Shown here: positions 1 to 64,000 of the stretch, piece by piece
How positions within the stretch are numbered: the first letter of the stretch is position 1
Layout: each line of letters opens with the position of its first letter
Source: a virus
Strand: one strand, 5' to 3'
DNA: 64,000 nt
IMG/VR virus record: IMGVR_UViG_3300025508_000006
Span: 52,031-116,030 of that record
The notes under the pieces: model-generated
Told to the model about the DNA's origin: nothing
Database searches by the model: none
The model's input: only the letters and a program-made list of their open reading frames with translations
Position numbers and translations under genes: made by a program

Positions 1-75
1 CCAACAAGAAACAATATCCTGAGATTCGACAACGAAGCGTCTATCGCTAGAGCAGTGCTTACAGACACCTTATAA
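1..75 (+). CDS. gp6: 3' end of baseplate wedge protein gp6 (partial)
   Basis: Frame 1 reads PTRNNILRFDNEASIARAVLTDTL*. It resembles the P-x-R-N-x-I-L C-terminus of gp6 in cyanophage-like T4s and lies directly upstream of gp8. Confidence 0.6.
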   Translation, partial: PTRNNILRFDNEASIARAVLTDTL

Positions 76-78
76 ATA
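71..78 (+). promoter_or_regulatory. T4-type late (gp55) promoter
   Basis: Exact TATAAATA upstream of the gp8 start. Confidence 0.8.
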
Positions 79-105
79 GACTCATATTACTAAAGAGAAA
101 AATAA

Positions 106-1500
106 ATGACATCTGCAATTACTAATACGTTTAGGAGTCTTCTTTTAGATCAACTTAAAGAAGACATCGACGGCACGAGCGAGAACTATTATATTGGTCT
201 TGCGAGGGCGGACTTGATTACCAATCCTACGATTGAAAACTCGATCTATGCGCAGAATCAAGTTAGACATTCTCTTCAGGCAGTTAAAGCACTGAATAAC
301 GCCTCTCATGTTATTAAGAACGTTACTTGGTCATCTGGTTTTGCTTACGAATCCTATAACGATGCTCTACCTGCTCAAGAGAATTTCTATGTTATTAATT
401 CATCAAGAGAAGTGTTTATCTGTATAGAGCAAGGTAAAAATGCTGAAGGTATTGTTCAGCAGTCAGTAAATCAACCATTCGCATCGCATGAACGATCTGT
501 TGTGAATGGAGGTGGTTTAGCATCTAATGGTAAAACCTTTATTCTCGAAGACCTATATAAGTGGCGTTACCTGTTCACACTATCAAACCTTGCATATGCT
601 ACATACAAAACAAACGAATGGATTCCAGTAAAGAAAGCATTATCTACTGCAACTATTGCAGAAGAGATAGAACAGTACACACTACAACAAGCATCAACTG
701 ACGGTGAAATTCTCAGTGTTGAAATTGTTGATGGAGGTTCAGGTTATACTGCAACTCCTGATCTCACGATAGATGGTGATGGTATTTTAGCAGACTTTGA
801 AGTCACTATCAATAATGGTAGTGTTGTAAAAGTAGAAGTATCGCAAAGTGAACTTGACGCATCGTATCAACACGGAACAGGTTATCGGTGTGCAATAGCA
901 ACATTATCTGCTGGTAATGCAGTACTGCGACCAATCATATCACCTCCGAAGGGCACACACGACGATCCAACTAAGATTCTAAAGTCGGTTGCACTAATGT
1001 TACAAGCAGATTTTAAATCGGACGAAGACGCGAAGATTCGAACAGAGAATGATTTTTATCAAACTTGTTTATTGAGAAATCTAAAGAAGTATGGTGACAG
1101 TGATGGAGAACAAGGTTATGTTGGTACAGATTCTGACTTTGATTTGAATGTTGGCAGCGCATTAAAAATTCTACAAATTAATAAAACAAATGGCGTGTTT
1201 GGTCCAGATGATGTATTCTCTAATGCTGAAAACACCATACAAGGTAAAGTGTATCACTATGATTCTGACGGTGCACAAAAGTTATATTATTATCAAGACG
1301 AGACTACAGGATTCGGTAAGTTTAATACCGGAGGTTCTCTTGTCAATAGAACCGTAACAGGCACAGGCAACATTCTTAGATTATTTAATCCTGACGTTGA
1401 CGCCACAACCGGTGATATTTTACACATAAATAATGTTGGACAGATAACACGCGGTTCTAATCAAACCGAAGACATTCGCATCGTAATTCAGTTAGGATAA
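106..1500 (+). CDS. gp8: baseplate wedge protein gp8-like
   Basis: N-terminal SAITNTFR...YYIGL, FYVINS..VFICI, YKWRYLF and C-terminal R...QTEDIRIVIQ motifs are typical of cyanophage-type gp8; position after gp6. Confidence 0.8.
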   Translation: MTSAITNTFRSLLLDQLKEDIDGTSENYYIGLARADLITNPTIENSIYAQNQVRHSLQAVKALNNASHVIKNVTWSSGFAYESYNDALPAQENFYVINSSREVFICIEQGKNAEGIVQQSVNQPFASHERSVVNGGGLASNGKTFILEDLYKWRYLFTLSNLAYATYKTNEWIPVKKALSTATIAEEIEQYTLQQASTDGEILSVEIVDGGSGYTATPDLTIDGDGILADFEVTINNGSVVKVEVSQSELDASYQHGTGYRCAIATLSAGNAVLRPIISPPKGTHDDPTKILKSVALMLQADFKSDEDAKIRTENDFYQTCLLRNLKKYGDSDGEQGYVGTDSDFDLNVGSALKILQINKTNGVFGPDDVFSNAENTIQGKVYHYDSDGAQKLYYYQDETTGFGKFNTGGSLVNRTVTGTGNILRLFNPDVDATTGDILHINNVGQITRGSNQTEDIRIVIQLG

Positions 1501-1512
1501 GAGACTAAAAAC

Positions 1513-4500
1513 ATGGCAAATATATTCACATCTAATACGTTATCTGGAAGTTATGCAGACGATTATAACGCTAATGACAACTATCATCAGATATTGTTTA
1601 ACAGCGGTCGCGCACTTCAGTCACGAGAACTTACACAGATGCAGACTCTTATCTATGAAGAGATGGGTCGCATGGGTTCGAACATATTTAAAGACGGTGC
1701 AGTAGTAAATGGTGGTGGTGTTAGCATGAACAATGCTTATCACTTCGTCAAGATTGCATCTACTAATCAGGGTGGCGAGTTCGGTGCTATACCAAACGGC
1801 ACTATCATAAAGAATCCTAACACAAATGTTTCTGCTCAGGTTATTCAAGCGATACCTGCTAACGGTACTCAGTTATTTGATACACTGTTCGTTGAGTACA
1901 TTAATAGTGGTAATGCACTAGCGACAAATTCACCAACTACATTTGGTGATAACGAAACCCTAGTTGAGCAATTTGCTACAAGCAGTGCTTATGAGTTAGT
2001 GACAGAGACTCCTGATGCGACAGGTTACGGTGCTAAGTTTACTGTTGCAGAAGGCGACTTCTTCATTCTAGGTCGTTTTGTTCATACCGAAGAACAGTCG
2101 ATTATTCTTTCATCTTATACTGGTGACAACATTAATGCTGAGGTAGGTTTCAAAGTCATTCAGCAAGTAGTAACTGTTACAGATACCGATTCTCTCTATG
2201 ACAATGCTTCGGGTATTGTTAATACTGCTTCACCTGGTGCTGATCGACTTCGCATCAGATTAGAACTTACTACTAGAGATTTGATTGGAGTAAACGATAC
2301 GTTCGTATTCCTTGCAGAGGTTGAAAACTCAGCAATCAGTGAACAACTACAATCTATTGACGCATATAGTAAAATCGAAGAACTTCTTGCGCTACGTACT
2401 AAGGAAGAGTCTGGTGATTATGTTGTCGAACCTTTCATTGTTAATGTCAGTGAAAACGACAATGGCATAGATGCTAATCTCGAACTTAATGTAAGTGAAG
2501 GTACTGCATATGTAAATGGTTATCGTGCAGAGAATCAATCACCAATTACTTTAAGTCTTCCACGACCAACAGAAACCGAGACAGTAGAGAACGATGTTAT
2601 CGGTGTGAACTACGGCAACTACTTTGTATGTACTGCAAACAGAGGTCTTCCTAATCTTGATCTTGCAAGAGTTGACTTGTGGAGCGCAACAGGTTATGGC
2701 GGTGGTGGTACTGATTACGGTACTTGTCGTATTCGTGCAGTAGAACCTTTCGGAACTAAGTTTAAAGTTTATGTATTTGACATGAGAGTGTTTACTACAG
2801 AAGACCTCGGTAATGTAAAAAGTATTGGTTCCTCAACTACTGATTACTTCGATATCGATTTACAGGGTGGTAAAGCAGTACTACACGAAACTACTAATAA
2901 TAATACAGCATTATTTGCAGCGGCATATCCTCGTATAGAGTCTCTTGCAGATATTGTGTTATCAAAACAAGTACGTCAACAAAAGACTGCATCCACTAAT
3001 GCTGTCACTCTTGATCAGTTACCCGTGGGTTCTTCATATGTAGATTCATCTTTATGGATTGTAAGTTTAAGCAGTGCAGTGATCGAAGCACCTAGCACCT
3101 ACACTGTTGCTATCACTAACGGTGGTAGAGATGCTACTATAACAAGTCTTGCTAGTGCTTCTGGTACGTATGAAATTCTTGCTTATGTTCAGAAGACTGC
3201 AACAGTTCGTCCAAAGACTCTCACAACCGCAACTGCAACTATCAACAGTACTACTGACTCTGCTGGTCGTACATTGTTTGATATTGGTGTTCCTGACATC
3301 TACTCTATTGATTCAGTGCGTCAAAGTAACAGTGTAGGTTTTGATCTCTCGTCCGCAGTAGTACTTGACGATGGACAACGTGACAACTATTATGCTGACG
3401 GTAGTCTTTTACTCAAAGAAGGTCATGCAGATCCTTCTGCGATCTACATTTCATATAAGCACTTTGCACGAGGCAGTGGTGATTTCTACGCTCCTTCTTC
3501 TTACAACGTTCCTTATAAAGATATTCCTTTACATACATCAGTCACTGGTGATACAATTGATCTACGTGATGTTGTTGACTTCAGAGGAGATAGAAATGGT
3601 TTCGAAGGAACTTTCTCTAATGTCAATGCTCTACCTAGAGTAGGTACTAATATTACTGCTGATATCGACTATTATCTACCTCGTGCAGATAAAGTGATTA
3701 TTACACCAGAAGGTGAAGTACAAGTATTAATGGGTCAGCAAGCGCGTGAACCTCAGTTCAAAGAAACGCCTATGCACTCTATGGAACTATACAAGATTAT
3801 TCTCAACGGTAATACTATCAGCGAAAATGATTTGACTGTACTTCCAACAGCACAGCAACGCGGTTACACGATGAAAGATATTGGTGATATTGATCGCAAA
3901 TTAGATGCTCTTGAAGAATCCACATCATTAAGCATTGCAGAACTTGAAGCGAGATTGGACAATGTTCTTGATAGTGCTGGTGTTATTCGTATCATTAGTG
4001 GTATGCAAGTAGACGAGCATGGCGATCAAGGCAATAGTGAAGTCGAATCACCCGATTATAAGGCAGCAATTGATCCTGAGAATCGTTTAGTACGTCCTTC
4101 TTTTGAAGAAGGTAATATGCGTCTAATCTTCGACTCGGCGGCATCTTCGGGTGTTGTTAAGAAAGGTGATAATGTTTATCTTGCTCACACCGAAGCATCT
4201 TGGGTAAACCAAAGTATTGCATCACGGTCAGTTAAGATCAATCCGTTCGGTCTTATTGATAATGTAGGAACGATGAAACTATCACCATCAACTGATGAGT
4301 GGAAAGAATCTATTCAAAATGCCGCCAAGTCTCTTGCGGGTTCGGGTCGTCTATTCGGTAATCAGGCATTCTTATGGAATAACTGGATGTGGAACTGGCA
4401 GGGACGTACTGCGAAAGAGAATGCTGAAATTTCTAAGTTGGCAGGAGTAGTTCGTACTGGTTCTGGCAGAGCGAAAGCATTTGCTTTAAGAACATTACAT

Positions 4501-6891
4501 AATAAATATGGACTATCACAATCCGCCACTATCAAACGTATTATCTCTGGTAATACTCTACGTAACGTAGTAGGTGACAGAACTATTGATGTTGCATTTG
4601 TACCATGGATTAGATCACGTAAGATTTACTTCAAGGCACAAGGACTAACGCCCAACACTAAGTTTACACCATTCTTTGATGGTACTGATGTTTCAGTTTG
4701 GTGTCGCGAAGAATCATCGTTTGTTCAGTGGTCTGATAGAACAGATGAGATTGGTAACAAGTTTACTCACTCAGCGATAGTCGGTCATCCAGACGGCACA
4801 AGCGATCTGATTGCTGATGCTAACGGCGAAGTTATTGGATCATTCTTCATTCCTAATATCAGTCCTAAGTTAGAAGTTGCTCACACTAAGTATCGCGGAC
4901 GATACAACAAATATTATCTACGATTCAGATCAGGCGCACGAGAGTTCAAACTTCTCGATATTAATGTCAATGATTGGGCAAGTGCAAACAGTAAAGCATT
5001 CACTCACTATACTGTTAAAGGTCTGTTGCCTTGGACTTGGTACAATCCTTTAACTTATACACGTGGTCATCGTTATCTTTATCCTTACAACTATCGACAT
5101 AAGTTGTATTCAGCAAAAGAAATGAAAAAGGTTCTTGATAGTATACCAGCGAGTCAGGTGAATATTATTGATCCAAGATTATCTGGACTATATGGTCCTG
5201 ACGGTGTATCTCTGAATGCGGCAGCACTACAGACGCTTGCTAATAATCAAGATATGTCTAAGGTTCTGTCTGACTACATTAACGTGAATCAGGCACAGTT
5301 CGCTTCTATTCTTGGTGTAAGAGCAATTCCTACTCCTATGAATCCATTGGCACAGTCCTTTAAAGTCAACAACGAGTTTGGCGTAACACTAACTAAAATC
5401 GAGTTGTTCTTTAAGTCGAAACCAACTAATGTATCTCTGCCTGTTTCTGTACATGTTCGTCCTGTAGAGAATGGTAAACCTTCGATGAGTAGCATAGTAC
5501 CAGACTCGCATGTTTATGTCAATAGTGCAAATGTTATTGTTTCTAGCACAGGTGCTCAGTTAGCAACTATTCAAGGTAATGGAACGTCATTCGTATTCGA
5601 CGAACCTATTTACTTGGCACCAGGACAAGACTATGCTATTGTAGTTACTTCACAGTCAACTGAATATGAATTGTTCAGTGCTAGAACTAGAGAGTCGGTT
5701 ATCAACTCAACTGGTAGATACAACACTACACAAACTCCGGGTTATCTCTTCTTACCACAAAATGGTAAGAACTGGGAGAAATCACAGAACGAAGACTTAA
5801 TGTTTAAAGTTACTCGTGCAGTGTTCGGTTCAGGCGGCGGTGCTAACGGTAGTGTGATATTGAAAAATGCTTCTGTTCCTGCTAAACTTCTTGAAGAGAA
5901 TCCGATTCAAACTACGTTCAGCGACGAAAAGATTTATGTACGTCACATCAATCACGGTTTACGTCCAGGTGATGGTTGTAATGTTGATAGTGCTACAGAA
6001 ACGGGTGGTTTCTCTGCCGCACAGTTGAGCGGTTCGCATCAAGTTATTGATGTTGATATGTACGGTTACAGATTTGAAATTGATCCTTCTAATCCTGTTG
6101 TTGCTACATCAACAGCAACTGGTGGTGGTGAGAGAGTATTGTCACAAGGAAATATAAACTTCTCAGTAGTTAATCCAATTATCGAGTCGATTATTCCTAA
6201 CTCTACTTCGATTGATGTATCAGGTAAGTTTACTTCTGGGCGATCAATCTCTGGTTCAGAAACTCGATTTACACAGGACGCTAATTTTAACAGAATTACT
6301 CCTAAGACTAATACTGATCTTGCCTCAACGTTCACTCTGTATAACGACTTCGAAGTTGATTCATCTACCATGAGCGGAATCAATTCTTCTACTTTGTTTA
6401 AAGTTGACATGAAGAGTGCTAATGATTATGTTTCACCAATCATTGACTTACAAAGATCATCTTTGGTCACAGTAAACAATCTAGTTGATGATCCATCGGT
6501 TACTCCTCACATCTATAGTGTTGGAGCAACGGCAGCATCAGGAGCGTCTTCAAGTACTGCTCACATTATGAAACCAGTTGTTCTTGATCAACCTGCTATC
6601 GGTATTGAGATTACAGCGGAGTTAGCGATACACTATACAAGTAATGTTAAAGTATACTATAGAGTAGGCGCCGCAGATGAGAATCTTAATGATCTTGTAT
6701 GGATACTTCAACCAGAATTTAGCACTATCGTTAAAGATGCACAAATGCGTAAAGTTAAGTTTCTTGCTGGTGGTCAGGGCGGTACACTGAAACCATTTAA
6801 TCAAGCACAGACTAAGTTGATTATTGAAGGAACTGATCCTGCAAATACAGCAAAAATAGGTGATATAGTTGTTAAGTGGTTAGCAAGTTAA
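1513..6891 (+). CDS. large virion structural protein, DUF4815/VrlC-like
   Basis: YADDY...YHQILF..GRALQSRELTQMQ N-terminus, TASPGADRL, RTKEESGDY and PLAQSF motifs; usual position after gp8. Confidence 0.8.
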   Translation: MANIFTSNTLSGSYADDYNANDNYHQILFNSGRALQSRELTQMQTLIYEEMGRMGSNIFKDGAVVNGGGVSMNNAYHFVKIASTNQGGEFGAIPNGTIIKNPNTNVSAQVIQAIPANGTQLFDTLFVEYINSGNALATNSPTTFGDNETLVEQFATSSAYELVTETPDATGYGAKFTVAEGDFFILGRFVHTEEQSIILSSYTGDNINAEVGFKVIQQVVTVTDTDSLYDNASGIVNTASPGADRLRIRLELTTRDLIGVNDTFVFLAEVENSAISEQLQSIDAYSKIEELLALRTKEESGDYVVEPFIVNVSENDNGIDANLELNVSEGTAYVNGYRAENQSPITLSLPRPTETETVENDVIGVNYGNYFVCTANRGLPNLDLARVDLWSATGYGGGGTDYGTCRIRAVEPFGTKFKVYVFDMRVFTTEDLGNVKSIGSSTTDYFDIDLQGGKAVLHETTNNNTALFAAAYPRIESLADIVLSKQVRQQKTASTNAVTLDQLPVGSSYVDSSLWIVSLSSAVIEAPSTYTVAITNGGRDATITSLASASGTYEILAYVQKTATVRPKTLTTATATINSTTDSAGRTLFDIGVPDIYSIDSVRQSNSVGFDLSSAVVLDDGQRDNYYADGSLLLKEGHADPSAIYISYKHFARGSGDFYAPSSYNVPYKDIPLHTSVTGDTIDLRDVVDFRGDRNGFEGTFSNVNALPRVGTNITADIDYYLPRADKVIITPEGEVQVLMGQQAREPQFKETPMHSMELYKIILNGNTISENDLTVLPTAQQRGYTMKDIGDIDRKLDALEESTSLSIAELEARLDNVLDSAGVIRIISGMQVDEHGDQGNSEVESPDYKAAIDPENRLVRPSFEEGNMRLIFDSAASSGVVKKGDNVYLAHTEASWVNQSIASRSVKINPFGLIDNVGTMKLSPSTDEWKESIQNAAKSLAGSGRLFGNQAFLWNNWMWNWQGRTAKENAEISKLAGVVRTGSGRAKAFALRTLHNKYGLSQSATIKRIISGNTLRNVVGDRTIDVAFVPWIRSRKIYFKAQGLTPNTKFTPFFDGTDVSVWCREESSFVQWSDRTDEIGNKFTHSAIVGHPDGTSDLIADANGEVIGSFFIPNISPKLEVAHTKYRGRYNKYYLRFRSGAREFKLLDINVNDWASANSKAFTHYTVKGLLPWTWYNPLTYTRGHRYLYPYNYRHKLYSAKEMKKVLDSIPASQVNIIDPRLSGLYGPDGVSLNAAALQTLANNQDMSKVLSDYINVNQAQFASILGVRAIPTPMNPLAQSFKVNNEFGVTLTKIELFFKSKPTNVSLPVSVHVRPVENGKPSMSSIVPDSHVYVNSANVIVSSTGAQLATIQGNGTSFVFDEPIYLAPGQDYAIVVTSQSTEYELFSARTRESVINSTGRYNTTQTPGYLFLPQNGKNWEKSQNEDLMFKVTRAVFGSGGGANGSVILKNASVPAKLLEENPIQTTFSDEKIYVRHINHGLRPGDGCNVDSATETGGFSAAQLSGSHQVIDVDMYGYRFEIDPSNPVVATSTATGGGERVLSQGNINFSVVNPIIESIIPNSTSIDVSGKFTSGRSISGSETRFTQDANFNRITPKTNTDLASTFTLYNDFEVDSSTMSGINSSTLFKVDMKSANDYVSPIIDLQRSSLVTVNNLVDDPSVTPHIYSVGATAASGASSSTAHIMKPVVLDQPAIGIEITAELAIHYTSNVKVYYRVGAADENLNDLVWILQPEFSTIVKDAQMRKVKFLAGGQGGTLKPFNQAQTKLIIEGTDPANTAKIGDIVVKWLAS

Positions 6892-6892
6892 A

Positions 6893-7123
6893 ATGTCGCG
6901 CTACGTTAAAGTAGATGGTGTTCCTGGGTTAGTTCGAGATATGGAGTCTAATGCGTTAATAAACGTAAATTCTCATGAGATCGAACTTGCCCAGAAACAA
7001 AAGAGAATAAGAGAGAAGTCTAAAATAAATCGTCAAAACTTAGAGGATACAGTAGAAGTACTTCAGAAAGATATGTGTGAAATAAAGGAAGCATTAGCAA
7101 TATTGCTTTCCAGAAGCATATAA
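6893..7123 (+). CDS. conserved small hypothetical protein with coiled-coil C-terminus
   Basis: YVKVDG..GLVRD..SNALIN motif, usually found after VrlC-like genes in marine T4-like phages. Confidence 0.65.
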   Translation: MSRYVKVDGVPGLVRDMESNALINVNSHEIELAQKQKRIREKSKINRQNLEDTVEVLQKDMCEIKEALAILLSRSI

Positions 7124-7126
7124 ATA
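7119..7126 (+). promoter_or_regulatory. T4-type late promoter
   Basis: Exact TATAAATA ending 32 nt before the giant ORF. Confidence 0.8.
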
Positions 7127-7158
7127 AATGAAACAACTGACTCTAAGATGATAGATTT

Positions 7159-10100
7159 ATGTCCTTACCGCTAAAACATCTCGGCACTGGTGCTCTTCAA
7201 GAACTCGCTACGCTTGATATTGATTATCTTGCGTATCAAGCGGGTATTCATCTTGGTAAAATGAGTAACGAAGATGTCTCTGCTATCTCCACAAATGGTA
7301 GCGGAGCAACAGTTGTCGGATCTTTTACAGATACTCTGTATGAGACAACAGTCGGTTCTACTCCAGGAACAACTTACACCGTAAACTTTACTGTTGAACA
7401 TCGTTCTAATCCTGGAACTGGTACACATACTGCAATATTCACAGCACAGAATGAAATGCCATCTCCTTTATATGTCGGAGATACAGTTTATGTTATCGTG
7501 AACGGTGATGCTATAACTGGATTCGAAGAGATCGGACACGAACTTGCTGTATCTGGTGATGCACTATTTGTTACCGAAGGTGTTAACACAACACCTACAG
7601 CAAATTCAGTTGATGGAACAAGAGTCGAGTGGGAAGACTTTCAGAATGTCGCAGGTCTCTCGGGATCATATCAGTCTGCCTTTGAAATTAAAGTGACTCA
7701 AGTAGGTCTCTTAAACTTTACTTTAACTGCTAACTCTACTGACGTAGATAACACAATCAAACAAACTGCTAATACTAGTATTATATTTCCTACTGTTGAA
7801 GTTGAAGAGACTTTACCACCGGAGTCTATAGGCGTACAGACTGATCTTTATCAAAAGACTACTGCTTCACAACCTATTAATACGACCAGTGCTTTAAAGA
7901 AAAATCCAATATACTGGAACAGAGCATTAACGCCTAATGGTGTTAAGGAGATGAATGACGCAGAACTTGACGCATTTTGCGAAGAGTTAGTCATACGTAT
8001 TATGCGGGACGAGTTGCCTGGTACTTATCGTCTATCCTCTAACAGTCCTGGTGCTAATTGGGTTCAGTTTATTCCTAGCGTATTCGAAGATACTCGTGCT
8101 GACGGAACTACAGTACCGTATTCAATATGGATAAGACAAGCGGGTATTAAACCTACTGTAATCAGACCAGTTTATGTTGCACGTAATGTAGAGAATGGTT
8201 GGGCAGGACTAAAAGAACATACAGATGCCGAAGTAGAATTTACTTTCGGCGAACGCGTAAAGAAAGCAATTGAAACTACAGGAATTGGTAAGTATCAGTT
8301 GCGCTCTTCAACACAAGGTGCACCCACTGATGCAGGTACATGGGTTGCACGTGGTAGTGCAATAGATACAAGACTTGAATACTTCTATGATACTGGTTAT
8401 CAGGCACTAGAAACCTACACGTCACAATATACAGAAGATTATCTTGGTGAGTATGAAGCAACTTATGCGGGTAACTATGAACCCACTTACACAGGCGAGT
8501 TCACAGGCGATTACCTAGGCACTTACGATGGTGACTTCATTGGCAACTACACTCCAACATATGACGGTGATTATCTAGGCGATTACTCGCAGAACTATCT
8601 TGGTGACTACAACACAGAATATACTCAGAACTATCTAGGTGACTATGTAAATCAATACACACCTACATATGATGGTGCCGATTACATTAGTGATTATGAA
8701 AATACATATGATGCTGATGCTGTCATTGAGCAATATGCCAGCGACTACGAATCTGTCGATTACGTTGGCAACTATATTTCTGATTATAACACAGACTATA
8801 TTTCCGATTATACCAATACATATCTTTCAGACTATTCTGGTACAGAGTATGTCGGCAATTATATTTCTGATTATCTAGGTGGATTCCAGACCGATTATCT
8901 CGGAAACTATATTTCAAATTATATTGATGATGTTTATGTAGGCAACTACATCACTGATTACACCAGCGATTATATTAGTAACTATCTTGGATCTTATGAT
9001 GGTGATTATCTAGGTGATTATGGCGCAAGTTATGAAGGTGCTTATGATAACTCATACGAAGGAGACTTCCAAGCAACTTATGCTGGTGACTTCACTGCTG
9101 ATTATCTCGGAACATATCTGACAGATTACGATTCGCAATACGAAGGGCAGTTCTCTGAAAACTACGATGGTGATTACATCAGCGACTATCTCGGAACATA
9201 TTCTAGTGGATATGAGTCTGAATATGAGACAGGTTATATAACCCAATACGAAGGCGCGTATGATGAATCAGAATATGTGGGCAACTTTGTTGCTAGTTAT
9301 GATAACTCATACGAAGGAGACTTCCAAGCAACTTACGCTGGTGATTACATCAGCGACTATCTCGGAACATACCTAAATGATTATGATTCACAATATGAAG
9401 GTCAATTCGCAGATAACTACGCCGGCGATTACATCAGCGACTACCTTGGAACATACGCTAGTGGATATGAGTCTGATTACTCCACTGACTACCTTACACA
9501 ATACGAAGGTGCGTATGATGAATCAGTATATGTGGGCAACTTTGTTGCTAGTTATGATAACTCATACGAGGGTGACTTTCAAGCAACTTATGCTGGTGAC
9601 TTCACTGCTGATTATCTTGGAACATACCTAAATGATTATGATTCACAATATGAGGGTCAGTTCGCAGATAACTACGATGGTGATTACATCAGCGACTATC
9701 TCGGAACGTACACTAGCGGATATGTGTCTGATTACTCTACTGACTATCTTACACAATACGAAGGTGCGTATGATGAAGCGAATTATCTAGGAAACTTTGT
9801 TGCTGATTATGTGTCTGACTTCGAAGGTGCTTACACCAATTTGTATGCTGGTGATTATATCAGCGACTATCTTGGAACATATGCTGGTGAATATGAAAGT
9901 GCTTATGCTACAAACTTCGATGGTATTTACGTTGGTGGATTCGATACAGATTATACAGCAACTTTTGATGGAGAATACGAGAACACCTATATCGGCAACT
10001 ATGTTTCAGACTATCTTAATGAGTTTGAAACCACATACACAGGCGACTATGGTGGTGAATACACCTCTACTTACGCCGGTAATTATAGTGGCAACTATAT

Positions 10101-13100
10101 TTCAGATTATACGAATGAGTTTGAAACCACATACATCGGTGACTATGGCGGTGAATATGTTTCTACTTACGCTGGTAATTATAGTGGCAACTATGTTTCA
10201 GACTATCTTAATGAGTTTGAAACCACATACGCAGGTGATTATGGTGGACAATATACTTCTACTTACGCTGGTAATTATAGTGGCAACTATGTTTCTGACT
10301 ATCTTAATGAGTTTGAAACACCATACGTAGGAAATTATAGCGGTGAATATGTTTCTACTTACGCTGGTAACTACCAAACACAATACGCCAATGACTATAC
10401 TAATGAGTTTGAAACAACTTATACTGGTGATTATCTAGGTAACTATGAAACTGATTATGCAGGCAATTATATTACTCAATACTCTGCCGAATATCAAGTA
10501 CCTTACACTGGTGTTTACACAGGCGATTACATCTCTGACTATATTGGTGATTACATCTCACCTTATGATGGCGCTCTGTACACTTCAGATTATATCTCTA
10601 CTTACGAAAGTGCATATGGTGGTCAATTTGAATCATCATACACTGGAGTATTTGACGGAACAACATACTCAGGAAACTATGCTAGTCAATACGTAGGCAA
10701 CTACATTGGCCTATACAACAAGAACTACGCGACAGCATATGAAGGCACTGATTACATATCCACATACGAAGAAACTTACACTGGAGATTATTCTGGACAA
10801 TATTCTTCTGCTTATGTAAGCGTTTATGATGCTCAAGCATATGCTACAGCATACGAAGAGAATTATATTGGAGATTATTCTGGTACATTCGGTGCTACGT
10901 TCTTAGGAACTTATGATAGTTCAAACTATACTTCAACATACGTAGAGACTTATGTTGGTGATTATCTTGGTAATTATGCTTCTGCTTATGTAAGCGTTTA
11001 TGATGCTCAAGCATATACTGCATCGTTTGACACAACCTATTCTGGTGAGTACTCGGGCGTATTTAACGCATCTTTTGCAGGCGAATATGATAGTACACAA
11101 TATACTTCATCATTTGAAACTACATATGTTGGTGATTATATTGGTCAATTTAGTCAGAACTTTGCTGCCAGTTTCGACGGAATACCTTATGTAGGATCAT
11201 TCGAGACAAACTATGTCGGCAACTATCTCGGACTGTTCACAGGTCAGTTCTCAGCATCATTTGCGGGTTCTGATTACATCTCAATATTTACTGCTCAGTA
11301 TACTTCGCAATATACTGGACAGTTTAGTGCTACTTTCAATGCTTCTTATGATGCTACAACATATGTAGGAGATTATGTATCTGGATACGCAACAGCATAT
11401 AGCGGTGCGTTTGGTGCAACCTTTATTGGCGAATATGATAGACAAGCATATGATACACAGTTTTCAGCAACTTATACCGGAAACTATATTGGTCTATTCT
11501 CTGCTACATTCTTAGGAACGTATGATAGAACAGGTTATGCTTCTAATTTTACTGCTGACTATACAGGTAATTATACTGGTGCCTTCGGTGCTACATTCTT
11601 AGGAACGTATGATCGTCTGCAATACACAAATGAATTTGAAAGTGCATATCTCGGCAACTATATCGGACTGTTCACACAAACGTATATTGGTTCTTATCAA
11701 AGAATCAACTATCTTACACAGTACGAAGGCATATACACAGGTGATTATAGTGGTGCCTTCAGTGCTACATTCTTAGGAACGTATGATCGTGCTGCCTATG
11801 CACGAGAGTATGACAGAGTTTATACAGGTAATTATACTGGCCAGTTCACAGCAAACTATGCCGCGACATATGATCGAATTGACTACACTTCTCAATACAC
11901 GGGCGGTTATACTGGCGGTCCCGCTGAAACTTTCGGTGCTACATTCTTAGGAACGTATGATCGTGCTGGATACGTATCACAGTATACGGGTCAATATGTC
12001 GGTCAAATTAGCGAAGTGTTTGGTGCTGATTACACAGGTAACTATGATAGTAGTAACTACACTTCGTCTTATACTGGACAATATGTAGGACAGATTGCTG
12101 AAAACGAGAATACCACCAATCAAGAATCTTTTGATAGTGGTCAATATGCCGCTCAGTACACAGGACAATATGTAGGACAGGTTGCTAAAAACGAGAATAC
12201 CACTAATGCTGAGTCGTATGATAGTTCAAACTACAACACACAATTTACTGGTAACTATACTGGCGGAGTTACTGAGAATATAACCCAGTCACAGAACGAA
12301 TCGTTCGCAAGAGATTCTTACGTCTCACAATATACTGGTCAGTATACTGGTGTAGTAGCACAAAACACTAACGAAACCTTTACACAAAACTTTAACGAAG
12401 CGGGATCCTATCAGGTTGGTTATGTAGGACAATATATTGGTCAAGTTTCACAGACTCAGCAAACTGGTGAGAGTGAAAACTTCCAAGTAAATTATACTGG
12501 TGATTATACTGGTCAATATATTGGAGTGATTTCACAGACCCAACAGACTGCTACAAATGAAGACTTCAACGTACAATATACTGGTGATTATACTGGTCAA
12601 TATACTGGTGCTGTACAGGAAGCAATATCTTCTACTTACACCGGTGGTTATACTGGTGTTTACAGTGGTAGTTATACTGGTGGTTATACTGGTGGGGTTT
12701 CTCAGACTCAACAGACTGGCATTGCTGAAGCAATAACACAGTCACAGAATCAGTCATTCGCCCGCAATTATGCTGGTAACATCTATGGGACTACTTCTCA
12801 GGTGTCTCTGGGATATACTTCTGACTCATATAATCTGGTGAGTAGTGTAGGTTATAACCCAATCAATCAAGGTGGTGCTTTTTACTCTGCCGGATCGATG
12901 TCTCCTACCTATTGGGGAGGAGGAGTCAATTCGACAGTCACTAAAGTATACAAAAAGAATAACTTTATATACGACGGCACCGGGCAAGATGAGATGCACC
13001 TGTTTTTCGGATCAACCTTCAGTGCATCACAGCAGGGTTCTTTCGGTTCTTTGTTTATATGGTATAGCGGGACTAGTACCACTGCGACTGCGGCAGACAG

Positions 13101-16100
13101 AGCGGGTCATCGATTCTATTCATCACAAGCAACATTGAGTCTCGGCACTAATCAAACGCATTACGCATGGTTACTGGGCAGTGTAGGTACCCAGTACCCT
13201 TTATGGACTTCCAATCTTAATGCTGAGGGTACACCGTGGAATGTTGCTTGGATTCCAAATACAACATCGTCTACTAATTATAATGCCGGTACGTACACAG
13301 GACAATACTCTGGTCAATATGTTGGTGTTTATGTTGGTGGATATACTGGAGTATATACTAGAGTACAACAAACTACTGTAATCGATAATGTCGCAGAAAC
13401 AATTCAACAGTCATACACTGGAACATACACTGGTGGATATGAACGATCACAGAATCAAACTTTCAGTGCGGTCTATGCAGGAACTTATACTGGTCAATAT
13501 ACTGGTGGTTATGTTGGAGCATACGAGAGAGCGCAGAATCAAACTTTCACTGCGGTTTATCAAGGAACTTATACTGGTATTTACACGGGTGGTTATGTTG
13601 GTCTATACGAGAGAGCGCAGAATCAAGAATTTGCTGTTGTATACACCGGTTCATACTTAGGCGACTACACTGGACAATACTCTGGTGGTTATGAACGTGC
13701 GCAGGACGAAACATTCGGTGCAACATATATCGGTGACTATATCGGTCAATACTCTGGACAATACTCTGGTGTATATACACGAGAACAGGCAACAAATTAT
13801 GCCTCTGATTATCTAGGAACATTTGTCGGTAACTATACTGGACAATACCTTGGATTATATGAACGTGCCCAGAATGAATCGTTCACCGTAAACTATCAAG
13901 GAACTTATACTGGTGGTTATACTGGACAATATGCGGGTCTATATGAACGTGCGCAGGACCAAGCATTCGCGGCAAACTATCTCGCAACTTTTGAAGGCGC
14001 ATTCGGAGCGCAGTACACAGGACTATATGAACGTGCGCAGGACCAAACATTTGCTGCCACATACACAGGAACATTTGAAGGTAACTATGTATCACAATAC
14101 ACTGGTTCTTATGAACGAGTGCAGGATCAGCAGTTCTCTGCTAACTATCTAGGAACGTTCAACGCGAGTTATGCTTCTCAGTACGAAGGCGCGTTCGCTT
14201 CCGACTATGCCACACAATATGCTTCACAGTACGTAGGAACATTTGAAGGTGACTATCTATCACAATACACCGGTGGATTCACTCAGAACTTTACAGGTCA
14301 GTTCGGTGTTAACTATGAAGGAACGTTTGACGGTAATTATGCGACACAGTACGAAGGTAATTTCTCACAATCTTTTACTGGTACTTATGCTACACAATAT
14401 ACAGGAACATTTGAAGGTAACTATGTATCAGAATACTCGGGTGCATTTGCCGCTCTTTATACAGGAGACTTTGCTGCCTCGTATCTAGCAACGTTTGATG
14501 GAAATTATGTTAGTCAATATGAAGGTAACTTTGCTGCCAACTTCGGGGCGCAGTTCAGTGAACAATATATTGGAACTTTCTCTGGTGACTATGTGTCAGA
14601 ATATATCGGCGCATTCAATGTTACATATCAAGGCAATTACACTTCTGATTACATTGATACATACACATCCGATTATGTTTCACAGTATGAGTCGCAGTTC
14701 TCCGCTGTATATGCTGGCAACTTCGAAGGTGCATATACAGATGATTATCTTGGCGAGTATGCTAGTCAATACGAAGGCAACTTTAGTGCAACATTCACTG
14801 GAACTTATAACGTAGATTACATCGACACATATACCTCTCAATACCTGTCTACTTACGAAGGTGCTTTTCAAGCACAGTTCATAGGAACATACGACTCACA
14901 GTATCTAGGAACTTTCATCGGTGATTATGGTTCAGCATATGAAAGCAACTTTACTGCTAACTTTGATGGAACATATGATTCAGCATATATCGACACTTAT
15001 GCGGGTGATTATATCTCGGCATACACAGGTGCTTTCCAAGCAAACTTTGAAGGAACCTACGACACACAGTATCTAGGAACATTTGAAGGCAACTATGTGT
15101 CACAGTACACTGGTGACTTTGCCGCAACATTCACTGGAACCTATGACGTTGATTATATTGATACATATGCTGGTGATTATATCTCGGCATACATAGGTAC
15201 TTTCCAAGCAAACTTTGTTGGAACATATGATGGTAACTTCACAGGAACTTATGCTACAGGTTACAACACTGACTATGAAGGAGCGTTCTTAGTTGACTAT
15301 CTTGGTGATTACATATCTGATTATGTTCCTACATATGAAGGTCAATATGCTACTCAATATGAAGGTGATTATGCATCGCAGTACTTAGGTAATTATAACT
15401 CTGCTTACACATCCACTTATGACGGTAACTTCACTCAGACATATGCGGGTAACTTTACTGATGTATATGTTTCTGACACATATATCGGCGATTACATAAA
15501 TCAGTACACGCAAGATTATGTATCTGGATATGCGACACAGTACGAAGGAGCATTCCAACAGAACTATATCGGAACTTATGACACTCAGTACGAATCACAA
15601 TACACTCAAGATTATGTTTCTGACTACGATTCTGGTTATGTCGGTGACGATTTAGAGCAATATGATGGCACTTACGGAACTGCATATGCGGGCGACTTCA
15701 TACAGGACTTTATCACTGACTATGATTCTCAATACGAAGGAGACTTCCAACAGAACTATGTAGGCACTTACGGAACTGCATATTCTGGAGACTTCGTACA
15801 GGATTTTATCACTGACTATGATTCAGGTTACGAAGGAGACTTCCAACAGAACTATGCTGGCACTTACGGAACTGCATATGCGGGTGACTTCATACAGGAC
15901 TTTATCACGGACTACGATTCTAGTTACGAAGGAGATTTCCAACAGAACTATGTAGGCACTTATCAGACTGCCTATGCTGGAGACTTCACTGCGGACTATC
16001 TTACTCAGTACACAGCATCTTACGATGGCACTGTCTATGCTGGAACATACGACTCAAATTATATCAATCAGTATGAGTCAGACTTTACTGAACAATATAC

Positions 16101-17688
16101 TGGTGAGTACGACGACATTGATTATGCAGGTAATTATATCAGTGACTTCGAAACTGATTACACGGGTTTCTATACCTCAGATTACATAGGCGATTATCAG
16201 AGTAATTATCTAGCAACATACGCAGGATTCTACGAGACTGCATTCACTGCAACTTATGCAAGTGAATATACTTCTAACTACGATGATCAAGATTATGCTG
16301 GCAACTATGTTAGTCTTTACACTGGGGATTTCATTGGACAATATACTTCAACTTATGAGACTGCTTATGATGACATCAACTACGTAGGCAACTATATCAG
16401 TGACTATGTTGGTGACTATAGCGGTGATTATGTAACAGATTACGTAGGGGATTATCAGAGTGATTACCTAGCAACATACGCAGGATTCTATGAGACTGGA
16501 TACCTTACAACATATGGAAGTGAATATACTTCTAACTATGACGACATTGATTATGCTGGTAATTATATTAGTCTTTACATTGGCGACTTCATTGGACAAT
16601 ATACTTCAACTTATGAGACTGCTTATGACGACATTGATTATGGTGGTAATTATATTAGTGACTATGTTGGTGACTATAGTGGTGATTATGTAACAGACTA
16701 CATAGGCGATTATGAGAGTAATTATCTAGCAACGTATGCAGGATTCTATGAGACAGAATACCTTACAACATATGCAAGTGAATACACGTCCAACTATGAT
16801 GATCAAGATTATGCTGGCAACTATGTTAGTCTTTACATTGGTGACTTCATTGGACAATATACTTCAACTTATGAAACCGCATATGATGACATCAACTATG
16901 TGGGTAATTATATTAGCGACTATGTTGGTGACTATAGCGGTGATTATGTAACAGATTACACTGGAGTTTACGAAGAGCAGAACTACCTCGGCAATTACGT
17001 ATCAACTTATGATGATATTGAATATGAAGGTAACTATGATTCAATCTACACTACAGATTATCTTGTTGACTTCGAGGGTAATTACTTAGGTGATTACAAC
17101 ACAATCTACGAAGGAACTTATGAGTCTTTATATTCAGGTGACTTCTTACAAGGATTTGATGGAGTCTATGAGGGTGGTTTCGATTCTACTTACGCAGGTG
17201 ATTACGGTACTACTTACGCAGGAGACTATGAGTCAAACTACACACTAACTTATGTTGGTGATTATCTTGGTGACTATACTCCATCGTACTCAACTCTATA
17301 TGCTGGCAACTACACAGGCACTTATGACGCTGATGCAGTAGATGAGTCTTACACTGTTGATTATATCGAACAAACTTATGATACGGACTACACAGTAGAC
17401 TATCAAGAGGATGTCTATCTGGGCAACTATATAGATACATTTGACGGCGCAGATGTTGAAGAGACTTACGTTTCCTCTTATGACGATGTTGATTATTCTA
17501 CTGACTATTCTTCTGACTACGATAATGTCGATGCAATAGAGAACTATCAAGATGCTGATTACACAGGAACATATACTCAAGACTATGCGATAGATTATCA
17601 AACATCTATATTATACGGTGTTGGTGGCAAGTTACTTGCTAATCCAGTACAAATTGAAACATACACATTATATGTAAGGGTAGCATAA
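7159..17688 (+). CDS. giant (3509 aa) Tyr/Asp/Gly/Thr-rich tetrapeptide-repeat protein, putative hairpin fibre
   Basis: Uninterrupted 10.5-kb ORF behind a late promoter in the tail module. [Y/F]xxx periodicity runs over about 2900 aa with a central non-repetitive domain. Confidence 0.8.
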   Translation: MSLPLKHLGTGALQELATLDIDYLAYQAGIHLGKMSNEDVSAISTNGSGATVVGSFTDTLYETTVGSTPGTTYTVNFTVEHRSNPGTGTHTAIFTAQNEMPSPLYVGDTVYVIVNGDAITGFEEIGHELAVSGDALFVTEGVNTTPTANSVDGTRVEWEDFQNVAGLSGSYQSAFEIKVTQVGLLNFTLTANSTDVDNTIKQTANTSIIFPTVEVEETLPPESIGVQTDLYQKTTASQPINTTSALKKNPIYWNRALTPNGVKEMNDAELDAFCEELVIRIMRDELPGTYRLSSNSPGANWVQFIPSVFEDTRADGTTVPYSIWIRQAGIKPTVIRPVYVARNVENGWAGLKEHTDAEVEFTFGERVKKAIETTGIGKYQLRSSTQGAPTDAGTWVARGSAIDTRLEYFYDTGYQALETYTSQYTEDYLGEYEATYAGNYEPTYTGEFTGDYLGTYDGDFIGNYTPTYDGDYLGDYSQNYLGDYNTEYTQNYLGDYVNQYTPTYDGADYISDYENTYDADAVIEQYASDYESVDYVGNYISDYNTDYISDYTNTYLSDYSGTEYVGNYISDYLGGFQTDYLGNYISNYIDDVYVGNYITDYTSDYISNYLGSYDGDYLGDYGASYEGAYDNSYEGDFQATYAGDFTADYLGTYLTDYDSQYEGQFSENYDGDYISDYLGTYSSGYESEYETGYITQYEGAYDESEYVGNFVASYDNSYEGDFQATYAGDYISDYLGTYLNDYDSQYEGQFADNYAGDYISDYLGTYASGYESDYSTDYLTQYEGAYDESVYVGNFVASYDNSYEGDFQATYAGDFTADYLGTYLNDYDSQYEGQFADNYDGDYISDYLGTYTSGYVSDYSTDYLTQYEGAYDEANYLGNFVADYVSDFEGAYTNLYAGDYISDYLGTYAGEYESAYATNFDGIYVGGFDTDYTATFDGEYENTYIGNYVSDYLNEFETTYTGDYGGEYTSTYAGNYSGNYISDYTNEFETTYIGDYGGEYVSTYAGNYSGNYVSDYLNEFETTYAGDYGGQYTSTYAGNYSGNYVSDYLNEFETPYVGNYSGEYVSTYAGNYQTQYANDYTNEFETTYTGDYLGNYETDYAGNYITQYSAEYQVPYTGVYTGDYISDYIGDYISPYDGALYTSDYISTYESAYGGQFESSYTGVFDGTTYSGNYASQYVGNYIGLYNKNYATAYEGTDYISTYEETYTGDYSGQYSSAYVSVYDAQAYATAYEENYIGDYSGTFGATFLGTYDSSNYTSTYVETYVGDYLGNYASAYVSVYDAQAYTASFDTTYSGEYSGVFNASFAGEYDSTQYTSSFETTYVGDYIGQFSQNFAASFDGIPYVGSFETNYVGNYLGLFTGQFSASFAGSDYISIFTAQYTSQYTGQFSATFNASYDATTYVGDYVSGYATAYSGAFGATFIGEYDRQAYDTQFSATYTGNYIGLFSATFLGTYDRTGYASNFTADYTGNYTGAFGATFLGTYDRLQYTNEFESAYLGNYIGLFTQTYIGSYQRINYLTQYEGIYTGDYSGAFSATFLGTYDRAAYAREYDRVYTGNYTGQFTANYAATYDRIDYTSQYTGGYTGGPAETFGATFLGTYDRAGYVSQYTGQYVGQISEVFGADYTGNYDSSNYTSSYTGQYVGQIAENENTTNQESFDSGQYAAQYTGQYVGQVAKNENTTNAESYDSSNYNTQFTGNYTGGVTENITQSQNESFARDSYVSQYTGQYTGVVAQNTNETFTQNFNEAGSYQVGYVGQYIGQVSQTQQTGESENFQVNYTGDYTGQYIGVISQTQQTATNEDFNVQYTGDYTGQYTGAVQEAISSTYTGGYTGVYSGSYTGGYTGGVSQTQQTGIAEAITQSQNQSFARNYAGNIYGTTSQVSLGYTSDSYNLVSSVGYNPINQGGAFYSAGSMSPTYWGGGVNSTVTKVYKKNNFIYDGTGQDEMHLFFGSTFSASQQGSFGSLFIWYSGTSTTATAADRAGHRFYSSQATLSLGTNQTHYAWLLGSVGTQYPLWTSNLNAEGTPWNVAWIPNTTSSTNYNAGTYTGQYSGQYVGVYVGGYTGVYTRVQQTTVIDNVAETIQQSYTGTYTGGYERSQNQTFSAVYAGTYTGQYTGGYVGAYERAQNQTFTAVYQGTYTGIYTGGYVGLYERAQNQEFAVVYTGSYLGDYTGQYSGGYERAQDETFGATYIGDYIGQYSGQYSGVYTREQATNYASDYLGTFVGNYTGQYLGLYERAQNESFTVNYQGTYTGGYTGQYAGLYERAQDQAFAANYLATFEGAFGAQYTGLYERAQDQTFAATYTGTFEGNYVSQYTGSYERVQDQQFSANYLGTFNASYASQYEGAFASDYATQYASQYVGTFEGDYLSQYTGGFTQNFTGQFGVNYEGTFDGNYATQYEGNFSQSFTGTYATQYTGTFEGNYVSEYSGAFAALYTGDFAASYLATFDGNYVSQYEGNFAANFGAQFSEQYIGTFSGDYVSEYIGAFNVTYQGNYTSDYIDTYTSDYVSQYESQFSAVYAGNFEGAYTDDYLGEYASQYEGNFSATFTGTYNVDYIDTYTSQYLSTYEGAFQAQFIGTYDSQYLGTFIGDYGSAYESNFTANFDGTYDSAYIDTYAGDYISAYTGAFQANFEGTYDTQYLGTFEGNYVSQYTGDFAATFTGTYDVDYIDTYAGDYISAYIGTFQANFVGTYDGNFTGTYATGYNTDYEGAFLVDYLGDYISDYVPTYEGQYATQYEGDYASQYLGNYNSAYTSTYDGNFTQTYAGNFTDVYVSDTYIGDYINQYTQDYVSGYATQYEGAFQQNYIGTYDTQYESQYTQDYVSDYDSGYVGDDLEQYDGTYGTAYAGDFIQDFITDYDSQYEGDFQQNYVGTYGTAYSGDFVQDFITDYDSGYEGDFQQNYAGTYGTAYAGDFIQDFITDYDSSYEGDFQQNYVGTYQTAYAGDFTADYLTQYTASYDGTVYAGTYDSNYINQYESDFTEQYTGEYDDIDYAGNYISDFETDYTGFYTSDYIGDYQSNYLATYAGFYETAFTATYASEYTSNYDDQDYAGNYVSLYTGDFIGQYTSTYETAYDDINYVGNYISDYVGDYSGDYVTDYVGDYQSDYLATYAGFYETGYLTTYGSEYTSNYDDIDYAGNYISLYIGDFIGQYTSTYETAYDDIDYGGNYISDYVGDYSGDYVTDYIGDYESNYLATYAGFYETEYLTTYASEYTSNYDDQDYAGNYVSLYIGDFIGQYTSTYETAYDDINYVGNYISDYVGDYSGDYVTDYTGVYEEQNYLGNYVSTYDDIEYEGNYDSIYTTDYLVDFEGNYLGDYNTIYEGTYESLYSGDFLQGFDGVYEGGFDSTYAGDYGTTYAGDYESNYTLTYVGDYLGDYTPSYSTLYAGNYTGTYDADAVDESYTVDYIEQTYDTDYTVDYQEDVYLGNYIDTFDGADVEETYVSSYDDVDYSTDYSSDYDNVDAIENYQDADYTGTYTQDYAIDYQTSILYGVGGKLLANPVQIETYTLYVRVA
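9046..9800 (+). repeat. 3 x 255-nt (85-aa) coding tandem repeat, N-arm
   Basis: GATAACTCATACGA recurs at 9046, 9301 and 9556. Confidence 0.9.
9990..10440 (+). repeat. about 4.5-5 x 96-nt (32-aa) coding tandem repeat, N-arm
   Basis: NEFET motif every 32 aa; GAGTTTGAAA at 10021, 10117 and onward. Confidence 0.85.
15500..15990 (+). repeat. about 5 x 96-nt (32-aa) coding tandem repeat, C-arm
   Basis: GTYGTAYAGDFIQDFITDY/EGDFQQNY units; CTTACGGAACTGCA at 15671, 15767 and onward. Confidence 0.85.
16110..16960 (+). repeat. 3 x 258-nt (86-aa) coding tandem repeat, C-arm
   Basis: TAGCAAC (YLATYAGFYET) recurs at 16211, 16469 and 16727. Confidence 0.9.
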
Positions 17689-18161
17689 TGACAGTGGAAT
17701 TTTTAGACAATGGATTTTGGGAAAACGAAGAAAAGACAATACTTAAATGTATTCGCTTAACTCCTATACCAGAAGGAGGTAGAAAGAAAGACGTTCTTGA
17801 ACTACGTAAGATATTGCCGGACGGTTCAGAATGTCCTCAGTTCAAGCAGTGTATCGCACAGCATGGTATAGCAAAGATTGATGCTAATACGCAAGTTCGA
17901 AAGGATACTAAAGAGAAAGAAGATCGAGAGAAACGTGCTATACACGAGCAACGTAAAAAATCTCACGAACTTGAACAACTCTTTAATGCCAAACTACAAG
18001 CATTCGAAATTGATGAGATCAAGAACTCAACAAATCGCGAGTTGCGTTCTAAACTACGTAGGGCGAAGAATGTTATTGAAATGAATGCATTGGCAGCATT
18101 AGTGATTGGAAGTGAACTTGGTTATTTTAAAAAGGTAGATGAAGATGAGCGAACCGACTAA
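17688..18161 (+). CDS. hypothetical Lys/Arg/Glu-rich helical protein, possible fibre chaperone
   Basis: TAATG stop/start overlap with the giant ORF; charged helical composition. Function is inferred only. Confidence 0.6.
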   Translation: MTVEFLDNGFWENEEKTILKCIRLTPIPEGGRKKDVLELRKILPDGSECPQFKQCIAQHGIAKIDANTQVRKDTKEKEDREKRAIHEQRKKSHELEQLFNAKLQAFEIDEIKNSTNRELRSKLRRAKNVIEMNALAALVIGSELGYFKKVDEDERTD

Positions 18162-18903
18162 AGGTTATGTTATTGTAGCATCACGAAAGAAGTTTTTTTA
18201 TGTCTCTGCCATTAATTTGATGGAGTCAATCAAAGATTATTATCCTGAAGCACAGATTACATTTGTAGTAGAAGAAAAGTTTCTTGACGGACAAGAAAGA
18301 ATTGCAGACAATGTTATATTCTGCGACGATCATGCTAGAGCAAAACTGATTGGTATGGCAAAGTCTCCGTATGATATAACGTTTTATGTCGATGCTGATA
18401 TAGAATGTGAACATGAAGACATTGCAACTATCTTTGATAAACTTGATGGACACGATTTGATGTTTACTGGTTTACCTGCTGATAGGCATTATTGCTATGC
18501 CGAGGTGTTCTTCGAGGGTGCAAGAAAACCAGACGGCACTAAAGCAGGATTTGAATTGTGTGGTGGTGTTTGTCTATATGATATGCGTAAACCCTTAGTT
18601 CGTTCATTCATGCAAGATTGGTATGACTTGACTGTTGCTCAGTACGGTAAAGTTTGGTGGCCAACATTAGAAGATGGAGTGACCGAAGATTTAGAAAATT
18701 ATCCTGCAACTCTGAAGAGATGGGATCAATTCTCACTGTGGTGGTTAGTCAATAAAGAACCTAAGTACAAAGATTTGAAAGTCGGTATACTAGAAGACGA
18801 TGCTCGGTGGAACTTTTATTCCAAATATAAATATGATCACAACAAGGATCCTGTCGTATTGAGACACTATTCTTCTTCTGGAGCAAAGCAACTGGATTTT
18901 TAA
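18139..18903 (+). CDS. GT-A fold glycosyltransferase-like protein
   Basis: KGYVIVAS N-terminal strand, SPYDITFYVDAD (DxD motif), GGVCLY, WDQFSLW, WNF and a C-terminal His. This layout is typical of GT8-like nucleotide-diphospho-sugar transferases. Confidence 0.7.
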   Translation: MKMSEPTKGYVIVASRKKFFYVSAINLMESIKDYYPEAQITFVVEEKFLDGQERIADNVIFCDDHARAKLIGMAKSPYDITFYVDADIECEHEDIATIFDKLDGHDLMFTGLPADRHYCYAEVFFEGARKPDGTKAGFELCGGVCLYDMRKPLVRSFMQDWYDLTVAQYGKVWWPTLEDGVTEDLENYPATLKRWDQFSLWWLVNKEPKYKDLKVGILEDDARWNFYSKYKYDHNKDPVVLRHYSSSGAKQLDF

Positions 18904-18905
18904 AT

Positions 18906-19580
18906 ATGATGAAAAATATACCACTGAATGATTATGCAATTAATCTTCTGAACGAAGCACTTTGGTTTACTAAGGAAGAGAACTACAGTGCTGTTATTCC
19001 TTCTAAGATAAATGATTTAGATAAAGCAGATTGGTACACTGGTCAAGAATATTTCGAGCAGATTAAGGGCGAGGGCAGACAACATGATGGGTTCCCCGCT
19101 TTCGTTACTAGTTATTCATTCAATCAAGATTATAGGTTTGATCCTCGTAATCCACATATTGATCGAAAGATAGCAGAAGTTGCAGATCATCATGGCAAGT
19201 TGATGACTAATATACAGACCGCTTTCAATCTTAAAAAGAATGCTCTGTTCTCTGTATATCCGCCCGGTGGTTATATCTCATGGCACAACAATGCGAATGC
19301 TTCGGCATATAACTTTATATTCACTTACAGTGAAACTGGTGATGGTTGGTGGAAGCATTGGGATCCAGTCAATCAGAAAATGATTCACATTCCTGATGTT
19401 AAAGGTTGGCAATGTAAAGCAGGACACTTCGGTGCATATGAAGATGGACCCGAATCCCTAGTATATCACACTGCACGTAATGGTGAAAGCGGAATACGTA
19501 TGACAATTGCCTTTGTATTAGATCGATCAGAGATGTCTTTAGGTATACAAGATTGGGTAATTGAAGATATACACGTCTAA
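18906..19580 (+). CDS. 2OG-Fe(II) oxygenase-like (double-stranded beta-helix) protein
   Basis: YPPGGYISWHNN, distal YHTA and RMTIAF resemble the HxD...H...R facial triad and 2OG site, but with HxN in place of HxD. Confidence 0.55.
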   Translation: MMKNIPLNDYAINLLNEALWFTKEENYSAVIPSKINDLDKADWYTGQEYFEQIKGEGRQHDGFPAFVTSYSFNQDYRFDPRNPHIDRKIAEVADHHGKLMTNIQTAFNLKKNALFSVYPPGGYISWHNNANASAYNFIFTYSETGDGWWKHWDPVNQKMIHIPDVKGWQCKAGHFGAYEDGPESLVYHTARNGESGIRMTIAFVLDRSEMSLGIQDWVIEDIHV

Positions 19581-19585
19581 ACTCT

Positions 19586-19605
19586 TATAAATAAACCTAT
19601 AAATA
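19586..19605 (+). promoter_or_regulatory. tandem T4-type late promoters
   Basis: TATAAATA at 19586-19593 and 19598-19605. Confidence 0.75.
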
Positions 19606-19632
19606 TCTCAATAGTATAGCGGATAAAGACGA

Positions 19633-19992
19633 ATGGCACACTACGAAGTATTAACAATTAATCAAGGCACAGATGTTTCTGTTGAACTGCATCTGGTTAA
19701 TGTCGATAACTCAATAAAAGACTTGACAGGACATAATGTAACTGCTAAACTTGGCACTCATTATGATGCTAAAGACTCTGACAAAACTACTTTTGTTTCT
19801 TTAGTGGCAAGTCCACCAACGAGTGGCATTGTTAACCTTTCTTTGACTAACACAGTCACTGCCGCACTTAATCCTAAGAAGCGTTACGTTTATGATGTTG
19901 AAATATCCCATATTGATAGTGACACAAGTAACACTATCGTCGAACGGGTGATGGAAGGACTTATCACTATTACCCCTTCAGTAACAACATAA
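19633..19992 (+). CDS. small virion protein (BppU-N-like adaptor)
   Basis: NQGTD...DLTG...LSLT..T..L...RYVYDVEI...RVMEG.ITITPSVT pattern, common in T4-like tail modules. Confidence 0.6.
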   Translation: MAHYEVLTINQGTDVSVELHLVNVDNSIKDLTGHNVTAKLGTHYDAKDSDKTTFVSLVASPPTSGIVNLSLTNTVTAALNPKKRYVYDVEISHIDSDTSNTIVERVMEGLITITPSVTT

Positions 19993-20001
19993 AGGTTAAC
20001 C

Positions 20002-21087
20002 ATGCCAGCACCAATAGATCAGACATATAAAGTAGTCGTCGGAAATCTCACGAAGGTAAAACGTGTTGTTGTCGGCATACCTATTACTAGCGTAGTTGCC
20101 GCCGGTGCTGAAGGTCTAGACATTGACAACATCGCGGGTATTGACACTACCGGAGCAGTCAGTGGCGATCTATTAATATACAATGCGATTACTGATGCAT
20201 GGGAATCAAATAAGTTACTAAACGAAAATCAGATTATAGATGGTAAATACTATCCTTCTGATTCCGCACACGGTCTAATACTAACACGTAGAAGCGCAAC
20301 GAGTGGAGAACCACCTTATCTTCGCTCTGGTGAGATGGCGTACTCATGGTTAGTTGATTCTGCTACAGATGGATTTGGTAATGGCGGACAGAGATTATAC
20401 ATCGGTGTAGGAGCAGACTCTACTTATCCCGATGGAACTGTTCGATCAGAATCGCTTGAAGTTATTGGTGGTTCTTACTTCACAAATCTTCTTAATCATC
20501 AAGCAGGTATTAATACTGCTAACAGTGCATTAATTGTTGACTCGAATGGTAGAGTTGACTCTTTAATTGTAGATACATTAACAGCAATTAATCTTACAGC
20601 AACTGGAACAACAACTCTTGATTCAGCAGACATTGGACCATTAACTGTAAGAAACAACGCATTATTTGATTCTGATGTTAGAATATCCGGTAATCTAATT
20701 GTAGATGGCGACACTACATTTGTACTGGATGTTACACTTGATTCAACTTTAGTTAACGGTGATTTAACCGTAAACGGTAGAACTTTTCTTAATGCAAATG
20801 GCGAGTTCTACGTTGATAGCGTACAGATTGAACAATATATTGATAGTAGTGTTAATCGATTACTGACACCAGGTAGTGCGATTTCTTTATTATACAGTGA
20901 TAGCGAAAATACTTTAACAGTAAGTGCTATCTCAACAGATTCGGCAGTACTGGGTGTTGCATCGTTTAATGCGATTGCAGGAGATTCTTCTCAAACTGCC
21001 AAACAATTTACAGTAGTCGATGGTGCAGTTAGTGTGAATATACTTGATGGTGGATTCTTTGGTAATGATTCAGCGTATCCAGGGTAA
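20002..21087 (+). CDS. virion structural / fibre-like protein
   Basis: L.SGEMAYS, RLYIG, IGGSYFT and GVASF...F.V..GAVS..LDGG motifs seen in fibre-associated proteins of marine T4-like phages. Confidence 0.55.
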   Translation: MPAPIDQTYKVVVGNLTKVKRVVVGIPITSVVAAGAEGLDIDNIAGIDTTGAVSGDLLIYNAITDAWESNKLLNENQIIDGKYYPSDSAHGLILTRRSATSGEPPYLRSGEMAYSWLVDSATDGFGNGGQRLYIGVGADSTYPDGTVRSESLEVIGGSYFTNLLNHQAGINTANSALIVDSNGRVDSLIVDTLTAINLTATGTTTLDSADIGPLTVRNNALFDSDVRISGNLIVDGDTTFVLDVTLDSTLVNGDLTVNGRTFLNANGEFYVDSVQIEQYIDSSVNRLLTPGSAISLLYSDSENTLTVSAISTDSAVLGVASFNAIAGDSSQTAKQFTVVDGAVSVNILDGGFFGNDSAYPG

Positions 21088-21140
21088 TTTAAAGACACTA
21101 AATAGAAACACTAAGAGCATTATAACAGGATATAATATCA

Positions 21141-23468
21141 ATGTCAACCACTAAGTTACTAAATCGAAGAACTAATGTCCCAGGTCAGTTGCCTGGTATT
21201 TCAGACATTAGTCTTGGTGAAATAGCGATCAACACGCACGAAGGTAAAATGTACCTCAAGCGTGATAAGTTTGGCGTAGTTGATATAGTTCAAGTAGGTG
21301 AAGATGCAGTAGAGAATGTTTTTTATGTTTCTAAATCTGGTGAGTTTGGTAATTCAGGTACTTCTCTTGGCGACTCTTTCAAAACTCTTGACTCTGCTGT
21401 ATCTACAGTCACCACTCTAAAAACATTTGCATTTGACGAATCTTTATGTAGTCGTGACTTAGGTTACATCTTTGACGGACTGTATCTTGACATTGCTTTC
21501 GGAACAAACTATAATGCAGTAACATCTGGTCACGCTTATCAAAGAGCAGGATCAACTAAAGTTACAACACAGCAATTACAACCTACTAGAGTAGCGTTTA
21601 ACCAAGCACGAGGCGCTGTCGGTTCTGTTCCTGAAGTAAAAGCAAGTACTGGTATTACAGGAGCATTGTATAGAAACAATGCTCACTGGTCAGAAATAGT
21701 AGATATTCTTATTAACGGCAAGGTGAGTACAGAGCAGGCACATGACGATCTAGTCTTTCCGCCTCCTGCGGTATTACCTACAGCAGATGCTGACGATGCT
21801 GCCATCATTCTCCAGAACAATCGAGAATGGTTAAAAGGTGAACTTATAGCATTCATTACTGCAAACTATCCTTTAGCATCATACGATGAAACTCTATGCC
21901 GCAGAGACATAGGATTTATTGTTGATGGTCTAACATTCGACATATTATATGGTGGTACTCACGCCATCACTATTAACACCCGCGCCTATTTTATCGGTGC
22001 TGTAAGTCAGTTGAGCGATGGTGAAGTTCCTGCAACAGTTGCCGCATATGAACATATGAGAGATGTACTAGTTGAACTTTTCACTAACAGTCTAACTAGT
22101 AATATTACTGCTTCGGCAGATGAGACTGGCAATTCTGGACAGTATGCTACTTCCACCGAAAGTACTATTTTAACAACATTACTCGATGACATATTAATTG
22201 ACACACTAGTTGCTGGTAATCTTAATAGTTTACCTGCCGCTGTTGAACCTATTCTGACAAGTCGAGGAGTAAGTGCTGAGTTAAGAACTGCTATTTCTTC
22301 AGTTAAAGATACCGAAGATCAGATTATTCTTCAGTCGGTAAAGTCTGCTAAGAATACTGGTGACACTACAATCTTCTTGAAGTCTGGTGATTATCAGGTA
22401 AACAATCCTATTAAGTTACCACCTAAGACAGCAATTGTTGGTGACAACTTGAGAACGACTACTATTCGACCAAAGAGCGTTGACTCTGACATATTCTATA
22501 TGGATAATGGTTGTTTCATTAAAGACGTTACTTTCCGAGACCATCAGAACTTTGCTGCCTGTGTAGCATATGATCCCAAAGTAGATAGTGCTGGCGCTGG
22601 TCCATTCATCGTTCAATCACCCTACGTTCAGAACTGTACTTCTATTACCAACGATGGTATCGGTATGAAGATTGACGGATCTAAATGTTCTGGATTGAAG
22701 TCGATGGTATCAGACGCATTCACACAGTACAATGCCGGTGGTATCGGTACGTATCTCTTGAATCGTGGTTACGCACAGTTAGTATCTATCTTTACAATCT
22801 CAACACAGACTTCTATTCTTGCTGAAACTGGTGGACAATGTTCTATTACGAACAGTAACTCCTCGTTTGGTGACTTCGGACTAATTGCTCGCGGTAGTTC
22901 TCAAGTACTGTATGACGGTGTACTTGATAACAATCAACTTTTGTATGATGATACAATTCGTATTTCAAATGTGATAAATAGAGATAGTGCTGATTATTTC
23001 GGAACTGTCGGTCAAACTAAGTTGCCAAACTACGGTGATGCAATGAAGTTTGATAGTGAAGAATATTATTATACAGTGTTGGGTGTTGATTCTGTTGGTG
23101 GTGGTGTATATGACATCTCTTTCGAACCTGGACTGAATAGTAATAAATTAGCAAATCAAGAGATAACGTTCAGACAGCGATCTCAGATCACATCATCTTC
23201 GCACACATTTGAATATGTGGGTGCTGGAACTAACACGTTTACTGCTATTCCTCAGAATGGTGGTATACCAATACCAGAAAGCGAAGTAGTATACGATGTT
23301 GACACAAACGAAGGTTTAGTAGTATTCACATCGACGGATCAGTTAGGCGACTTTAGAATTGGTGCAGAACTGACAATTAAAAGACAAGAAGGTAGAATTG
23401 TAGGTGAGACGTTTGAACGATCTCTATACGCTATTCTAACTCCATATATTCTAGCACTAGAAGGTTAA
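21141..23468 (+). CDS. tail fibre/spike-like protein with a right-handed beta-helix region
   Basis: GEIAINT..GK.Y N-terminus, two C.RD.G.I.D...DI..G repeats, IVGDNLR, SPYVQNCTS, YAQLVSIF and STDQ.GDFRIG motifs. Confidence 0.65.
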   Translation: MSTTKLLNRRTNVPGQLPGISDISLGEIAINTHEGKMYLKRDKFGVVDIVQVGEDAVENVFYVSKSGEFGNSGTSLGDSFKTLDSAVSTVTTLKTFAFDESLCSRDLGYIFDGLYLDIAFGTNYNAVTSGHAYQRAGSTKVTTQQLQPTRVAFNQARGAVGSVPEVKASTGITGALYRNNAHWSEIVDILINGKVSTEQAHDDLVFPPPAVLPTADADDAAIILQNNREWLKGELIAFITANYPLASYDETLCRRDIGFIVDGLTFDILYGGTHAITINTRAYFIGAVSQLSDGEVPATVAAYEHMRDVLVELFTNSLTSNITASADETGNSGQYATSTESTILTTLLDDILIDTLVAGNLNSLPAAVEPILTSRGVSAELRTAISSVKDTEDQIILQSVKSAKNTGDTTIFLKSGDYQVNNPIKLPPKTAIVGDNLRTTTIRPKSVDSDIFYMDNGCFIKDVTFRDHQNFAACVAYDPKVDSAGAGPFIVQSPYVQNCTSITNDGIGMKIDGSKCSGLKSMVSDAFTQYNAGGIGTYLLNRGYAQLVSIFTISTQTSILAETGGQCSITNSNSSFGDFGLIARGSSQVLYDGVLDNNQLLYDDTIRISNVINRDSADYFGTVGQTKLPNYGDAMKFDSEEYYYTVLGVDSVGGGVYDISFEPGLNSNKLANQEITFRQRSQITSSSHTFEYVGAGTNTFTAIPQNGGIPIPESEVVYDVDTNEGLVVFTSTDQLGDFRIGAELTIKRQEGRIVGETFERSLYAILTPYILALEG

Positions 23469-23474
23469 AGAAAA

Positions 23475-23846
23475 ATGGCAACTCCACTCAATACGTTTAA
23501 GTCAACTTCTGTTACTGTTGTTGGTAAAGATACGCTTACTGGCGACAGCGATTTAGTCTATACTTCACCCAACGGAATCACGGCGATTGTGTTGATGGCG
23601 CAGGTAGCGAATATCGACTCTGCTGGTACTGGTACTTTCGAGGTTAATATGCAACAGTCGCTGTCACTGGCAGCACCAGCAGTTCACTTGATTAAAGGTT
23701 ATCGAGTTGCGCCTCGTGATGCAGTAAGTCTGATTACAGGTAAGTTAATTATTGAAGAAAACGGTGTTATCCGATGCTCAACTAATGCGGCGGGTGCTGG
23801 CAAACTGCAATTAACTCTAAGTTATTTGGAATCATTAAATGGTTAA
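23475..23846 (+). CDS. small virion structural protein
   Basis: LNTFK...VYTSP.G.TAIVL.AQVAN...LSYLE pattern; follows the spike-like gene. Confidence 0.55.
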   Translation: MATPLNTFKSTSVTVVGKDTLTGDSDLVYTSPNGITAIVLMAQVANIDSAGTGTFEVNMQQSLSLAAPAVHLIKGYRVAPRDAVSLITGKLIIEENGVIRCSTNAAGAGKLQLTLSYLESLNG

Positions 23847-25083
23847 TACAATAAGCGTTTCGGGCACTTCTCTTACAGGTGGTGTATCCACCAGACCAGT
23901 AGAGGATCTCGATTCAGCAAGATATGAGTATATCACTCTCGATCAGGTAGAACCGAGTCCTGGTAATCCGACAACTGACGGTCAAGTTCTCACGTCTCTT
24001 GCTGATGGTACTCGTTCTTGGGGGGACATATCAAGACTTACGCTTAATGCCCTTAACTTCACGTCACTAGATTCCGGTGAAGTTGGCGACGAATATGCAC
24101 TATTCGTAAAGAACAATCCTTTTGATGCTAATGCAGATAGTGTTGTTGTTCGTAAGATTGGTGCAGGTGCATTTGCTGACACAGCAAACGAGACTCTAGC
24201 AACTGTCACCGCACGAGGCGATAGCACACAAGTCTACTCGTACTTCTACGGTGGACTATATGCTGATAGTGTAGTAATTGCTGGTAATCTTACTGTTAGT
24301 GGCACACAAACAATACTTAATACCGCAACATTAGAAGTCGATGATCTAAACATAGTTATTGCTAGAAATGCGACTAACAATGCTGAAGCAGAAGGTGCTG
24401 GTATTACAGTTGCAGGTGCTAATGCGGGTATTACATATGCATCTACAGACAACTCATGGAACTTTAATCGTCTAACTAACTTTGAGACAGGTCTTGCAGT
24501 AGTAGGACCATCTTTATTTGATTCAGTAACTATTGATGGCGAAGTTGTTATCAATAATACAGATGCATCTGTCACTGCTACATTCGGTTTATTCTTAGAA
24601 CCCACCACAAATAGACTTGTTACACGTACCATCTCAACAGATATTCTTGATGGAACAATTGAATTAACTCAGGTTGTATCGACCGATCAAGACTTAACAT
24701 TCTATCCTACATTTGTAAGTGTACTAAATGGCGGAGATAGTGCCAAAGTTGATAGTGCATTAACATATAATGCTTTTAGTAATAGACTTACTCTTGGTAA
24801 TCTTTCTTTAACTCAGATTGATAGGGACCAAGAGACCGATAACGTGCTTGTACTTTCTGCACAAGACTCTGTATCGTTCAGAGAATTGGGCAATCTTGCT
24901 TATCTCGATTCAGAGCAAGACACACTACAATCTGTAACCAGTCGAGGTGCTACTAGTACAGACAGCGTAACTTTCGCGGGTATACATGTAGAGGGTGATA
25001 TCGAAGCGAGTCGCTACTTTGACGCTTCGGCAAGACAATTAGTAATTTATGACTCAGTAGGTGCTACTCTCTGGGGTGCATAA
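23839..25083 (+). CDS. fibre-like structural protein
   Basis: GNLTVSGTQT..NT..L.V.D..I...AEGAGI motif and TL..VT.RG repeats typical of phage fibres. Confidence 0.6.
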   Translation: MVNTISVSGTSLTGGVSTRPVEDLDSARYEYITLDQVEPSPGNPTTDGQVLTSLADGTRSWGDISRLTLNALNFTSLDSGEVGDEYALFVKNNPFDANADSVVVRKIGAGAFADTANETLATVTARGDSTQVYSYFYGGLYADSVVIAGNLTVSGTQTILNTATLEVDDLNIVIARNATNNAEAEGAGITVAGANAGITYASTDNSWNFNRLTNFETGLAVVGPSLFDSVTIDGEVVINNTDASVTATFGLFLEPTTNRLVTRTISTDILDGTIELTQVVSTDQDLTFYPTFVSVLNGGDSAKVDSALTYNAFSNRLTLGNLSLTQIDRDQETDNVLVLSAQDSVSFRELGNLAYLDSEQDTLQSVTSRGATSTDSVTFAGIHVEGDIEASRYFDASARQLVIYDSVGATLWGA

Positions 25084-25109
25084 ATAACAGATAAACATTG
25101 GAGTAACAA

Positions 25110-25865
25110 ATGGCATCGCCAGATTCAAGACAAGATTTAATCGACTTCGCTCTACGTAGATTGGGCGAACCTGTAATTGAAATCAATGTTGATATAGATC
25201 AAGTTGAAGATAAGGTTGATGACGCTCTTCAAAAATATCAAGAGTTTCATAGTGATGCAACACTTAGAACTTATCTCAAGCACGAAGTAACTAGTACTGA
25301 TGTTACTAATGGATACATTCCGTTAAACGCAAACATTCAGTGGGTAAAGAGATTGTTTCCTCTGAATTCATCGTTTGGTTCAGGCGGCAATATGTTTGAT
25401 CTAAAGTATCAGATGTATTTAAACAATATGGCAGACTTCTATAGTTTTGCGGGCGATCTATCGTACATATATCAGATGGAACAATATCTAAGTATGATTG
25501 ATCAGCAACTAAGTGGAATGCCTCAAGTACGCCACTCACGTAGAGAAGGTCGTCTATACATTGACGGCGATCTTGCTGACGGAGATATTAAAGCAGGCGA
25601 TTATGTTATTGCTGAAGTATATCAGATCATTGATCCGGAAGTACACTTGAGCATATGGAATGATATGTTCATGAAAGATTATACCACACAATTAATCAAA
25701 CAGCAGTGGGGCGTTAATATGTCCAAGTTTGAGGGAATGCAATTGCCGGGTGGTGTTACTATTAGTGGTCGTCAATTGTATGAAGACGCGACTGCTGAAA
25801 TCGAGAAACTTGAAGAGAAATTACGTCTCGAACAAGAACTCCCAGTTGACTTTCTGATAGGATAA
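25110..25865 (+). CDS. gp13: neck protein gp13
   Basis: P.SRQ.LIDFALRRLG.PVIEINV and KQQWG.N.SKF.G.QLPGGV motifs. Confidence 0.92.
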   Translation: MASPDSRQDLIDFALRRLGEPVIEINVDIDQVEDKVDDALQKYQEFHSDATLRTYLKHEVTSTDVTNGYIPLNANIQWVKRLFPLNSSFGSGGNMFDLKYQMYLNNMADFYSFAGDLSYIYQMEQYLSMIDQQLSGMPQVRHSRREGRLYIDGDLADGDIKAGDYVIAEVYQIIDPEVHLSIWNDMFMKDYTTQLIKQQWGVNMSKFEGMQLPGGVTISGRQLYEDATAEIEKLEEKLRLEQELPVDFLIG

Positions 25866-25866
25866 C

Positions 25867-26769
25867 ATGGCAACTAATCTTTACTTCTCACAGGGCAGAA
25901 AGTCTGAGCAGACTCTCTACGAAGATATCATTATTGAGTCTTTGAAGATGTATGGTCAGGACGTTTACTATGTCCCGCGTGAACTGGTCAACAGAGATAC
26001 AATCTTTGGTGACGATAGCACTTCACGATTCGACAATGCTTACCGTATAGAAATGTACATAGAAGGTGTCGAAGGATTTGATGGTGAAGGTGACTTGTTC
26101 GCTAAGTTTGGAGTAGAGATTCGAGATGCTGCCACATTCATTATGGCAAGACGCCGATGGTTGAACACTGTTGCTTCTATAGAAAACACTTTAGAAGAAC
26201 CGTTCTATCGTCCGAGAGAAGGCGATTTGATTGTCTTAACATTGTCTAACTCTATCTTCGAGATTCAAAAAGTAGAAGACGAGACACCATTCTATCAGTT
26301 AAAGAATCTTCCTGTGTTCCGTATGCGATGTGAATTGTTTGAATACAACGACGAAGATTTTGATACGGGTGTTGGAGAGATCGATGCAATTGAGACTGTA
26401 CACGCATACAGTTCTACGCTTATATTTGATGAGACAACATTTAGTGTAGCAAATAGTAAGTTTGAGATTGGCGAAGAGATATCACAGGTCAATGCAACTT
26501 TCACTATGAATGGTGAGATTGTTAATATTGATGCTTCTGTTCCAGGAACATATAAGGTCTATGTTTCTCACGGTGGTGCCACCGATGGTCTTTATCATAG
26601 TTGGGCAGCATCATTACCTGTAGTAGGACAGAGTTCAGGAATCAGTGAAACCCCAACATCAGTTGGCAGCGAGAACTTAGAAGTGGATAATCAGAATGCA
26701 ATCTTTGATACGGTTGCAACAGACTTCATCGACTTCTCTGAGTCTAATCCGTTTGGAGATCCAGTATAA
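25867..26769 (+). CDS. gp14: neck protein gp14
   Basis: EQ.L..D.I.ES.KMYG.DVYY.PR, RPREGDLI, FYQL and DFSESNPFG motifs. Confidence 0.92.
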   Translation: MATNLYFSQGRKSEQTLYEDIIIESLKMYGQDVYYVPRELVNRDTIFGDDSTSRFDNAYRIEMYIEGVEGFDGEGDLFAKFGVEIRDAATFIMARRRWLNTVASIENTLEEPFYRPREGDLIVLTLSNSIFEIQKVEDETPFYQLKNLPVFRMRCELFEYNDEDFDTGVGEIDAIETVHAYSSTLIFDETTFSVANSKFEIGEEISQVNATFTMNGEIVNIDASVPGTYKVYVSHGGATDGLYHSWAASLPVVGQSSGISETPTSVGSENLEVDNQNAIFDTVATDFIDFSESNPFGDPV

Positions 26770-28058
26770 TGTTAGGTTCACACTTCTATCACCAAAGAAT
26801 TAGAAAAGCAGTTGCTGTATTCGGTTCATTGTTTAATAACATAAACGTCATACGTAAGAATACCGCAGGCGAAGTTATTAGTCAAGTAAAAGTTCCTTTA
26901 TCTTATGCACCAAAGCGCGACTTTCTCACACGCATGGATAATATGCTTAACGGTGAGACGAACGAAAGACAGATAGCATTGAAACTGCCTAGAATGTCAT
27001 TTGAGATCATAGCAATGAATTATGATCCAGTAAGACAATTACCTAAGATGAACAATTGTGTTAAAGCGCCGACAACGTATACTGGTTCAGCAACACAACT
27101 ATACACTCCTGTTCCATACAATGTAAACTTTCAGTTGAACGTGTATGGTAAAAGTCAGGATGATGTATTACAAATTATAGAACAGATTCTACCCTATTTC
27201 ACACCACAGTATACTGTAACAGTAAAACCTTTATCGGAGTACGATGTCAAGGAAGACACCCCCATAACAATGACGGGTATCACTTTCTCTGATGACTATG
27301 AAGGTCAGGTTGAGAATAGACGTTCTATCATATATACACTTGACTTCGAAATGAAGATCAGTTTGTATAAGGGTGTTGCGGCATCAGGTACTATTATAAC
27401 AAGTGCTGATATTAACGTTAAAGATTTAGAAGGCAATGACTTGTTCACTACATCTTTGGTAGGTAACATTATAACAGGTACGAGTGGTACACTAGCAAAC
27501 GAAGATGGTGGCACAATAACACAAGCATTCAAGATTGTTAATGCGCAGAGTAGAGTAACCTCATTTACAATCGGCACTGCTCCTACAAATGGCACCGCAA
27601 TTGCTAATGCTGATACAACTATAGTAACGCCTTCGGGTGGGTTTAACGCTACTGGTACTTGGTCATATATTCCTGATCCAGATTTCTCGGGTTCTGACTC
27701 ATTCGTACTTGATGTAAATCTAGTAGACGGAACAAAACTCGAACAGACAATCAACGTCACGGTAACTAATGCGATTGATGATGCTATCAATGTTGTAGCG
27801 TCAATTGACACTGGTGTTGCATTATCAATTGATATTGATGTTGGTGCTAATGATTCATTCGAGTCTACTTCTATTGTCTACTCTATACCGACAGGTGGTG
27901 CACCAGATAATGGTGTAGTAGCAATACAAGATTCAGTGAATGGAATAATTCGTTATACTCCTGATAGTGGGTTTACAGGAGTCGATATATTCACATATAG
28001 AGTGACACCAAGTACAGGACAAGTAGAAACTGCAACAGTTACGATAACCGTGACTTAA
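26769..28058 (+). CDS. gp15: tail sheath stabiliser/terminator gp15 with C-terminal Ig/cadherin-like extension
   Basis: FYHQ.IRK.V..FG.LFN, VPLSY.P, LPRMSFE and QI.EQILPYF.P motifs, followed by about 200 extra aa with Y.PD..F.G.D.F motifs. Confidence 0.88.
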   Translation: MLGSHFYHQRIRKAVAVFGSLFNNINVIRKNTAGEVISQVKVPLSYAPKRDFLTRMDNMLNGETNERQIALKLPRMSFEIIAMNYDPVRQLPKMNNCVKAPTTYTGSATQLYTPVPYNVNFQLNVYGKSQDDVLQIIEQILPYFTPQYTVTVKPLSEYDVKEDTPITMTGITFSDDYEGQVENRRSIIYTLDFEMKISLYKGVAASGTIITSADINVKDLEGNDLFTTSLVGNIITGTSGTLANEDGGTITQAFKIVNAQSRVTSFTIGTAPTNGTAIANADTTIVTPSGGFNATGTWSYIPDPDFSGSDSFVLDVNLVDGTKLEQTINVTVTNAIDDAINVVASIDTGVALSIDIDVGANDSFESTSIVYSIPTGGAPDNGVVAIQDSVNGIIRYTPDSGFTGVDIFTYRVTPSTGQVETATVTITVT

Positions 28059-28063
28059 AACAC

Positions 28064-28071
28064 TATAAATA
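28064..28071 (+). promoter_or_regulatory. T4-type late promoter
   Basis: Exact TATAAATA. Confidence 0.8.
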
Positions 28072-28103
28072 GAATTATAGAAAACATATTCTGAGGAATA
28101 ACA

Positions 28104-29696
28104 ATGGCAGGCGTAAAGATAACAGACTTAGATTCGGCAATTGGTGCACCAGCATCAGATGACGTTCTAATTATAGTAGATACTAGCACTAACGTGACCA
28201 AGCAAATCAAAGCATCAGATTTACTTCTTGGTCAGACTGCTGAAAGAGCGAATACTATAAAGATCGCTAACGACACAACATCTACCGAAGCGTCTATTCA
28301 TTTTGGTAATGGTGTAAGTGGATCGTATGATTCTGTTGGTATTAGTAGTTCACTTCAATATAATGCTACTACAGGTACTTTGTCTGCACTTGCATTTGAA
28401 GGTAACGGTTCTGCTTTAACTAACTTGCCACAGAATGATCCTGTCGTGAATGCGGTTGATGCGGGCGTTGATGCTAATCCATATTATCTGATGATTCGCA
28501 ACAGTGCGACTGGTCTTGACAGTGTACATACTCAGAGCAACTTAACATCTAATCCAAATACTGGTGTATTAACTTCTCCTTTCTTTGCTGGTAACGGTTC
28601 GTTACTAACAGGTGTTCTTGCTGATAGTGCAACTAATGCTGACAGCGCAAACTTTGCTACCGAAGCAACTCATGCTTTATATGCTGACAGTGCTACACAG
28701 GCAGCAAGTGCTTTATTTGCTACAAATGCAACTTATGCTGTTAATGCTGATAGTGCAACAGTCGCTACGTCCTCTTTGACTTCTGCTCTTGCTACATTCG
28801 CTCTTGCCGCTGATAGCGCAGCGAATGCAAGTAATGCGACTCAAGCACAATATGCTGACACTATTGCTACTACTACTGCCGCCTCAGAGACAACTTTATA
28901 TCCTTTCATGGGCACTGCTCAGACTGGATTACAAGCAACTCTTGCCGCTGATGCCGCATTAACATATAACGCATCGAACGGTAGATTAACTTCAACAGCA
29001 TTTTCTGGTGATGGTTCTTTACTTACTAACTTACCTATTCCTGGTGGTGGTAGTATTGCTAACGCATTGAATGTACTTCCTTCTGCTGTAGATGCTTCAC
29101 ACTCCATTCTATTTGTTCAGAGTGCGACTGGTGTAGATAGTGTAAACACAGATGCGGGTTTACTGTACAATCCATTAAGCAACTTATTAACTGTTGGTGC
29201 TTTCTCTGGTGAAGGTAAACTACTCACCGAAGTACCTGCAACAAAGATTAACTCTAACTTTAATCCTACTACTGGCACACAGTATGTAATGATGAAAGCG
29301 ACCCAGACAGGTTCTGATAGTGTATCGGTTGATGGTGGTATCGTATTTGATGCTGCCACTAATACATTGACTGCAACGAATCTCGCAGGTAATGGTTCGA
29401 ACATAACTGATGTTACTGCTACTAATGCCACTAACGCGGTCAACGTAGGAGTTACCACTATTAATGATAGTGCAACATACTATGTTCACTTGGGTTCGGC
29501 AGCATCTGGTAACGATAACACTAACGTGGATCTCAATCTAACATACAATCCTTTGCAGAATTTGATGAATACCGGCATCGCGTATACTACAGATAGCGCA
29601 GGTTTATGGAATGGTACCGCACCAACAACTCTTGACTCTGCGGTCAACAGATTTGCATTATTGCTAAAAACATTAAACGGACAAGTAGGCGCTTAA
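28104..29696 (+). CDS. Ala/Thr/Ser-rich fibre-like structural protein
   Basis: About five repeats of L.YN...L....F.G.GS.LT plus ADSA repeats; late promoter and GAGG Shine-Dalgarno. Confidence 0.65.
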   Translation: MAGVKITDLDSAIGAPASDDVLIIVDTSTNVTKQIKASDLLLGQTAERANTIKIANDTTSTEASIHFGNGVSGSYDSVGISSSLQYNATTGTLSALAFEGNGSALTNLPQNDPVVNAVDAGVDANPYYLMIRNSATGLDSVHTQSNLTSNPNTGVLTSPFFAGNGSLLTGVLADSATNADSANFATEATHALYADSATQAASALFATNATYAVNADSATVATSSLTSALATFALAADSAANASNATQAQYADTIATTTAASETTLYPFMGTAQTGLQATLAADAALTYNASNGRLTSTAFSGDGSLLTNLPIPGGGSIANALNVLPSAVDASHSILFVQSATGVDSVNTDAGLLYNPLSNLLTVGAFSGEGKLLTEVPATKINSNFNPTTGTQYVMMKATQTGSDSVSVDGGIVFDAATNTLTATNLAGNGSNITDVTATNATNAVNVGVTTINDSATYYVHLGSAASGNDNTNVDLNLTYNPLQNLMNTGIAYTTDSAGLWNGTAPTTLDSAVNRFALLLKTLNGQVGA

Positions 29697-29738
29697 CACT
29701 AAGTCTAAATAACAGAAAGTATTTGAGGAAGAATAGAA

Positions 29739-30401
29739 ATGGCAGATATTAAAATATCGGCACTACCAGTACTAACATCAGCGGTTGATTCTGATGTTAT
29801 TGTTATTAATGACGTAAGTACTGGATCAACTAAGAAGATTACTCGCGGTCTTTTGTTAAATCATCTAGCAAAACAACTGCGAGACTCTGCTGATGGCGGT
29901 ATTGTCATTCCGAATGGTGATCTTACTCTTGCTAACGAACTTATCGCTGGTGGTGACATCTCTACTTCAGGTACAATTAACTTTGGTATCTTACGTGATT
30001 ATGTCAACAACACCTATGCAACTTCGATTGTAGATTCTGCGGGTGGTTATGATCTGAGTGATAGTGCTTTAACTACAACTCAGTCTGTTGTTCAATATCT
30101 TGCGACACACACATCTGATCTAATTAAAATTGATTCTGCTGGACCTACACTCACTACACTATATCCAGTAATGACAAGTATTGTTACGGGCGAAGATAGT
30201 GCGAGAACTGATACACAACTATCATACAATCCACAAACAAATATCTTAACTGCGGGTTCATACTCTGGTTTAGGTAACTTGCTTGGTTACACTACAGATA
30301 GTGCAGGACTATGGACTACACCCGCGCCAACAAATGTTAAAGACGCGATAGACAGATTAGCACTAGCAGTTAAAACACTCAATAGTCAAGTAGGCGCTTA
30401 A
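29739..30401 (+). CDS. short paralogue of the upstream fibre-like protein
   Basis: Shares the N-terminal (MA..KI..L...D...I.D.ST..TK.I) and C-terminal (YTTDSAGLW...KTLN.QVGA) caps with 28104-29696. Confidence 0.65.
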   Translation: MADIKISALPVLTSAVDSDVIVINDVSTGSTKKITRGLLLNHLAKQLRDSADGGIVIPNGDLTLANELIAGGDISTSGTINFGILRDYVNNTYATSIVDSAGGYDLSDSALTTTQSVVQYLATHTSDLIKIDSAGPTLTTLYPVMTSIVTGEDSARTDTQLSYNPQTNILTAGSYSGLGNLLGYTTDSAGLWTTPAPTNVKDAIDRLALAVKTLNSQVGA

Positions 30402-33400
30402 TGCACAACGTTTTTACAGATAAGCGGCGGAGACATCTCAATCTGCGCGAACCGCAGGTGCAGGGCGTTCTTCCCGAGCATTTTGTTACTGCTTATCCGA
30501 AGTTCATAAAACTTCTTGAGGAGTATTATGAGTGGCAAGGTCAGTACGAGTCTACCGAACTTCTCAATCACCTATTCGCATCTCGTGATATCAATGAAAC
30601 TGATGTAACATTACTTTCATTTATTGAAGACGAGTTGCTTTTAGGTGAAAATTACTTCGAAGGTTTTGGACAATCCGAAGCAGAGAAACGTGCTGCCGCA
30701 AACTTTTCTAGCACACTGTTTCGCGCAAAAGGTTCTAAGTTTGCTATTGAATGGTTCTTCAGATCGTTCTATGGTTTGGATGCAGAAGTTCTTTATCCTA
30801 AAGAAGACATATTTAACGTATCGGATAATGACTCGCGCATTGGTCCGGACTATCTAAACTATCTTACAGATGATAAACTATATCAAACATATGCTTTGCT
30901 TATTCGTGTAGGTATACCTATCTCACAATGGTCAGAAGTATTTAAGAAGTTTGTACATCCTGCAGGAATGTATCTTGGCAGTGAAGTATTACTTTCTAGT
31001 AATAATATTAGTAACATTATTTTAGATGATGATAGTGCTGGCAGTATACAACGAACTGCTATGTCATATTCGATTACTAATGACGGTCCTACTGATGAAG
31101 GACAAGCAACAACTTTTCAGATTATCGGCAATAATGTACCCGAAGGCACAGGTGTTGTATATGCTTATGTTACTCACGGTTCAACTACTGACTCAGACTT
31201 TCCTCTCAACGCATTGACAATACCCGCACACGGTCCTAACAATCGTTACCCCGCAATTAGTAGTAAAATACCACTGCTAAATGATAGTGCAGGACCTGCG
31301 TTAATAAATATCAACGATGATAGCGCAACTTTCTCAATAAGAAGTTGGATTGATAGTGACGGTGGTGCTAGTAGCGACAACTATACATTGAATATTATTG
31401 ATCATGAAGGCAGATCATTAGACAGTACGCTTATTACTATTAACAACGTCGAACCATCTTACTCTTTAGTTGCAGATCCCTCGTCGCCACTTGAAGGTGA
31501 TGTTATAACATGGACAGTCACAGGAACAAACACTCCTTACGATGGTGAGACTACTTTGTTTTATCATGTAGTTCATGGTGACACAAACGATTCAGACTTC
31601 AGTGTTCCTCCTCAACAAGACGCGGATCTACAGAGTGGTGCGGCATTAGTAACTTTATCTGGTGGAATTGGTTCGTTCACACTTAAAACTATTATTGATG
31701 GAGCATCAGATCCCGACGAAGAATTTACTGTTAATATTAGAGACTCTAAGAAGTTACAAGTTGCAAGTACAACAGTTTCTGTAACACAAGTAGCAAGTGA
31801 TTTTACAATTAGTGCTGACGATATAGTTGAAGGTGCATCACTCGTACTTAATATCACTGTAAATCCAGCAGAAATCGGGGACTCGCTGACATATGTTATA
31901 ACGAATGGTGATTCTCGAATCGCACCTCTTACAGACACCTTTGTTGTTCCCTCTGAAGGCGGTGGTACATTCGTTAAAGTTATACCCACTGAAGTTAGTG
32001 ATTTATATCAAGGAACTGTAACGCCTACTGTCACTGTAACCAATAACGTAACTAATATTTCAGTACAGACCACATTTGATTTAACTGATGTGACTCCAGT
32101 ATGGGGAATGACATCTGATCCAGAATTTGCTGTAGAAGGTAATACAATCACTTTCTCAGTAGACGGAACAAATATTCCTGATCCTTCTACCGTATGGTTT
32201 GAAATACTTCACGGCACAACTACTAATGCGGATTTCACAGTAACACCTCCGCAGACAGGTACACGCTCATCAACTGTTATTAACGATCCGGGTGATACAG
32301 TCAAGCAGTTGACAATTGCAAGTGATAGTGAAGTTGGTGATGAGACATTTACTGCACGTCTATATGATGCGGAGACCGGTGGTAATCTTCTAGCATCTAT
32401 CCCTTATGTGATACAAGGCACTAACACTTCATATGCTTTATCTCCTAGCGTCTCTTCGGTCAATGAAGGTGGTCAAGTTACATTCACCTTTACCACGAAT
32501 CAGGCAGATGGTACATACTATTGGTATATTCCAACATATTCTGGGTATACAATACAAGAGGCAGACTTTGCTGGTACTATAGGTACAAATACCAATAGAG
32601 GTTCATTTGTTGTAACTAGCGGTACTGGTACTATTGTTGTCGATTTAGTTAATGATTCACTTACCGAAGGTGCGGAAGCATTCAATGTTCTTGTAGCATT
32701 GTCTCCGAATGGAAGTGTACCTCCTGTTGTGTCTAGTGGAACTGTCACAGTAAATGATACTTCTGCCACGACATTTACCCTTACTCTGAATCCTGCCAAT
32801 CACGGACAGAGTACTAGCATTACTGAAGGTGCGACTGCATTTCTCCTTATTAATGCAGACACCAATCAACCGAATTTACAGACGAATTATGTAGAGATTA
32901 CTGGTTCCGGTGTTGTAGGAAGATTCCCTGTACAACAGAAAAATGTTACTAATGGTCAGTATCCTAACAGTCTTTCTTTCGCAACAACGAATAGTAATAC
33001 CTATCAAGGTTCGCAAGTTGTTACTGCTAAACTATCTACTGGTAACTATGCATCTCTAGGCGGAACAGTACTTGATACACTCACGTTCAATCTACTTGAT
33101 CAAGCACCTGCAATGACATTGACACCTAACGCTACGACTGGTGATGAAGGCGATACTATAACATATACTGTTAGTGGAACTAACATTCAAGACGGTACTT
33201 ACTACTGGTACGATCCTGCACTAGTTAAAACTGTCGATGTTCCTTTCGGTCTTGGTTCCGGCACATCACAAATTAATCACCAAGGATCGCAAGTCGATGT
33301 AGAAATAGGAATGTCAACTGATGATGCTAATATACCGGGCACAGTTACTGGCGTATTTGCAGATTATCTCACAATGTCTGATCCCACAACTAGGGCAACA

Positions 33401-34213
33401 GTTACAGGCGAGCATATAAAGTTTGCGTTTCCTGATAACTTTGCTGACGCAACTGAGATTTATGGTACTGTAGCAGTTTCAAGCAATTCTGGCACCTTTG
33501 AGTTAGATACTCTTGAGAACAGTGATTATGCGGATGATGTCTATACCATGCGTGTTTTTGATAATGAATTTCAGTATAACTTCAGCGGCACGAATCTTGG
33601 TCTTGCCACTGCCGCAACTGTTACTATTGCAGACACTAATCCAATAGTAGTTCAGATTGCAGAGACCTATATATCTGGTTCTGATACTGGTCAGGATTAT
33701 AGTTGGGGCAGAGAAAATGCCAACCCTGCCATTGCTATGTACCTCTTCAATAATGGCATGTTTGGGTACCAAGGCGTTAGCAGTAATGACTCGTATATTT
33801 CTCCTCCAGAAGCGCGTGGTCCTGATGATGGTAAAGACTATCAAATGCTGGTCAGAGTATACACTAACTCTGCTAGAACGACTTTATATACTCCGGGTGC
33901 TTCTGTTGGAACCATGGGTGCTACCATGACTGGTGGAATACACTACGATCCTTCTACTAATCCTTCATATGATGGAATTACCTGGACTAATGCATCTAAT
34001 CAATGGTTTAAATTAGGGGAACAACCTTCGAACAATAATAGTTTTACAAGATTTGACTTTGCGGGTGAAGTCTCTTCGCTCTCAACAAAAACTGCGAATT
34101 TGTATGTAACGACAGTAATTAAAGAGTACACCGGAACATTAGGTACGGGTACTACGCTACATACTAACAACACTTTAGAATTATTCTTAACCGGAAGAGT
34201 AGAAACAAGGTAA
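30401..34213 (+). CDS. baseplate wedge gp7-like protein with long C-terminal Ig/Calx-beta-like repeats
   Basis: LPEHF...YPKFIKLLEEYY, F.AKGS..AI..FFR.FYG and YQTYA.LI...W..VFK..VHPAGM match cyanophage gp7 N-terminal blocks. They are followed by repeated EG..ITF.V.GTN...D.DF...E.F.V modules. Confidence 0.6.
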   Translation: MHNVFTDKRRRHLNLREPQVQGVLPEHFVTAYPKFIKLLEEYYEWQGQYESTELLNHLFASRDINETDVTLLSFIEDELLLGENYFEGFGQSEAEKRAAANFSSTLFRAKGSKFAIEWFFRSFYGLDAEVLYPKEDIFNVSDNDSRIGPDYLNYLTDDKLYQTYALLIRVGIPISQWSEVFKKFVHPAGMYLGSEVLLSSNNISNIILDDDSAGSIQRTAMSYSITNDGPTDEGQATTFQIIGNNVPEGTGVVYAYVTHGSTTDSDFPLNALTIPAHGPNNRYPAISSKIPLLNDSAGPALININDDSATFSIRSWIDSDGGASSDNYTLNIIDHEGRSLDSTLITINNVEPSYSLVADPSSPLEGDVITWTVTGTNTPYDGETTLFYHVVHGDTNDSDFSVPPQQDADLQSGAALVTLSGGIGSFTLKTIIDGASDPDEEFTVNIRDSKKLQVASTTVSVTQVASDFTISADDIVEGASLVLNITVNPAEIGDSLTYVITNGDSRIAPLTDTFVVPSEGGGTFVKVIPTEVSDLYQGTVTPTVTVTNNVTNISVQTTFDLTDVTPVWGMTSDPEFAVEGNTITFSVDGTNIPDPSTVWFEILHGTTTNADFTVTPPQTGTRSSTVINDPGDTVKQLTIASDSEVGDETFTARLYDAETGGNLLASIPYVIQGTNTSYALSPSVSSVNEGGQVTFTFTTNQADGTYYWYIPTYSGYTIQEADFAGTIGTNTNRGSFVVTSGTGTIVVDLVNDSLTEGAEAFNVLVALSPNGSVPPVVSSGTVTVNDTSATTFTLTLNPANHGQSTSITEGATAFLLINADTNQPNLQTNYVEITGSGVVGRFPVQQKNVTNGQYPNSLSFATTNSNTYQGSQVVTAKLSTGNYASLGGTVLDTLTFNLLDQAPAMTLTPNATTGDEGDTITYTVSGTNIQDGTYYWYDPALVKTVDVPFGLGSGTSQINHQGSQVDVEIGMSTDDANIPGTVTGVFADYLTMSDPTTRATVTGEHIKFAFPDNFADATEIYGTVAVSSNSGTFELDTLENSDYADDVYTMRVFDNEFQYNFSGTNLGLATAATVTIADTNPIVVQIAETYISGSDTGQDYSWGRENANPAIAMYLFNNGMFGYQGVSSNDSYISPPEARGPDDGKDYQMLVRVYTNSARTTLYTPGASVGTMGATMTGGIHYDPSTNPSYDGITWTNASNQWFKLGEQPSNNNSFTRFDFAGEVSSLSTKTANLYVTTVIKEYTGTLGTGTTLHTNNTLELFLTGRVETR

Positions 34214-34219
34214 TACATT

Positions 34220-35125
34220 ATGAATAATATAGATGCAAATGATTTAATATATCAGCAAGATTGGTATGATCTTAGCATATGGTATTGTTTTCTGAATAAC
34301 ACGGACGGTTCAACTCGTTATAGAACACCCGCAGTTTTAAATAATGACGGTAGTATTAATTACACTGAGTCGTACAATGTTATGAATGATTTTCATAAAG
34401 CAGAAATGTGGGACTCTTATAGGCAACTAATTCCTAGTGCCGGCAACCCTGCCGCTAACGTATATGTTAATGGTCAAATAAAAAGAGTAGATCGTTTAAT
34501 TAGTGAGACTGAAGGTCAAGAACTTGTTGATATTATTGAAGCACGGTTTCCGGCATATGATCTTGAAACATCTCCTCTGAATGTTGTGGGGAGTTACGGT
34601 CCTTATAGACCACCCTATACTGCGGCATCGTCAATAAGTTTCTATGATCTGGAGATGTTCACTTCAGCGGCCGCGGATTTTAGTAGAATCAATGAGTTTG
34701 TACACTCACATCCTCCACATTCAAGATATAATGTAGATTTAAACGTATATACAGATTTGATGCCTTGGTTCGGTTACAAGTTTAACCTTGATGATGACAC
34801 TGTGTCAATGAAGATTGTTCACCGAAATAAAATATCTACAGTTACTTATCCTCCTGTACCTGAAGTTGTCATACATGAGTTGAAAAATATATATTATGCT
34901 AGAATACACAACGAAGATGGCACTATAGATAACATGAACGATGTGTTTTTCGATGCGCATTGGCAAGACGTGCAAGCATATTGTACTGAACATGATTTAG
35001 ATTATCCGATACCCGAAGGTGTTGATGCTACTCATGTTCTTGTTTGGGGTATTGTGTTTAACGGTACTACCGGTGAACCTGTGATGGTGAAAGGATATGA
35101 AAGTAGAGATGTACAACCAACTTGA
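34220..35125 (+). CDS. hypothetical protein
   Basis: 301-aa ORF in operon orientation; no recognised motif. Confidence 0.7.
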   Translation: MNNIDANDLIYQQDWYDLSIWYCFLNNTDGSTRYRTPAVLNNDGSINYTESYNVMNDFHKAEMWDSYRQLIPSAGNPAANVYVNGQIKRVDRLISETEGQELVDIIEARFPAYDLETSPLNVVGSYGPYRPPYTAASSISFYDLEMFTSAAADFSRINEFVHSHPPHSRYNVDLNVYTDLMPWFGYKFNLDDDTVSMKIVHRNKISTVTYPPVPEVVIHELKNIYYARIHNEDGTIDNMNDVFFDAHWQDVQAYCTEHDLDYPIPEGVDATHVLVWGIVFNGTTGEPVMVKGYESRDVQPT

Positions 35126-35324
35126 TATAACTGATATTGATAAGAGATTCTGGGATAAAACAAATGAAGAGTTGAGTATTGCCAAGCAAAGATATGTTGA
35201 TGTTCGTATTGAACAACTTGCCGAAGAGCGAGATAAGAATACTGACACCTATGACATAGCGTGGTATAATCGACTCATCGAAGAATTGACTTGGGCAAAA
35301 CAAATGTCCGAGCGAAAGAGATAA
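35097..35324 (+). CDS. small hypothetical protein (start may be the ATG at 35109)
   Basis: Helical ORF (WYNRLIEELTWA) bridging into gp16. Confidence 0.6.
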   Translation: MKVEMYNQLDITDIDKRFWDKTNEELSIAKQRYVDVRIEQLAEERDKNTDTYDIAWYNRLIEELTWAKQMSERKR

Positions 35325-35327
35325 TAT

Positions 35328-35693
35328 ATGTCAGAAAACAATAACATTGATGCAGACTACAACACCTCTCGTGACACATACAACGACCTGATTGAGAAAG
35401 GTCGTGAGTCTTTAGAGTTGATGATTGAAGTTGCCCGTGAGAGCGAACATCCTAGAGCGTTCGAAGTTCTTTCTGGTATGATTAAAAACATATCTGATGT
35501 TAATGATAAGTTGATGGACTTGAATAAGAAGTACAAAGAAGTCACCGCAACTACTAAACCCGCTTTAGACGCGCCTAGTACTGTTACTAATAATAATGTA
35601 TTCATTGGCAGTACAACAGACTTACAGCGAATGCTGATTAAGAATGCTGAAGAGCAAAAGGTAATTGATGTCGTTTCAGACGAATCTCAATAG
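35328..35693 (+). CDS. gp16: terminase small subunit gp16
   Basis: DY..SR.....LIEKG...L..M..VA.ESEHPRAFEV and NNNVFIGST.DLQ.ML motifs; overlaps gp17. Confidence 0.88.
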   Translation: MSENNNIDADYNTSRDTYNDLIEKGRESLELMIEVARESEHPRAFEVLSGMIKNISDVNDKLMDLNKKYKEVTATTKPALDAPSTVTNNNVFIGSTTDLQRMLIKNAEEQKVIDVVSDESQ

Positions 35694-37290
35694 CGGCACT
35701 TCTTATCTCGGTAATCCTAATGTAAAACGTGACGGCGTATTACAACAATGGACTGAGTGGGAAGTCATGGAGTACGCGAGATGCAGTAATGATCCTGCCT
35801 ACTTTGCTCGTACTTACATTAAGATTATATCATTGGATGAAGGTCTTGTAAACTTTAATCTATATGATTATCAAGAAAAGATGTTCGATCACTTCGACAC
35901 AAACAGATTCTCTATTGTACTTGCGTGTAGACAGTCAGGTAAATCTATATCATCAGTTGTATATCTTTTGTGGTATGCACTCTTTCATCCAGAGAAAACT
36001 ATTGCTGTTCTAGCAAACAAAGGAGCAACATCTCGTGAAATGCTTCAACGTATCACACTTGCTCTTGAAAACTTACCGTTCTTTCTGCAACCAGGTTGTA
36101 AAGCACTCAACAAAGGTTCTATTGAATTTTCTAATAATAGTCGAATTATTGCCGCTGCTACTAGCGGGTCTTCTATTCGTGGTATGTCTGTTAATCTGTT
36201 GTTTCTTGATGAGTTTGCTTTCGTTGAACGTGCATCTGAGTTCTACACTTCAACGTACCCAGTCGTCTCTGCGGGTAAAGATACAAAAGTTATCATCACC
36301 TCAACTGCCAATGGAATAGGCAATACATATCACAAAATATGGCAGGGAGCAACACAGGGTGTTAATGAGTATAAAGCATTCACTGTAAACTGGTGGGATG
36401 TACCTGGGCGAGACGACGAGTGGAAGCGACAGACTATTGCGAATACTTCGCAGTTGCAGTTCGACCAAGAATTCGGCAACACCTTCTTTGGAACAGGTGA
36501 TACGCTGATTAATGCTGGTTGTCTATTAGACTTGAGAGCAATTAATCCTATACAGATACTAGAAGGCGGTGATTGCCTCGTATATAAAGAACCTGTAAAA
36601 AGTCACGAATATATCATGACTTGTGATGTAAGTAAGGGAAGAGGACAGGATTATTCTACATTTACTTTAATCGATATTACTACAAGACCTTTTGAGCAGG
36701 TGTGTGTATATCGCAATAATACTATCTCTCCATTACTCTTCCCTGACATTATATATAAATATGCGAAAGTCTACAATGAAGCATATGTAATAGTCGAGTC
36801 AAACGATCAAGGCACTGTAGTGTGTCAGGGTCTGTACCACGACTTAGAGTATGAGAATGTCCATGTCGAATCTGCTACTAAAGCAAATCGAATCGGTGTT
36901 GAGATGACTCGTAAGTCGAAGCGTCTGGGTTGTTCTGCTATCAAAGATATTCTTGAAGAGAACAAATTAGAAATTGTCGATGAGAATACCATCTTCGAGA
37001 TGTCTACATTTACAGCACAGGGACAATCATATGAAGCATCTGATGGTAATCACGATGACTTGATGATGAATCTAGTGATGTTTGGTTACTTTGTATCTAC
37101 TCAGTTCTTTGCAGACATGACAGATATTAACTTAAAGCAGATGATGTTCGAGAATCAGGTTAGACAGATCGAAGATGATATCGTGCCGTTTGGTTTTATT
37201 GACAATGGCGACGATGAAATACATAGAATAGAACAAGCAGAGAATGATAAACACCAACAATGGTCAACATGGGGCGACGAACCATATTGA
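35665..37290 (+). CDS. gp17: terminase large subunit gp17
   Basis: YLGNPN.K, Walker A RQSGKS, Walker B LLFLDEFAF, motif III ITST.NG, and nuclease D(V)SKGRGQDYS and HDDL motifs. Confidence 0.97.
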   Translation: MMSFQTNLNSGTSYLGNPNVKRDGVLQQWTEWEVMEYARCSNDPAYFARTYIKIISLDEGLVNFNLYDYQEKMFDHFDTNRFSIVLACRQSGKSISSVVYLLWYALFHPEKTIAVLANKGATSREMLQRITLALENLPFFLQPGCKALNKGSIEFSNNSRIIAAATSGSSIRGMSVNLLFLDEFAFVERASEFYTSTYPVVSAGKDTKVIITSTANGIGNTYHKIWQGATQGVNEYKAFTVNWWDVPGRDDEWKRQTIANTSQLQFDQEFGNTFFGTGDTLINAGCLLDLRAINPIQILEGGDCLVYKEPVKSHEYIMTCDVSKGRGQDYSTFTLIDITTRPFEQVCVYRNNTISPLLFPDIIYKYAKVYNEAYVIVESNDQGTVVCQGLYHDLEYENVHVESATKANRIGVEMTRKSKRLGCSAIKDILEENKLEIVDENTIFEMSTFTAQGQSYEASDGNHDDLMMNLVMFGYFVSTQFFADMTDINLKQMMFENQVRQIEDDIVPFGFIDNGDDEIHRIEQAENDKHQQWSTWGDEPY

Positions 37291-37303
37291 AAATAGTGGT
37301 ATG

Positions 37304-37311
37304 TATAAATA
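37304..37311 (+). promoter_or_regulatory. T4-type late promoter
   Basis: Exact TATAAATA upstream of gp18. Confidence 0.8.
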
Positions 37312-37376
37312 AAACATTGATATATATTCGTATTATGCATCTCTTATCATATGTTTAACTAATAAAGGACAAGACC

Positions 37377-39131
37377 ATGGCATTTATTCCATCAGAGTCT
37401 CCCAACATTACAGTAAAAGAGTTTGACTTGTCAGGTGTTGTTCCTGCGGTCACCACTTCTACTGGTGCAATTGTTGGTGACTTTAACTGGGGACCTATAG
37501 GCGTACCAACAAAGATTTCAAACGAATCTGAATTGGTAGGTGTTTTCGGATCTCCTACATTAACAGACGAAGGTTCCGCAGTCGATTACTTGACCGCCGG
37601 CGCATTCTTAAAATATTCTAGCGATCTATTTGTTGTGCGTGATGCAACTATTGACGCAAAGAACTCATACGATAGTGACGGCGCTGCTCTTGCTTCACTC
37701 ATTAAAAACGACGACGATTTCTCGACTAGTAAATCCGCTCTTGTCACTGCTGGACATACGTTCATTGGCAAACACGCAGGTATTCTCGGCAATGACATCG
37801 ACATTCAAATTGTAGGCACAAACGACTCAGCATGGGCAGCATTTGATCATGCAGGTTCATTCGATTCGAAACCAGGTACATCTGCTCATGTCGCGGCACG
37901 ATCCGCTGATGGCATTGCCGCTAACGACGAAGTTCACATTGCAGTTGTTGATCGCACTGGTCAATTCTCTGGTGTTGCAGGAACTCTTCTCGAAGCGTTT
38001 TCATTCGTATCTTTAGCAACCGATGCTAGAACTCCTGAAGGCGCATCTAACTTTGCAGTTGATGTAGTCAATGCTGGTTCTGAGTATGTACGATGTGCTT
38101 CACTGCCCGACGAAGTAGCAGCAACACCTACGACTTCTATTCTGCACACTGCTGCCGTGAACGGTTCTCAACTTTTCACTGCACCTGATACTACAGTTCT
38201 TAAAGGTGGTGCAAATAGCGGTACATTCACTACTGCGGAATATACCGGCGTAGATAAAGGATTCAATCTGTTCGCAGATGTAGATACTATTCAAGTAGAT
38301 TTTCTGATTGCTCCTGGACTTGCTGCCTCAGCAGATCAAGTAACAGTCGTAAATGTCTTGACCGGTCTTGCTACTGCACGTAAAGATTGTGTTGTTGTAG
38401 CATCTCCTGCACGTAATGATGTTGTTGGTGTAGCACCTGGTACTATAGTGACAAACACAATTACTACTGCTAACTTGTTTAACGCATCATCTTACCTGAT
38501 TGTGGATAACAACTATCTTAAAGTGTATGACAAGTACAATGATCAGTATGTTTATATTCCTGCGGCATCTTCAACTGCTGGTGTGATGGCACTGACCGAT
38601 GACGTTTCAGCACCTTGGTTCTCTCCTGCAGGCAGTCGTCGTGGTCAATACTACGGTGTAACTAATCTTGCATACACAGCAACTAAAGCACAGCGTGATA
38701 CTCTGTACAAAGCAGGCATTAACCCTATTGTTAATCTGCCAGGACAAGGTATTCTTCTGTATGGCGATAAGACTAAACTAGGTCGTCCATCTGCATTTGA
38801 TCGTATCAACGTCCGTCGTCTGTTCTTAGGCGTAGAACGCGCAATCAAAGCGGCAGCACAGAACGTAATGTTTGAATTCAATGATGAGTTCACTCGTGCT
38901 GAGTTCGTAAACATAATCGAACCTTTCTTGAGAGAGATTAAGGGTCGTAGAGGTATTACTGATTTTAGAGTTGTATGTGACGAAACAAACAACACACCTT
39001 CAGTGATTGACAATAATCAATTTATCGCTTCTGTCTTTATCAAACCAGCACGATCTATCAACTACGTATCTTTGAACTTCGTAGCAGTTAGAACCGGTGT
39101 TGATTTCGATGAAGTAGTCGGTCTGGTATAA
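37377..39131 (+). CDS. gp18: tail sheath protein gp18
   Basis: SP.I.VKE.DL, WFSPAG..RG, SAFDRINVRRLF, FEFND..TR and IKPARSIN motifs. Confidence 0.97.
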   Translation: MAFIPSESPNITVKEFDLSGVVPAVTTSTGAIVGDFNWGPIGVPTKISNESELVGVFGSPTLTDEGSAVDYLTAGAFLKYSSDLFVVRDATIDAKNSYDSDGAALASLIKNDDDFSTSKSALVTAGHTFIGKHAGILGNDIDIQIVGTNDSAWAAFDHAGSFDSKPGTSAHVAARSADGIAANDEVHIAVVDRTGQFSGVAGTLLEAFSFVSLATDARTPEGASNFAVDVVNAGSEYVRCASLPDEVAATPTTSILHTAAVNGSQLFTAPDTTVLKGGANSGTFTTAEYTGVDKGFNLFADVDTIQVDFLIAPGLAASADQVTVVNVLTGLATARKDCVVVASPARNDVVGVAPGTIVTNTITTANLFNASSYLIVDNNYLKVYDKYNDQYVYIPAASSTAGVMALTDDVSAPWFSPAGSRRGQYYGVTNLAYTATKAQRDTLYKAGINPIVNLPGQGILLYGDKTKLGRPSAFDRINVRRLFLGVERAIKAAAQNVMFEFNDEFTRAEFVNIIEPFLREIKGRRGITDFRVVCDETNNTPSVIDNNQFIASVFIKPARSINYVSLNFVAVRTGVDFDEVVGLV

Positions 39132-39144
39132 GGGAGAATAGACA

Positions 39145-39672
39145 ATGGCAATTTTAGGCGTAGATGATTTTAAATCGAAACTCAGAGGGGGCGGTGCTCG
39201 TCCCAACCTGTTTAAGACAACCCTTAACTTTCCGGCATATGCTGGGGGTGACGTAGAACTTACGTCATTCCTTTGTAAGTCTGCACAGTTACCACAATCA
39301 AGCATGGCACCTCTTTTGGTACCATTCCGTGGTCGCGAGATGAAGATTGCTGGTGATCGTACATTCGAAGATTGGACAGTAACCATTATTAACGATACTG
39401 ATTTCGATGTTCGTGATGCTTTCGAGCGTTGGATGAACGGTATCAATGCACACCAATCTAACACTGGTCTAGTTAATCCTGTTGATTATCAAGCAGACTT
39501 AATCGTTGATCAGTTGGATCGTAACTCTGACGTGTTAAAGCGTTATCAGTTCAGAGGCGCTTTCCCAACACTTGTAGGACCAATCGCCCTGAGTTATGAC
39601 ACTCGTGACGAAGTTGAAACCTTTGATGTGACATTCTCATATCAGTATTGGGAATCAAATACTACGAGTTAA
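39145..39672 (+). CDS. gp19: tail tube protein gp19
   Basis: GGGARPNLF, FRGR..KIAGDRTFEDW and F.VTFSYQYW motifs. Confidence 0.96.
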   Translation: MAILGVDDFKSKLRGGGARPNLFKTTLNFPAYAGGDVELTSFLCKSAQLPQSSMAPLLVPFRGREMKIAGDRTFEDWTVTIINDTDFDVRDAFERWMNGINAHQSNTGLVNPVDYQADLIVDQLDRNSDVLKRYQFRGAFPTLVGPIALSYDTRDEVETFDVTFSYQYWESNTTS

Positions 39673-39688
39673 GATCGTACTAAATAAT

Positions 39689-39722
39689 AGGGAGTGCTTC
39701 GGTGCTCCCTCATTATTATTTA
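39689..39722 (+). terminator. C(UUCG)G hairpin, probable rho-independent terminator or RNA-stabilising stem
   Basis: AGGGAGTGC-TTCG-GTGCTCCCT followed by a T-rich tract. A variant late promoter ACTAAATA lies at 39679-39686. Confidence 0.6.
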
Positions 39723-39734
39723 CTAGGAAAGAAT

Positions 39735-41357
39735 ATGGCAGACCAAGACAACAACGCATTAAAACTCTTTGGGTTCGAAATCAAAAGAGCAGGCAAAGCA
39801 AATTCTAATAAAGAGAAGTTGCCCTCTGTCGTGCCTCCAACAGACAATGACGGTGCAGGTTATGTAACTGCTACTGCTGGACACTTTGGTCAGTACGTAA
39901 ACATGGACGGCGACCAGTCTAAAGACAACGCCCAGTTGATCATGCGTTATCGTGGTGTTTCAATGCATCCCGAAGTTGATATGGCAATCGAAGAAATTGT
40001 AAACGAAGGTATTTCATCATCAGAAAACTCATCATCGGTTGAGATTGCACTAGATGATATTGAAGCACCTGACAAAATTAAAGACCAGATTCGCGAGGAG
40101 TTTGATGACATCATTGCGATGCTCAAATTCAACGAGTTAGGTCATGATATATTCAGATCATTCTACGTAGACGGCAGACTCTACTATCATTTGCTTGTTA
40201 ATGAAAGCAACATGAAAGCGGGTATTCAAGAGATACGTAATATTGACAGTGCCAAAGTGCGCAAAGTTAAAGAAGTTAAGTACAAAAAGGACCAGAGGAC
40301 TGGCGTTAAACTCGTTGACACTATTGACGAGTACTACGTATACGAAGACAAACCAGGTAATCAGAACAGCGGCGTTAAACTAGCGACTGATTCTATTGCA
40401 TATGTTACTTCTGGTTTACTTGACGAGTCCAAGAAGAAAGTAGTATCTTATCTTCATAAAGCATTAAAACCCATCAACCAATTGCGTATGATGGAAGACA
40501 GTCTTGTAATCTATAGACTTGCTCGTGCTCCAGAACGTCGAATCTTTTATATTGATGTCGGTAACTTGCCGCGCGGTAAGTCAGAGCAGTACATGAAAGA
40601 CATTATGACACAGTATCGTAATAAGTTAGTTTACGATGCTGACACTGGTCAAATGAAAGATGATCGTAAGCATATGTCTATGCTCGAAGATTTCTGGTTG
40701 CCTCGTCGTGAAGGCGGTCGTGGGACTGAGATTAGTACACTGCCTGGCGGTGAGAATCTTGGACAGATTGATGATGTTATCTACTTTCAGAAGCGTTTGT
40801 ATCGTTCATTGAACGTTCCTGTGAGTCGCTTAGAGCAAGAAGCACAATTCTCATTGGGTCGTAGTACTGAGATTTCACGAGACGAAGTTAAGTTCCAAAA
40901 GTTCATTGATCGTCTGAGACGCAGATTCTCTGGTCTGTTCATGAATATCTTACGCAAGCAGTTATTACTCAAGGGTGTCATTACTGAGCAAGACTGGGAA
41001 GAGTGGAAAGATGACATCTATGTAGATTTCATGAAGGACAACCACTTCACCGAACTAAAGGAAATGGAAATTCTTCGTGAACGTGTTGGTTTAATGAATG
41101 AAGTAACACAGTATGTTGGTGAATACTTCTCTAAAGATTGGGTTATGCGTAATGTACTTCAGTTAAGCGAAGACGATATGAAAGATATGCAAAAAGAAAT
41201 TGACGCTGAAGTTAGCGATGATGAGATTGTTGACAGGCGACCAAGTGCAGAAGACGAGAAAGAAGAACCAGCACCTAAAACACCTGCTCCTAAAGCACCA
41301 GTTGCCGCACCTGCAACGCCAGTTAAGAAAGACATAGATACAACACAAGAAAAGTAA
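39735..41357 (+). CDS. gp20: portal vertex protein gp20
   Basis: LFGF.I, YVDGR, SYLHKA.KP.NQLRM.ED..VIYR..RAPERRIFYIDVGNLP and EDFWLPRREGGRGTEI motifs. Start moved to ATG 39735 after the AGGA Shine-Dalgarno. Confidence 0.97.
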   Translation: MADQDNNALKLFGFEIKRAGKANSNKEKLPSVVPPTDNDGAGYVTATAGHFGQYVNMDGDQSKDNAQLIMRYRGVSMHPEVDMAIEEIVNEGISSSENSSSVEIALDDIEAPDKIKDQIREEFDDIIAMLKFNELGHDIFRSFYVDGRLYYHLLVNESNMKAGIQEIRNIDSAKVRKVKEVKYKKDQRTGVKLVDTIDEYYVYEDKPGNQNSGVKLATDSIAYVTSGLLDESKKKVVSYLHKALKPINQLRMMEDSLVIYRLARAPERRIFYIDVGNLPRGKSEQYMKDIMTQYRNKLVYDADTGQMKDDRKHMSMLEDFWLPRREGGRGTEISTLPGGENLGQIDDVIYFQKRLYRSLNVPVSRLEQEAQFSLGRSTEISRDEVKFQKFIDRLRRRFSGLFMNILRKQLLLKGVITEQDWEEWKDDIYVDFMKDNHFTELKEMEILRERVGLMNEVTQYVGEYFSKDWVMRNVLQLSEDDMKDMQKEIDAEVSDDEIVDRRPSAEDEKEEPAPKTPAPKAPVAAPATPVKKDIDTTQEK

Positions 41358-41379
41358 ACGATAAACTTTGGAGAATAGT

Positions 41380-41712
41380 ATGGCAGATGAAGACGTGATT
41401 ATTGATGAAATACAAGCAGAACCTATCGAGACTGGTTCTGAACCTATCGCTGATTTAATTGATGCAATAAAGGCACAAGACTTTAATTCAGCAGAGTCAC
41501 AATTTAATGATTTGATCGGAGACAGACTAGCAGATACTCTGGATCAAGCGAAGTTGAAGATTGCGGACGAAATCTTCAACGCACAGGCAGAGACTTGGGA
41601 AGAAGCGGGCGACGATGAGATTGATGAAGAAGCGGGCGACGATGAGATTGATGCCACCTTTGATGCCACCTTTGATGCCACCTTTGATGCCGTCTTCGCT
41701 GACGAAGTATAA
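41380..41712 (+). CDS. acidic prohead core protein (gp67-like)
   Basis: Highly acidic small ORF right after gp20; GGAG Shine-Dalgarno before ATG 41380. Confidence 0.6.
   Translation: MADEDVIIDEIQAEPIETGSEPIADLIDAIKAQDFNSAESQFNDLIGDRLADTLDQAKLKIADEIFNAQAETWEEAGDDEIDEEAGDDEIDATFDATFDATFDAVFADEV
41599..41697 (+). repeat. perfect coding minisatellites: 2 x 27 nt and 3-4 x 12 nt
   Basis: GAAGAAGCGGGCGACGATGAGATTGAT twice (41599-41652); GATGCCACCTTT three times plus one degenerate copy (41650-41697). Confidence 0.9.
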
Positions 41713-41731
41713 ATACTAATAAGTATAAATA
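41708..41731 (+). promoter_or_regulatory. tandem T4-type late promoters
   Basis: TATAAATA at 41708-41715 and 41724-41731. Confidence 0.75.
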
Positions 41732-41732
41732 A

Positions 41733-42371
41733 ATGCTAGTAGATAAAAAACTTGAAGTGGTCATTGATAAAGCATCAGAGGACCATCTTTATTACGTAAT
41801 GAAGCACAAGGAACTGTTTGCAGATCCTATGCATCTTAGTACTGTTCAGTATATGAATGCTAAGAACATGCGTAATCAAATTAAGTTTAATGAGTTACTG
41901 TATAAGAGATTATTATCATTTGACAGAGAGGGAATATACCTAGATATTGGTGTAGGACCTGCCTTTCTTGAGTTTATTAATAATCAACTAGGTAAGAAGT
42001 TACATTTATCTACAGTAGAGTGGGAAGAACAAGTTGACCACTTTAAGTGTGTACGTGATTCGTGGAAAGTAAACGTCGATTACGAATGCAATGATATACT
42101 AAAAGATGATTTTAAAATACATAATTGTGAAACGTATTATGATTATGTATTACTTCAGAGATTCTTTCCTGTCTATAAGACTTCAGGAACAAAAAGAATT
42201 GATGATGTGCTGACTAAGTTTACACCTTATGCGAAAACCGCAATTATTATCGAGTCTGATACTAATTGGACAAAAGCACAGTGGAAACATCTACTGGCGA
42301 TAAGTAGAGAACGTATTAAAGTGTTCGGTAGTTTTAATATGTTCATCATAGATTTGGAACAGTATAAATGA
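41733..42371 (+). CDS. putative class I SAM-dependent methyltransferase
   Basis: YLDIGVGPAF (motif I-like), acidic residue after strand 2 (STVEW) and YDYVLL. Confidence 0.55.
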   Translation: MLVDKKLEVVIDKASEDHLYYVMKHKELFADPMHLSTVQYMNAKNMRNQIKFNELLYKRLLSFDREGIYLDIGVGPAFLEFINNQLGKKLHLSTVEWEEQVDHFKCVRDSWKVNVDYECNDILKDDFKIHNCETYYDYVLLQRFFPVYKTSGTKRIDDVLTKFTPYAKTAIIIESDTNWTKAQWKHLLAISRERIKVFGSFNMFIIDLEQYK

Positions 42372-42574
42372 GATCATTCAAAGAAATTAGAGAAGCGAAG
42401 ACTAAGATGCCTCCGGGCGAACACGTCTTCGATAAGAAGGTTGGCAAAGTGAAGGTAATGATTCACAAAGATGCCAAAGGATTTACCGTCTTTATTGATG
42501 GTGAAAAACTCGACACCTATCGTTCGCAGAAAGAAGCGGAAAAGATGGGCGTAGCATTTGCCAAGGAAATGTAA
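42368..42574 (+). CDS. small prohead-module protein (gp68 position)
   Basis: Basic MRSFKEIRE ORF coupled to gp21 by TAATG. Confidence 0.6.
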   Translation: MRSFKEIREAKTKMPPGEHVFDKKVGKVKVMIHKDAKGFTVFIDGEKLDTYRSQKEAEKMGVAFAKEM

Positions 42575-43233
42575 TGAAACTGATCACTGAATACACAGAG
42601 AATGATGTACAATGCATTGTCGAAAAGAATGCACAAGGTGAGAAGAAGTTTGTCATTGAAGGCATCTTTATGTCGGCAGAACAAAAGAATAGAAATGGTC
42701 GTATTTATCCCAAGCAGATTATGGAACGTGCTGTAGATAAATACGTCAAAGAACAAGTAAGTCAGAAGCGAGCGGTTGGTGAGTTGAATCATCCCGAAGG
42801 TCCGACTGTAAATCTTGATAAAGTTTCACACCTCATTACTGACCTTCAATGGGAAGGTAATGATGTTGTTGGAAAGGCACAAATATTGGATACTCCCATG
42901 GGTAGGATTGTAAAAGGTCTTCTCGAAGGTGGCGTTCAACTAGGTGTGTCAACTCGTGGTATGGGTAGTCTTGAGAATAGAAATGGCGTTATGTACGTTA
43001 AAGATGACTTTATGTTAAATACTGTTGACATCGTACAAGATCCATCGGCACCATCAGCATTTGTTAATGGTATCATGGAGGGCGTTGACTGGGTATGGAA
43101 CAATGGTATCCTCTCTTCTCAAGTAATTGAAAATATGGAGACAGAAATAAGAACTGCTCCGAAAAAGCATCTCTATGAGACGCAGGTTCGGGAGTACAAG
43201 AATTTCCTCTCATTACTCAAGTCAAACTATTAA
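42574..43233 (+). CDS. gp21: prohead protease gp21
   Basis: MKLITE, IEGIF, N.NGRIYP, GELNHP, LGVSTRGMGSL and D.V.DPSAP.AFV motifs. Confidence 0.96.
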   Translation: MKLITEYTENDVQCIVEKNAQGEKKFVIEGIFMSAEQKNRNGRIYPKQIMERAVDKYVKEQVSQKRAVGELNHPEGPTVNLDKVSHLITDLQWEGNDVVGKAQILDTPMGRIVKGLLEGGVQLGVSTRGMGSLENRNGVMYVKDDFMLNTVDIVQDPSAPSAFVNGIMEGVDWVWNNGILSSQVIENMETEIRTAPKKHLYETQVREYKNFLSLLKSNY

Positions 43234-43244
43234 GGAGTTACAAA

Positions 43245-44291
43245 ATGTCAGAAGTTGATATGAATGTTGAACTTCCTATTGATGAGTCATCATTAGAGGA
43301 AGGAAGTGCTCAACAAATGCCAGTAGGCACCGAAGCAGATGCAATCGCGTCCGTAGATAAAGCAGAAGATGGCGTTAAGTCTAAAGCACCAGCACGTAAG
43401 GGTGATAATACTAAACAAGATCCTGCACCAAAGACCAAAGCAGGTTTGCTAAATGCTATGTATGGTAAGTTATCTTCTATGAAGAAAGCAGACCTAAATG
43501 CACAGTATGAGAAGATGCAAGAAGACTTTGAAGATATGGAAGTTTCAGACGCAGTTGAACTGCCTGAGTTTTCTGTAACTGACGAGTTGAATGATCTTGT
43601 TGAATCAGAGCAAACTTTATCAGATGAGTTTAAAGCGAAAACTGCTGTAATCTTTGACACTGCTATTCGTTCAAAACTTTCAGAAGAAGTTGAAAGAATT
43701 GAAGATGAATACCAATCACGACTTGACGAAGAACTCGAGGCAACTCGCAGTGACCTAGTTGAGAAAGTAGATTCATATCTTAACTACGTAGTTGAGAACT
43801 GGATGACTGAAAATCAGATTGCTGTTGAATCTGGTCTGCGTACTGAAATTGCTGAGAACTTTATGACTAGTCTGAAAGACTTGTTCGTAGAATCTTACAT
43901 CGAAGTACCTGAGTCTAAAGTGAATCTTGTTGACGAACTAGCAGAGCAAGTTTCTGAGTTAGAAGAGAAACTTAATGCTCAAACTGGTTCTGCCATAGCA
44001 ATGTCTGAGCAAGTCGAGACTCTTCAGCGTGAAGCGATTATTCGCGAACATGCCGGCGATCTTGCTGACACTCAGGTTGAGAAGTTAAAAGGTCTAGTTG
44101 AATCACTCGACTTCGAAGATGCTGAATCTTTCGCGCACAAAGTAAAGACTGTTAAAGAGTCCTACTTTAAGAAAGACGTAGCAACTGTTGAAGAAGAAAT
44201 CAACGAAGATTGGACTGCTGAAGAAACTGCACCGGTATCTGGTTCAGTGATGGAACAGTACCTAACCGCAATTAAAAAATCTAACAAGTAA
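43245..44291 (+). CDS. gp22: prohead scaffold protein gp22
   Basis: LS.EFK.K...IF, VDSYLNYVVE.WM.EN and KV..VKESYF motifs; acidic coiled coil. Confidence 0.92.
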   Translation: MSEVDMNVELPIDESSLEEGSAQQMPVGTEADAIASVDKAEDGVKSKAPARKGDNTKQDPAPKTKAGLLNAMYGKLSSMKKADLNAQYEKMQEDFEDMEVSDAVELPEFSVTDELNDLVESEQTLSDEFKAKTAVIFDTAIRSKLSEEVERIEDEYQSRLDEELEATRSDLVEKVDSYLNYVVENWMTENQIAVESGLRTEIAENFMTSLKDLFVESYIEVPESKVNLVDELAEQVSELEEKLNAQTGSAIAMSEQVETLQREAIIREHAGDLADTQVEKLKGLVESLDFEDAESFAHKVKTVKESYFKKDVATVEEEINEDWTAEETAPVSGSVMEQYLTAIKKSNK

Positions 44292-44309
44292 ATACTAGGA
44301 GTATTACAA

Positions 44310-45647
44310 ATGCAACAATCATACGATAAACTTATCGAAAAATGGAGTCCAGTTCTGAACGAAGAGTCTGCTGGTTCTATCCAAGACAATCACCGTCGGT
44401 CAGTAACTGCCGCTATCCTTGAGAACCAAGAGAAAGCATTCCTCGAAGAAAGCAACATGCTGAACGAAACCCCCGCTAACGCAAATGCTAGTGTTACTGG
44501 CACTGCTAACTGGAACCCTGTTCTGATTGCACTTGTTCGTCGTGCTATGCCTAACTTGATGGCATACGATCTTGCTGGTGTTCAACCTATGACTGGTCCT
44601 ACTGGTCTTATCTTCGCTATGAAGAGCAAGTACAAGACTACTCGTGCTGGCGCTACTTCTGGTGACGAAGCATTGTTCGGCGAAGCAGTAACTGGTTTCT
44701 CTGGCGATTCATCTGCTACTCTTGATGGACGTGGTGCTTCTGGTCTAGTAGGCGCAACTGACACTAATGTTGACTCAAGCATTGCCGATTCTGGTGCTAC
44801 TTATGTTCCTGCTGTTGGCGGCGCTATGCCTACTGCTGATGCTGAAGCACTTGGTAACACCGGTTCTGCATTTGCTGAAATGGGTTTCACCATTGAGAAA
44901 GCAACTGTAACTGCTAAGTCTCGCGCTCTGAAAGCAGAGTACTCTTTAGAATTGGCACAAGACCTGAAAGCAATCCACGGTCTGGACGCTGAAACTGAAC
45001 TTGCTAACATTCTTAGCACTGAGATCCTTGCTGAAATCAACCGTGAAATCGTTCGTACTATCAACAGTCAAGCGAAGATCGGTGCTTTGACTTCTAACGT
45101 ACAAACTGCTGGTATCTTTGACTTGTCAACTGATGCAGACGGTCGTTGGAGCGTAGAGAAGTTCAAAGGTCTGTTAGTACAGATCGAGCGTGAAAGCAAC
45201 ACTATCGCTAAAGAAACTCGTCGCGGTAAAGGTAACGTAGTAATCTGTTCTTCTGACGTAGCAACTGCTCTTGTTGCCGCTGGAATGCTTGATTACACTC
45301 CTGCTATCTCTGCTAACTTGAACGTAGACGATACTGGCAACACCTTTGCTGGTGTTCTTAACGGTCGCACTAAAGTGTATATCGATCCATACGCCACTGG
45401 TGACTACGTTACTGTTGGTTATAAAGGTACTAACCCATATGACGCTGGTATTTTCTACTGCCCATATGTTCCTTTACAGATGGTTCGCGCTGTTGGCGAG
45501 AATGATTTCCAACCACGTATCGGGTTTAAGACTCGTTATGGTATGGTATCTAACCCGTATGTTGGCGACACTGCATCTGACGGTCTTGCTACTGCACGTA
45601 CTAACCAGTACTACCGTATCTTCCGCGTAGACAACATCCTCGCATAA
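44310..45647 (+). CDS. gp23: major capsid protein gp23
   Basis: KW.P.L, LENQE, VRRAMP.L.A.D..GVQPM.GPTGLIFAM, AKSRALKAEYS.ELAQDLKA.HGLDA and FQPRIGFKTRYG motifs. Confidence 0.98.
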   Translation: MQQSYDKLIEKWSPVLNEESAGSIQDNHRRSVTAAILENQEKAFLEESNMLNETPANANASVTGTANWNPVLIALVRRAMPNLMAYDLAGVQPMTGPTGLIFAMKSKYKTTRAGATSGDEALFGEAVTGFSGDSSATLDGRGASGLVGATDTNVDSSIADSGATYVPAVGGAMPTADAEALGNTGSAFAEMGFTIEKATVTAKSRALKAEYSLELAQDLKAIHGLDAETELANILSTEILAEINREIVRTINSQAKIGALTSNVQTAGIFDLSTDADGRWSVEKFKGLLVQIERESNTIAKETRRGKGNVVICSSDVATALVAAGMLDYTPAISANLNVDDTGNTFAGVLNGRTKVYIDPYATGDYVTVGYKGTNPYDAGIFYCPYVPLQMVRAVGENDFQPRIGFKTRYGMVSNPYVGDTASDGLATARTNQYYRIFRVDNILA

Positions 45648-45692
45648 GATAAGATGAAAAGATAATAATAAGAAACTTGTTTTAATCTTTAT

Positions 45693-45718
45693 AGGGACTC
45701 TCCGGAGTCCCTTTTTTT
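45693..45718 (+). terminator. rho-independent terminator after gp23
   Basis: AGGGACTC-TCCG-GAGTCCCT followed by a T run. Confidence 0.9.
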
Positions 45719-45723
45719 ATGCG

Positions 45724-45731
45724 TATAAATA
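45724..45731 (+). promoter_or_regulatory. T4-type late promoter
   Basis: Exact TATAAATA immediately after the terminator. Confidence 0.8.
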
Positions 45732-45825
45732 ATAGGCAAGGAAGATGTTCTGCGTATCAAGTGGTACGCACTGCACATAAGTGGGTCAGGAAACCACCCT
45801 CGGAATTACAGGATAGGAGATTACT

Positions 45826-46032
45826 ATGCGTATAATTGCAATTGCGTTCGCATTGGTTCTTTCTGCTTGTTCTACAGTCGATGCCACTTATCAAGGTGGT
45901 AAAGGTGTTGTGAACGGTGTTGCTGAAGATGGTTTCGGTATTACATCGGGAACTTTTGACGTTATTTCTAACGTCATTAAGGACGTTGCTGATAAGACTG
46001 GTGTAGAGATCGATAAAAAAGAAGCAGAATAA
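45826..46032 (+). CDS. small lipoprotein (entericidin-like)
   Basis: Signal peptide MRIIAIAFALV, lipobox LSA-C, then STVD..G.G..G; AGGAG Shine-Dalgarno. Confidence 0.7.
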   Translation: MRIIAIAFALVLSACSTVDATYQGGKGVVNGVAEDGFGITSGTFDVISNVIKDVADKTGVEIDKKEAE

Positions 46033-46090
46033 TGAAGAATAGGAGTACGCTGGCCAAGGATGGCACTATATTTAATTTAAGAGAGATGTA

Positions 46091-46276
46091 ATGCCAACAT
46101 ATAATTATGAATGTAAGAACTGCGATAACAAATTAGAAATAATGCAGAAAATGTCAGATGATGTATTAACTACATGTCCTAAGTGTAAAGAAGAAAAACT
46201 AAAGAAAGTCTTTGTTGCAGGTGGTGGTGGTTTTCATCTTAAAGGAAAGGGATGGTTTAAGACTGGTGGATACTGA
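46091..46276 (+). CDS. FmdB-family zinc-ribbon protein
   Basis: MPTYNYEC..C...CPKC...L.K......F.LKG.GW pattern. Confidence 0.85.
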   Translation: MPTYNYECKNCDNKLEIMQKMSDDVLTTCPKCKEEKLKKVFVAGGGGFHLKGKGWFKTGGY

Positions 46277-46287
46277 GTTAAAACTTG

Positions 46288-46295
46288 TATAAATA
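46288..46295 (+). promoter_or_regulatory. T4-type late promoter
   Basis: Exact TATAAATA. Confidence 0.8.
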
Positions 46296-46320
46296 TCTGT
46301 ATAAACTGGAGTAAGAAATA

Positions 46321-46827
46321 ATGGCAGACTTTACATGCGATACTAACTATCTCGCACCGACTGGATTTAAGATCACTGTATCTCGTGAGAACTTTCCTAA
46401 TCTACAATTCTACGCACAACAAGTAATGCATCCCTCTATGGAGATGAATGCTGTTGATGTGTCATATCGAAGAGCGGCAGTAGCAGTAACTGGCGACACG
46501 GTATCTTTTGGTATGCTCTCTATGGACATTATGATGGACGAGAAGATGAACGTCTATGAAGAATTGTTTCAATGGTTAGAGAGAATGGTTGAAGAGAAGC
46601 ATAGACCTAATACTGGTAGACTGCTAGATAATAGTGGCGAATCAATAGCACACTATTGTGATATTAGAGTACAGATTCTTAACAGCGCCAATAATGTCGC
46701 TCGTGAGTTAAAGTACGTCAACTCATTCCCCATTTCATTGGGTGATATAACATTTGCTGCCACGAGCGATGGGCAGTATCTTACGTTTCCTGTATCGTTT
46801 AAGTTTGACTATTTTGATTTTGTGTGA
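46321..46827 (+). CDS. gp3: tail completion / tube terminator gp3-like
   Basis: NYLAPTGF, P...F..Q....P, GD...F..L....DE.M..Y.E...W and FPISL motifs; position before uvsY. Confidence 0.8.
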   Translation: MADFTCDTNYLAPTGFKITVSRENFPNLQFYAQQVMHPSMEMNAVDVSYRRAAVAVTGDTVSFGMLSMDIMMDEKMNVYEELFQWLERMVEEKHRPNTGRLLDNSGESIAHYCDIRVQILNSANNVARELKYVNSFPISLGDITFAATSDGQYLTFPVSFKFDYFDFV

Positions 46828-46833
46828 TATAAT
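46805..46833 (+). promoter_or_regulatory. sigma70-type early promoter
   Basis: TTGACT-17 nt-TATAAT with an extended -10 TG. Confidence 0.85.
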
Positions 46834-46870
46834 AGTGTAGTTAATAACTACATTTTTAAGGTGAAATATT

Positions 46871-47314
46871 ATGGATTTACAAACTGTTCTACAAGAATGG
46901 AAGAAAGACTGTGAAATTGAGTTTAACCAATTAGACGTTAGTTCCCAGGAGACACCCCGTCTTCATGCTAAGTATCTAACATTACTCTCTGACTCGCGCC
47001 TGAAGTTAAAGGACGTGGAGTTCAAACAGAAATTACTGCTTAAAGATAAGTGGTTATATTACCAAGGCAAGATGTCTCGCGAAGAGATCGAGAAGAAGGG
47101 TTGGAATCCTGATCCTTTTGATGGTCTGAAGATTCTTAAAGGTGAGATGGATTACTACTACAACTCTGACCCCGAGATCATGAAGAGCGAGGCAAGAATC
47201 ACATATATAAAAGAACTAATCGATGTGTTGAAAGAAATAGTCGAGAACATTAAGTGGCGACACCAAACGATTGGAAATATGATACGATGGAAGCAATTTG
47301 AAGCAGGATTCTAA
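46871..47314 (+). CDS. uvsY: recombination mediator UvsY
   Basis: W.KD..I, P.LHAKYL, W.YY.GK and I.N.I.W..F.AG motifs. Confidence 0.88.
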   Translation: MDLQTVLQEWKKDCEIEFNQLDVSSQETPRLHAKYLTLLSDSRLKLKDVEFKQKLLLKDKWLYYQGKMSREEIEKKGWNPDPFDGLKILKGEMDYYYNSDPEIMKSEARITYIKELIDVLKEIVENIKWRHQTIGNMIRWKQFEAGF

Positions 47315-48790
47315 ATGCAAACAATAACCCTGAAAATGAAAGATTACTCGATGCTCCAATTGGTGGAGTGTGACCCTGATGTGGTCCATGAATTGAGTGA
47401 ACACTTTACATTTGAGGTACCTGGTGCGAAGTTCATGCCCGCTGTAAAGAAGCGGTTGTGGGACGGCAAGATAAGAATGCTGGATCGTAACACAGGACAG
47501 ATCAATGCAGGGTTATACTATGCTATAAAGAAGTTTGCTATGCAACGTGGGTATGGCATCAAGGTGGACGAAGGTGCTTACGGTTTCCCGTACGAAACTA
47601 ACAAAGTCAATCACTTAGAGACCATGAATTGGATGGATACTTTAGGTATTCCATTCAAACCTCGCGACTATCAGTATGATGCTATAACACACGCTATCAC
47701 ATATAAGCGATGTATTCTAATATCTCCGACTGGTTCTGGCAAATCCTTTATCATCTATCTGTTAATGCAATGGTACATGGCGAATCATGATAAGAAGATT
47801 CTTGTTATTGTTCCGACAACATCTCTTGTTGAGCAGATGTATGCTGACTTTAAATCATACGGAATGGATGTAGATAACGAAGTACACAAGATTTATTCTG
47901 GTAAAGATAAAGAGACTGATAAGCGTATTGTTGTCACAACATGGCAGTCCATCTATAAGTTACACCCAGTTTGGTTCGAAGACTATGGTGCTATCTTTGG
48001 TGATGAAGTACATGGATTCAAGTCGAAGTCCTTATCATCTATTATGAACAAAGCAAAGAATGCTGAATATAGATGGGGAACTACCGGCACACTTGATGGC
48101 ACACAAGTACATAAGTTGGTGTTAGAGGGATTATTTGGTCCGGTACATCGCGTTACAACAACACACGCACTACAAGAAAATGAGACATTGGCAAAACTAG
48201 ACATCGACATTATACTATTAAAGTATGCCGAAGAGTTTTGTAAATTAACAGAAGGTAGGAGTTACCAAGATGAAATCGATTTTATTGTTACTTACGAAAA
48301 ACGTAACAACTTCATTGCAAACTTGGCGGTCAATCAAACTGGAAATACACTTGTATTATTTAACTTGGTTGATAAGCATGGCAAGGTGCTTCGGGATTTA
48401 GTAGAAGATAAACTCAAAGAAGGTCAAAGGATATTCTATGTTAGTGGGGAGACGAAGACAGCAGATAGAGAACAGATCCGTAATATCGTTGATAAGCATA
48501 ATAATTGTATCATTGTTGCCTCTCTTGGCACTTTTTCTACTGGTATTAACATACGAAATCTGCACAATATTATATTCGCGTCTCCGAGCAAGTCTCAAAT
48601 ACGTGTACTCCAGTCTATCGGGCGTGGGTTAAGACAGAGTGATGATGGTTCAACTGCCAAATTATATGATATAGCGGATGATCTACATATAGGTAAGAAA
48701 GCAAACTTTACTCTTCGCCATAGTGCAGAGAGGATAAAAATCTACACGGCAGAGCAGTTTCCCTATAAGATAACACAGGTTGATATATGA
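47315..48790 (+). CDS. uvsW: SF2 helicase UvsW
   Basis: WDGKI, PRDYQ, SPTGSGKS, DEVH, GTFSTGINI and QSIGRGLR motifs. Confidence 0.96.
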   Translation: MQTITLKMKDYSMLQLVECDPDVVHELSEHFTFEVPGAKFMPAVKKRLWDGKIRMLDRNTGQINAGLYYAIKKFAMQRGYGIKVDEGAYGFPYETNKVNHLETMNWMDTLGIPFKPRDYQYDAITHAITYKRCILISPTGSGKSFIIYLLMQWYMANHDKKILVIVPTTSLVEQMYADFKSYGMDVDNEVHKIYSGKDKETDKRIVVTTWQSIYKLHPVWFEDYGAIFGDEVHGFKSKSLSSIMNKAKNAEYRWGTTGTLDGTQVHKLVLEGLFGPVHRVTTTHALQENETLAKLDIDIILLKYAEEFCKLTEGRSYQDEIDFIVTYEKRNNFIANLAVNQTGNTLVLFNLVDKHGKVLRDLVEDKLKEGQRIFYVSGETKTADREQIRNIVDKHNNCIIVASLGTFSTGINIRNLHNIIFASPSKSQIRVLQSIGRGLRQSDDGSTAKLYDIADDLHIGKKANFTLRHSAERIKIYTAEQFPYKITQVDI

Positions 48791-49275
48791 TGAATGAATT
48801 AGATTTTGCACAATTTAAGTTGACGAGTGGACATGAGATAGTATGTGAGGTATTAGAGTGGACTGATCCAAATATTTCGGACTCTAAAGATATCATTATT
48901 AAAAATGTTATGCAGATAGTGAGTGGTCAAATGAATGATAGTGGTGAAAGCATTTTCTTATTCCGTCCTTTCGTTCAATTTTGTGAAGGTGAGAAAGAGT
49001 ATATGGTGCTGGATATGAGTCATGTTCTTACGGTGAATCGCCCTAACAAACATCTTTGTGCTGAGTTTATATATGCAGTGCAAGAGATGAATGATATTGC
49101 TTTAGAAAGAGATGAAGAAGTTGCTGAAGCAGAAGAATTATTTGCACAGAACCTAGAGAAGAATAAAGGACGCTTAGAAGCATCGATGAAACGTGTTATG
49201 AGCAAAGATGGTGATAATGTTGTTCAGTTTCCTTTTATGAAGAATAAACCAGAAGACGATGATATTATTCACTGA
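48787..49275 (+). CDS. conserved hypothetical protein downstream of uvsW
   Basis: QFKL.SG.EIVC N-terminus; the usual uvsW-gp55 spacer gene of marine T4-like phages. Confidence 0.7.
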   Translation: MMNELDFAQFKLTSGHEIVCEVLEWTDPNISDSKDIIIKNVMQIVSGQMNDSGESIFLFRPFVQFCEGEKEYMVLDMSHVLTVNRPNKHLCAEFIYAVQEMNDIALERDEEVAEAEELFAQNLEKNKGRLEASMKRVMSKDGDNVVQFPFMKNKPEDDDIIH

Positions 49276-49319
49276 GTGTCTAAAGAGTTTTTCTTTGTGA
49301 TTAAAAACGTGCTAAGTGC

Positions 49320-49348
49320 ATTATACTATAAATGAGAAAGGATGTCAA
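49320..49348 (-). promoter_or_regulatory. consensus sigma70 promoter on the minus strand (antisense)
   Basis: The reverse complement reads TTGACA (49348-49343), 17 nt, TATAAT (49325-49320). Confidence 0.7.
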
Positions 49349-49374
49349 CCTTTTTCTTTAATTAATTTTACTTC

Positions 49375-49403
49375 TTGACAATCGTTCATTAATAGTGTAT
49401 AAT
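49375..49403 (+). promoter_or_regulatory. consensus sigma70 early promoter
   Basis: TTGACA-17 nt-TATAAT. Confidence 0.9.
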
Positions 49404-49435
49404 GGACTCTATATTAAAAGAAATGGCATTATATT

Positions 49436-49885
49436 ATGAAAATTGGTTTCACTTGCTCCGCATTCGATCTGCTACATGCTGGTCACGTACAGATGCTCCG
49501 CAACGCAAAAGAACAATGTGAATATCTTATAGTAGGACTTCAAGTTGACCCACAACTAGATCGCCCCACAAAGAACGCACCCATCCAAACTATCGTTGAA
49601 CGCTACACGCAACTTCAAGCGTGTTCGTATGTTGACGAGATTGTTCCCTACAGCACCGAGCGTGACCTCACTGATATTCTTTCTATGTACGATATAGATG
49701 TACGTATACTGGGCGAAGAATATAAGGACAAAGAGTTTACTGGCAGAGACCTCTGTCGTAAGCGAGGTATGCATATCTACTTCAATGAAAGATCCCACAG
49801 ATTCTCTTCGTCTGATTTAAGACAAAGAGTGGTTGACAATCAGGCAAAAGTGGTGTATAATAAACCAACAAACGAAGTTACATAA
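49436..49885 (+). CDS. cytidylyltransferase, TagD (glycerol-3-phosphate cytidylyltransferase)-like
   Basis: FDLLHAGH (HxGH), YLIVGL, YVDEI and R...SSS motifs. Confidence 0.85.
   Translation: MKIGFTCSAFDLLHAGHVQMLRNAKEQCEYLIVGLQVDPQLDRPTKNAPIQTIVERYTQLQACSYVDEIVPYSTERDLTDILSMYDIDVRILGEEYKDKEFTGRDLCRKRGMHIYFNERSHRFSSSDLRQRVVDNQAKVVYNKPTNEVT
49833..49861 (+). promoter_or_regulatory. consensus sigma70 promoter for gp55
   Basis: TTGACA-17 nt-TATAAT inside the 3' end of the cytidylyltransferase gene. Confidence 0.85.
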
Positions 49886-49911
49886 ACCCTTAACCCGAGT
49901 AAGCAAAGATA

Positions 49912-50523
49912 ATGAAAGAACCAACAAAGAAACTTAAACCAAAAGAGAAACCGCATTACGTTAATAATGCTATGTTCTCACAGGCGGTAGTGGACTATGT
50001 TGCATCTAAGAATGCCGCAGTAGCGAAGGGCGAAGTACCACCAATCGTCACTAACTACATTGCGGAATGCTTTTTAAAGATATGTGAAGGACTATCACAT
50101 AAATCTAACTTCGTCCGATATACGTATCGCGAAGAAATGGTAATGGATGCTGTAGAAAACTGCTTAAAAGCAATTGAAAACTATAATCTTGAAACTGCCA
50201 CACGAACTGGTAAACCTAATGCATTCGCATATTTTACACAGATTAGTTGGTATGCTTTTCTTCGCCGTATTGAGAAAGAGAAGAAGCAACAAGACATTAA
50301 GGTACGCTACTTGTCAGAGAGTGGATTGTCCGAACTAGTTAGTAATGAGTTACTTGATGCTGGAGTACAACAGCAGACACAGGCGTTTGTAGAAGAGTTA
50401 CGTGGTAGAATCGACTATGTTAAGTCCAATGATAGACTCATTAAAGAGTATGCTAAAGACAATAAACGTAAACGTCGAAGTCGCTCTGTTGATTCTGATT
50501 TGACTGGACATTTTGAGGACTAG
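49912..50523 (+). CDS. gp55: late-transcription sigma factor gp55
   Basis: HYVNN, YI.ECFLKI..GLS.K.NF..YTY.EEM..DA.ENCL and NAFAYFTQI..YAFLRRI.KEK.Q motifs. Confidence 0.95.
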   Translation: MKEPTKKLKPKEKPHYVNNAMFSQAVVDYVASKNAAVAKGEVPPIVTNYIAECFLKICEGLSHKSNFVRYTYREEMVMDAVENCLKAIENYNLETATRTGKPNAFAYFTQISWYAFLRRIEKEKKQQDIKVRYLSESGLSELVSNELLDAGVQQQTQAFVEELRGRIDYVKSNDRLIKEYAKDNKRKRRSRSVDSDLTGHFED

Positions 50524-50526
50524 ACC

Positions 50527-51600
50527 TTGAAGATTGCTTTTCTAAATGATACACATTGTGGTGTACGAAATTCTTCTGAAGTCTTTATGGACTATCAAGA
50601 GAGATTCTATCGTGATGTATTCTTTCCATATCTGAAAGAGAACGGGATTACTAAGATTGTGCATCTTGGTGATTATTATGAGAACAGAAAGACTATTAAC
50701 TTTAAGGCACTAGAACACAATCGTAAGATATTCCTAGAGAAACTTCGTGAGTATAAAATACACATGGACATTATCCCGGGTAATCACGATGTGTACTACA
50801 AGAACACGAATCAACTGAATGCTCTAAAAGAACTACTCGGACATTATATGGCAGAGGTTCGTATCATCGAAAAACCTACTGTTGTTAATTATGATGGTCT
50901 TGATTTTGCACTTGTTCCGTGGATAAACCAAGATAACGAAAAGCACACGATGGAGTTTCTTGCTACGTGTAAAGCATCTCATGTAGGTGCGCACTTGGAG
51001 TTAGAAGGGTTTGAGATGCAAGCGGGTATTCCTTGTGTACATGGTATGAAATCATCGACGTTCGATAGATTCGAAATGGTTCTATCTGGTCACTTTCATA
51101 CCAAGTCACAGCAAGGACCGATTCATTATCTTGGGTCACAGTACGAGTTCTTCTGGTCTGATGCACATGATCCTAAGTACTTCCATGTACTAGACACAGA
51201 CACTCGTGAACTGACACCCGTACATAATCCACTACGTATCTTTGAACGTGTGTACTATGACGATACGGTAGAGAAGGCGGATTACAAGTATGGTATTGGT
51301 GAACTACCTGACGTAGATAATAAGTATGTCAAGTTGATTGTGGTGAACAAGTCTAAACCTAAATTGTTCGAGAAGTTCGTGGATCGTTTGCAGATGAAAC
51401 AGATACATGAACTGAAGATTGCAGAGAACTTTTCTGAGTTTATGGGTGATGATGTTGATGATGATAAAATAAATGTTGACTCTACCGAAGATTTGTTGTA
51501 TACTTACATAGACGCTGTAGATACAGTCTTAGACAAAGATCGTATCAAGAATGAAGTTCACCAATTAATGATTGAGGCACAGACCCTAGATATAGTATGA
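50527..51600 (+). CDS. gp47: recombination endonuclease subunit gp47 (Mre11/SbcD-like)
   Basis: D.H.G, HLGD, GNHD and SGHFH phosphoesterase motifs; TTG start after GAGG. Confidence 0.93.
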   Translation: MKIAFLNDTHCGVRNSSEVFMDYQERFYRDVFFPYLKENGITKIVHLGDYYENRKTINFKALEHNRKIFLEKLREYKIHMDIIPGNHDVYYKNTNQLNALKELLGHYMAEVRIIEKPTVVNYDGLDFALVPWINQDNEKHTMEFLATCKASHVGAHLELEGFEMQAGIPCVHGMKSSTFDRFEMVLSGHFHTKSQQGPIHYLGSQYEFFWSDAHDPKYFHVLDTDTRELTPVHNPLRIFERVYYDDTVEKADYKYGIGELPDVDNKYVKLIVVNKSKPKLFEKFVDRLQMKQIHELKIAENFSEFMGDDVDDDKINVDSTEDLLYTYIDAVDTVLDKDRIKNEVHQLMIEAQTLDIV

Positions 51601-53303
51601 TTATTTTTAAAAAACTAAGATATAAGAATTTCTTATCAACGGGTGATAACTTCACAGAGATCCAACTGAATCGTTCTAGGTCTACTCTTGTAGTAGGTCA
51701 GAACGGTGCAGGTAAGTCTACAATGCTGGATGCTCTGTCGTTCGCTCTGTTCGGTAAGGCACATCGGAGTATCACGAAGAATCAGTTAATAAATTCTATC
51801 AACGGTAAAGCAACTGTAGTTGAAGTTGAATTCTCTGTTGGTGTGAGTGAGTATAAGATTCATCGTGGTATTAAACCCAACACTTTTGAGATATGGAAAG
51901 ATAATGTTCTGGTCAATCAGGACAGTCATAATAAAGAATATCAGTCAGTACTTGAGAAGAATATTCTGAAGTTGAATCACAAATCGTTTCACCAGATAGT
52001 TGTTCTTGGATCATCTTCATTTGTTCCATTCATGCAACTGCCTGCTCAACACAGACGAGATGTGATCGAAGACCTACTTGACATTAATGTATTCTCTAAG
52101 ATGAATGGTATTCTTAAAGAGCGTATGTCAGTGCTACGTGAGAAGGGTCGGACTAATCAAGTTCAGTTAGAGTTGATTCGTGATAAAATTAAGAACCAAG
52201 AACGATATGTGAACACACTTCGTCAACTTAGTTCCGAACAGAAAGCGAAGAAGCAGGTAGAGATTACTGAGTTAGGCGAGAAGATTGATGAACGTATAGC
52301 AACTAATACTGCTGATCTTGAGCATGAACTGACACAAGTAAAGTCACAACTTGCTAAGATAAACAAGCAGAGAGTAGAGTTCGAGAAGTACGACCATCAG
52401 TTTCAGGTTAAACAGAAAGAACTTGCAAAGGAAATTAAATTCTATGAAAGTAATGACATCTGTCCAACCTGTGACCAGGACATCGAAGAATCCCTTAAAT
52501 CAGCAAAAACAGCACACGCACGAACTAAGGGAGAAGAACTCGAAGAAGGTAGAACCCAAGCGTCCACTAAAATCAACGAACTCGACGATAGACGTGGAAG
52601 TGTAGAGACTCATAGCAAGCAACTGGTCTCTGCCATTAATGATGTACATATCAGCAATGCTCAAGTGAACGAGTGGCAGAAACGTATGTCAGTTCTTCAG
52701 AATGACCTTATTAAGATTGATGAAGAGACAGCAAGTATTGATGAAGCACTAGAGGCGAAAGCAGAACTCGAAGCGAGTAAGCAAGTTCTACATGATGAAC
52801 ATATCGTGATTGCTGACGAAGGATCATATGGTGTTGTTATAGCAGAACTGTTGAAAGATACTGGTATCAAAACCAAGATCATTAAGCAGTACTTGCCTGT
52901 CATTAATAAACTGACGAATCAGTATCTTCAGATTCTGGACTTCTATGTCTCGTTTGACCTAGATGACACTTTCAAAGAAACTATTCGTTCGCGTCACCGT
53001 GATTCGTTCTCGTATGATTCGTTCTCAGAGGGCGAGAAGCAACGTATCGATCTGGCGTTACTATTTACTTGGCGTATGATCGCTAAGATGAAGAACAGTG
53101 TTGCCACTAATCTGCTGATACTAGATGAGACTTTTGATTCATCTCTTGATGCTGATGGTGTGGATAACCTGACTAAGATAATTGATAGTATGGATGGTGA
53201 TTCTAGCATCTTTGTTATCAGTCATAAAGGAGCAATCCTGGAGCAATACTTTGATTCGAAGATCGAATTCATTAAAGAGAAAAACTTTAGTAAAGTCGCT
53301 TGA
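51597..53303 (+). CDS. gp46: recombination endonuclease subunit gp46 (Rad50/SbcC-like)
   Basis: GQNGAGKST, CPTC zinc hook, FSEGEKQRID, LILDE and ISH motifs. Confidence 0.96.
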   Translation: MIIFKKLRYKNFLSTGDNFTEIQLNRSRSTLVVGQNGAGKSTMLDALSFALFGKAHRSITKNQLINSINGKATVVEVEFSVGVSEYKIHRGIKPNTFEIWKDNVLVNQDSHNKEYQSVLEKNILKLNHKSFHQIVVLGSSSFVPFMQLPAQHRRDVIEDLLDINVFSKMNGILKERMSVLREKGRTNQVQLELIRDKIKNQERYVNTLRQLSSEQKAKKQVEITELGEKIDERIATNTADLEHELTQVKSQLAKINKQRVEFEKYDHQFQVKQKELAKEIKFYESNDICPTCDQDIEESLKSAKTAHARTKGEELEEGRTQASTKINELDDRRGSVETHSKQLVSAINDVHISNAQVNEWQKRMSVLQNDLIKIDEETASIDEALEAKAELEASKQVLHDEHIVIADEGSYGVVIAELLKDTGIKTKIIKQYLPVINKLTNQYLQILDFYVSFDLDDTFKETIRSRHRDSFSYDSFSEGEKQRIDLALLFTWRMIAKMKNSVATNLLILDETFDSSLDADGVDNLTKIIDSMDGDSSIFVISHKGAILEQYFDSKIEFIKEKNFSKVA

Positions 53304-53328
53304 CTTCCCTAGAAACCTGTGTTATAAT
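53300..53328 (+). promoter_or_regulatory. sigma70-type promoter
   Basis: TTGACT-17 nt-TATAAT with an extended -10. Confidence 0.85.
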
Positions 53329-53359
53329 ACACCCATAAACAAACAAACTGAGATATATT

Positions 53360-54034
53360 ATGGAATTAACTGAAAAGACAATGCAAGTTCTCAAGAACTA
53401 TGCTACTATCAACCCAAACATTGTGATCACTGAAGGCAATGTAATCAAGACTGTATCAGAAGCAAAGAACGTTCTAAGTTCTGTTGAACTAGATGTATCG
53501 TTTCCTCAGACATTTGGTATCTATGAACTAAGCGAGTTCCTAAGTGTACTATCTCTGGTAGATTCACCACGACTCAAGTTCGAAGACACTTATGTTCTTG
53601 TAACAGATAGTGCTGGACGCTCACGTATCAAGTACTTCTATTCTGATATTGATATGCTGACTACTCCTTCGAAAGATATCATTATGCCTGAGACTGAAGT
53701 TAAGTTTACACTAGATAGTGCCACTCTATCCAGTATCAAACGTGCGGCATCTGTTCTTGGTCATACTGAAATGTCAGTGTCCGCATCTGATGGTGTTGTA
53801 TCATTGTCTGTGATCGATAACAATGATCGTACATCAAACGTATATTCTATTGATGTTGATGGAGTATTTGCTGAAGAGAAGTTTAACTTTATCTTTAACA
53901 TCTCTAATCTCAAGATGATTGATGGTGATTATGAAGTTGGTATTTCTAAGAAATTAATCTCACATTTTGTGAACAAAGAGAATGGCATCGAATACTGGTG
54001 CGCCCTCGAAAAATCTAGTACTTACGGAGAATAG
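53360..54034 (+). CDS. gp45: sliding clamp gp45
   Basis: LKN.ATIN, F.IY.L.EFL and Y..ALE motifs. Confidence 0.93.
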   Translation: MELTEKTMQVLKNYATINPNIVITEGNVIKTVSEAKNVLSSVELDVSFPQTFGIYELSEFLSVLSLVDSPRLKFEDTYVLVTDSAGRSRIKYFYSDIDMLTTPSKDIIMPETEVKFTLDSATLSSIKRAASVLGHTEMSVSASDGVVSLSVIDNNDRTSNVYSIDVDGVFAEEKFNFIFNISNLKMIDGDYEVGISKKLISHFVNKENGIEYWCALEKSSTYGE

Positions 54035-54036
54035 TA

Positions 54037-54225
54037 ATGAGTAATAATGCAGAAATGACAGACCTGGCAAATCGTATTACACGATCAACTGTAGCAGTAA
54101 TCGACACAGTTGCTGCCCGAGGTGGATTTAAAGGTGAAGAACTAGCAACTATTGGACAGTTGCGTGATCAGTGTATTGCATTGATTCAGATTGTCGAAGA
54201 TGCTCAGGCGCAAGCGGTAGAATAA
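54037..54225 (+). CDS. small hypothetical protein
   Basis: GGAG Shine-Dalgarno; helical ORF containing ID....RG.FKGEEL..IG.LR. Confidence 0.65.
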   Translation: MSNNAEMTDLANRITRSTVAVIDTVAARGGFKGEELATIGQLRDQCIALIQIVEDAQAQAVE

Positions 54226-54229
54226 TTTT

Positions 54230-55069
54230 GTGCTAAGTCTAATCTACAAGATTTATGGTCAACCCTATTTTGTCAGAGATCGAAGACATGCGGGTATCGC
54301 TAATATATTTGGAAGATCGAGACATGTTCTTGATAAATTAAATCTTGGCGATATTTACGGACCTGATAAAGTTTATTTGGACTGCGGTGCTAGTACTGGC
54401 ATTGAATCTGTTTCATATGTAAAACACTTCGGAGAAATACATTCTTTCGAACCCGGTGATGATTATTTTTGTCTTAGGGAAAATTTAAAGAACTATGATA
54501 ACTGTACCGCTCATAGACTTGCGTTAAGCGACGATAATGCTACTGCATCTCTTGTTGTTTACAGGGGAACTGGGAGAACAAATCATCTTGATTTTATTCC
54601 TCCTATTGATAATGATTCTCGCAAACGAATAGGTTCTTCTAAAGTAGTTACTAGAACCTTAGACTCATTTGACTTCTCTAATGTTTCTTATATGAAGATT
54701 GATGTTGAAGGATGTGAATATAATTTATTGCTGGGAGCAAAGGAGTTATTAAAAAATAACAATCCAGTATTAAAGATTGAAATATCAAATATGCACAATG
54801 AAGTAGTTGACTTACTGTATGGATTAGATTATAGTGTAATAGGTTTTGCGATGGATACGTATGTGTATTCATTATCTGATCCTCTTGTGTTCTTTAAGTC
54901 GCCAGATTATTCGAATAATGTATTCTGGAAATCTGGTGACTTTAGTCTATTAGAGTTTAAAGAAAACCATCCAAGAGAATTTGAAAGATACTCTGAGATT
55001 CCGCCGGCAGAAATACCACCTTATAACCCGAACTGGGGTGATTTTTACTTTATGAAATTAAATGATTGA
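54230..55069 (+). CDS. FkbM-family methyltransferase
   Basis: LDCGA.TG, SFEP, ALSD, TLDS and MKIDVEG.E motifs. Confidence 0.85.
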   Translation: MLSLIYKIYGQPYFVRDRRHAGIANIFGRSRHVLDKLNLGDIYGPDKVYLDCGASTGIESVSYVKHFGEIHSFEPGDDYFCLRENLKNYDNCTAHRLALSDDNATASLVVYRGTGRTNHLDFIPPIDNDSRKRIGSSKVVTRTLDSFDFSNVSYMKIDVEGCEYNLLLGAKELLKNNNPVLKIEISNMHNEVVDLLYGLDYSVIGFAMDTYVYSLSDPLVFFKSPDYSNNVFWKSGDFSLLEFKENHPREFERYSEIPPAEIPPYNPNWGDFYFMKLND

Positions 55070-55094
55070 CTTTTTGTTTCGTATGGTGTATAAT
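55066..55094 (+). promoter_or_regulatory. sigma70-type promoter
   Basis: TTGACT-17 nt-TATAAT. Confidence 0.85.
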
Positions 55095-55133
55095 ATACAC
55101 TATTGAAGCATTTTACTATACTATGAGGCATAT

Positions 55134-56069
55134 ATGAGCAAAGACTTTTTATGGGTAGAGAAATATCGCCCACAAACAATTAAAGACACCATCCTTCCTA
55201 AAAAACTAAAAGACGTATTCCTTAAAATCGTAGAAGGCGGCGAGATGCCCAATATGCTTTTTACTGGTACTGCTGGTCTTGGTAAAACAACTGTAGCAAA
55301 AGCACTATGTAAAGAACTAGACTATGATTGTATTGTGGTCAACTGTTCTGAAGATGGTAACATCGATACACTTCGTGGTAAGATTAGACGCTTTGCATCT
55401 TCGGTATCTCTTGGCGGTGACGTTAAAGTTGTTATCCTAGACGAGGCAGATTATCTTAATGCTCAATCAACTCAACCCGCACTACGTGGTTTCATCGAAG
55501 AGTTTGCTGACAACTGTAGATTCATCTTAACTTGTAACTTCAAGAACCGTATCATCGAACCTATCCATTCTCGCTGTGGTGTATATGAATTCAATACATC
55601 TAAGAAAGACATGGGTCAATTGTGTGGTCAGTTCATGGAACGACTCAAGACAATTCTTGATACCGAAGGTGTTACGTACAGTGATAAACTGATTGCTAAC
55701 ATGATTATGAAACATGCTCCTGATTGGAGAAGAGTGATTAATGAATGTCAACGTTATTCAATGGGTGGTCAACTAGACTCTATTGCTATCGATAGTACTG
55801 ATAGTGAAGTTGATCAACTGTTCGCCGCGCTGAAAGCAAAAGACTTTAAGAAGATGCGCTCATGGGTTGTTAATAATGTTGATGTAGATACCTCGACCAT
55901 CTTCCGTTCACTATATGACAAGATGTATGATAGAGTTGATCCGTCATCTATTCCGCAGTTAGTATTAATTCTTGCTGACTATCAATACAAGGCGGCATTT
56001 GTTGCTGACCATGAGTTAAACATTGTTGCTTGTATGACTGAAGTAATGGCAAATGTGGAGATGATCTAA
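55134..56069 (+). CDS. gp44: clamp loader large subunit gp44
   Basis: LWVEKYRP, G.AG.GKTT, ILDEAD and SRC motifs. Confidence 0.96.
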   Translation: MSKDFLWVEKYRPQTIKDTILPKKLKDVFLKIVEGGEMPNMLFTGTAGLGKTTVAKALCKELDYDCIVVNCSEDGNIDTLRGKIRRFASSVSLGGDVKVVILDEADYLNAQSTQPALRGFIEEFADNCRFILTCNFKNRIIEPIHSRCGVYEFNTSKKDMGQLCGQFMERLKTILDTEGVTYSDKLIANMIMKHAPDWRRVINECQRYSMGGQLDSIAIDSTDSEVDQLFAALKAKDFKKMRSWVVNNVDVDTSTIFRSLYDKMYDRVDPSSIPQLVLILADYQYKAAFVADHELNIVACMTEVMANVEMI

Positions 56070-56674
56070 TGATTAACATATATGATTATGAAACATTAGG
56101 CACTGACTTGAATACTGCTCCTGTAGTGAACGTGGCGGCCATGACAGTTGACGAAGATATGTTTCTTTCTGATACACCATACTCTTATATGGACTTAGTT
56201 GGTCTTGCTAAGATAATGAAGTTTGATGTTAAAGAGCAGGTCGAGAAGTATGGACGTATTATAGATAAGAATACACTCGCATGGTGGCAGAAGCAAGGAG
56301 AAGCGGCAATGTCGCAACTCAAACCTCTGTCAACTGACGCATCAATCACAGAACTGCCTGCGTTTCTTCGAGCAACAATGACACCGGGTCAATTAGTGTA
56401 CACTCGTGGCAATTCGTTTGATCCTGTTCTCACTACATCTATATGTAATTTGTTGGGTGCATCAGAACCCTACAGATTCTACGATGTTCGTGACACACGT
56501 ACTATGATCGAAGGTATCGCAATTGGTCATGGTATTAATATCAATAACTCATTCGTACCCAAGGGCGTTAATGATGGTGACTTCATTGCTCACAATCCTG
56601 CACACGATATCGCTATGGACATTTTCAGAATACAGCAGTTGCTAAGAGGTGTATTCTACAATGAACCCTTTTGA
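56069..56674 (+). CDS. DEDDh 3'-5' exonuclease (DexA-like)
   Basis: DYETLG, T..WW, RG..FD, RDTRT and H.P.HD motifs. Confidence 0.8.
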   Translation: MINIYDYETLGTDLNTAPVVNVAAMTVDEDMFLSDTPYSYMDLVGLAKIMKFDVKEQVEKYGRIIDKNTLAWWQKQGEAAMSQLKPLSTDASITELPAFLRATMTPGQLVYTRGNSFDPVLTTSICNLLGASEPYRFYDVRDTRTMIEGIAIGHGININNSFVPKGVNDGDFIAHNPAHDIAMDIFRIQQLLRGVFYNEPF

Positions 56675-57038
56675 TTATGTGATGGCGATTAATCTAAGTA
56701 AGAAAGACCTGATGGTAGATGACCTGACTGAGAAGGGTTATGCTCCATATATGGTAAATAGATCCCTTTCTTACTTCCCTGACACGGTTGCTGTTGCTAA
56801 TGCTATGAATCAGCACTACTCTATTGATAAAAAACTACAATTTCATTTTCTGCTAAATATAGTTAGAAAGAGGAAGCGGTTCTCTAAATGGGATAAAGCG
56901 ACCAAATCTGATGACGTGGATGCAGTTAAAGAGTATTATGGTTATAGCAACGAGAAAGCAAAGTCTGCTCTTAAACTCCTCACACCCGACCAAATAGTAA
57001 GTATTAAAAAAAGGATCTATAAAGGTGGAAGGAATTAA
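56661..57038 (+). CDS. gp62: clamp loader small subunit gp62
   Basis: Y.PYMVNR.LS, RK.KRFSKW and VKEYYGYS.EKA motifs; start taken at ATG 56661. Confidence 0.92.
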   Translation: MNPFDYVMAINLSKKDLMVDDLTEKGYAPYMVNRSLSYFPDTVAVANAMNQHYSIDKKLQFHFLLNIVRKRKRFSKWDKATKSDDVDAVKEYYGYSNEKAKSALKLLTPDQIVSIKKRIYKGGRN

Positions 57039-57429
57039 ATTATGGACATCGTCCGATATGTTAGAGGTTATTCTTCAAGAACCCGATGACTTCTTAAAAG
57101 TGCGCGAGACACTGACACGAATGGGTGTCGCATCTCGCAAAGAAAATAAACTGTTTCAGTCTTGTCATATACTACACAAACAAGGCAGGTACTTCATCGT
57201 TCACTTCAAAGAACTGTTTCTACTAGATGGAAAGAAGTCTAATTTAGAAGAGATGGATCTACTACGAAGAAATAGTATTGCTCAGTTGTTAGCAGATTGG
57301 GGTTTAGTAAGCATTGTCGATAAAGAGATGGTTGCTGAATGCGCACCGCTAAGACAGATCAAGATTATATCGCACAAAGAAAAGAGTGAATGGGAGTTAT
57401 GTCCCAAGTATAATATAGGTAACAAGTGA
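57025..57429 (+). CDS. regA: translational repressor RegA
   Basis: PDDFLKVRETLTR.G, L.QSCHILHKQG.Y.IVHFKELF.LDG and W.L.PKY.IG motifs. Confidence 0.96.
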   Translation: MEGIKLWTSSDMLEVILQEPDDFLKVRETLTRMGVASRKENKLFQSCHILHKQGRYFIVHFKELFLLDGKKSNLEEMDLLRRNSIAQLLADWGLVSIVDKEMVAECAPLRQIKIISHKEKSEWELCPKYNIGNK

Positions 57430-57554
57430 CAGTAGAACAACATATTCACAGGATGGAAGAACTCTTCGGACAACTTCCTAATCCTGATCACAGTCCAAAA
57501 CAGTTTCAATACTATGTGGACTTGTACAAGTTTTATTTAAATCGAGTTAAGTAA
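57426..57554 (+). CDS. 42-aa hypothetical protein (below the ORF-track cutoff)
   Basis: GTG start overlaps the regA stop (GTGA); reads MTVEQHIHRMEELFGQLPNPDHSPKQFQYYVDLYKFYLNRVK*. Confidence 0.55.
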   Translation: MTVEQHIHRMEELFGQLPNPDHSPKQFQYYVDLYKFYLNRVK

Positions 57555-57559
57555 CTCAA

Positions 57560-57567
57560 TATAAATA
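57560..57567 (+). promoter_or_regulatory. T4-type late promoter for hsp20
   Basis: Exact TATAAATA. Confidence 0.75.
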
Positions 57568-57572
57568 GAAGC

Positions 57573-57630
57573 GTAGATGCGGATGGTCCGGTCTACATTT
57601 TAATCTTGCTTTTAATTAAGGAGAAGCACT
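57573..57630 (+). promoter_or_regulatory. ROSE-like RNA thermometer 5'UTR
   Basis: A first hairpin GTAGA..CGGA-TGG-TCCG.TCTAC, then TCTTGCTT able to pair with AAGGAGA (the Shine-Dalgarno) with a bulged G. Confidence 0.55.
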
Positions 57631-58059
57631 ATGACGAACGCAACGAGTATCAAAGTACCCAGTCTATATCCACGAGCATCATTTGTGGGTTTTGACCACC
57701 TGTTTAACGAACTAGATTTTGTAACTAGAAATGCTAAGGACACTTACCCTCCACATAATGTTGTGAAAATCAACGAGTTCGATTATGTGATAGAGATAGC
57801 AGTCGCGGGTTTCGAGATGGATGATTTAGTTATCGAGCAGGACGAAAGAACTTTGAACATAGCAGGCAATCAACAAAAAGTGGATGCGCCTGTTGAGTAC
57901 CTTCACAAAGGTATTTCCACTAAGAAGTTTCAACGAACTTTTCGACTTTCTGAGTATGTAGAAGTAGTAGGAGCGACTCTGGACAAAGGAATCCTTGTAG
58001 TTAATCTAAAGGTCGAATTGCCCGCAGAGAAGCGTCCACGTAAAATTAAGATCAATTAA
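57631..58059 (+). CDS. small heat-shock protein Hsp20/IbpA-like
   Basis: GFD..F, YPPHN, IEIAVAGF, YLHKGIS...F.R.F.L, GIL...L and PE..RPR.I.I motifs. Confidence 0.93.
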   Translation: MTNATSIKVPSLYPRASFVGFDHLFNELDFVTRNAKDTYPPHNVVKINEFDYVIEIAVAGFEMDDLVIEQDERTLNIAGNQQKVDAPVEYLHKGISTKKFQRTFRLSEYVEVVGATLDKGILVVNLKVELPAEKRPRKIKIN

Positions 58060-58097
58060 GCAAATTAATCGTATAATTTTCGTGGAGAAAATAAGAA

Positions 58098-58190
58098 ATG
58101 ACCATGTCTAAAGTAGACAAAGTTGGTTCTTGGTTGGTAGGAGCAATGTGTACTGTCGCAATGTTTGTATCTATCACAGCACTAATCTAA
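58098..58190 (+). CDS. 30-aa putative membrane peptide
   Basis: GGAG Shine-Dalgarno at 58084; reads MTMSKVDKVGSWLVGAMCTVAMFVSITALI*, followed by a hairpin. Confidence 0.45.
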   Translation: MTMSKVDKVGSWLVGAMCTVAMFVSITALI

Positions 58191-58198
58191 CAAAACTC

Positions 58199-58217
58199 GG
58201 GAGGTGAAATGCCTCCC
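58199..58217 (+). terminator. GC-rich hairpin, possible terminator
   Basis: GGGAGGT-GAAAT-GCCTCCC; the U tract is weak. Confidence 0.4.
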
Positions 58218-58237
58218 AACCTCTTTAGGATGAAGTA

Positions 58238-58954
58238 ATGATTGAAGCATATATGGGTGTTGATCTAAACAATCCACTCGCAGTTAAGTACAACGAATTA
58301 TCCCTCAAGTCTTTTGAAAGTGTATCTGATGTATTCAACATAAACGTAATACAGTGCATCACACCAGATACATTATTCCCACATCTTACGTTATCAAAAC
58401 ATAAAGATAGATCACCTCAAGAGATAGCGCACATACACTCAACCTTCAGACTCATGCGACGAATCGCTAATGGCGAACGTCTATGGATCATGGAACATGA
58501 CGCATATTTAATTCCGGAAGAGGTTGACATGTTCAGGCGTATTATGTTAAAATACACAGAGATGCCAACTTGTAATATTGGTATTGCTCTTGAGTGTTAT
58601 ACTGTCATACCAGAAGTCGCAGAGATGTTTTGTGATCATGTAATCAATGACGAGAAGCACAATTGTCGTGGACCTATGAGTATACTTCATACTGTCACTG
58701 ACTTATACTGTAGAGCAAACAACAACATTCGATACAACGTTTATTGGCCAAAGAAAGGTATGGATAACAAAACAGGTGTTTCAGTGAATGTTTCTCATGC
58801 TCACACCAAACCAAGTGTGGTACTTGATAGTCCTATTACTCAGTTAATAGATGAGAGTCAAGGTTGCACAGTAACAGATAGAACTAGATTCCAAGGAAAA
58901 GAACGATACTACAACTCAAAGACCCATCCAAACTTTCACTTCGTTACATTATAA
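58238..58954 (+). CDS. glycosyltransferase family 25-like protein
   Basis: QEIA...S...L.R.I......IMEHDA matches the E.GC..SH..LW......IlEDD layout of GT25. Confidence 0.5.
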   Translation: MIEAYMGVDLNNPLAVKYNELSLKSFESVSDVFNINVIQCITPDTLFPHLTLSKHKDRSPQEIAHIHSTFRLMRRIANGERLWIMEHDAYLIPEEVDMFRRIMLKYTEMPTCNIGIALECYTVIPEVAEMFCDHVINDEKHNCRGPMSILHTVTDLYCRANNNIRYNVYWPKKGMDNKTGVSVNVSHAHTKPSVVLDSPITQLIDESQGCTVTDRTRFQGKERYYNSKTHPNFHFVTL

Positions 58955-58959
58955 ATCGC

Positions 58960-58988
58960 TTGCATGTCCCGATTAAGTGTGTTATAAT
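58960..58988 (+). promoter_or_regulatory. sigma70-type promoter for gp43
   Basis: TTGCAT-17 nt-TATAAT with an extended -10. Confidence 0.75.
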
Positions 58989-59012
58989 GGTATCTTATAT
59001 TATGGAGAACCT

Positions 59013-61451
59013 ATGAATTTTTATACTAATGTGACGCGATTCGGCAATAAATTACTTTATCGTGGATACGAAAACGGTGAGCGTGTACAACTACGTGTAC
59101 CTTATCAACCTACTCTTTTTGTTACATCAACTAAGGCGACTGGCAAATACAATACTCTTTATGGTGTTCCTGTAGAACCGATGCAGTTTGACTCCATGAA
59201 AGAAGCAACTGAATTCTCTAAGCAATACGATGGCGTGAAGAACTTCGACGTTCATGGTCAAACTAACTTTGTAACCCAATTCATTAGTACCGCATACCCT
59301 CAAGAGGATATTAAATGGGATCGCGATACTATCAACGTATGCTCCCTAGATATTGAGGTGCAGTCTGATCAAGGTTTTCCTAAACCTCAAGAGGCGGCAC
59401 ATCCTGTTACTGCAATATGTGTCAAGAACAATCAAAGCGATACCTATGTTGTGTGGGGTCTTAAAGATTACGACTCTTCATTAAATGACTTAAATGTCGA
59501 GTACTTCAAGATGATCGATGAGAAGGCACTTCTTCGTGCTTTCTTGGACTGGTGGGGTGCTAACTCGCCTGATGTCGTAACTGGTTGGAATTCTAAGATG
59601 TTCGATATTCCATATTTGGTCAATCGTGTACGTAATGTAATCAATGACGATGCAACAAAAGCATTCTCTCCATGGAAGATAGTTCGTGCTCGTGAGATTA
59701 AAACTGCGTACGGTGTTGACCAGTCTTATGATCTCGAAGGCATTTCGCAACTCGACTATCTCGATCTATTCAAGAAGTTTGGCAAACTTACATACGGTGA
59801 GCAAGAGTCCTACAAACTGGATCATGTTGCTAACACTATACTTGGTGAAGCAAAACTGTCATACGAAGAGTATGGTAATCTTCACACTCTTTATAAAATG
59901 GATCATCAGAAGTTCATCGACTATAACATTAAAGACGTAGAGTTGATTCACCGATTCGAAGAGAAGATGGGTCTAATCTCGCTTGCTCTTACTATGGCAT
60001 ATCAGTCTAAAGTAAACTATACAGATACGTTCGGCACAACTTCTATCTGGGATTCTATCATCTACAATCAGTTGATTAAGAAGAATGTTATTATTCCACC
60101 TAAACCTCCTGTCGATCATGATGTAGGTCGTATTGTCGGTGGTTATGTTAAAGATCCACAAGTTGGTTCACACGACTGGGTAACATCTTTTGACCTCGCG
60201 TCTCTTTATCCTAACATCATTGTGCAATACAATATGTCGCCCGAGACTATGTGTTACGACGAAGATATTCCTACTGCCGTTGCCGCTAACGGTGCTTCGT
60301 TCCGCAAAGATAAAGAGGGCGTGATTCCTAACGTGATTCGAAAGTTCTATGATGATCGTGTAAGTATCAAAAAGAATATGCTTGCGGCACAGCAGAAGTA
60401 TGAGATCGAACCTACCAAGGAACTAGTGAATGAGATTGCAACGCTAAACAATCAGCAGATGGCAATTAAGATTTTGATGAACAGTCTCTACGGTGCGCTT
60501 GCTAATAAGTACTTCCGCTACTTCGATCAGCGTATCGCCGAGGGTGTTACTATGTCTGGTCAACGTGCTATCAAGACCGCAGAGAAAGCAGTCAACGACG
60601 AGATGAACAATCTCCTCAAGTCTGACAAAGATTATGTTATTGCTATTGATACTGACTCAGTGTATATTAACATGGCATCTCTGGTCGCGAAGTTCGCTCC
60701 TGCTGATCCTGTTAAGTTTCTTGATAAAATATGTTCAGAGCATTTCGAGAAAGTTATTGCTGGTGCATATGATAAACTAGCGAACGACACTGGCGCATAT
60801 ATCAATCGCATGGTGATGGAACGAGAGGTGATTGCAGATCGCGGTATCTGGATGGCGAAGAAGCGTTACATTCTAAATGTGCATAACAATGAGGGTGTAC
60901 AGTACGCCGAACCCAAACTCAAGATGATGGGCATCGAAGCGATCAAGTCAAGCACTCCTCAGGTGTGTCGTGCCAAGTTCAAAGAAGTCTTTAAGGTTAT
61001 TATCGAAGGCACTGAAGAAGATGTCCAAGCGTTTATCCGTAAGTTTAAAGCAGAGTTCAGTTCACTCGGCGCAGAAGCAGTAGCATTTCCCAGAGGCATT
61101 TCGGATCTGACTAAGTATAAAGATAGACAAAGAATTTATAGTAAGGGTACACCAATTCACGTTCGTGGTGCACTTCTATATAATCACTATGTTAAGAAAG
61201 CAGGTCTAACTGATAAGTATGAACTGGTGCAAGATGGCGAGAAGATTAAGTTCGTCTATCTCAAGTTACCTAATCGTATTAGAGAGAATGTAATATCATT
61301 TCCAACTTCTTTGCCTAAAGAAATTGGTGTCAATCCTCAGATTGATTATGATAAGCAGTACTCTAAGACTTTTCTTGACCCACTTGAACCCATACTGGCA
61401 GCAGTTGGATGGAGTTCTGAACCGAGAGCATCACTAGAGGACTTCTTTTAA
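59013..61451 (+). CDS. gp43: family B DNA polymerase gp43
   Basis: Exonuclease motifs DIE, GWN..FD and YN..D; polymerase motifs [21 protein letters not shown] and KKRY. Start at ATG 59013 after GGAG. Confidence 0.97.
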
Positions 61452-62038
61452 TGAAATTAGATCATCTGTCATTCCCTGATATTGGTTGGGGTTATATGCC
61501 ACCAACTCAACAGGTCTTTGACGCATTTACGTTTGTGCAAGAACACTATAATCCAAAGTCTGTATTAGAGATCGGATTTCACATAGGACATTCGACTACT
61601 TACCAGTTAGACATTTACAAAAATGCTAGAATTGTAGGAGTATCTCCTGACAATGAACGTATTGGTAAACCAGGTGATTGCACTGATCCTCAAATTAGAC
61701 GAGATATGGTAGGCATACTCAACGACTTATACATTAATAGATTCACTTGGGTTCCAGGTAGAACAAAGGATGTTAAAGATAAGTTGATTGACGAATACGT
61801 TTTCGACTTTGCACTGGTTGATGGCAATCATGCAGAACAGGCGGCACTCTATGACATGGAAGTTATTTATGAGTTAGCAATTCCTAATCTACTAATAGAC
61901 AACTGGGATCAAAGGGCAGTTAAATCTGCGGTGTACAAACAAGACAAGTATGAACTAGTTAAAGAGTTCGACTATGACCAGACGTTTAAAGGTAAGACAC
62001 AGACCAATCAAATGGGTCTATTAACACTTAAAAAATAA
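61451..62038 (+). CDS. class I SAM-dependent methyltransferase (Methyltransf_24-like)
   Basis: VLEIGF..GHST and FDFALVDGNH motifs. Confidence 0.75.
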   Translation: MKLDHLSFPDIGWGYMPPTQQVFDAFTFVQEHYNPKSVLEIGFHIGHSTTYQLDIYKNARIVGVSPDNERIGKPGDCTDPQIRRDMVGILNDLYINRFTWVPGRTKDVKDKLIDEYVFDFALVDGNHAEQAALYDMEVIYELAIPNLLIDNWDQRAVKSAVYKQDKYELVKEFDYDQTFKGKTQTNQMGLLTLKK

Positions 62039-62041
62039 TGG

Positions 62042-62070
62042 TTGCATCCTTAAAATAATTGTGTTATAAT
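62042..62070 (+). promoter_or_regulatory. sigma70-type promoter, probably giving a leaderless mRNA
   Basis: TTGCAT-17 nt-TATAAT; only 7 nt separate the -10 box from the ATG at 62078. Confidence 0.75.
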
Positions 62071-62077
62071 ACATATT

Positions 62078-63022
62078 ATGAAATACGAACTGACAATATT
62101 TAATTCTGCATTCGACAATAAGACTCATCGCAAGGCATCTTTTGATACTTGGGATGAGTTCGTCGGACTGCTTAAAGGTCTATCAACTAAGCATGGAGAA
62201 AAAGGTGGTAAAAACTCATCAGCACTCATTAGTCCCGCTATCTTCGCAGAAGGTACAACACGTAGCAATGTCAATACTTTATATTGGGGAGGTTGGTGTG
62301 CAGTTGATGTTGATGAGCATAGTTTCGCTCCTGACTTGGTCATTTTAAAGAATGACCTTATCTCTCGATTTAGCGATCTGGATTTCGTGTGTTATAGTAC
62401 TGCTAGTTCTCGTGCTGACTATTATAAGTTCCGTCTTGTCTTCAGAATTGAAACGCCTGTCGAAAATGATAAAATCAAGTCATTTTGGTACGCCCTCAAT
62501 ACCGACATTGGAGAAATCGGTGACCCGCAAACAAAGGATCTTGCAAGGATGTATTATATTCCTGCGGTGTATCCTGGTGCTACTAACTTTTTCTTCGAGC
62601 ATTCTGGTGGTAATAGCATTGATCCTAATGCTCTTATAAGTAAACATCCATACGTTACAAAGACTGGCAATTCTTTCCTAGATAGATTGCCCGAAGAAAT
62701 GCAGAAAGCAGTAATCGAGCATCGTAAAAATTCAATGACAACAACAAACATCTCATGGACAGATTATCGCGACTGTCCATTCTTTCCGAAGCGTCTTGCC
62801 ATAGAGTACGGTGGGATCGCAGAGGGTGGGTGGTATCACAAGATGTATCAAATAATGGTTGCAACAGCAGGTACAGCAATCAAGCGAGGTTATCCTATCA
62901 CTGCCAAGCAAGTTGCAGATTTATGCAGACAACTTGACAATGATAATGGAAAATGGTATACTAGTAGACCGCTAGAAGTTGAAGCGGATCGAGCAGTTGA
63001 ATATGCATATAGAAATAATTAA
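62078..63022 (+). CDS. primase/primpol-like (AEP-type) protein
   Basis: WCAVDVD (DxD), YSTAS, KFRLVF and D.QTKD.AR.YY.P motifs with a helical C-terminal domain. Confidence 0.55.
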   Translation: MKYELTIFNSAFDNKTHRKASFDTWDEFVGLLKGLSTKHGEKGGKNSSALISPAIFAEGTTRSNVNTLYWGGWCAVDVDEHSFAPDLVILKNDLISRFSDLDFVCYSTASSRADYYKFRLVFRIETPVENDKIKSFWYALNTDIGEIGDPQTKDLARMYYIPAVYPGATNFFFEHSGGNSIDPNALISKHPYVTKTGNSFLDRLPEEMQKAVIEHRKNSMTTTNISWTDYRDCPFFPKRLAIEYGGIAEGGWYHKMYQIMVATAGTAIKRGYPITAKQVADLCRQLDNDNGKWYTSRPLEVEADRAVEYAYRNN

Positions 63023-63043
63023 TTTAACGAAAGGTAAAAATGT

Positions 63044-64000
63044 ATGAGTGATATAAGCGAAGGTGAATTGGTAGACGGAACAGAAGAGTTGAATGCAACC
63101 ATTCACTCAGAACAGTTGACCGAAGAACAGTATGAAATGATTCAAGCGGGGAAGGGAGAAGTAGTGACGCAACAGTTAGAAAAGCAGGCGGCAGATAAAG
63201 CGACAGATAAAAAATCTGGCGGTGATTCACAGAAGATTCGTATTGGTGTTGTCGGTGACAATGTGGTTGCGCAAGCAATGCAATTAGCATTCGATGTTAA
63301 GTCTGTAGATACTATGCACGTTTCTGGACTAGATGGTATTGATGATCTAGTTGATTGGAAACCAGGGATCACATTCTTATGTACTCCGGTGCCGCTATTG
63401 AAGAACGATTCGGTGGACGATGCTGAACTTATCAATGTAGTTAATAAGTTGATTCGTGGTTGTGGTAGTGGTGTATGTATTAAGACTAGCATCAATATTG
63501 AAACTATTGAACGTCTAATCAAAGCATTAACATATGAAGTTATGATCAAGAAAGTTACGTATAATCCTGTCTTAGGCGATGATACTGACATTGGTAACAT
63601 TCTATCTCCTGAAGTGGAATACTTCGGTGGTGATCCAGCAGTTATTCCAGAACATATGAAGATTATGGCACACACTAGTATATTCTCTGCACAACAGTTT
63701 GTCACAGGTTCTATTTTTGAAGTTGCTTATGCTAAATTGGCGATTGCGGGTTTCAAAGCAGTGAAGCAGACCTACTTTAATCAGTTGCATGATGCAATTA
63801 TGGACACCGGTGGTGCTAATCCATCTATCGTTCGTCGTATGATTGAGAAAGCACCAGAACTTAATGATCGTTCTGTAATGATCCCAACTTTCATTCGTGG
63901 TCGTACTGATGCTGGTATTAGTTACAAGCAAGCGCGATCATTTGGTGGTGAGTTTGAGAACGATGTTCGTATGTTCGCAAGCACGTCTGATAAGTTGCCC
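63044..64000 (+). CDS. degenerate UDP-glucose/GDP-mannose dehydrogenase-like protein (runs off the window; absent from the ORF track)
   Basis: Manual translation from ATG 63044 stays open to 64000 and contains RIGVVG, FLCTPVP, IKTSI, YNP, E...AKL....F.AVK..YFNQL and FGG...ND. Confidence 0.65.
   Translation, partial: MSDISEGELVDGTEELNATIHSEQLTEEQYEMIQAGKGEVVTQQLEKQAADKATDKKSGGDSQKIRIGVVGDNVVAQAMQLAFDVKSVDTMHVSGLDGIDDLVDWKPGITFLCTPVPLLKNDSVDDAELINVVNKLIRGCGSGVCIKTSINIETIERLIKALTYEVMIKKVTYNPVLGDDTDIGNILSPEVEYFGGDPAVIPEHMKIMAHTSIFSAQQFVTGSIFEVAYAKLAIAGFKAVKQTYFNQLHDAIMDTGGANPSIVRRMIEKAPELNDRSVMIPTFIRGRTDAGISYKQARSFGGEFENDVRMFASTSDKLP

What the first reader, a model, noticed from the sequence alone, without database searches (positions are those of the whole stretch)
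7159..17688. Mirror-symmetric 3509-aa protein: a candidate giant antiparallel hairpin 'needle' fibre
Seen in the sequence: the region 8377-17655 splits into an N-arm (8377-12780, 1468 aa), a non-repetitive 166-aa domain (12781-13278) and a C-arm (13279-17655, 1459 aa). Both arms are [Y/F]xxx tetrapeptides with occasional 5-residue units, and their tandem blocks mirror each other about the centre in copy number and in number of aromatic units. (1) 3 x 85 aa (21 units; 9046-9800) matches 3 x 86 aa (21 units; 16110-16960). (2) About 5 x 32 aa (8 units; 9990-10440) matches about 5 x 32 aa (15500-15990). (3) 29/28-aa 7-unit repeats occur on both inner arms. The matched blocks differ in sequence, so this is not a simple inverted duplication. 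Established: the T4 gp37 tip is a trimer of long antiparallel hairpins with the head domain at the turn. Inference: the chain runs out and back with the arms paired in register and aromatics stacked in the core. If fully extended (about 0.33 nm per residue) this would be a filament up to about 0.5 um long with a receptor-binding tip. I know of no described fibre with this architecture at this scale.
Basis: partly seen in the sequence, partly recalled or inferred. Interest (0 to 1): 0.95.

Follow-up and report, generated by a model that had tools for sequence, protein, structure and literature searches.

The report
Giant out-and-back tyrosine-ladder phage fibre
A T4-like phage from aquatic metagenomes encodes a 3,509-residue fibre protein whose chain most likely runs out to a fast-evolving tip domain and back along itself, because related phages lengthen or shorten both halves by matching pieces at mirror-image places; no described fibre family is built this way at this scale.

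Summary
ORF 7159-17688 encodes 3,509 aa: a base domain, two arms of about 1,460 aa with Tyr/Phe at every fourth residue, a 166-aa central domain and a conserved C-terminal strand. The repeat blocks lie in mirror order.

The hairpin reading is strongly supported.
- In relatives from other contigs every arm indel is matched at the mirror site: N-arm 170/64/58 against C-arm 172/64/56 in one relative, and 170/128/58 against 172/128/56 in another. The N-minus-C length difference stays at 8-9 aa.
- The matched blocks are unrelated in sequence.
- The central domain is hypervariable (35-58% identity), while the arms are 75-91% identical and the last 29 aa are identical.
- The base domain consists of three homologous modules. 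The C-terminal YTLYVR strand aligns with the return strand of the module-2 hairpin, so arms plus tip sit inside a hairpin turn.
- AlphaFold2 on a 540-aa family member gives two long strands, at the start of one arm and the end of the other, which probably pair at the base.

Outside this subfamily compensation is only partial.

The oligomeric state and the real length (up to about 0.5 um if extended) remain unknown. No Pfam, PHROG or PDB relative was found. The scan found homologues of this protein before on other DNA, with the same conclusion.

The parts
7119..7126 (+). T4-type late promoter motif TATAAATA, 33 nt upstream of the start codon
   Evidence: 13 matches in the window, all on the + strand, against 5.8 expected. 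Sequence context.
7159..17688 (+). The giant fibre gene, 3,509 codons plus stop
   Evidence: No Pfam or PHROG family.
7159..8376 (+). Base (anchor) domain, aa 1-406. It consists of three tandem homologous modules of about 90 aa. Module 1 (FTDTLY aa 56-61 ... TDLYQK aa 228-233) carries an insert of about 165 aa in its hairpin. Module 2 is intact (FEDTR aa 309-313, 7-residue turn, YSIWIRQ aa 321-327). Module 3 supplies only the helix and the outgoing strand (AIDTRL aa 401-406).
   Evidence: Motif positions. Three repeated beta-beta-alpha-hairpin units in the AF2 secondary structure of P0088 at pLDDT above 90. hhalign gives module 1 vs 2 at 81% and module 2 vs 3 at 94-95%. The domain has 298 cluster representatives in 1.8 billion proteins.
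8377..12780 (+). N-arm (outgoing), aa 407-1874, [Y/F]xxx tetrapeptide units, net charge about -190
9040..9804 (+). N-arm 3 x 85-aa block (21 aromatic units per copy). Copies are 83-87% identical at DNA level. Relatives L009, L010 and L003 have one copy.
9994..10473 (+). N-arm 5 x 32-aa block (8 units per copy). There are 3 copies in L009 and L003, and 1 in L010.
10456..12138 (+). N-arm 29/58-aa repeats (7 units per 29-mer, one of them a 5-residue unit). Relatives lack two 29-mers here.
12781..13278 (+). Central non-repetitive domain, aa 1875-2040. It is beta-rich and hypervariable, and is the proposed distal receptor-binding tip at the hairpin turn.
   Evidence: Identity to relatives is 35-58%, against 75-91% in the arms. 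AF2 predicts strands at pLDDT 50-78. No Pfam, PDB or ESM Atlas relative.
13279..17598 (+). C-arm (returning), aa 2041-3480, same tetrapeptide make-up as the N-arm, net charge about -207
13279..15138 (+). C-arm 28/56-aa repeats (7 units per 28-mer). Relatives lack two 28-mers here, opposite the missing 29-mers of the N-arm.
15499..15978 (+). C-arm 5 x 32-aa block. There are 3 copies in L009 and 1 in L010, matching the N-arm in every genome.
16180..16953 (+). C-arm 3 x 86-aa block (21 units per copy). Copies are 86-89% identical at DNA level. L009 and L010 have one copy.
17599..17685 (+). C-terminal 29 aa, identical in all close relatives. It ends in the family-wide return strand ETYTLYVRVA (aa 3500-3509, nt 17656-17685).
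   Evidence: 100% identity. The motif ends essentially all full-length family members (about 106 of the first 150 hits). It aligns with the return strand of the module-2 hairpin. pLDDT is 90-98 in the P0088 model.
17688..19580 (+). Three tightly packed downstream genes (157, 254 and 224 aa), conserved in the same order behind the homologous giant gene of Phage C48C1. They are candidate assembly or modification factors; their function is not established.
   Evidence: BLASTP gives 37%, 55% and 40% identity to the C48C1 neighbours. No significant Pfam or PHROG hit; only a weak GT2 hint at E 0.11.

Best explanation
The gene encodes a virion fibre of a T4-like phage, built as one very long intramolecular hairpin.

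Proposed arrangement:
- A three-module base domain anchors the fibre to the particle.
- The third module is split. Its outgoing beta-strand (AIDTR, aa 401-406) continues into the N-arm.
- The chain reaches a small variable domain at the far end, the presumed receptor binder.
- It returns as the C-arm and ends in the strand YTLYVR, which completes the base module.

Both arms are amphipathic beta-strand material. Tyr/Phe alternate with Gly/Ser on one face, and polar, mostly acidic residues lie on the other. The arms lie antiparallel, aromatic unit against aromatic unit.

Fibre length is tuned by tandem duplication or loss of repeat blocks. A change in one arm has to be matched in the other, so the C-terminal strand still reaches the base.

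What is shown: the mirror architecture, the matched indels, the variable centre, the conserved ends and the module homology. What is inferred: physical pairing of the arms, the distal position and receptor role of the central domain, attachment at the baseplate, extended beta conformation over the whole length, and any oligomeric state.
For: 1. Compensating indels. Against the window protein, L009 (2,926 aa) lacks 170 + 64 + 58 aa in the N-arm and 56 + 64 + 172 aa in the C-arm. L010 (2,814 aa) lacks 170 + 128 + 58 and 56 + 128 + 172.
   - The orders are mirrored and the numbers of aromatic units are about equal (42/16/14 against 44/16/14).
   - The totals are identical: 292 = 292 and 356 = 356.
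   - N-arm minus C-arm stays at 9, 9, 9 and 8 aa in four genomes.
   - 32-mer copy numbers (N, C) are (5,5), (3,3) and (1,1).
2. The paired blocks are unrelated in sequence, so each arm changed by its own events.
3. The states recur in diverged strains. L003 and L009 are 87% identical and share one N-arm state. The window and L008 are 86% identical and share the long state. No 55-mer is repeated within the gene.
4. Other subfamilies show the same pattern.
   - P0023, P0181 and P0182 against P0183 and P0184: +36 aa at 91 aa from the base domain and +38 aa at 108 aa from the C-end.
   - P0223 against P0225: 16 aa at 122 and 16 aa at 143.
   - P0113 against P0261: 29 aa at 121 and 27 aa at about 150.
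5. Across 78 complete representatives from 50%-identity clusters, outer-arm lengths correlate: Spearman 0.66, with 0 of 5,000 permutations reaching the observed closeness.
6. The minimal member P0088 (540 aa) is literally tetrapeptides, then octapeptides, a turn of about 20 aa, octapeptides, then tetrapeptides.
7. AF2 of P0088 with 75 sequences gives a base domain at pLDDT above 90. It also gives two strands of 32-34 residues, 255-286 and 505-538; the C-end has pLDDT 90-98. Each can only pair with the other.
8. hhalign of module 2 against module 3 plus the C-terminal 17 aa gives 94-95% probability over 86-88 columns, with DTR aligned on DTR and YNIYxR on YTLYVR. The score is 45.7 with the true C-end, 36.2 without it, 33.3 with an arm piece and 31-38.5 with shuffled columns.
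9. The central domain is 35-58% identical among relatives, while the arms are 75-91%, the base 85-92% and the last 29 aa 100% identical.
10. Context.
   - A late promoter lies upstream.
   - The gene lies between a baseplate wedge gene plus a 1,792-aa DUF4815 protein and the neck genes.
   - That interval appears to correspond to the host-recognition cluster, between the VrlC gene and gp14, described for pelagi- and cyanomyophages (PMC7029224). Equating the DUF4815 protein with VrlC is my inference.
Against: - There is no structure. AF2 on the window's own tip with flanking arms failed (mean pLDDT 35), and in P0088 the middle of the arms has pLDDT 30-40. I could not inspect model coordinates, so the pairing of the two long strands is deduced from the DSSP output.
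- Compensation is not universal. P0054 against P0201 has an unmatched 12 aa, and P0059 against P0173 an unmatched 16 aa. P0152 against P0008 has an unmatched 114 aa at the edge of an irregular middle region, and variants in the P0066 cluster are also unmatched.
- Over 23 close pairs outside the window's subfamily, the crude outer-arm changes correlate only weakly: Spearman 0.47 (p 0.02), Pearson 0.23 (not significant).
- The C48C1 homologue has six globular inserts and no evident mirror order of repeat types.
- The relative aromatic phase of the two arms is not constant, which argues against a rigid residue-by-residue zipper.
- The arms carry about -400 net charge per chain. That needs counter-ions or partners to pack.
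- Presence of the protein in virions has not been shown.
Confidence: 0.8

Rival explanations
1. This is the same out-and-back topology, but compact. Each arm folds into a beta-solenoid or stacked-hairpin rod with rungs of about 28-32 aa. The two rods lie side by side antiparallel, giving a fibre of tens of nanometres rather than half a micrometre.
For: Strong super-periods of 28, 29 and 32 aa, with 85/86 equal to three of these. All observed indels are whole super-repeats. The aromatic phase drift between 29-mers and 28-mers is easier to tolerate rung against rung than residue against residue.
Against: AF2 models the start of the arms in P0088 as continuous strands of 32-34 residues, not as coils. 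Whole-repeat indels are also what tandem-repeat mutation produces in any case. In another subfamily the matched indel is only 16 aa, or 4 units.
Confidence: 0.15
2. Pairing is between chains. The N-arm of one chain lies against the C-arm of another in an antiparallel oligomer, giving a bipolar rod with base domains at both ends and the variable domains in the middle.
For: This would also produce mirrored, length-matched arms and co-evolution between the base domain and the C-terminal strand. None of my tests separates intra-chain from inter-chain contacts.
Against: P0088 joins its arms by a turn of only about 20 aa with no domain. In module 2 the homologous hairpin is closed within the chain by a 7-residue turn. 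A hypervariable domain makes sense at a free tip. A rod with two attachment ends has no obvious place on a baseplate.
Confidence: 0.04
3. The arms do not pair at all. Each folds alone in a conventional parallel homotrimeric shaft, and the symmetry and matched indels come from assembly collapse of repeats or from chance.
For: Metagenome assemblers can shorten tandem arrays. Logan contigs break inside the arrays, so copy number is not directly confirmed by them. Several family pairs show unmatched changes.
Against: - Repeat copies differ by 11-17% at DNA level (83-89% identity) and share no 55-mer.
- Three graded states, (5,5), (3,3) and (1,1), are always equal in both arms.
- The same states occur in strains only 86-87% identical from different samples.
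- Totals are identical to the residue.
- Independent matched indels occur in three other subfamilies.
- The C-terminal strand is homologous to a hairpin return strand.
Confidence: 0.02

Closest known systems
Needle-and-head tip of the T4 long tail fibre protein gp37 (Bartual et al. 2010, as described in PMC9659904)
   Same: The chain goes out to a distal receptor-binding head and comes back. The shaft is therefore made of antiparallel strands, and the variable binding domain sits at the turn.
   Different: - In gp37 only the last 215 or so residues form the tip. Here the whole fibre beyond the base, 2 x about 1,460 aa, would be the hairpin.
- gp37's needle, as I recall it, is held by iron bound to His-x-His motifs. 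These arms have no histidine at all and instead carry Tyr/Phe every fourth residue.
- There is no detectable sequence or profile relationship.
- The trimeric, six-stranded state of gp37 is not established here.
Uncharacterised marine phage protein family, whose only member in a named phage genome record is the 3,347-aa hypothetical protein WJE88074.1 of Phage C48C1 (OQ984149, Kyanoviridae)
   Same: - Homologous base domain (38.6% identity over aa 239-405, E 9e-25).
- [Y/F]xxx repeat arms and an identical C-terminal ETYTLYVRVA.
- The same three downstream genes.
- The window protein is a member of this family.
   Different: C48C1's arms are arginine-rich rather than acidic. They are interrupted by six globular domains and show no obvious mirror order. 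The family has no name, no Pfam or PHROG model and no literature that I could find.
Other repeat-built phage fibre shafts, such as the triple beta-helix of T4 gp5/gp12 and the adenovirus/reovirus triple beta-spiral (recalled from my own knowledge)
   Same: They are long, thin, repeat-built beta shafts that carry a distal binding domain. Repeat number sets their length.
   Different: Those shafts are parallel homotrimers with N-terminus and C-terminus at opposite ends. Their repeats are 8-15 residues or more, and copy number can change at one site without a partner change. No Pfam or PHROG hit to any of them.

Membership tests
Unnamed marine phage hairpin-fibre family (C48C1 WJE88074.1-like) | Homologous N-terminal base domain | tested here: met
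   phmmer with aa 1-406 finds 298 representatives at E <= 0.001 and 82 at E <= 1e-30. tblastn to C48C1 gives E 9e-25.
Unnamed marine phage hairpin-fibre family (C48C1 WJE88074.1-like) | C-terminal strand motif [Y/F]-T-[L/M]-[Y/F]-x-[R/K]-x-x at the very end | tested here: met
   The window protein ends in ETYTLYVRVA. The motif ends about 106 of the first 150 hits, the rest being mostly truncated fragments.
Unnamed marine phage hairpin-fibre family (C48C1 WJE88074.1-like) | Aromatic-periodic repeat arms on both sides of a non-repetitive middle | tested here: met
T4 gp37 tip (needle and head) | Sequence or profile homology to the gp37 C-terminal region | tested here: not met
   No Pfam or PHROG family for the whole protein. 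No PDB sequence hit for the base or central domain.
T4 gp37 tip (needle and head) | His-x-His metal-binding motifs lining the needle core | tested here: not met
   There are 0 histidines in either arm.
T4 gp37 tip (needle and head) | Out-and-back chain with length-matched antiparallel arms and the head at the turn | tested here: met
   Met by indirect evidence only: matched mirrored indels, the AF2 strands at the base of both arms in P0088 and the hairpin-strand homology of the C-end. There is no experimental structure.
T4 gp37 tip (needle and head) | Homotrimer forming a six-stranded needle | not testable with these tools
Annotated phage tail fibre families (PHROGs) | Significant match to any PHROG tail fibre profile | tested here: not met
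   0 families at E <= 0.001 for P0001, while the neighbouring 775-aa ORF hits eight PHROG families, five of them annotated tail fibre.
Known folds for the base domain | Structural match of the AF2 base-domain model to a solved or predicted viral structure | tested here: inconclusive
   Foldseek against PDB and BFVD gives nothing at E <= 0.001. VIA-align wide gives a best Z of 5.9 (MACPF/MABP-type beta modules), below the level that means anything.

The most novel reading that the evidence does not exclude
The arms are a fully extended, in-register aromatic/glycine zipper. The fibre would then be a beta-needle 0.4-0.5 um long, grown out of a single beta-hairpin of a pseudo-threefold, three-module base. 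That would be a new protein fibre fold and the longest single-protein phage fibre known. Its length would evolve by compensating repeat expansions in the two strands, a protein analogue of compensatory base-pair change in RNA helices.
Probability: 0.35. Interest if true: 0.95.

Novelty: new variant of a known kind. Interest (0 to 1): 0.82.

Why it matters
- Fibre design. It would extend the out-and-back design, so far known from the short tip of T4 gp37, to a whole fibre of thousands of residues, in an abundant and entirely unannotated family of aquatic phage proteins.
- Topology without a structure. The matched indels give a rare sequence-only read-out of protein topology, and a clear case of compensatory length evolution within one polypeptide.
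- Host-range prediction. The work marks the 166-aa central domain, not the C-terminus, as the place to look for host specificity in these phages. That changes how receptor-binding proteins should be sought in marine T4-like genomes.
- Materials. The tetrapeptide Tyr/Gly ladder may be a new self-assembling beta material whose length can be set by repeat number.

Tried and rejected
- AF2 of the window's own tip with about 135 aa of each arm (aa 1741-2180, 4-sequence alignment) gave mean pLDDT 35. Only the central domain was partly structured, so it gave no information on the arms.
No verdict exists.
- Foldseek against PDB and BFVD and VIA-align wide on the P0088 model gave no meaningful fold match. 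The ESM Atlas gave no usable hit for the central domain.
- Pfam gave nothing on eight other family members, including C48C1 and P0153.
- The phage DNA search with megablast found nothing. tblastn with the central domain found nothing.
- A composition-based test of mirror against direct order over 97 family members favoured mirror order (69 of 97). I reject it as evidence, because any repeat-domain-repeat layout gives that result.
- I looked for residue-level register.
  - Rare irregular units do lie at similar distances from the two ends. YDADAV sits at 111 aa from the base-domain end and 112 aa from the C-end, and 5-residue YD(E/D)xx units sit at 295/380/465 against 292/378/464.
  - The true offset at the base is unknown and the aromatic phase drifts, so I treat this as anecdotal.
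- An all-against-all BLASTP of the family timed out and was replaced by a 6-mer screen.
- Laid contigs show no joint that skips exactly two 85-mers or two 86-mers in four runs. That is no evidence about the absence of short alleles.
- Six literature searches found no description of this family.
Full report
**What is there**

The window is part of a 116-kb IMG/VR virus record, estimated 67% complete. Its genes are those of a T4-like myovirus: baseplate wedge, sheath, neck proteins, portal, major head protein and terminase. The major head protein is closest to Phage C48C1 (69.5% identity). Next come Methylophilales phage Melnitz, Pelagibacter phage HTVC008M and cyanomyoviruses, all at about 60%.

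ORF 7159-17688 (+) is open for 3,509 codons. A T4-type late promoter motif, TATAAATA, lies at 7119-7126. All 13 copies of this motif in the window are on the + strand, against 5.8 expected.

The gene follows a baseplate wedge gene and a 1,792-aa DUF4815 protein, and it precedes the neck genes. That interval appears to correspond to the one called the host-recognition cluster in pelagi- and cyanomyophages, between the VrlC gene and gp14, where the tail fibre genes lie (PMC7029224). Equating the DUF4815 protein with VrlC is my inference. Neither Pfam nor PHROGs recognises any part of the protein.

- Tyr/Phe recur at a spacing of exactly four residues 289 times in aa 407-1874 and 304 times in aa 2041-3499.
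- Both arms have the same tetrapeptide grammar. Position 1 is Y/F. Position 2 is mixed and rich in beta-branched or hydrophobic residues. Position 3 is small (G 45%, S 20%, T/A). Position 4 is D/T/N/Q.
- The arms hold 206 and 218 acidic residues against 13 and 11 basic ones. They contain no His, Cys or Trp.
- Tandem blocks lie in mirror order about the 166-aa central domain. From the base inward the N-arm has 3 x 85 aa, 5 x 32 aa, 29/58-aa repeats and 28-aa repeats. From the centre outward the C-arm has 28/56-aa repeats, 5 x 32 aa and 3 x 86 aa.
- The paired blocks share nothing but the aromatic period.

**The decisive test: relatives**

Scans of viral and metagenome contigs gave three further complete homologues with 75-91% identical arms, and one N-terminal part. 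They are L008 (3,508 aa), L009 (2,926 aa), L010 (2,814 aa, identical to L005) and L003 (N-terminal part only). Global alignments show that every arm indel has a partner at the mirror site.

| Relative | Missing in N-arm (aa) | Missing in C-arm (aa) | Total each arm |
|---|---|---|---|
| L009 | 170, 64, 58 | 56, 64, 172 | 292 = 292 |
| L010 | 170, 128, 58 | 56, 128, 172 | 356 = 356 |

- In aromatic units the L009 losses are 42/16/14 against 14/16/44.
- The difference N-arm minus C-arm is 9, 9, 9 and 8 aa in the four genomes.
- 32-mer copy numbers (N, C) are (5,5), (3,3) and (1,1).
- At least four separate events in each arm are therefore matched.

Assembly collapse is an unlikely cause.
- Repeat copies are only 83-89% identical at DNA level.
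- No 55-mer recurs within the gene.
- The intermediate N-arm state occurs in two strains that are 87% identical (L003 and L009). The long state occurs in two strains that are 86% identical (the window and L008).
- Contigs of four runs from four studies cover all parts of the gene. In three of the runs the listed pieces carry 0-2 differences each; the fourth run is more diverged.

**Family**

The base domain defines a large unannotated family, with 298 representatives of 50%-identity clusters and lengths from about 400 to 4,046 aa. Essentially all full-length members end in the motif [Y/F]-T-[L/M]-[Y/F]-x-[R/K]-x-x. Almost all come from aquatic metagenomes and are labelled hypothetical. The only hit in the 50,697-record phage collection is Phage C48C1.

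The smallest clear member, P0088 (540 aa), consists of the base domain, tetrapeptide repeats, YVGNPxIN-type octapeptides, a turn of about 20 residues, octapeptides, tetrapeptides and the end motif. It is a bare hairpin without a tip domain.

Outer-arm lengths correlate over 78 complete representatives: Spearman 0.66, with no permutation of 5,000 as close.

Independent matched indels occur in three other subfamilies.
- 36 aa against 38 aa, at 91 and 108 aa from the two ends, in five 90%-identity clusters.
- 16 aa against 16 aa, at 122 and 143.
- 29 aa against 27 aa, at 121 and about 150.

The rule is not absolute.
- Unmatched indels of 12 aa and 16 aa exist. So does an unmatched 114-aa piece at the edge of an irregular middle region, as do variants in the P0066 cluster.
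- Over 23 close pairs outside the window's subfamily, the crude outer-arm changes correlate only weakly: Spearman 0.47, Pearson 0.23.
- Many of those unmatched changes lie in poorly repetitive sequence next to the middle domains, where a hairpin imposes no constraint.
- C48C1's protein has six globular inserts and no evident mirror order.

**Closure at the base**

AlphaFold2 on P0088 with a 75-sequence alignment gives a confident base domain (pLDDT above 90). That domain is made of three similar beta-beta-alpha-hairpin units. The model also has two continuous strands, 255-286 and 505-538, and the C-end has pLDDT 90-98. Strands of that length can only be partnered by each other. I could not inspect coordinates, so this is a deduction from the DSSP output.

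Profile-profile alignment supports the same picture.
- Module 2 aligns with module 3 plus the C-terminal 17 residues at 94-95% probability over 86-88 columns.
- FTDTR aligns on A(T/I)DTR, and the return strand YNIYxR aligns on YTLYVR.
- The global score is 45.7 with the true C-end. It is 36.2 without it, 33.3 with an arm piece in its place, and 31-38.5 with the C-terminal columns shuffled.

In the window protein the three modules read as follows.
- Module 1: FTDTLY, then an insert of about 165 aa, then TDLYQK.
- Module 2: FEDTR, then ADGTTVP, then YSIWIRQ.
- Module 3: AIDTRL, then 3,093 aa, then ETYTLYVRVA.

The arms and tip are therefore best read as a giant insertion into the turn of a small beta-hairpin. 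That fixes the topology as out and back.

**Tip**

Among close relatives the central domain is 35-58% identical. The arms are 75-91% identical, the base 85-92%, and the last 29 residues 100%. This is the pattern expected of a receptor-binding tip under diversifying selection, with both chain ends held at a conserved attachment site. The domain has no recognisable relatives.

**Mechanism proposed**

The fibre is anchored by the three-module base, and both chain ends lie there. The two arms run antiparallel, aromatic unit against aromatic unit. The Tyr/Phe-Gly/Ser face would be buried and the acidic face exposed.

The register is per unit rather than per residue. 29-mers (seven units, one of them five residues long) face 28-mers (seven units), and 85-mers face 86-mers. 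The relative aromatic phase drifts accordingly.

Length changes arise by tandem duplication or deletion in one arm and are fixed together with a matching change in the other. If fully extended, 1,460 residue pairs would span up to about 0.5 um. A compact form, with rungs of about 28-32 aa, is not excluded.

The oligomeric state is unknown. Because the base has three internal modules, even a single-chain fibre on a pseudo-threefold base is conceivable, but that is speculation.

**Comparison with the known**

The closest precedent is the gp37 tip of T4. It is a six-stranded antiparallel needle formed by three chains, with a head domain that holds the receptor-binding site (PMC9659904). The topology is the same. 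The scale, the chemistry (no histidines) and the sequence are different, so this protein is not a member of that family. Parallel trimeric shafts, such as the triple beta-helix and triple beta-spiral, differ in having their two chain ends at opposite poles.

**Earlier notes of this scan**

The scan had already flagged homologues on other DNA, of 3,508 aa and 2,814 aa, and follow-up agents reached the same reading. I re-derived the matched indels here independently.
- matched indels in other subfamilies, together with their exceptions;
- the minimal 540-aa hairpin member;
- the AF2 strands at the base of both arms;
- the homology of the C-terminal strand to a hairpin return strand, which follows a lead in a first-reader note on the base modules.

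**Not done**

Noticed in passing
window 17688-19580: Three tightly packed genes (157, 254 and 224 aa) directly follow the giant gene. They are conserved in the same order behind the homologous gene of Phage C48C1 (37%, 55% and 40% identity). The first is a K/R/E-rich helical protein. The second has a DADIE motif and a weak GT2 hint (E 0.11). The third has no family. They may be fibre assembly or modification factors.
   Followed up: partly
window 1513-6891: A 1,792-aa protein with DUF4815 and PHROG 358 (E 7e-291) lies just upstream. It is probably the VrlC-like baseplate protein that marks the start of the host-recognition cluster in pelagi- and cyanomyophages (PMC7029224).
   Followed up: partly
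window 6893-7120: A small ORF of about 76 aa lies between the DUF4815 gene and the late promoter of the giant gene. C48C1 has a 76-aa 'virion structural protein' directly after its DUF4815-type gene, although four more genes separate that ORF from its giant gene.
   Followed up: no
window 21141-23468: A 775-aa ORF hits eight PHROG families, five of them annotated tail fibre (best E 3.7e-81), and weakly hits a pectate-lyase-like fold. The phage therefore carries at least one conventional fibre or spike besides the hairpin fibre.
   Followed up: no
window, whole: All 13 copies of the T4 late-promoter motif TATAAATA are on the + strand (5.8 expected). Several are paired a few bases apart, for example 19586/19598 and 41708/41724.
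   Followed up: no
window 8900-10500 (public runs): Twenty runs from 13 studies hold half or more of the sampled words of this stretch. They are mostly labelled freshwater or aquatic metagenome (2017-2018), with some from 2025. The phage population seems widespread, and the habitat may not be strictly marine.
   Followed up: partly
L002 11734-21777 (Phage C48C1 OQ984149): The C48C1 homologue (3,347 aa) has arginine-rich rather than acidic arms and six globular inserts. It also has an exact duplication of about 75 aa (around aa 2009-2085 repeated at 2084-2160). If the first insert is taken as the tip, repeat residues before it (about 1,020) and after it (about 1,035, not counting inserts) are nearly equal. 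This is a post-hoc count with fuzzy boundaries.
   Followed up: partly
P0088 (540 aa, metagenome protein): The inner half of each arm of this minimal member is made of YVGNPxIN-type octapeptide repeats (about seven per arm) instead of tetrapeptides. So the family uses more than one repeat grammar for paired arms.
   Followed up: no
window 7342-7839 (aa 62-227): The hairpin of the first base module carries an insert of about 165 aa rich in beta-strand sequence. Only the window's close subfamily has this insert; most family members have about 20 aa there. The same hairpin-insertion trick therefore seems to be used twice in one protein.
   Followed up: partly

Follow-up and report, generated by a model that had tools for sequence, protein, structure and literature searches.

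A giant phage tail-fibre protein that probably begins and ends in a single three-module base

The tip of the bacteriophage T4 protein gp37 consists of a needle, D11 (residues 882-1009), which is inserted in a collar, D10 (residues 811-881 plus 1010-1026), and the last 17 residues of the chain complete this collar (PMC6957217). The stem of the needle runs outward from residue 882 to 931 and back from 960 to 1009, with a small apical tip (932-959) in between, and the D10 fold is common to parts of gp12, gp10 and gp11 (PMC6957217). T4 gp11 (PDB 1EL6, Pfam PF08677) has a foot domain that harbors an inserted finger domain. The MABP domain is a prism with internal three-fold symmetry that is built from three homologous segments (PMC2881412). 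Here we describe a fibre protein encoded in the window, i.e. the complete stretch of 64,000 nucleotides of viral DNA that was analysed (IMGVR_UViG_3300025508_000006:52031-116030). It is probable, and we hold this with considerable confidence, that the protein begins and ends in one three-module base and that its 3,092-aa tyrosine-rich fibre represents a single loop in a hairpin turn of this base.

The window represents a late structural block of a T4-like phage, and the annotation of the neighbours places the fibre gene (Table 1) in the baseplate and tail-fibre block. Its neighbours within the window comprise a baseplate wedge protein (phrog_438), a DUF4815/phrog_358 protein, tail-fibre-like proteins, neck proteins, the sheath, the terminase and the portal. 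The gene order around the fibre gene is conserved, with a phrog_358/877 protein upstream and a protein of 153-157 aa plus two more ORFs downstream; the former of these downstream proteins (17688..18161 in the window) shares 40% identity with that of locus L007. With residues 1-410 as query, a full HMMER scan revealed a family of 296 clusters at 50% identity, shorter relatives were found by a separate word-indexed search, and at least 202 loci of the family are present in IMG/VR. The sole member among the deposited phage genomes is a 3,347-aa "hypothetical protein" of C48C1 (Kyanoviridae) with the C-terminus VTETYTLYVRVA. The window protein exhibits all features of the family, namely a base ending in G-x-W-x(2,3)-[KR]-G-x-A-x-D-T, aromatic-rich repeats and the C-terminal sequence [IV]-E-T-Y-T-L-Y-V-R-x-A. 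Pfam and PHROGs contained no match for the base or the C-terminus, and the Pfam search of 27 family members returned nothing at E<=10. The sequence-profile search of the PDB yielded one chance match (E 0.46) and the ESM Atlas only unnamed viral clusters, the nearest named entry being Gp10_C at 0.76, a level that is often reached by chance. No description of the family or its motif was found in the literature.

Table 1. Features of the fibre gene, with nucleotide positions counted from the first letter of the window and residues (aa) from the start of the protein.
Feature	Position	Strand	Basis
Whole fibre-protein gene, 3,509 aa	7159..17688	+	ORF list and translation
Module 1, first part (aa 1-61): strand PLKH, strand LQE, helix 21-33, third strand 50-61 to FTDTLY	7159..7341	+	Secondary structure of the P0027 model via alignment A3; module homology by hhalign
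Ig-like beta-sandwich (about aa 62-222) in the module-1 turn, between third and fourth strands	7342..7824	+	Family alignment, P0027 model, VIA
Module 1, fourth strand (aa 223-233, ..VQTDLYQK)	7825..7857	+	Family alignment, P0027 model
Module 2 (aa 249-326), complete compact copy with a tight turn of 5 residues (DTR-ADGTT-VPYSIWIR)	7903..8136	+	Family alignment, hhalign, motif positions
Module 3, first part (aa 334-406): strands, helix 356-374, YQLRS, third strand from 394 to AIDTRL, leading into the outward arm	8158..8376	+	Family alignment, hhalign, AlphaFold2 models
Insert of 3,092 aa: outward arm 1,468 aa, tip 166 aa, return arm 1,458 aa	8377..17652	+	Arm lengths and composition
Tip domain, non-repetitive, 166 aa	12781-13278	+	
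C-terminal return strand IETYTLYVRVA (aa 3499-3509), read as fourth strand of module 3	17653..17685	+	Conservation, AlphaFold2 models, split-gene forms

The same layout is found three times in the family alignment: a short strand of the P-L-K-L type with a Gly turn, the sequence L-x-E-M-x-D followed by a helix, a G-x-Y-x-L-x-S strand, a strand leading to D-T-[RK] and a turn, and finally a Y-x-h-[YW]-x-[RK] strand. A preliminary description of the window had deduced three related N-terminal modules from a set of short motifs, and translation of the gene located every one of them exactly where it had been placed: ALQELATLD (aa 12-20), FTDTLY (aa 56-61) and TDLYQK (aa 228-233) in module 1, GVKEMNDAE (aa 261-269) and FEDTR..YSIWIR (aa 309-326, nt 8083-8136) in module 2, GLKEHTDAE (aa 350-358) and AIDTRL (aa 401-406, nt 8359-8376) in module 3, and ETYTLYVR (aa 3500-3507, nt 17656-17679) at the C-terminus. 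Their arrangement goes beyond chance, because the two underlying patterns are so rare in the fibre protein. Y-x-[LIVM]-[YW]-x-[RK] has just two matches in 3,509 residues, one in the fourth strand of module 2 (aa 321) and the other at the C-terminus (aa 3502), and DT[RL] has just three, one each in modules 1, 2 and 3. The combination of the C-terminal motif with an R-x-A ending is absent from every other protein of the window.

The three modules were excised from an alignment of 77 sequences (A1) and compared pairwise by hhalign. Module 2 and module 3, the latter with the C-terminal strand appended, align end to end over 75 columns with a score of 46.3 and a probability of 95.8%, followed by modules 1 and 3 (score 34.7, probability 89%, 40 columns) and modules 1 and 2 (score 24.6, probability 45%, 63 columns). 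In 40 column-shuffled controls for each pair the score was 9-10 +/- 2 and never exceeded 16.7, and reversing the profiles led to about 10. Every pair thus lies 8-15 standard deviations above its column-shuffled controls, which indicates that modules M1, M2 and M3 are homologous as judged from their profiles, and the relationship proposed in the preliminary description has withstood this HMM comparison. The alternative, namely that the "modules" are a chance likeness of short motifs within one non-repetitive domain, could invoke the 45% probability of the M1-M2 pair taken alone and the lack of a known repeat family in Pfam or PHROGs, but the distance of all pairs from the controls, the end-to-end alignment of M2 and M3 and a predicted secondary structure that is repeated threefold in two independent models make it hardly credible.

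The C-terminal motif is located at most five residues from the end of the protein in 108 of the 168 retrieved sequences, nine more carry it in front of an extension of 27 aa, and most of the remaining ones without a terminal motif are contig-end fragments. Among 143 distinct sequences the residues of the T-Y-T-L-Y core are kept in 140, 141, 143, 141 and 143 cases, respectively (98-100%), and few stretches of the family alignment are conserved as strongly as this core. As a result of this invariance the mutual information between C-terminal and base columns was uninformative. Appending the C-terminal strand to module 3 changed the hhalign score by about the same small amount as appending arbitrary nearby 12-mers, and a strand of 11 residues can therefore not be placed by sequence profiles alone.

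A position of the strand in the base is predicted by AlphaFold2 models of two natural relatives, P0132 (based on alignment A1) and P0027 (alignment A3). The model of P0132 (381 aa; mean pLDDT 78.7, pTM 0.76) shows the element order E-E-H-(E)-E-E three times. Its only long strands are an extension of the third strand of module 3 (27 residues, 263-289) and the end of the chain (29 residues, 351-379), and the former is the only possible partner of similar length for the latter. The pLDDT amounts to 96 beside the base on both long strands, is only 43-49 across the 60 distal residues and climbs back to 96-97 over the last 20. The presence of just two long strands together with this symmetric decay of confidence fits an antiparallel hairpin that is rooted in the base. 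In the considerably longer P0027 (1,190 aa) the base is predicted with a pLDDT of 80-98, residues 410-1144 have values around 30, and after these ~740 residues confidence is regained in the C-terminal motif alone (pLDDT 81-82); it forms a strand (1153-1165) whose length equals that of the module-3 strand 395-407. Both models support the earlier proposal that the extreme C-terminus returns to module 3, as do the fold alignments of the base, which extend to its last residue (see below). We infer from the DSSP assignments, the pLDDT values and the aligned ranges that the C-terminal strand would be the fourth strand of module 3 and pair with its third. A different reading is that module 3 is complete as it stands and that the C-terminal motif acts as a peptide for docking to another protein, for instance a component of the baseplate or the conserved protein of 157 aa encoded downstream. 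Docking tags typically show such conservation at the extreme C-terminus, and the fibre gene is always followed by that of a protein of 153-157 aa. However, module 3 would then lack a fourth strand, although modules 1 and 2 both have one at this place with the Y-x-h-Y/W-x-R/K pattern, AlphaFold2 puts the motif in the base at a pLDDT of 81-97 with no partner present, and the last residue is included in the prism alignments, all of which render a docking function quite unlikely.

The fold of the base was compared with known structures. Foldseek searches of the PDB and BFVD yielded nothing at E<=0.001, and a VIA-align comparison of the modelled base with 48,161 PDB representatives returned 22 chains at Z>=2. 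The best matches are beta-prisms of the MABP type, namely 8b6v (Z 7.3), 2qp2 (Z 6.9) and 3tow (Z 6.0; 113 of 152 residues aligned), values of 6-7.3 being middling and in a range that the tool calls common. The alignments cover model residues 41-42 to 381, which is the last residue, so the terminal strand is part of the compact domain. Rather than kinship or membership, the likeness of the modelled base to these prisms would support a shared pseudo-threefold arrangement.

The hairpin turns of the three modules differ strikingly in their content. The turn of module 1 comprises about 13-22 aa in most members of the family, an Ig-like domain of about 161 aa in the subfamily of the window protein, and about 285 aa in P0035; in P0067 it is occupied by some 170 aa of unrelated sequence. 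The Ig-like domain had previously been estimated at about 165 aa; its length has to be corrected (aa 62-222), and its Ig-like character holds in a broad sense. The corresponding insert of P0027 (model residues 86-220), whose N-terminal region is 47% identical to that of the window protein and carries the same insert, is an all-beta domain that resembles the Ig-like sandwiches of cohesin and pilin, with Z 8.2-9.0 in the VIA comparison. The turn of module 2 is tight in all members. The insert of module 3, measured from D-T to the motif, ranges from 99 aa in P0132 up to 3,772 aa in P0086 (4,046 aa in total), and the smallest one in the IMG/VR loci has 138 aa. The presence of large inserts in modules 1 and 3 shows that the equivalent turn is permissive in two of the three modules. 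The preliminary description had suggested that the insertion site tolerates anything from a few to thousands of residues, and thousands are indeed accommodated, but a turn of few residues is confined to the equivalent position of module 2. Short homologues without the module-3 insert, which had been proposed as a target for searches, were not found among more than 140 complete relatives: the shortest insert has 99-100 aa, and none is below 99 aa.

In the window protein the two arms (within aa 407-3498) carry an aromatic residue at every fourth position (about 290-300 of about 340 spacings per arm) and are, over 2,926 aa, free of His, Trp, Met and Cys. Their composition is only weakly mirror-correlated, largely owing to a gradient of acidic residues (D+E: r = 0.50 mirrored, -0.54 direct), and a family-wide check of arm symmetry, in which the tip was located by the loss of aromatic periodicity, was too noisy for a result. 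A sister lineage possesses a split gene. The single-ORF form is found in 79 of the 80 IMG/VR loci that were gathered via the motif. P0013, P0014, P0016 and P0017, which seemingly lack the motif, proved to be first halves of the split gene. In L083, L087 and L089 an ORF1 that encodes base, outward arm and tip is followed by an ORF2 that encodes the return arm and ends in VETWTLYVR. The TAA stop codon of the 1,019-aa ORF1 of L083, which has a globular tip, overlaps the ATG of the 508-aa ORF2 (TAATG), and the latter exhibits aromatic repeats throughout and the end VETWTLYVRIA; L087 and L089 share this arrangement with two different tip domains. The split forms retain the return arm and the terminal strand. 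A covalent connection at the tip can therefore be dispensed with, in contrast to the return arm and the strand. Outward and return arms of the split pairs measure 429/497, 448/473 and 490/527 residues, as compared with 1468/1458 in the window protein. The lengths agree within each protein or pair and differ 3.4-fold between proteins, and the matched arms of the split pairs support a pairing of the two arms.

It also follows from the split forms that the base can be complemented by a terminal strand on another chain, which raises the question of whether completion takes place in cis. Conceivably the strand is swapped into module 3 of another copy, resulting in dimers, chains or loops between baseplate positions. 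Apart from the strand that acts from a separate polypeptide, this scenario is in accordance with the trimers in which the related T4 collar domains act (PMC6957217), and AlphaFold2 models of a monomer cannot separate cis from trans. The near-equal arms with a tip at the midpoint (1468/166/1458) nevertheless fit self-pairing, the return arm of the split forms is encoded beside its own outward arm and has a similar length, and the three modules of one chain already provide the three-fold set of a trimer. We therefore regard completion in trans as rather improbable, and the base would presumably be completed in cis.

The resulting architecture can be described as follows. About 406 N-terminal residues and the last 11 would fold into one compact base, in which three homologous strand-strand-helix-strand-hairpin modules are arranged around a pseudo-threefold axis in a beta-prism-like manner. 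Each module would close with a beta-hairpin whose turn consists of five residues in module 2, of the 161-aa Ig-like domain in module 1 and of the whole fibre in module 3. The chain is predicted to exit via module 3, whose third strand (..GSAIDTRL) leads out of the base, and to run outward over 1,468 residues to the 166-aa tip, from which it would return over 1,458 residues, re-enter the base as the fourth strand IETYTLYVR and end two residues later. On this view, an out-and-back fibre would be fixed in the base at both of its ends. The probable roles of the base are to determine the register of the two arms and to attach the fibre to the baseplate, the latter being suggested by the gene neighbourhood. 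With both termini in an unchanging domain, the length of the arms and the tip are free to vary.

If correct, this architecture explains how the length of a fibre can range between about 100 and about 3,800 residues and its tip be exchanged while the part that attaches to the virion remains unchanged. It would provide a testable rule (base, outward arm, tip, return arm and an 11-residue clasp) for an abundant and unannotated family of marine and freshwater myovirus fibres, a natural split-protein pair that could be used for complementation experiments, and a beta-hairpin turn that would be of interest for protein engineering, given that it tolerates 3,092 aa in the window protein and as many as 3,772 aa in a relative. 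It would also establish a tentative link between these fibres and the module of T4 gp10, gp11, gp12 and gp37. A more far-reaching interpretation, which we put forward as a speculative possibility, is that the base represents a single-chain pseudo-trimer of three fused and diverged collar or foot modules, which form homotrimers in T4 gp10, gp11, gp12 and gp37. The fibre would then be one polypeptide, a two-stranded ribbon with an aromatic ladder of about 1,460 residues per arm, whose foot is closed by strand complementation, also possible between two gene products. Such a monomeric phage fibre architecture would be without a described counterpart, and a homo-oligomeric fibre base would have been turned into an asymmetric single chain with a different insert in each copy.

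The end of the fibre family, ..IETYTLYVRVA in the window protein, resembles that of gp37 (..IAFNYIVRLA), and the T4 proteins gp10 (..YITVYRWIRIA), gp11 (..TVFYHFERTA) and gp12 (..SLNYIIKVKE) are listed here for comparison. The gp11 family ends in ..LYYFKRxA. In the structural comparison gp11 is the sole phage protein family among the 22 VIA chains: 1EL6 matches the base model with Z 3.1 (rmsd 3.6 A, 49 aligned residues, 24% identity), and a second gp11-like chain, 9f4b_FD, with Z 3.0. Model residues 240..381 correspond to gp11 residues 63..219, and in view of the ranges on both sides, module 3 plus the return strand in effect span the gp11 insert. The alignment of module 3 plus the return strand with the terminal hairpin of a gp11 profile (A5, 15 sequences) pairs GTW..G..T and the final strand, with scores of 20.6-21.2 over 23 columns (P 5e-4 to 8e-3), which is marginal given that shuffled controls reach 17-19.5. 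The equivalent hairpin turn of gp11 comprises four residues, and gp11 is a trimer with one such domain per chain. No match of the base to Pfam PF08677 was obtained, and nothing resulted from the single T4 gp11 sequence; more generally, hhalign comparisons of the modules with single sequences of T4 gp10, gp11, gp12 and gp37 remained at background level. With respect to the collar of gp37 and gp12, hhalign scores against gp37 D10 were 11-13, i.e. background, both proteins are absent from the VIA matches, and no Pfam match was found. The homology of the base to gp11 and to the gp37 collar is thus marginal.

The MABP-type beta-prisms, i.e. the C-terminal domain of Plu-MACPF (2QP2), MVB12B (3TOW) and Mp2Ba1 (8B6V), match the base as a whole (Z 6.0-7.3, 113-119 residues aligned) and share with it a composition of three homologous segments, the threefold symmetry of the fibre base being a predicted one. 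Unlike the MABP domains, each module of the fibre base possesses a helix and more strands, and the MABP domains, which bind membranes in unrelated proteins, have no sequence relation to it.

The closest known design is the tip of T4 gp37 (D10/D11, PDB 2XGF), which likewise consists of an out-and-back element inserted in a base that is completed by the final residues. An elongated out-and-back insert whose base is completed by the last ~15 residues, as is characteristic of the gp37 type, is present in the fibre protein at the level of prediction. By analogy the fibre protein would work like the gp37 tip, and it is at most a tentative member of the gp37 family. The differences are considerable: the insert has 128 aa in gp37 and 3,092 aa in the window protein, about 25-fold more; the gp37 needle is a homotrimer held together by His-x-His iron sites, whereas the fibre arms lack His as well as HxH and have an aromatic residue at every fourth position; and the gp37 collar contributes one copy per chain and trimerises, whereas three copies are fused in one chain in the fibre base. 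New are the three-module base, the invariant return strand, an insert range of 99-3,772 aa and the sister lineage with a split gene. In its kind, the predicted design would be a needle in a collar, enlarged about 25-fold and mounted on a single-chain base of three modules.

The fibre gene is naturally split in two at three loci of relatives (L083, L087 and L089), where ORF1 encodes the base together with the outward arm and the tip domain, and ORF2 provides the return arm with the C-terminal end VETWTLYVR. The two reading frames overlap in the sequence TAATG at L083, and the tip domains of the three split loci are of two different kinds. The chain order of the 8-mer repeats in the split forms is the same in both arms, with AVSQTFEG-type repeats first and SYTPTFTG-type repeats second, and the respective blocks are of similar length (about 100 + 65 aa versus about 90 + 85 aa). 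Given this shared order, an antiparallel and in-register hairpin would place the AVSQTFEG-type blocks opposite the SYTPTFTG-type blocks, thus resulting in a heterotypic pairing.

Positions of the fibre-related features (nucleotides, unless marked aa)
Feature	Locus	Position
Split fibre gene, ORF1 + ORF2	L083	8001-12586
Split fibre gene, ORF1 + ORF2	L087	8001-12609
Split fibre gene, ORF1 + ORF2	L089	8001-12589
8-mer repeat blocks of outward arm	L087 ORF1	aa ~690-855
8-mer repeat blocks of return arm	L087 ORF2	aa ~20-195
1,792-aa protein, DUF4815, phrog_358/877	window	1513-6891
153-157 aa protein, next after fibre gene	window	17688-18161
153-157 aa protein, next after fibre gene	L007	7310-7771
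153-157 aa protein, next after fibre gene	L083	12601-13068
153-157 aa protein, next after fibre gene	C48C1	151149-151610

The penultimate residue of the fibre proteins (C-terminal column -2) is T, I or V in the family alignment, and its highest mutual information (0.81-0.89, uncorrected for phylogeny) is found with the columns of the R-R-P-V-x-W strand, the first strand of module 2. Because of the missing correction, this covariation is only a hint at the elements that adjoin the return strand.

Some relatives carry additional material. A subfamily comprising P0003, P0007, P0009-P0012 and P0027 shares a conserved 27-aa tail beyond the return strand (..TYTLYVR-TTAQELIFAPLGADAMILSDGLTLIVR), which forms two short strands of low confidence in the P0027 model. 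P0035 (2,068 aa) harbors an insert of ~285 aa at the module-1 turn and an additional 274-aa domain beyond the return strand, the same turn of P0067 holds an unrelated insert of ~170 aa, and modules 1 and 2 of P0159 are separated by additional material.

The left neighbor of the fibre gene, a DUF4815 (phrog_358/877) protein, is retained across the fibre family and is itself split into ORFs of 1,201 aa and 534 aa at locus L007. In the window, L007, L083 and phage C48C1 the fibre gene is always followed by a gene for a protein of 153-157 aa, which matched no Pfam or PHROG family and may represent a dedicated assembly factor. Its window and L007 versions are 40% identical; the fibre of the L007 phage comprises only 430 aa.

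A comparison with phage T4 (gp10, gp11 and gp12 at L091; gp37 at L090) revealed that the C-terminal ending [aromatic/hydrophobic]-x-R-x-A-COOH is common to gp10, gp11, gp37 and the fibre family, and the gp11 family has the consensus end ..LYYFKRxA.
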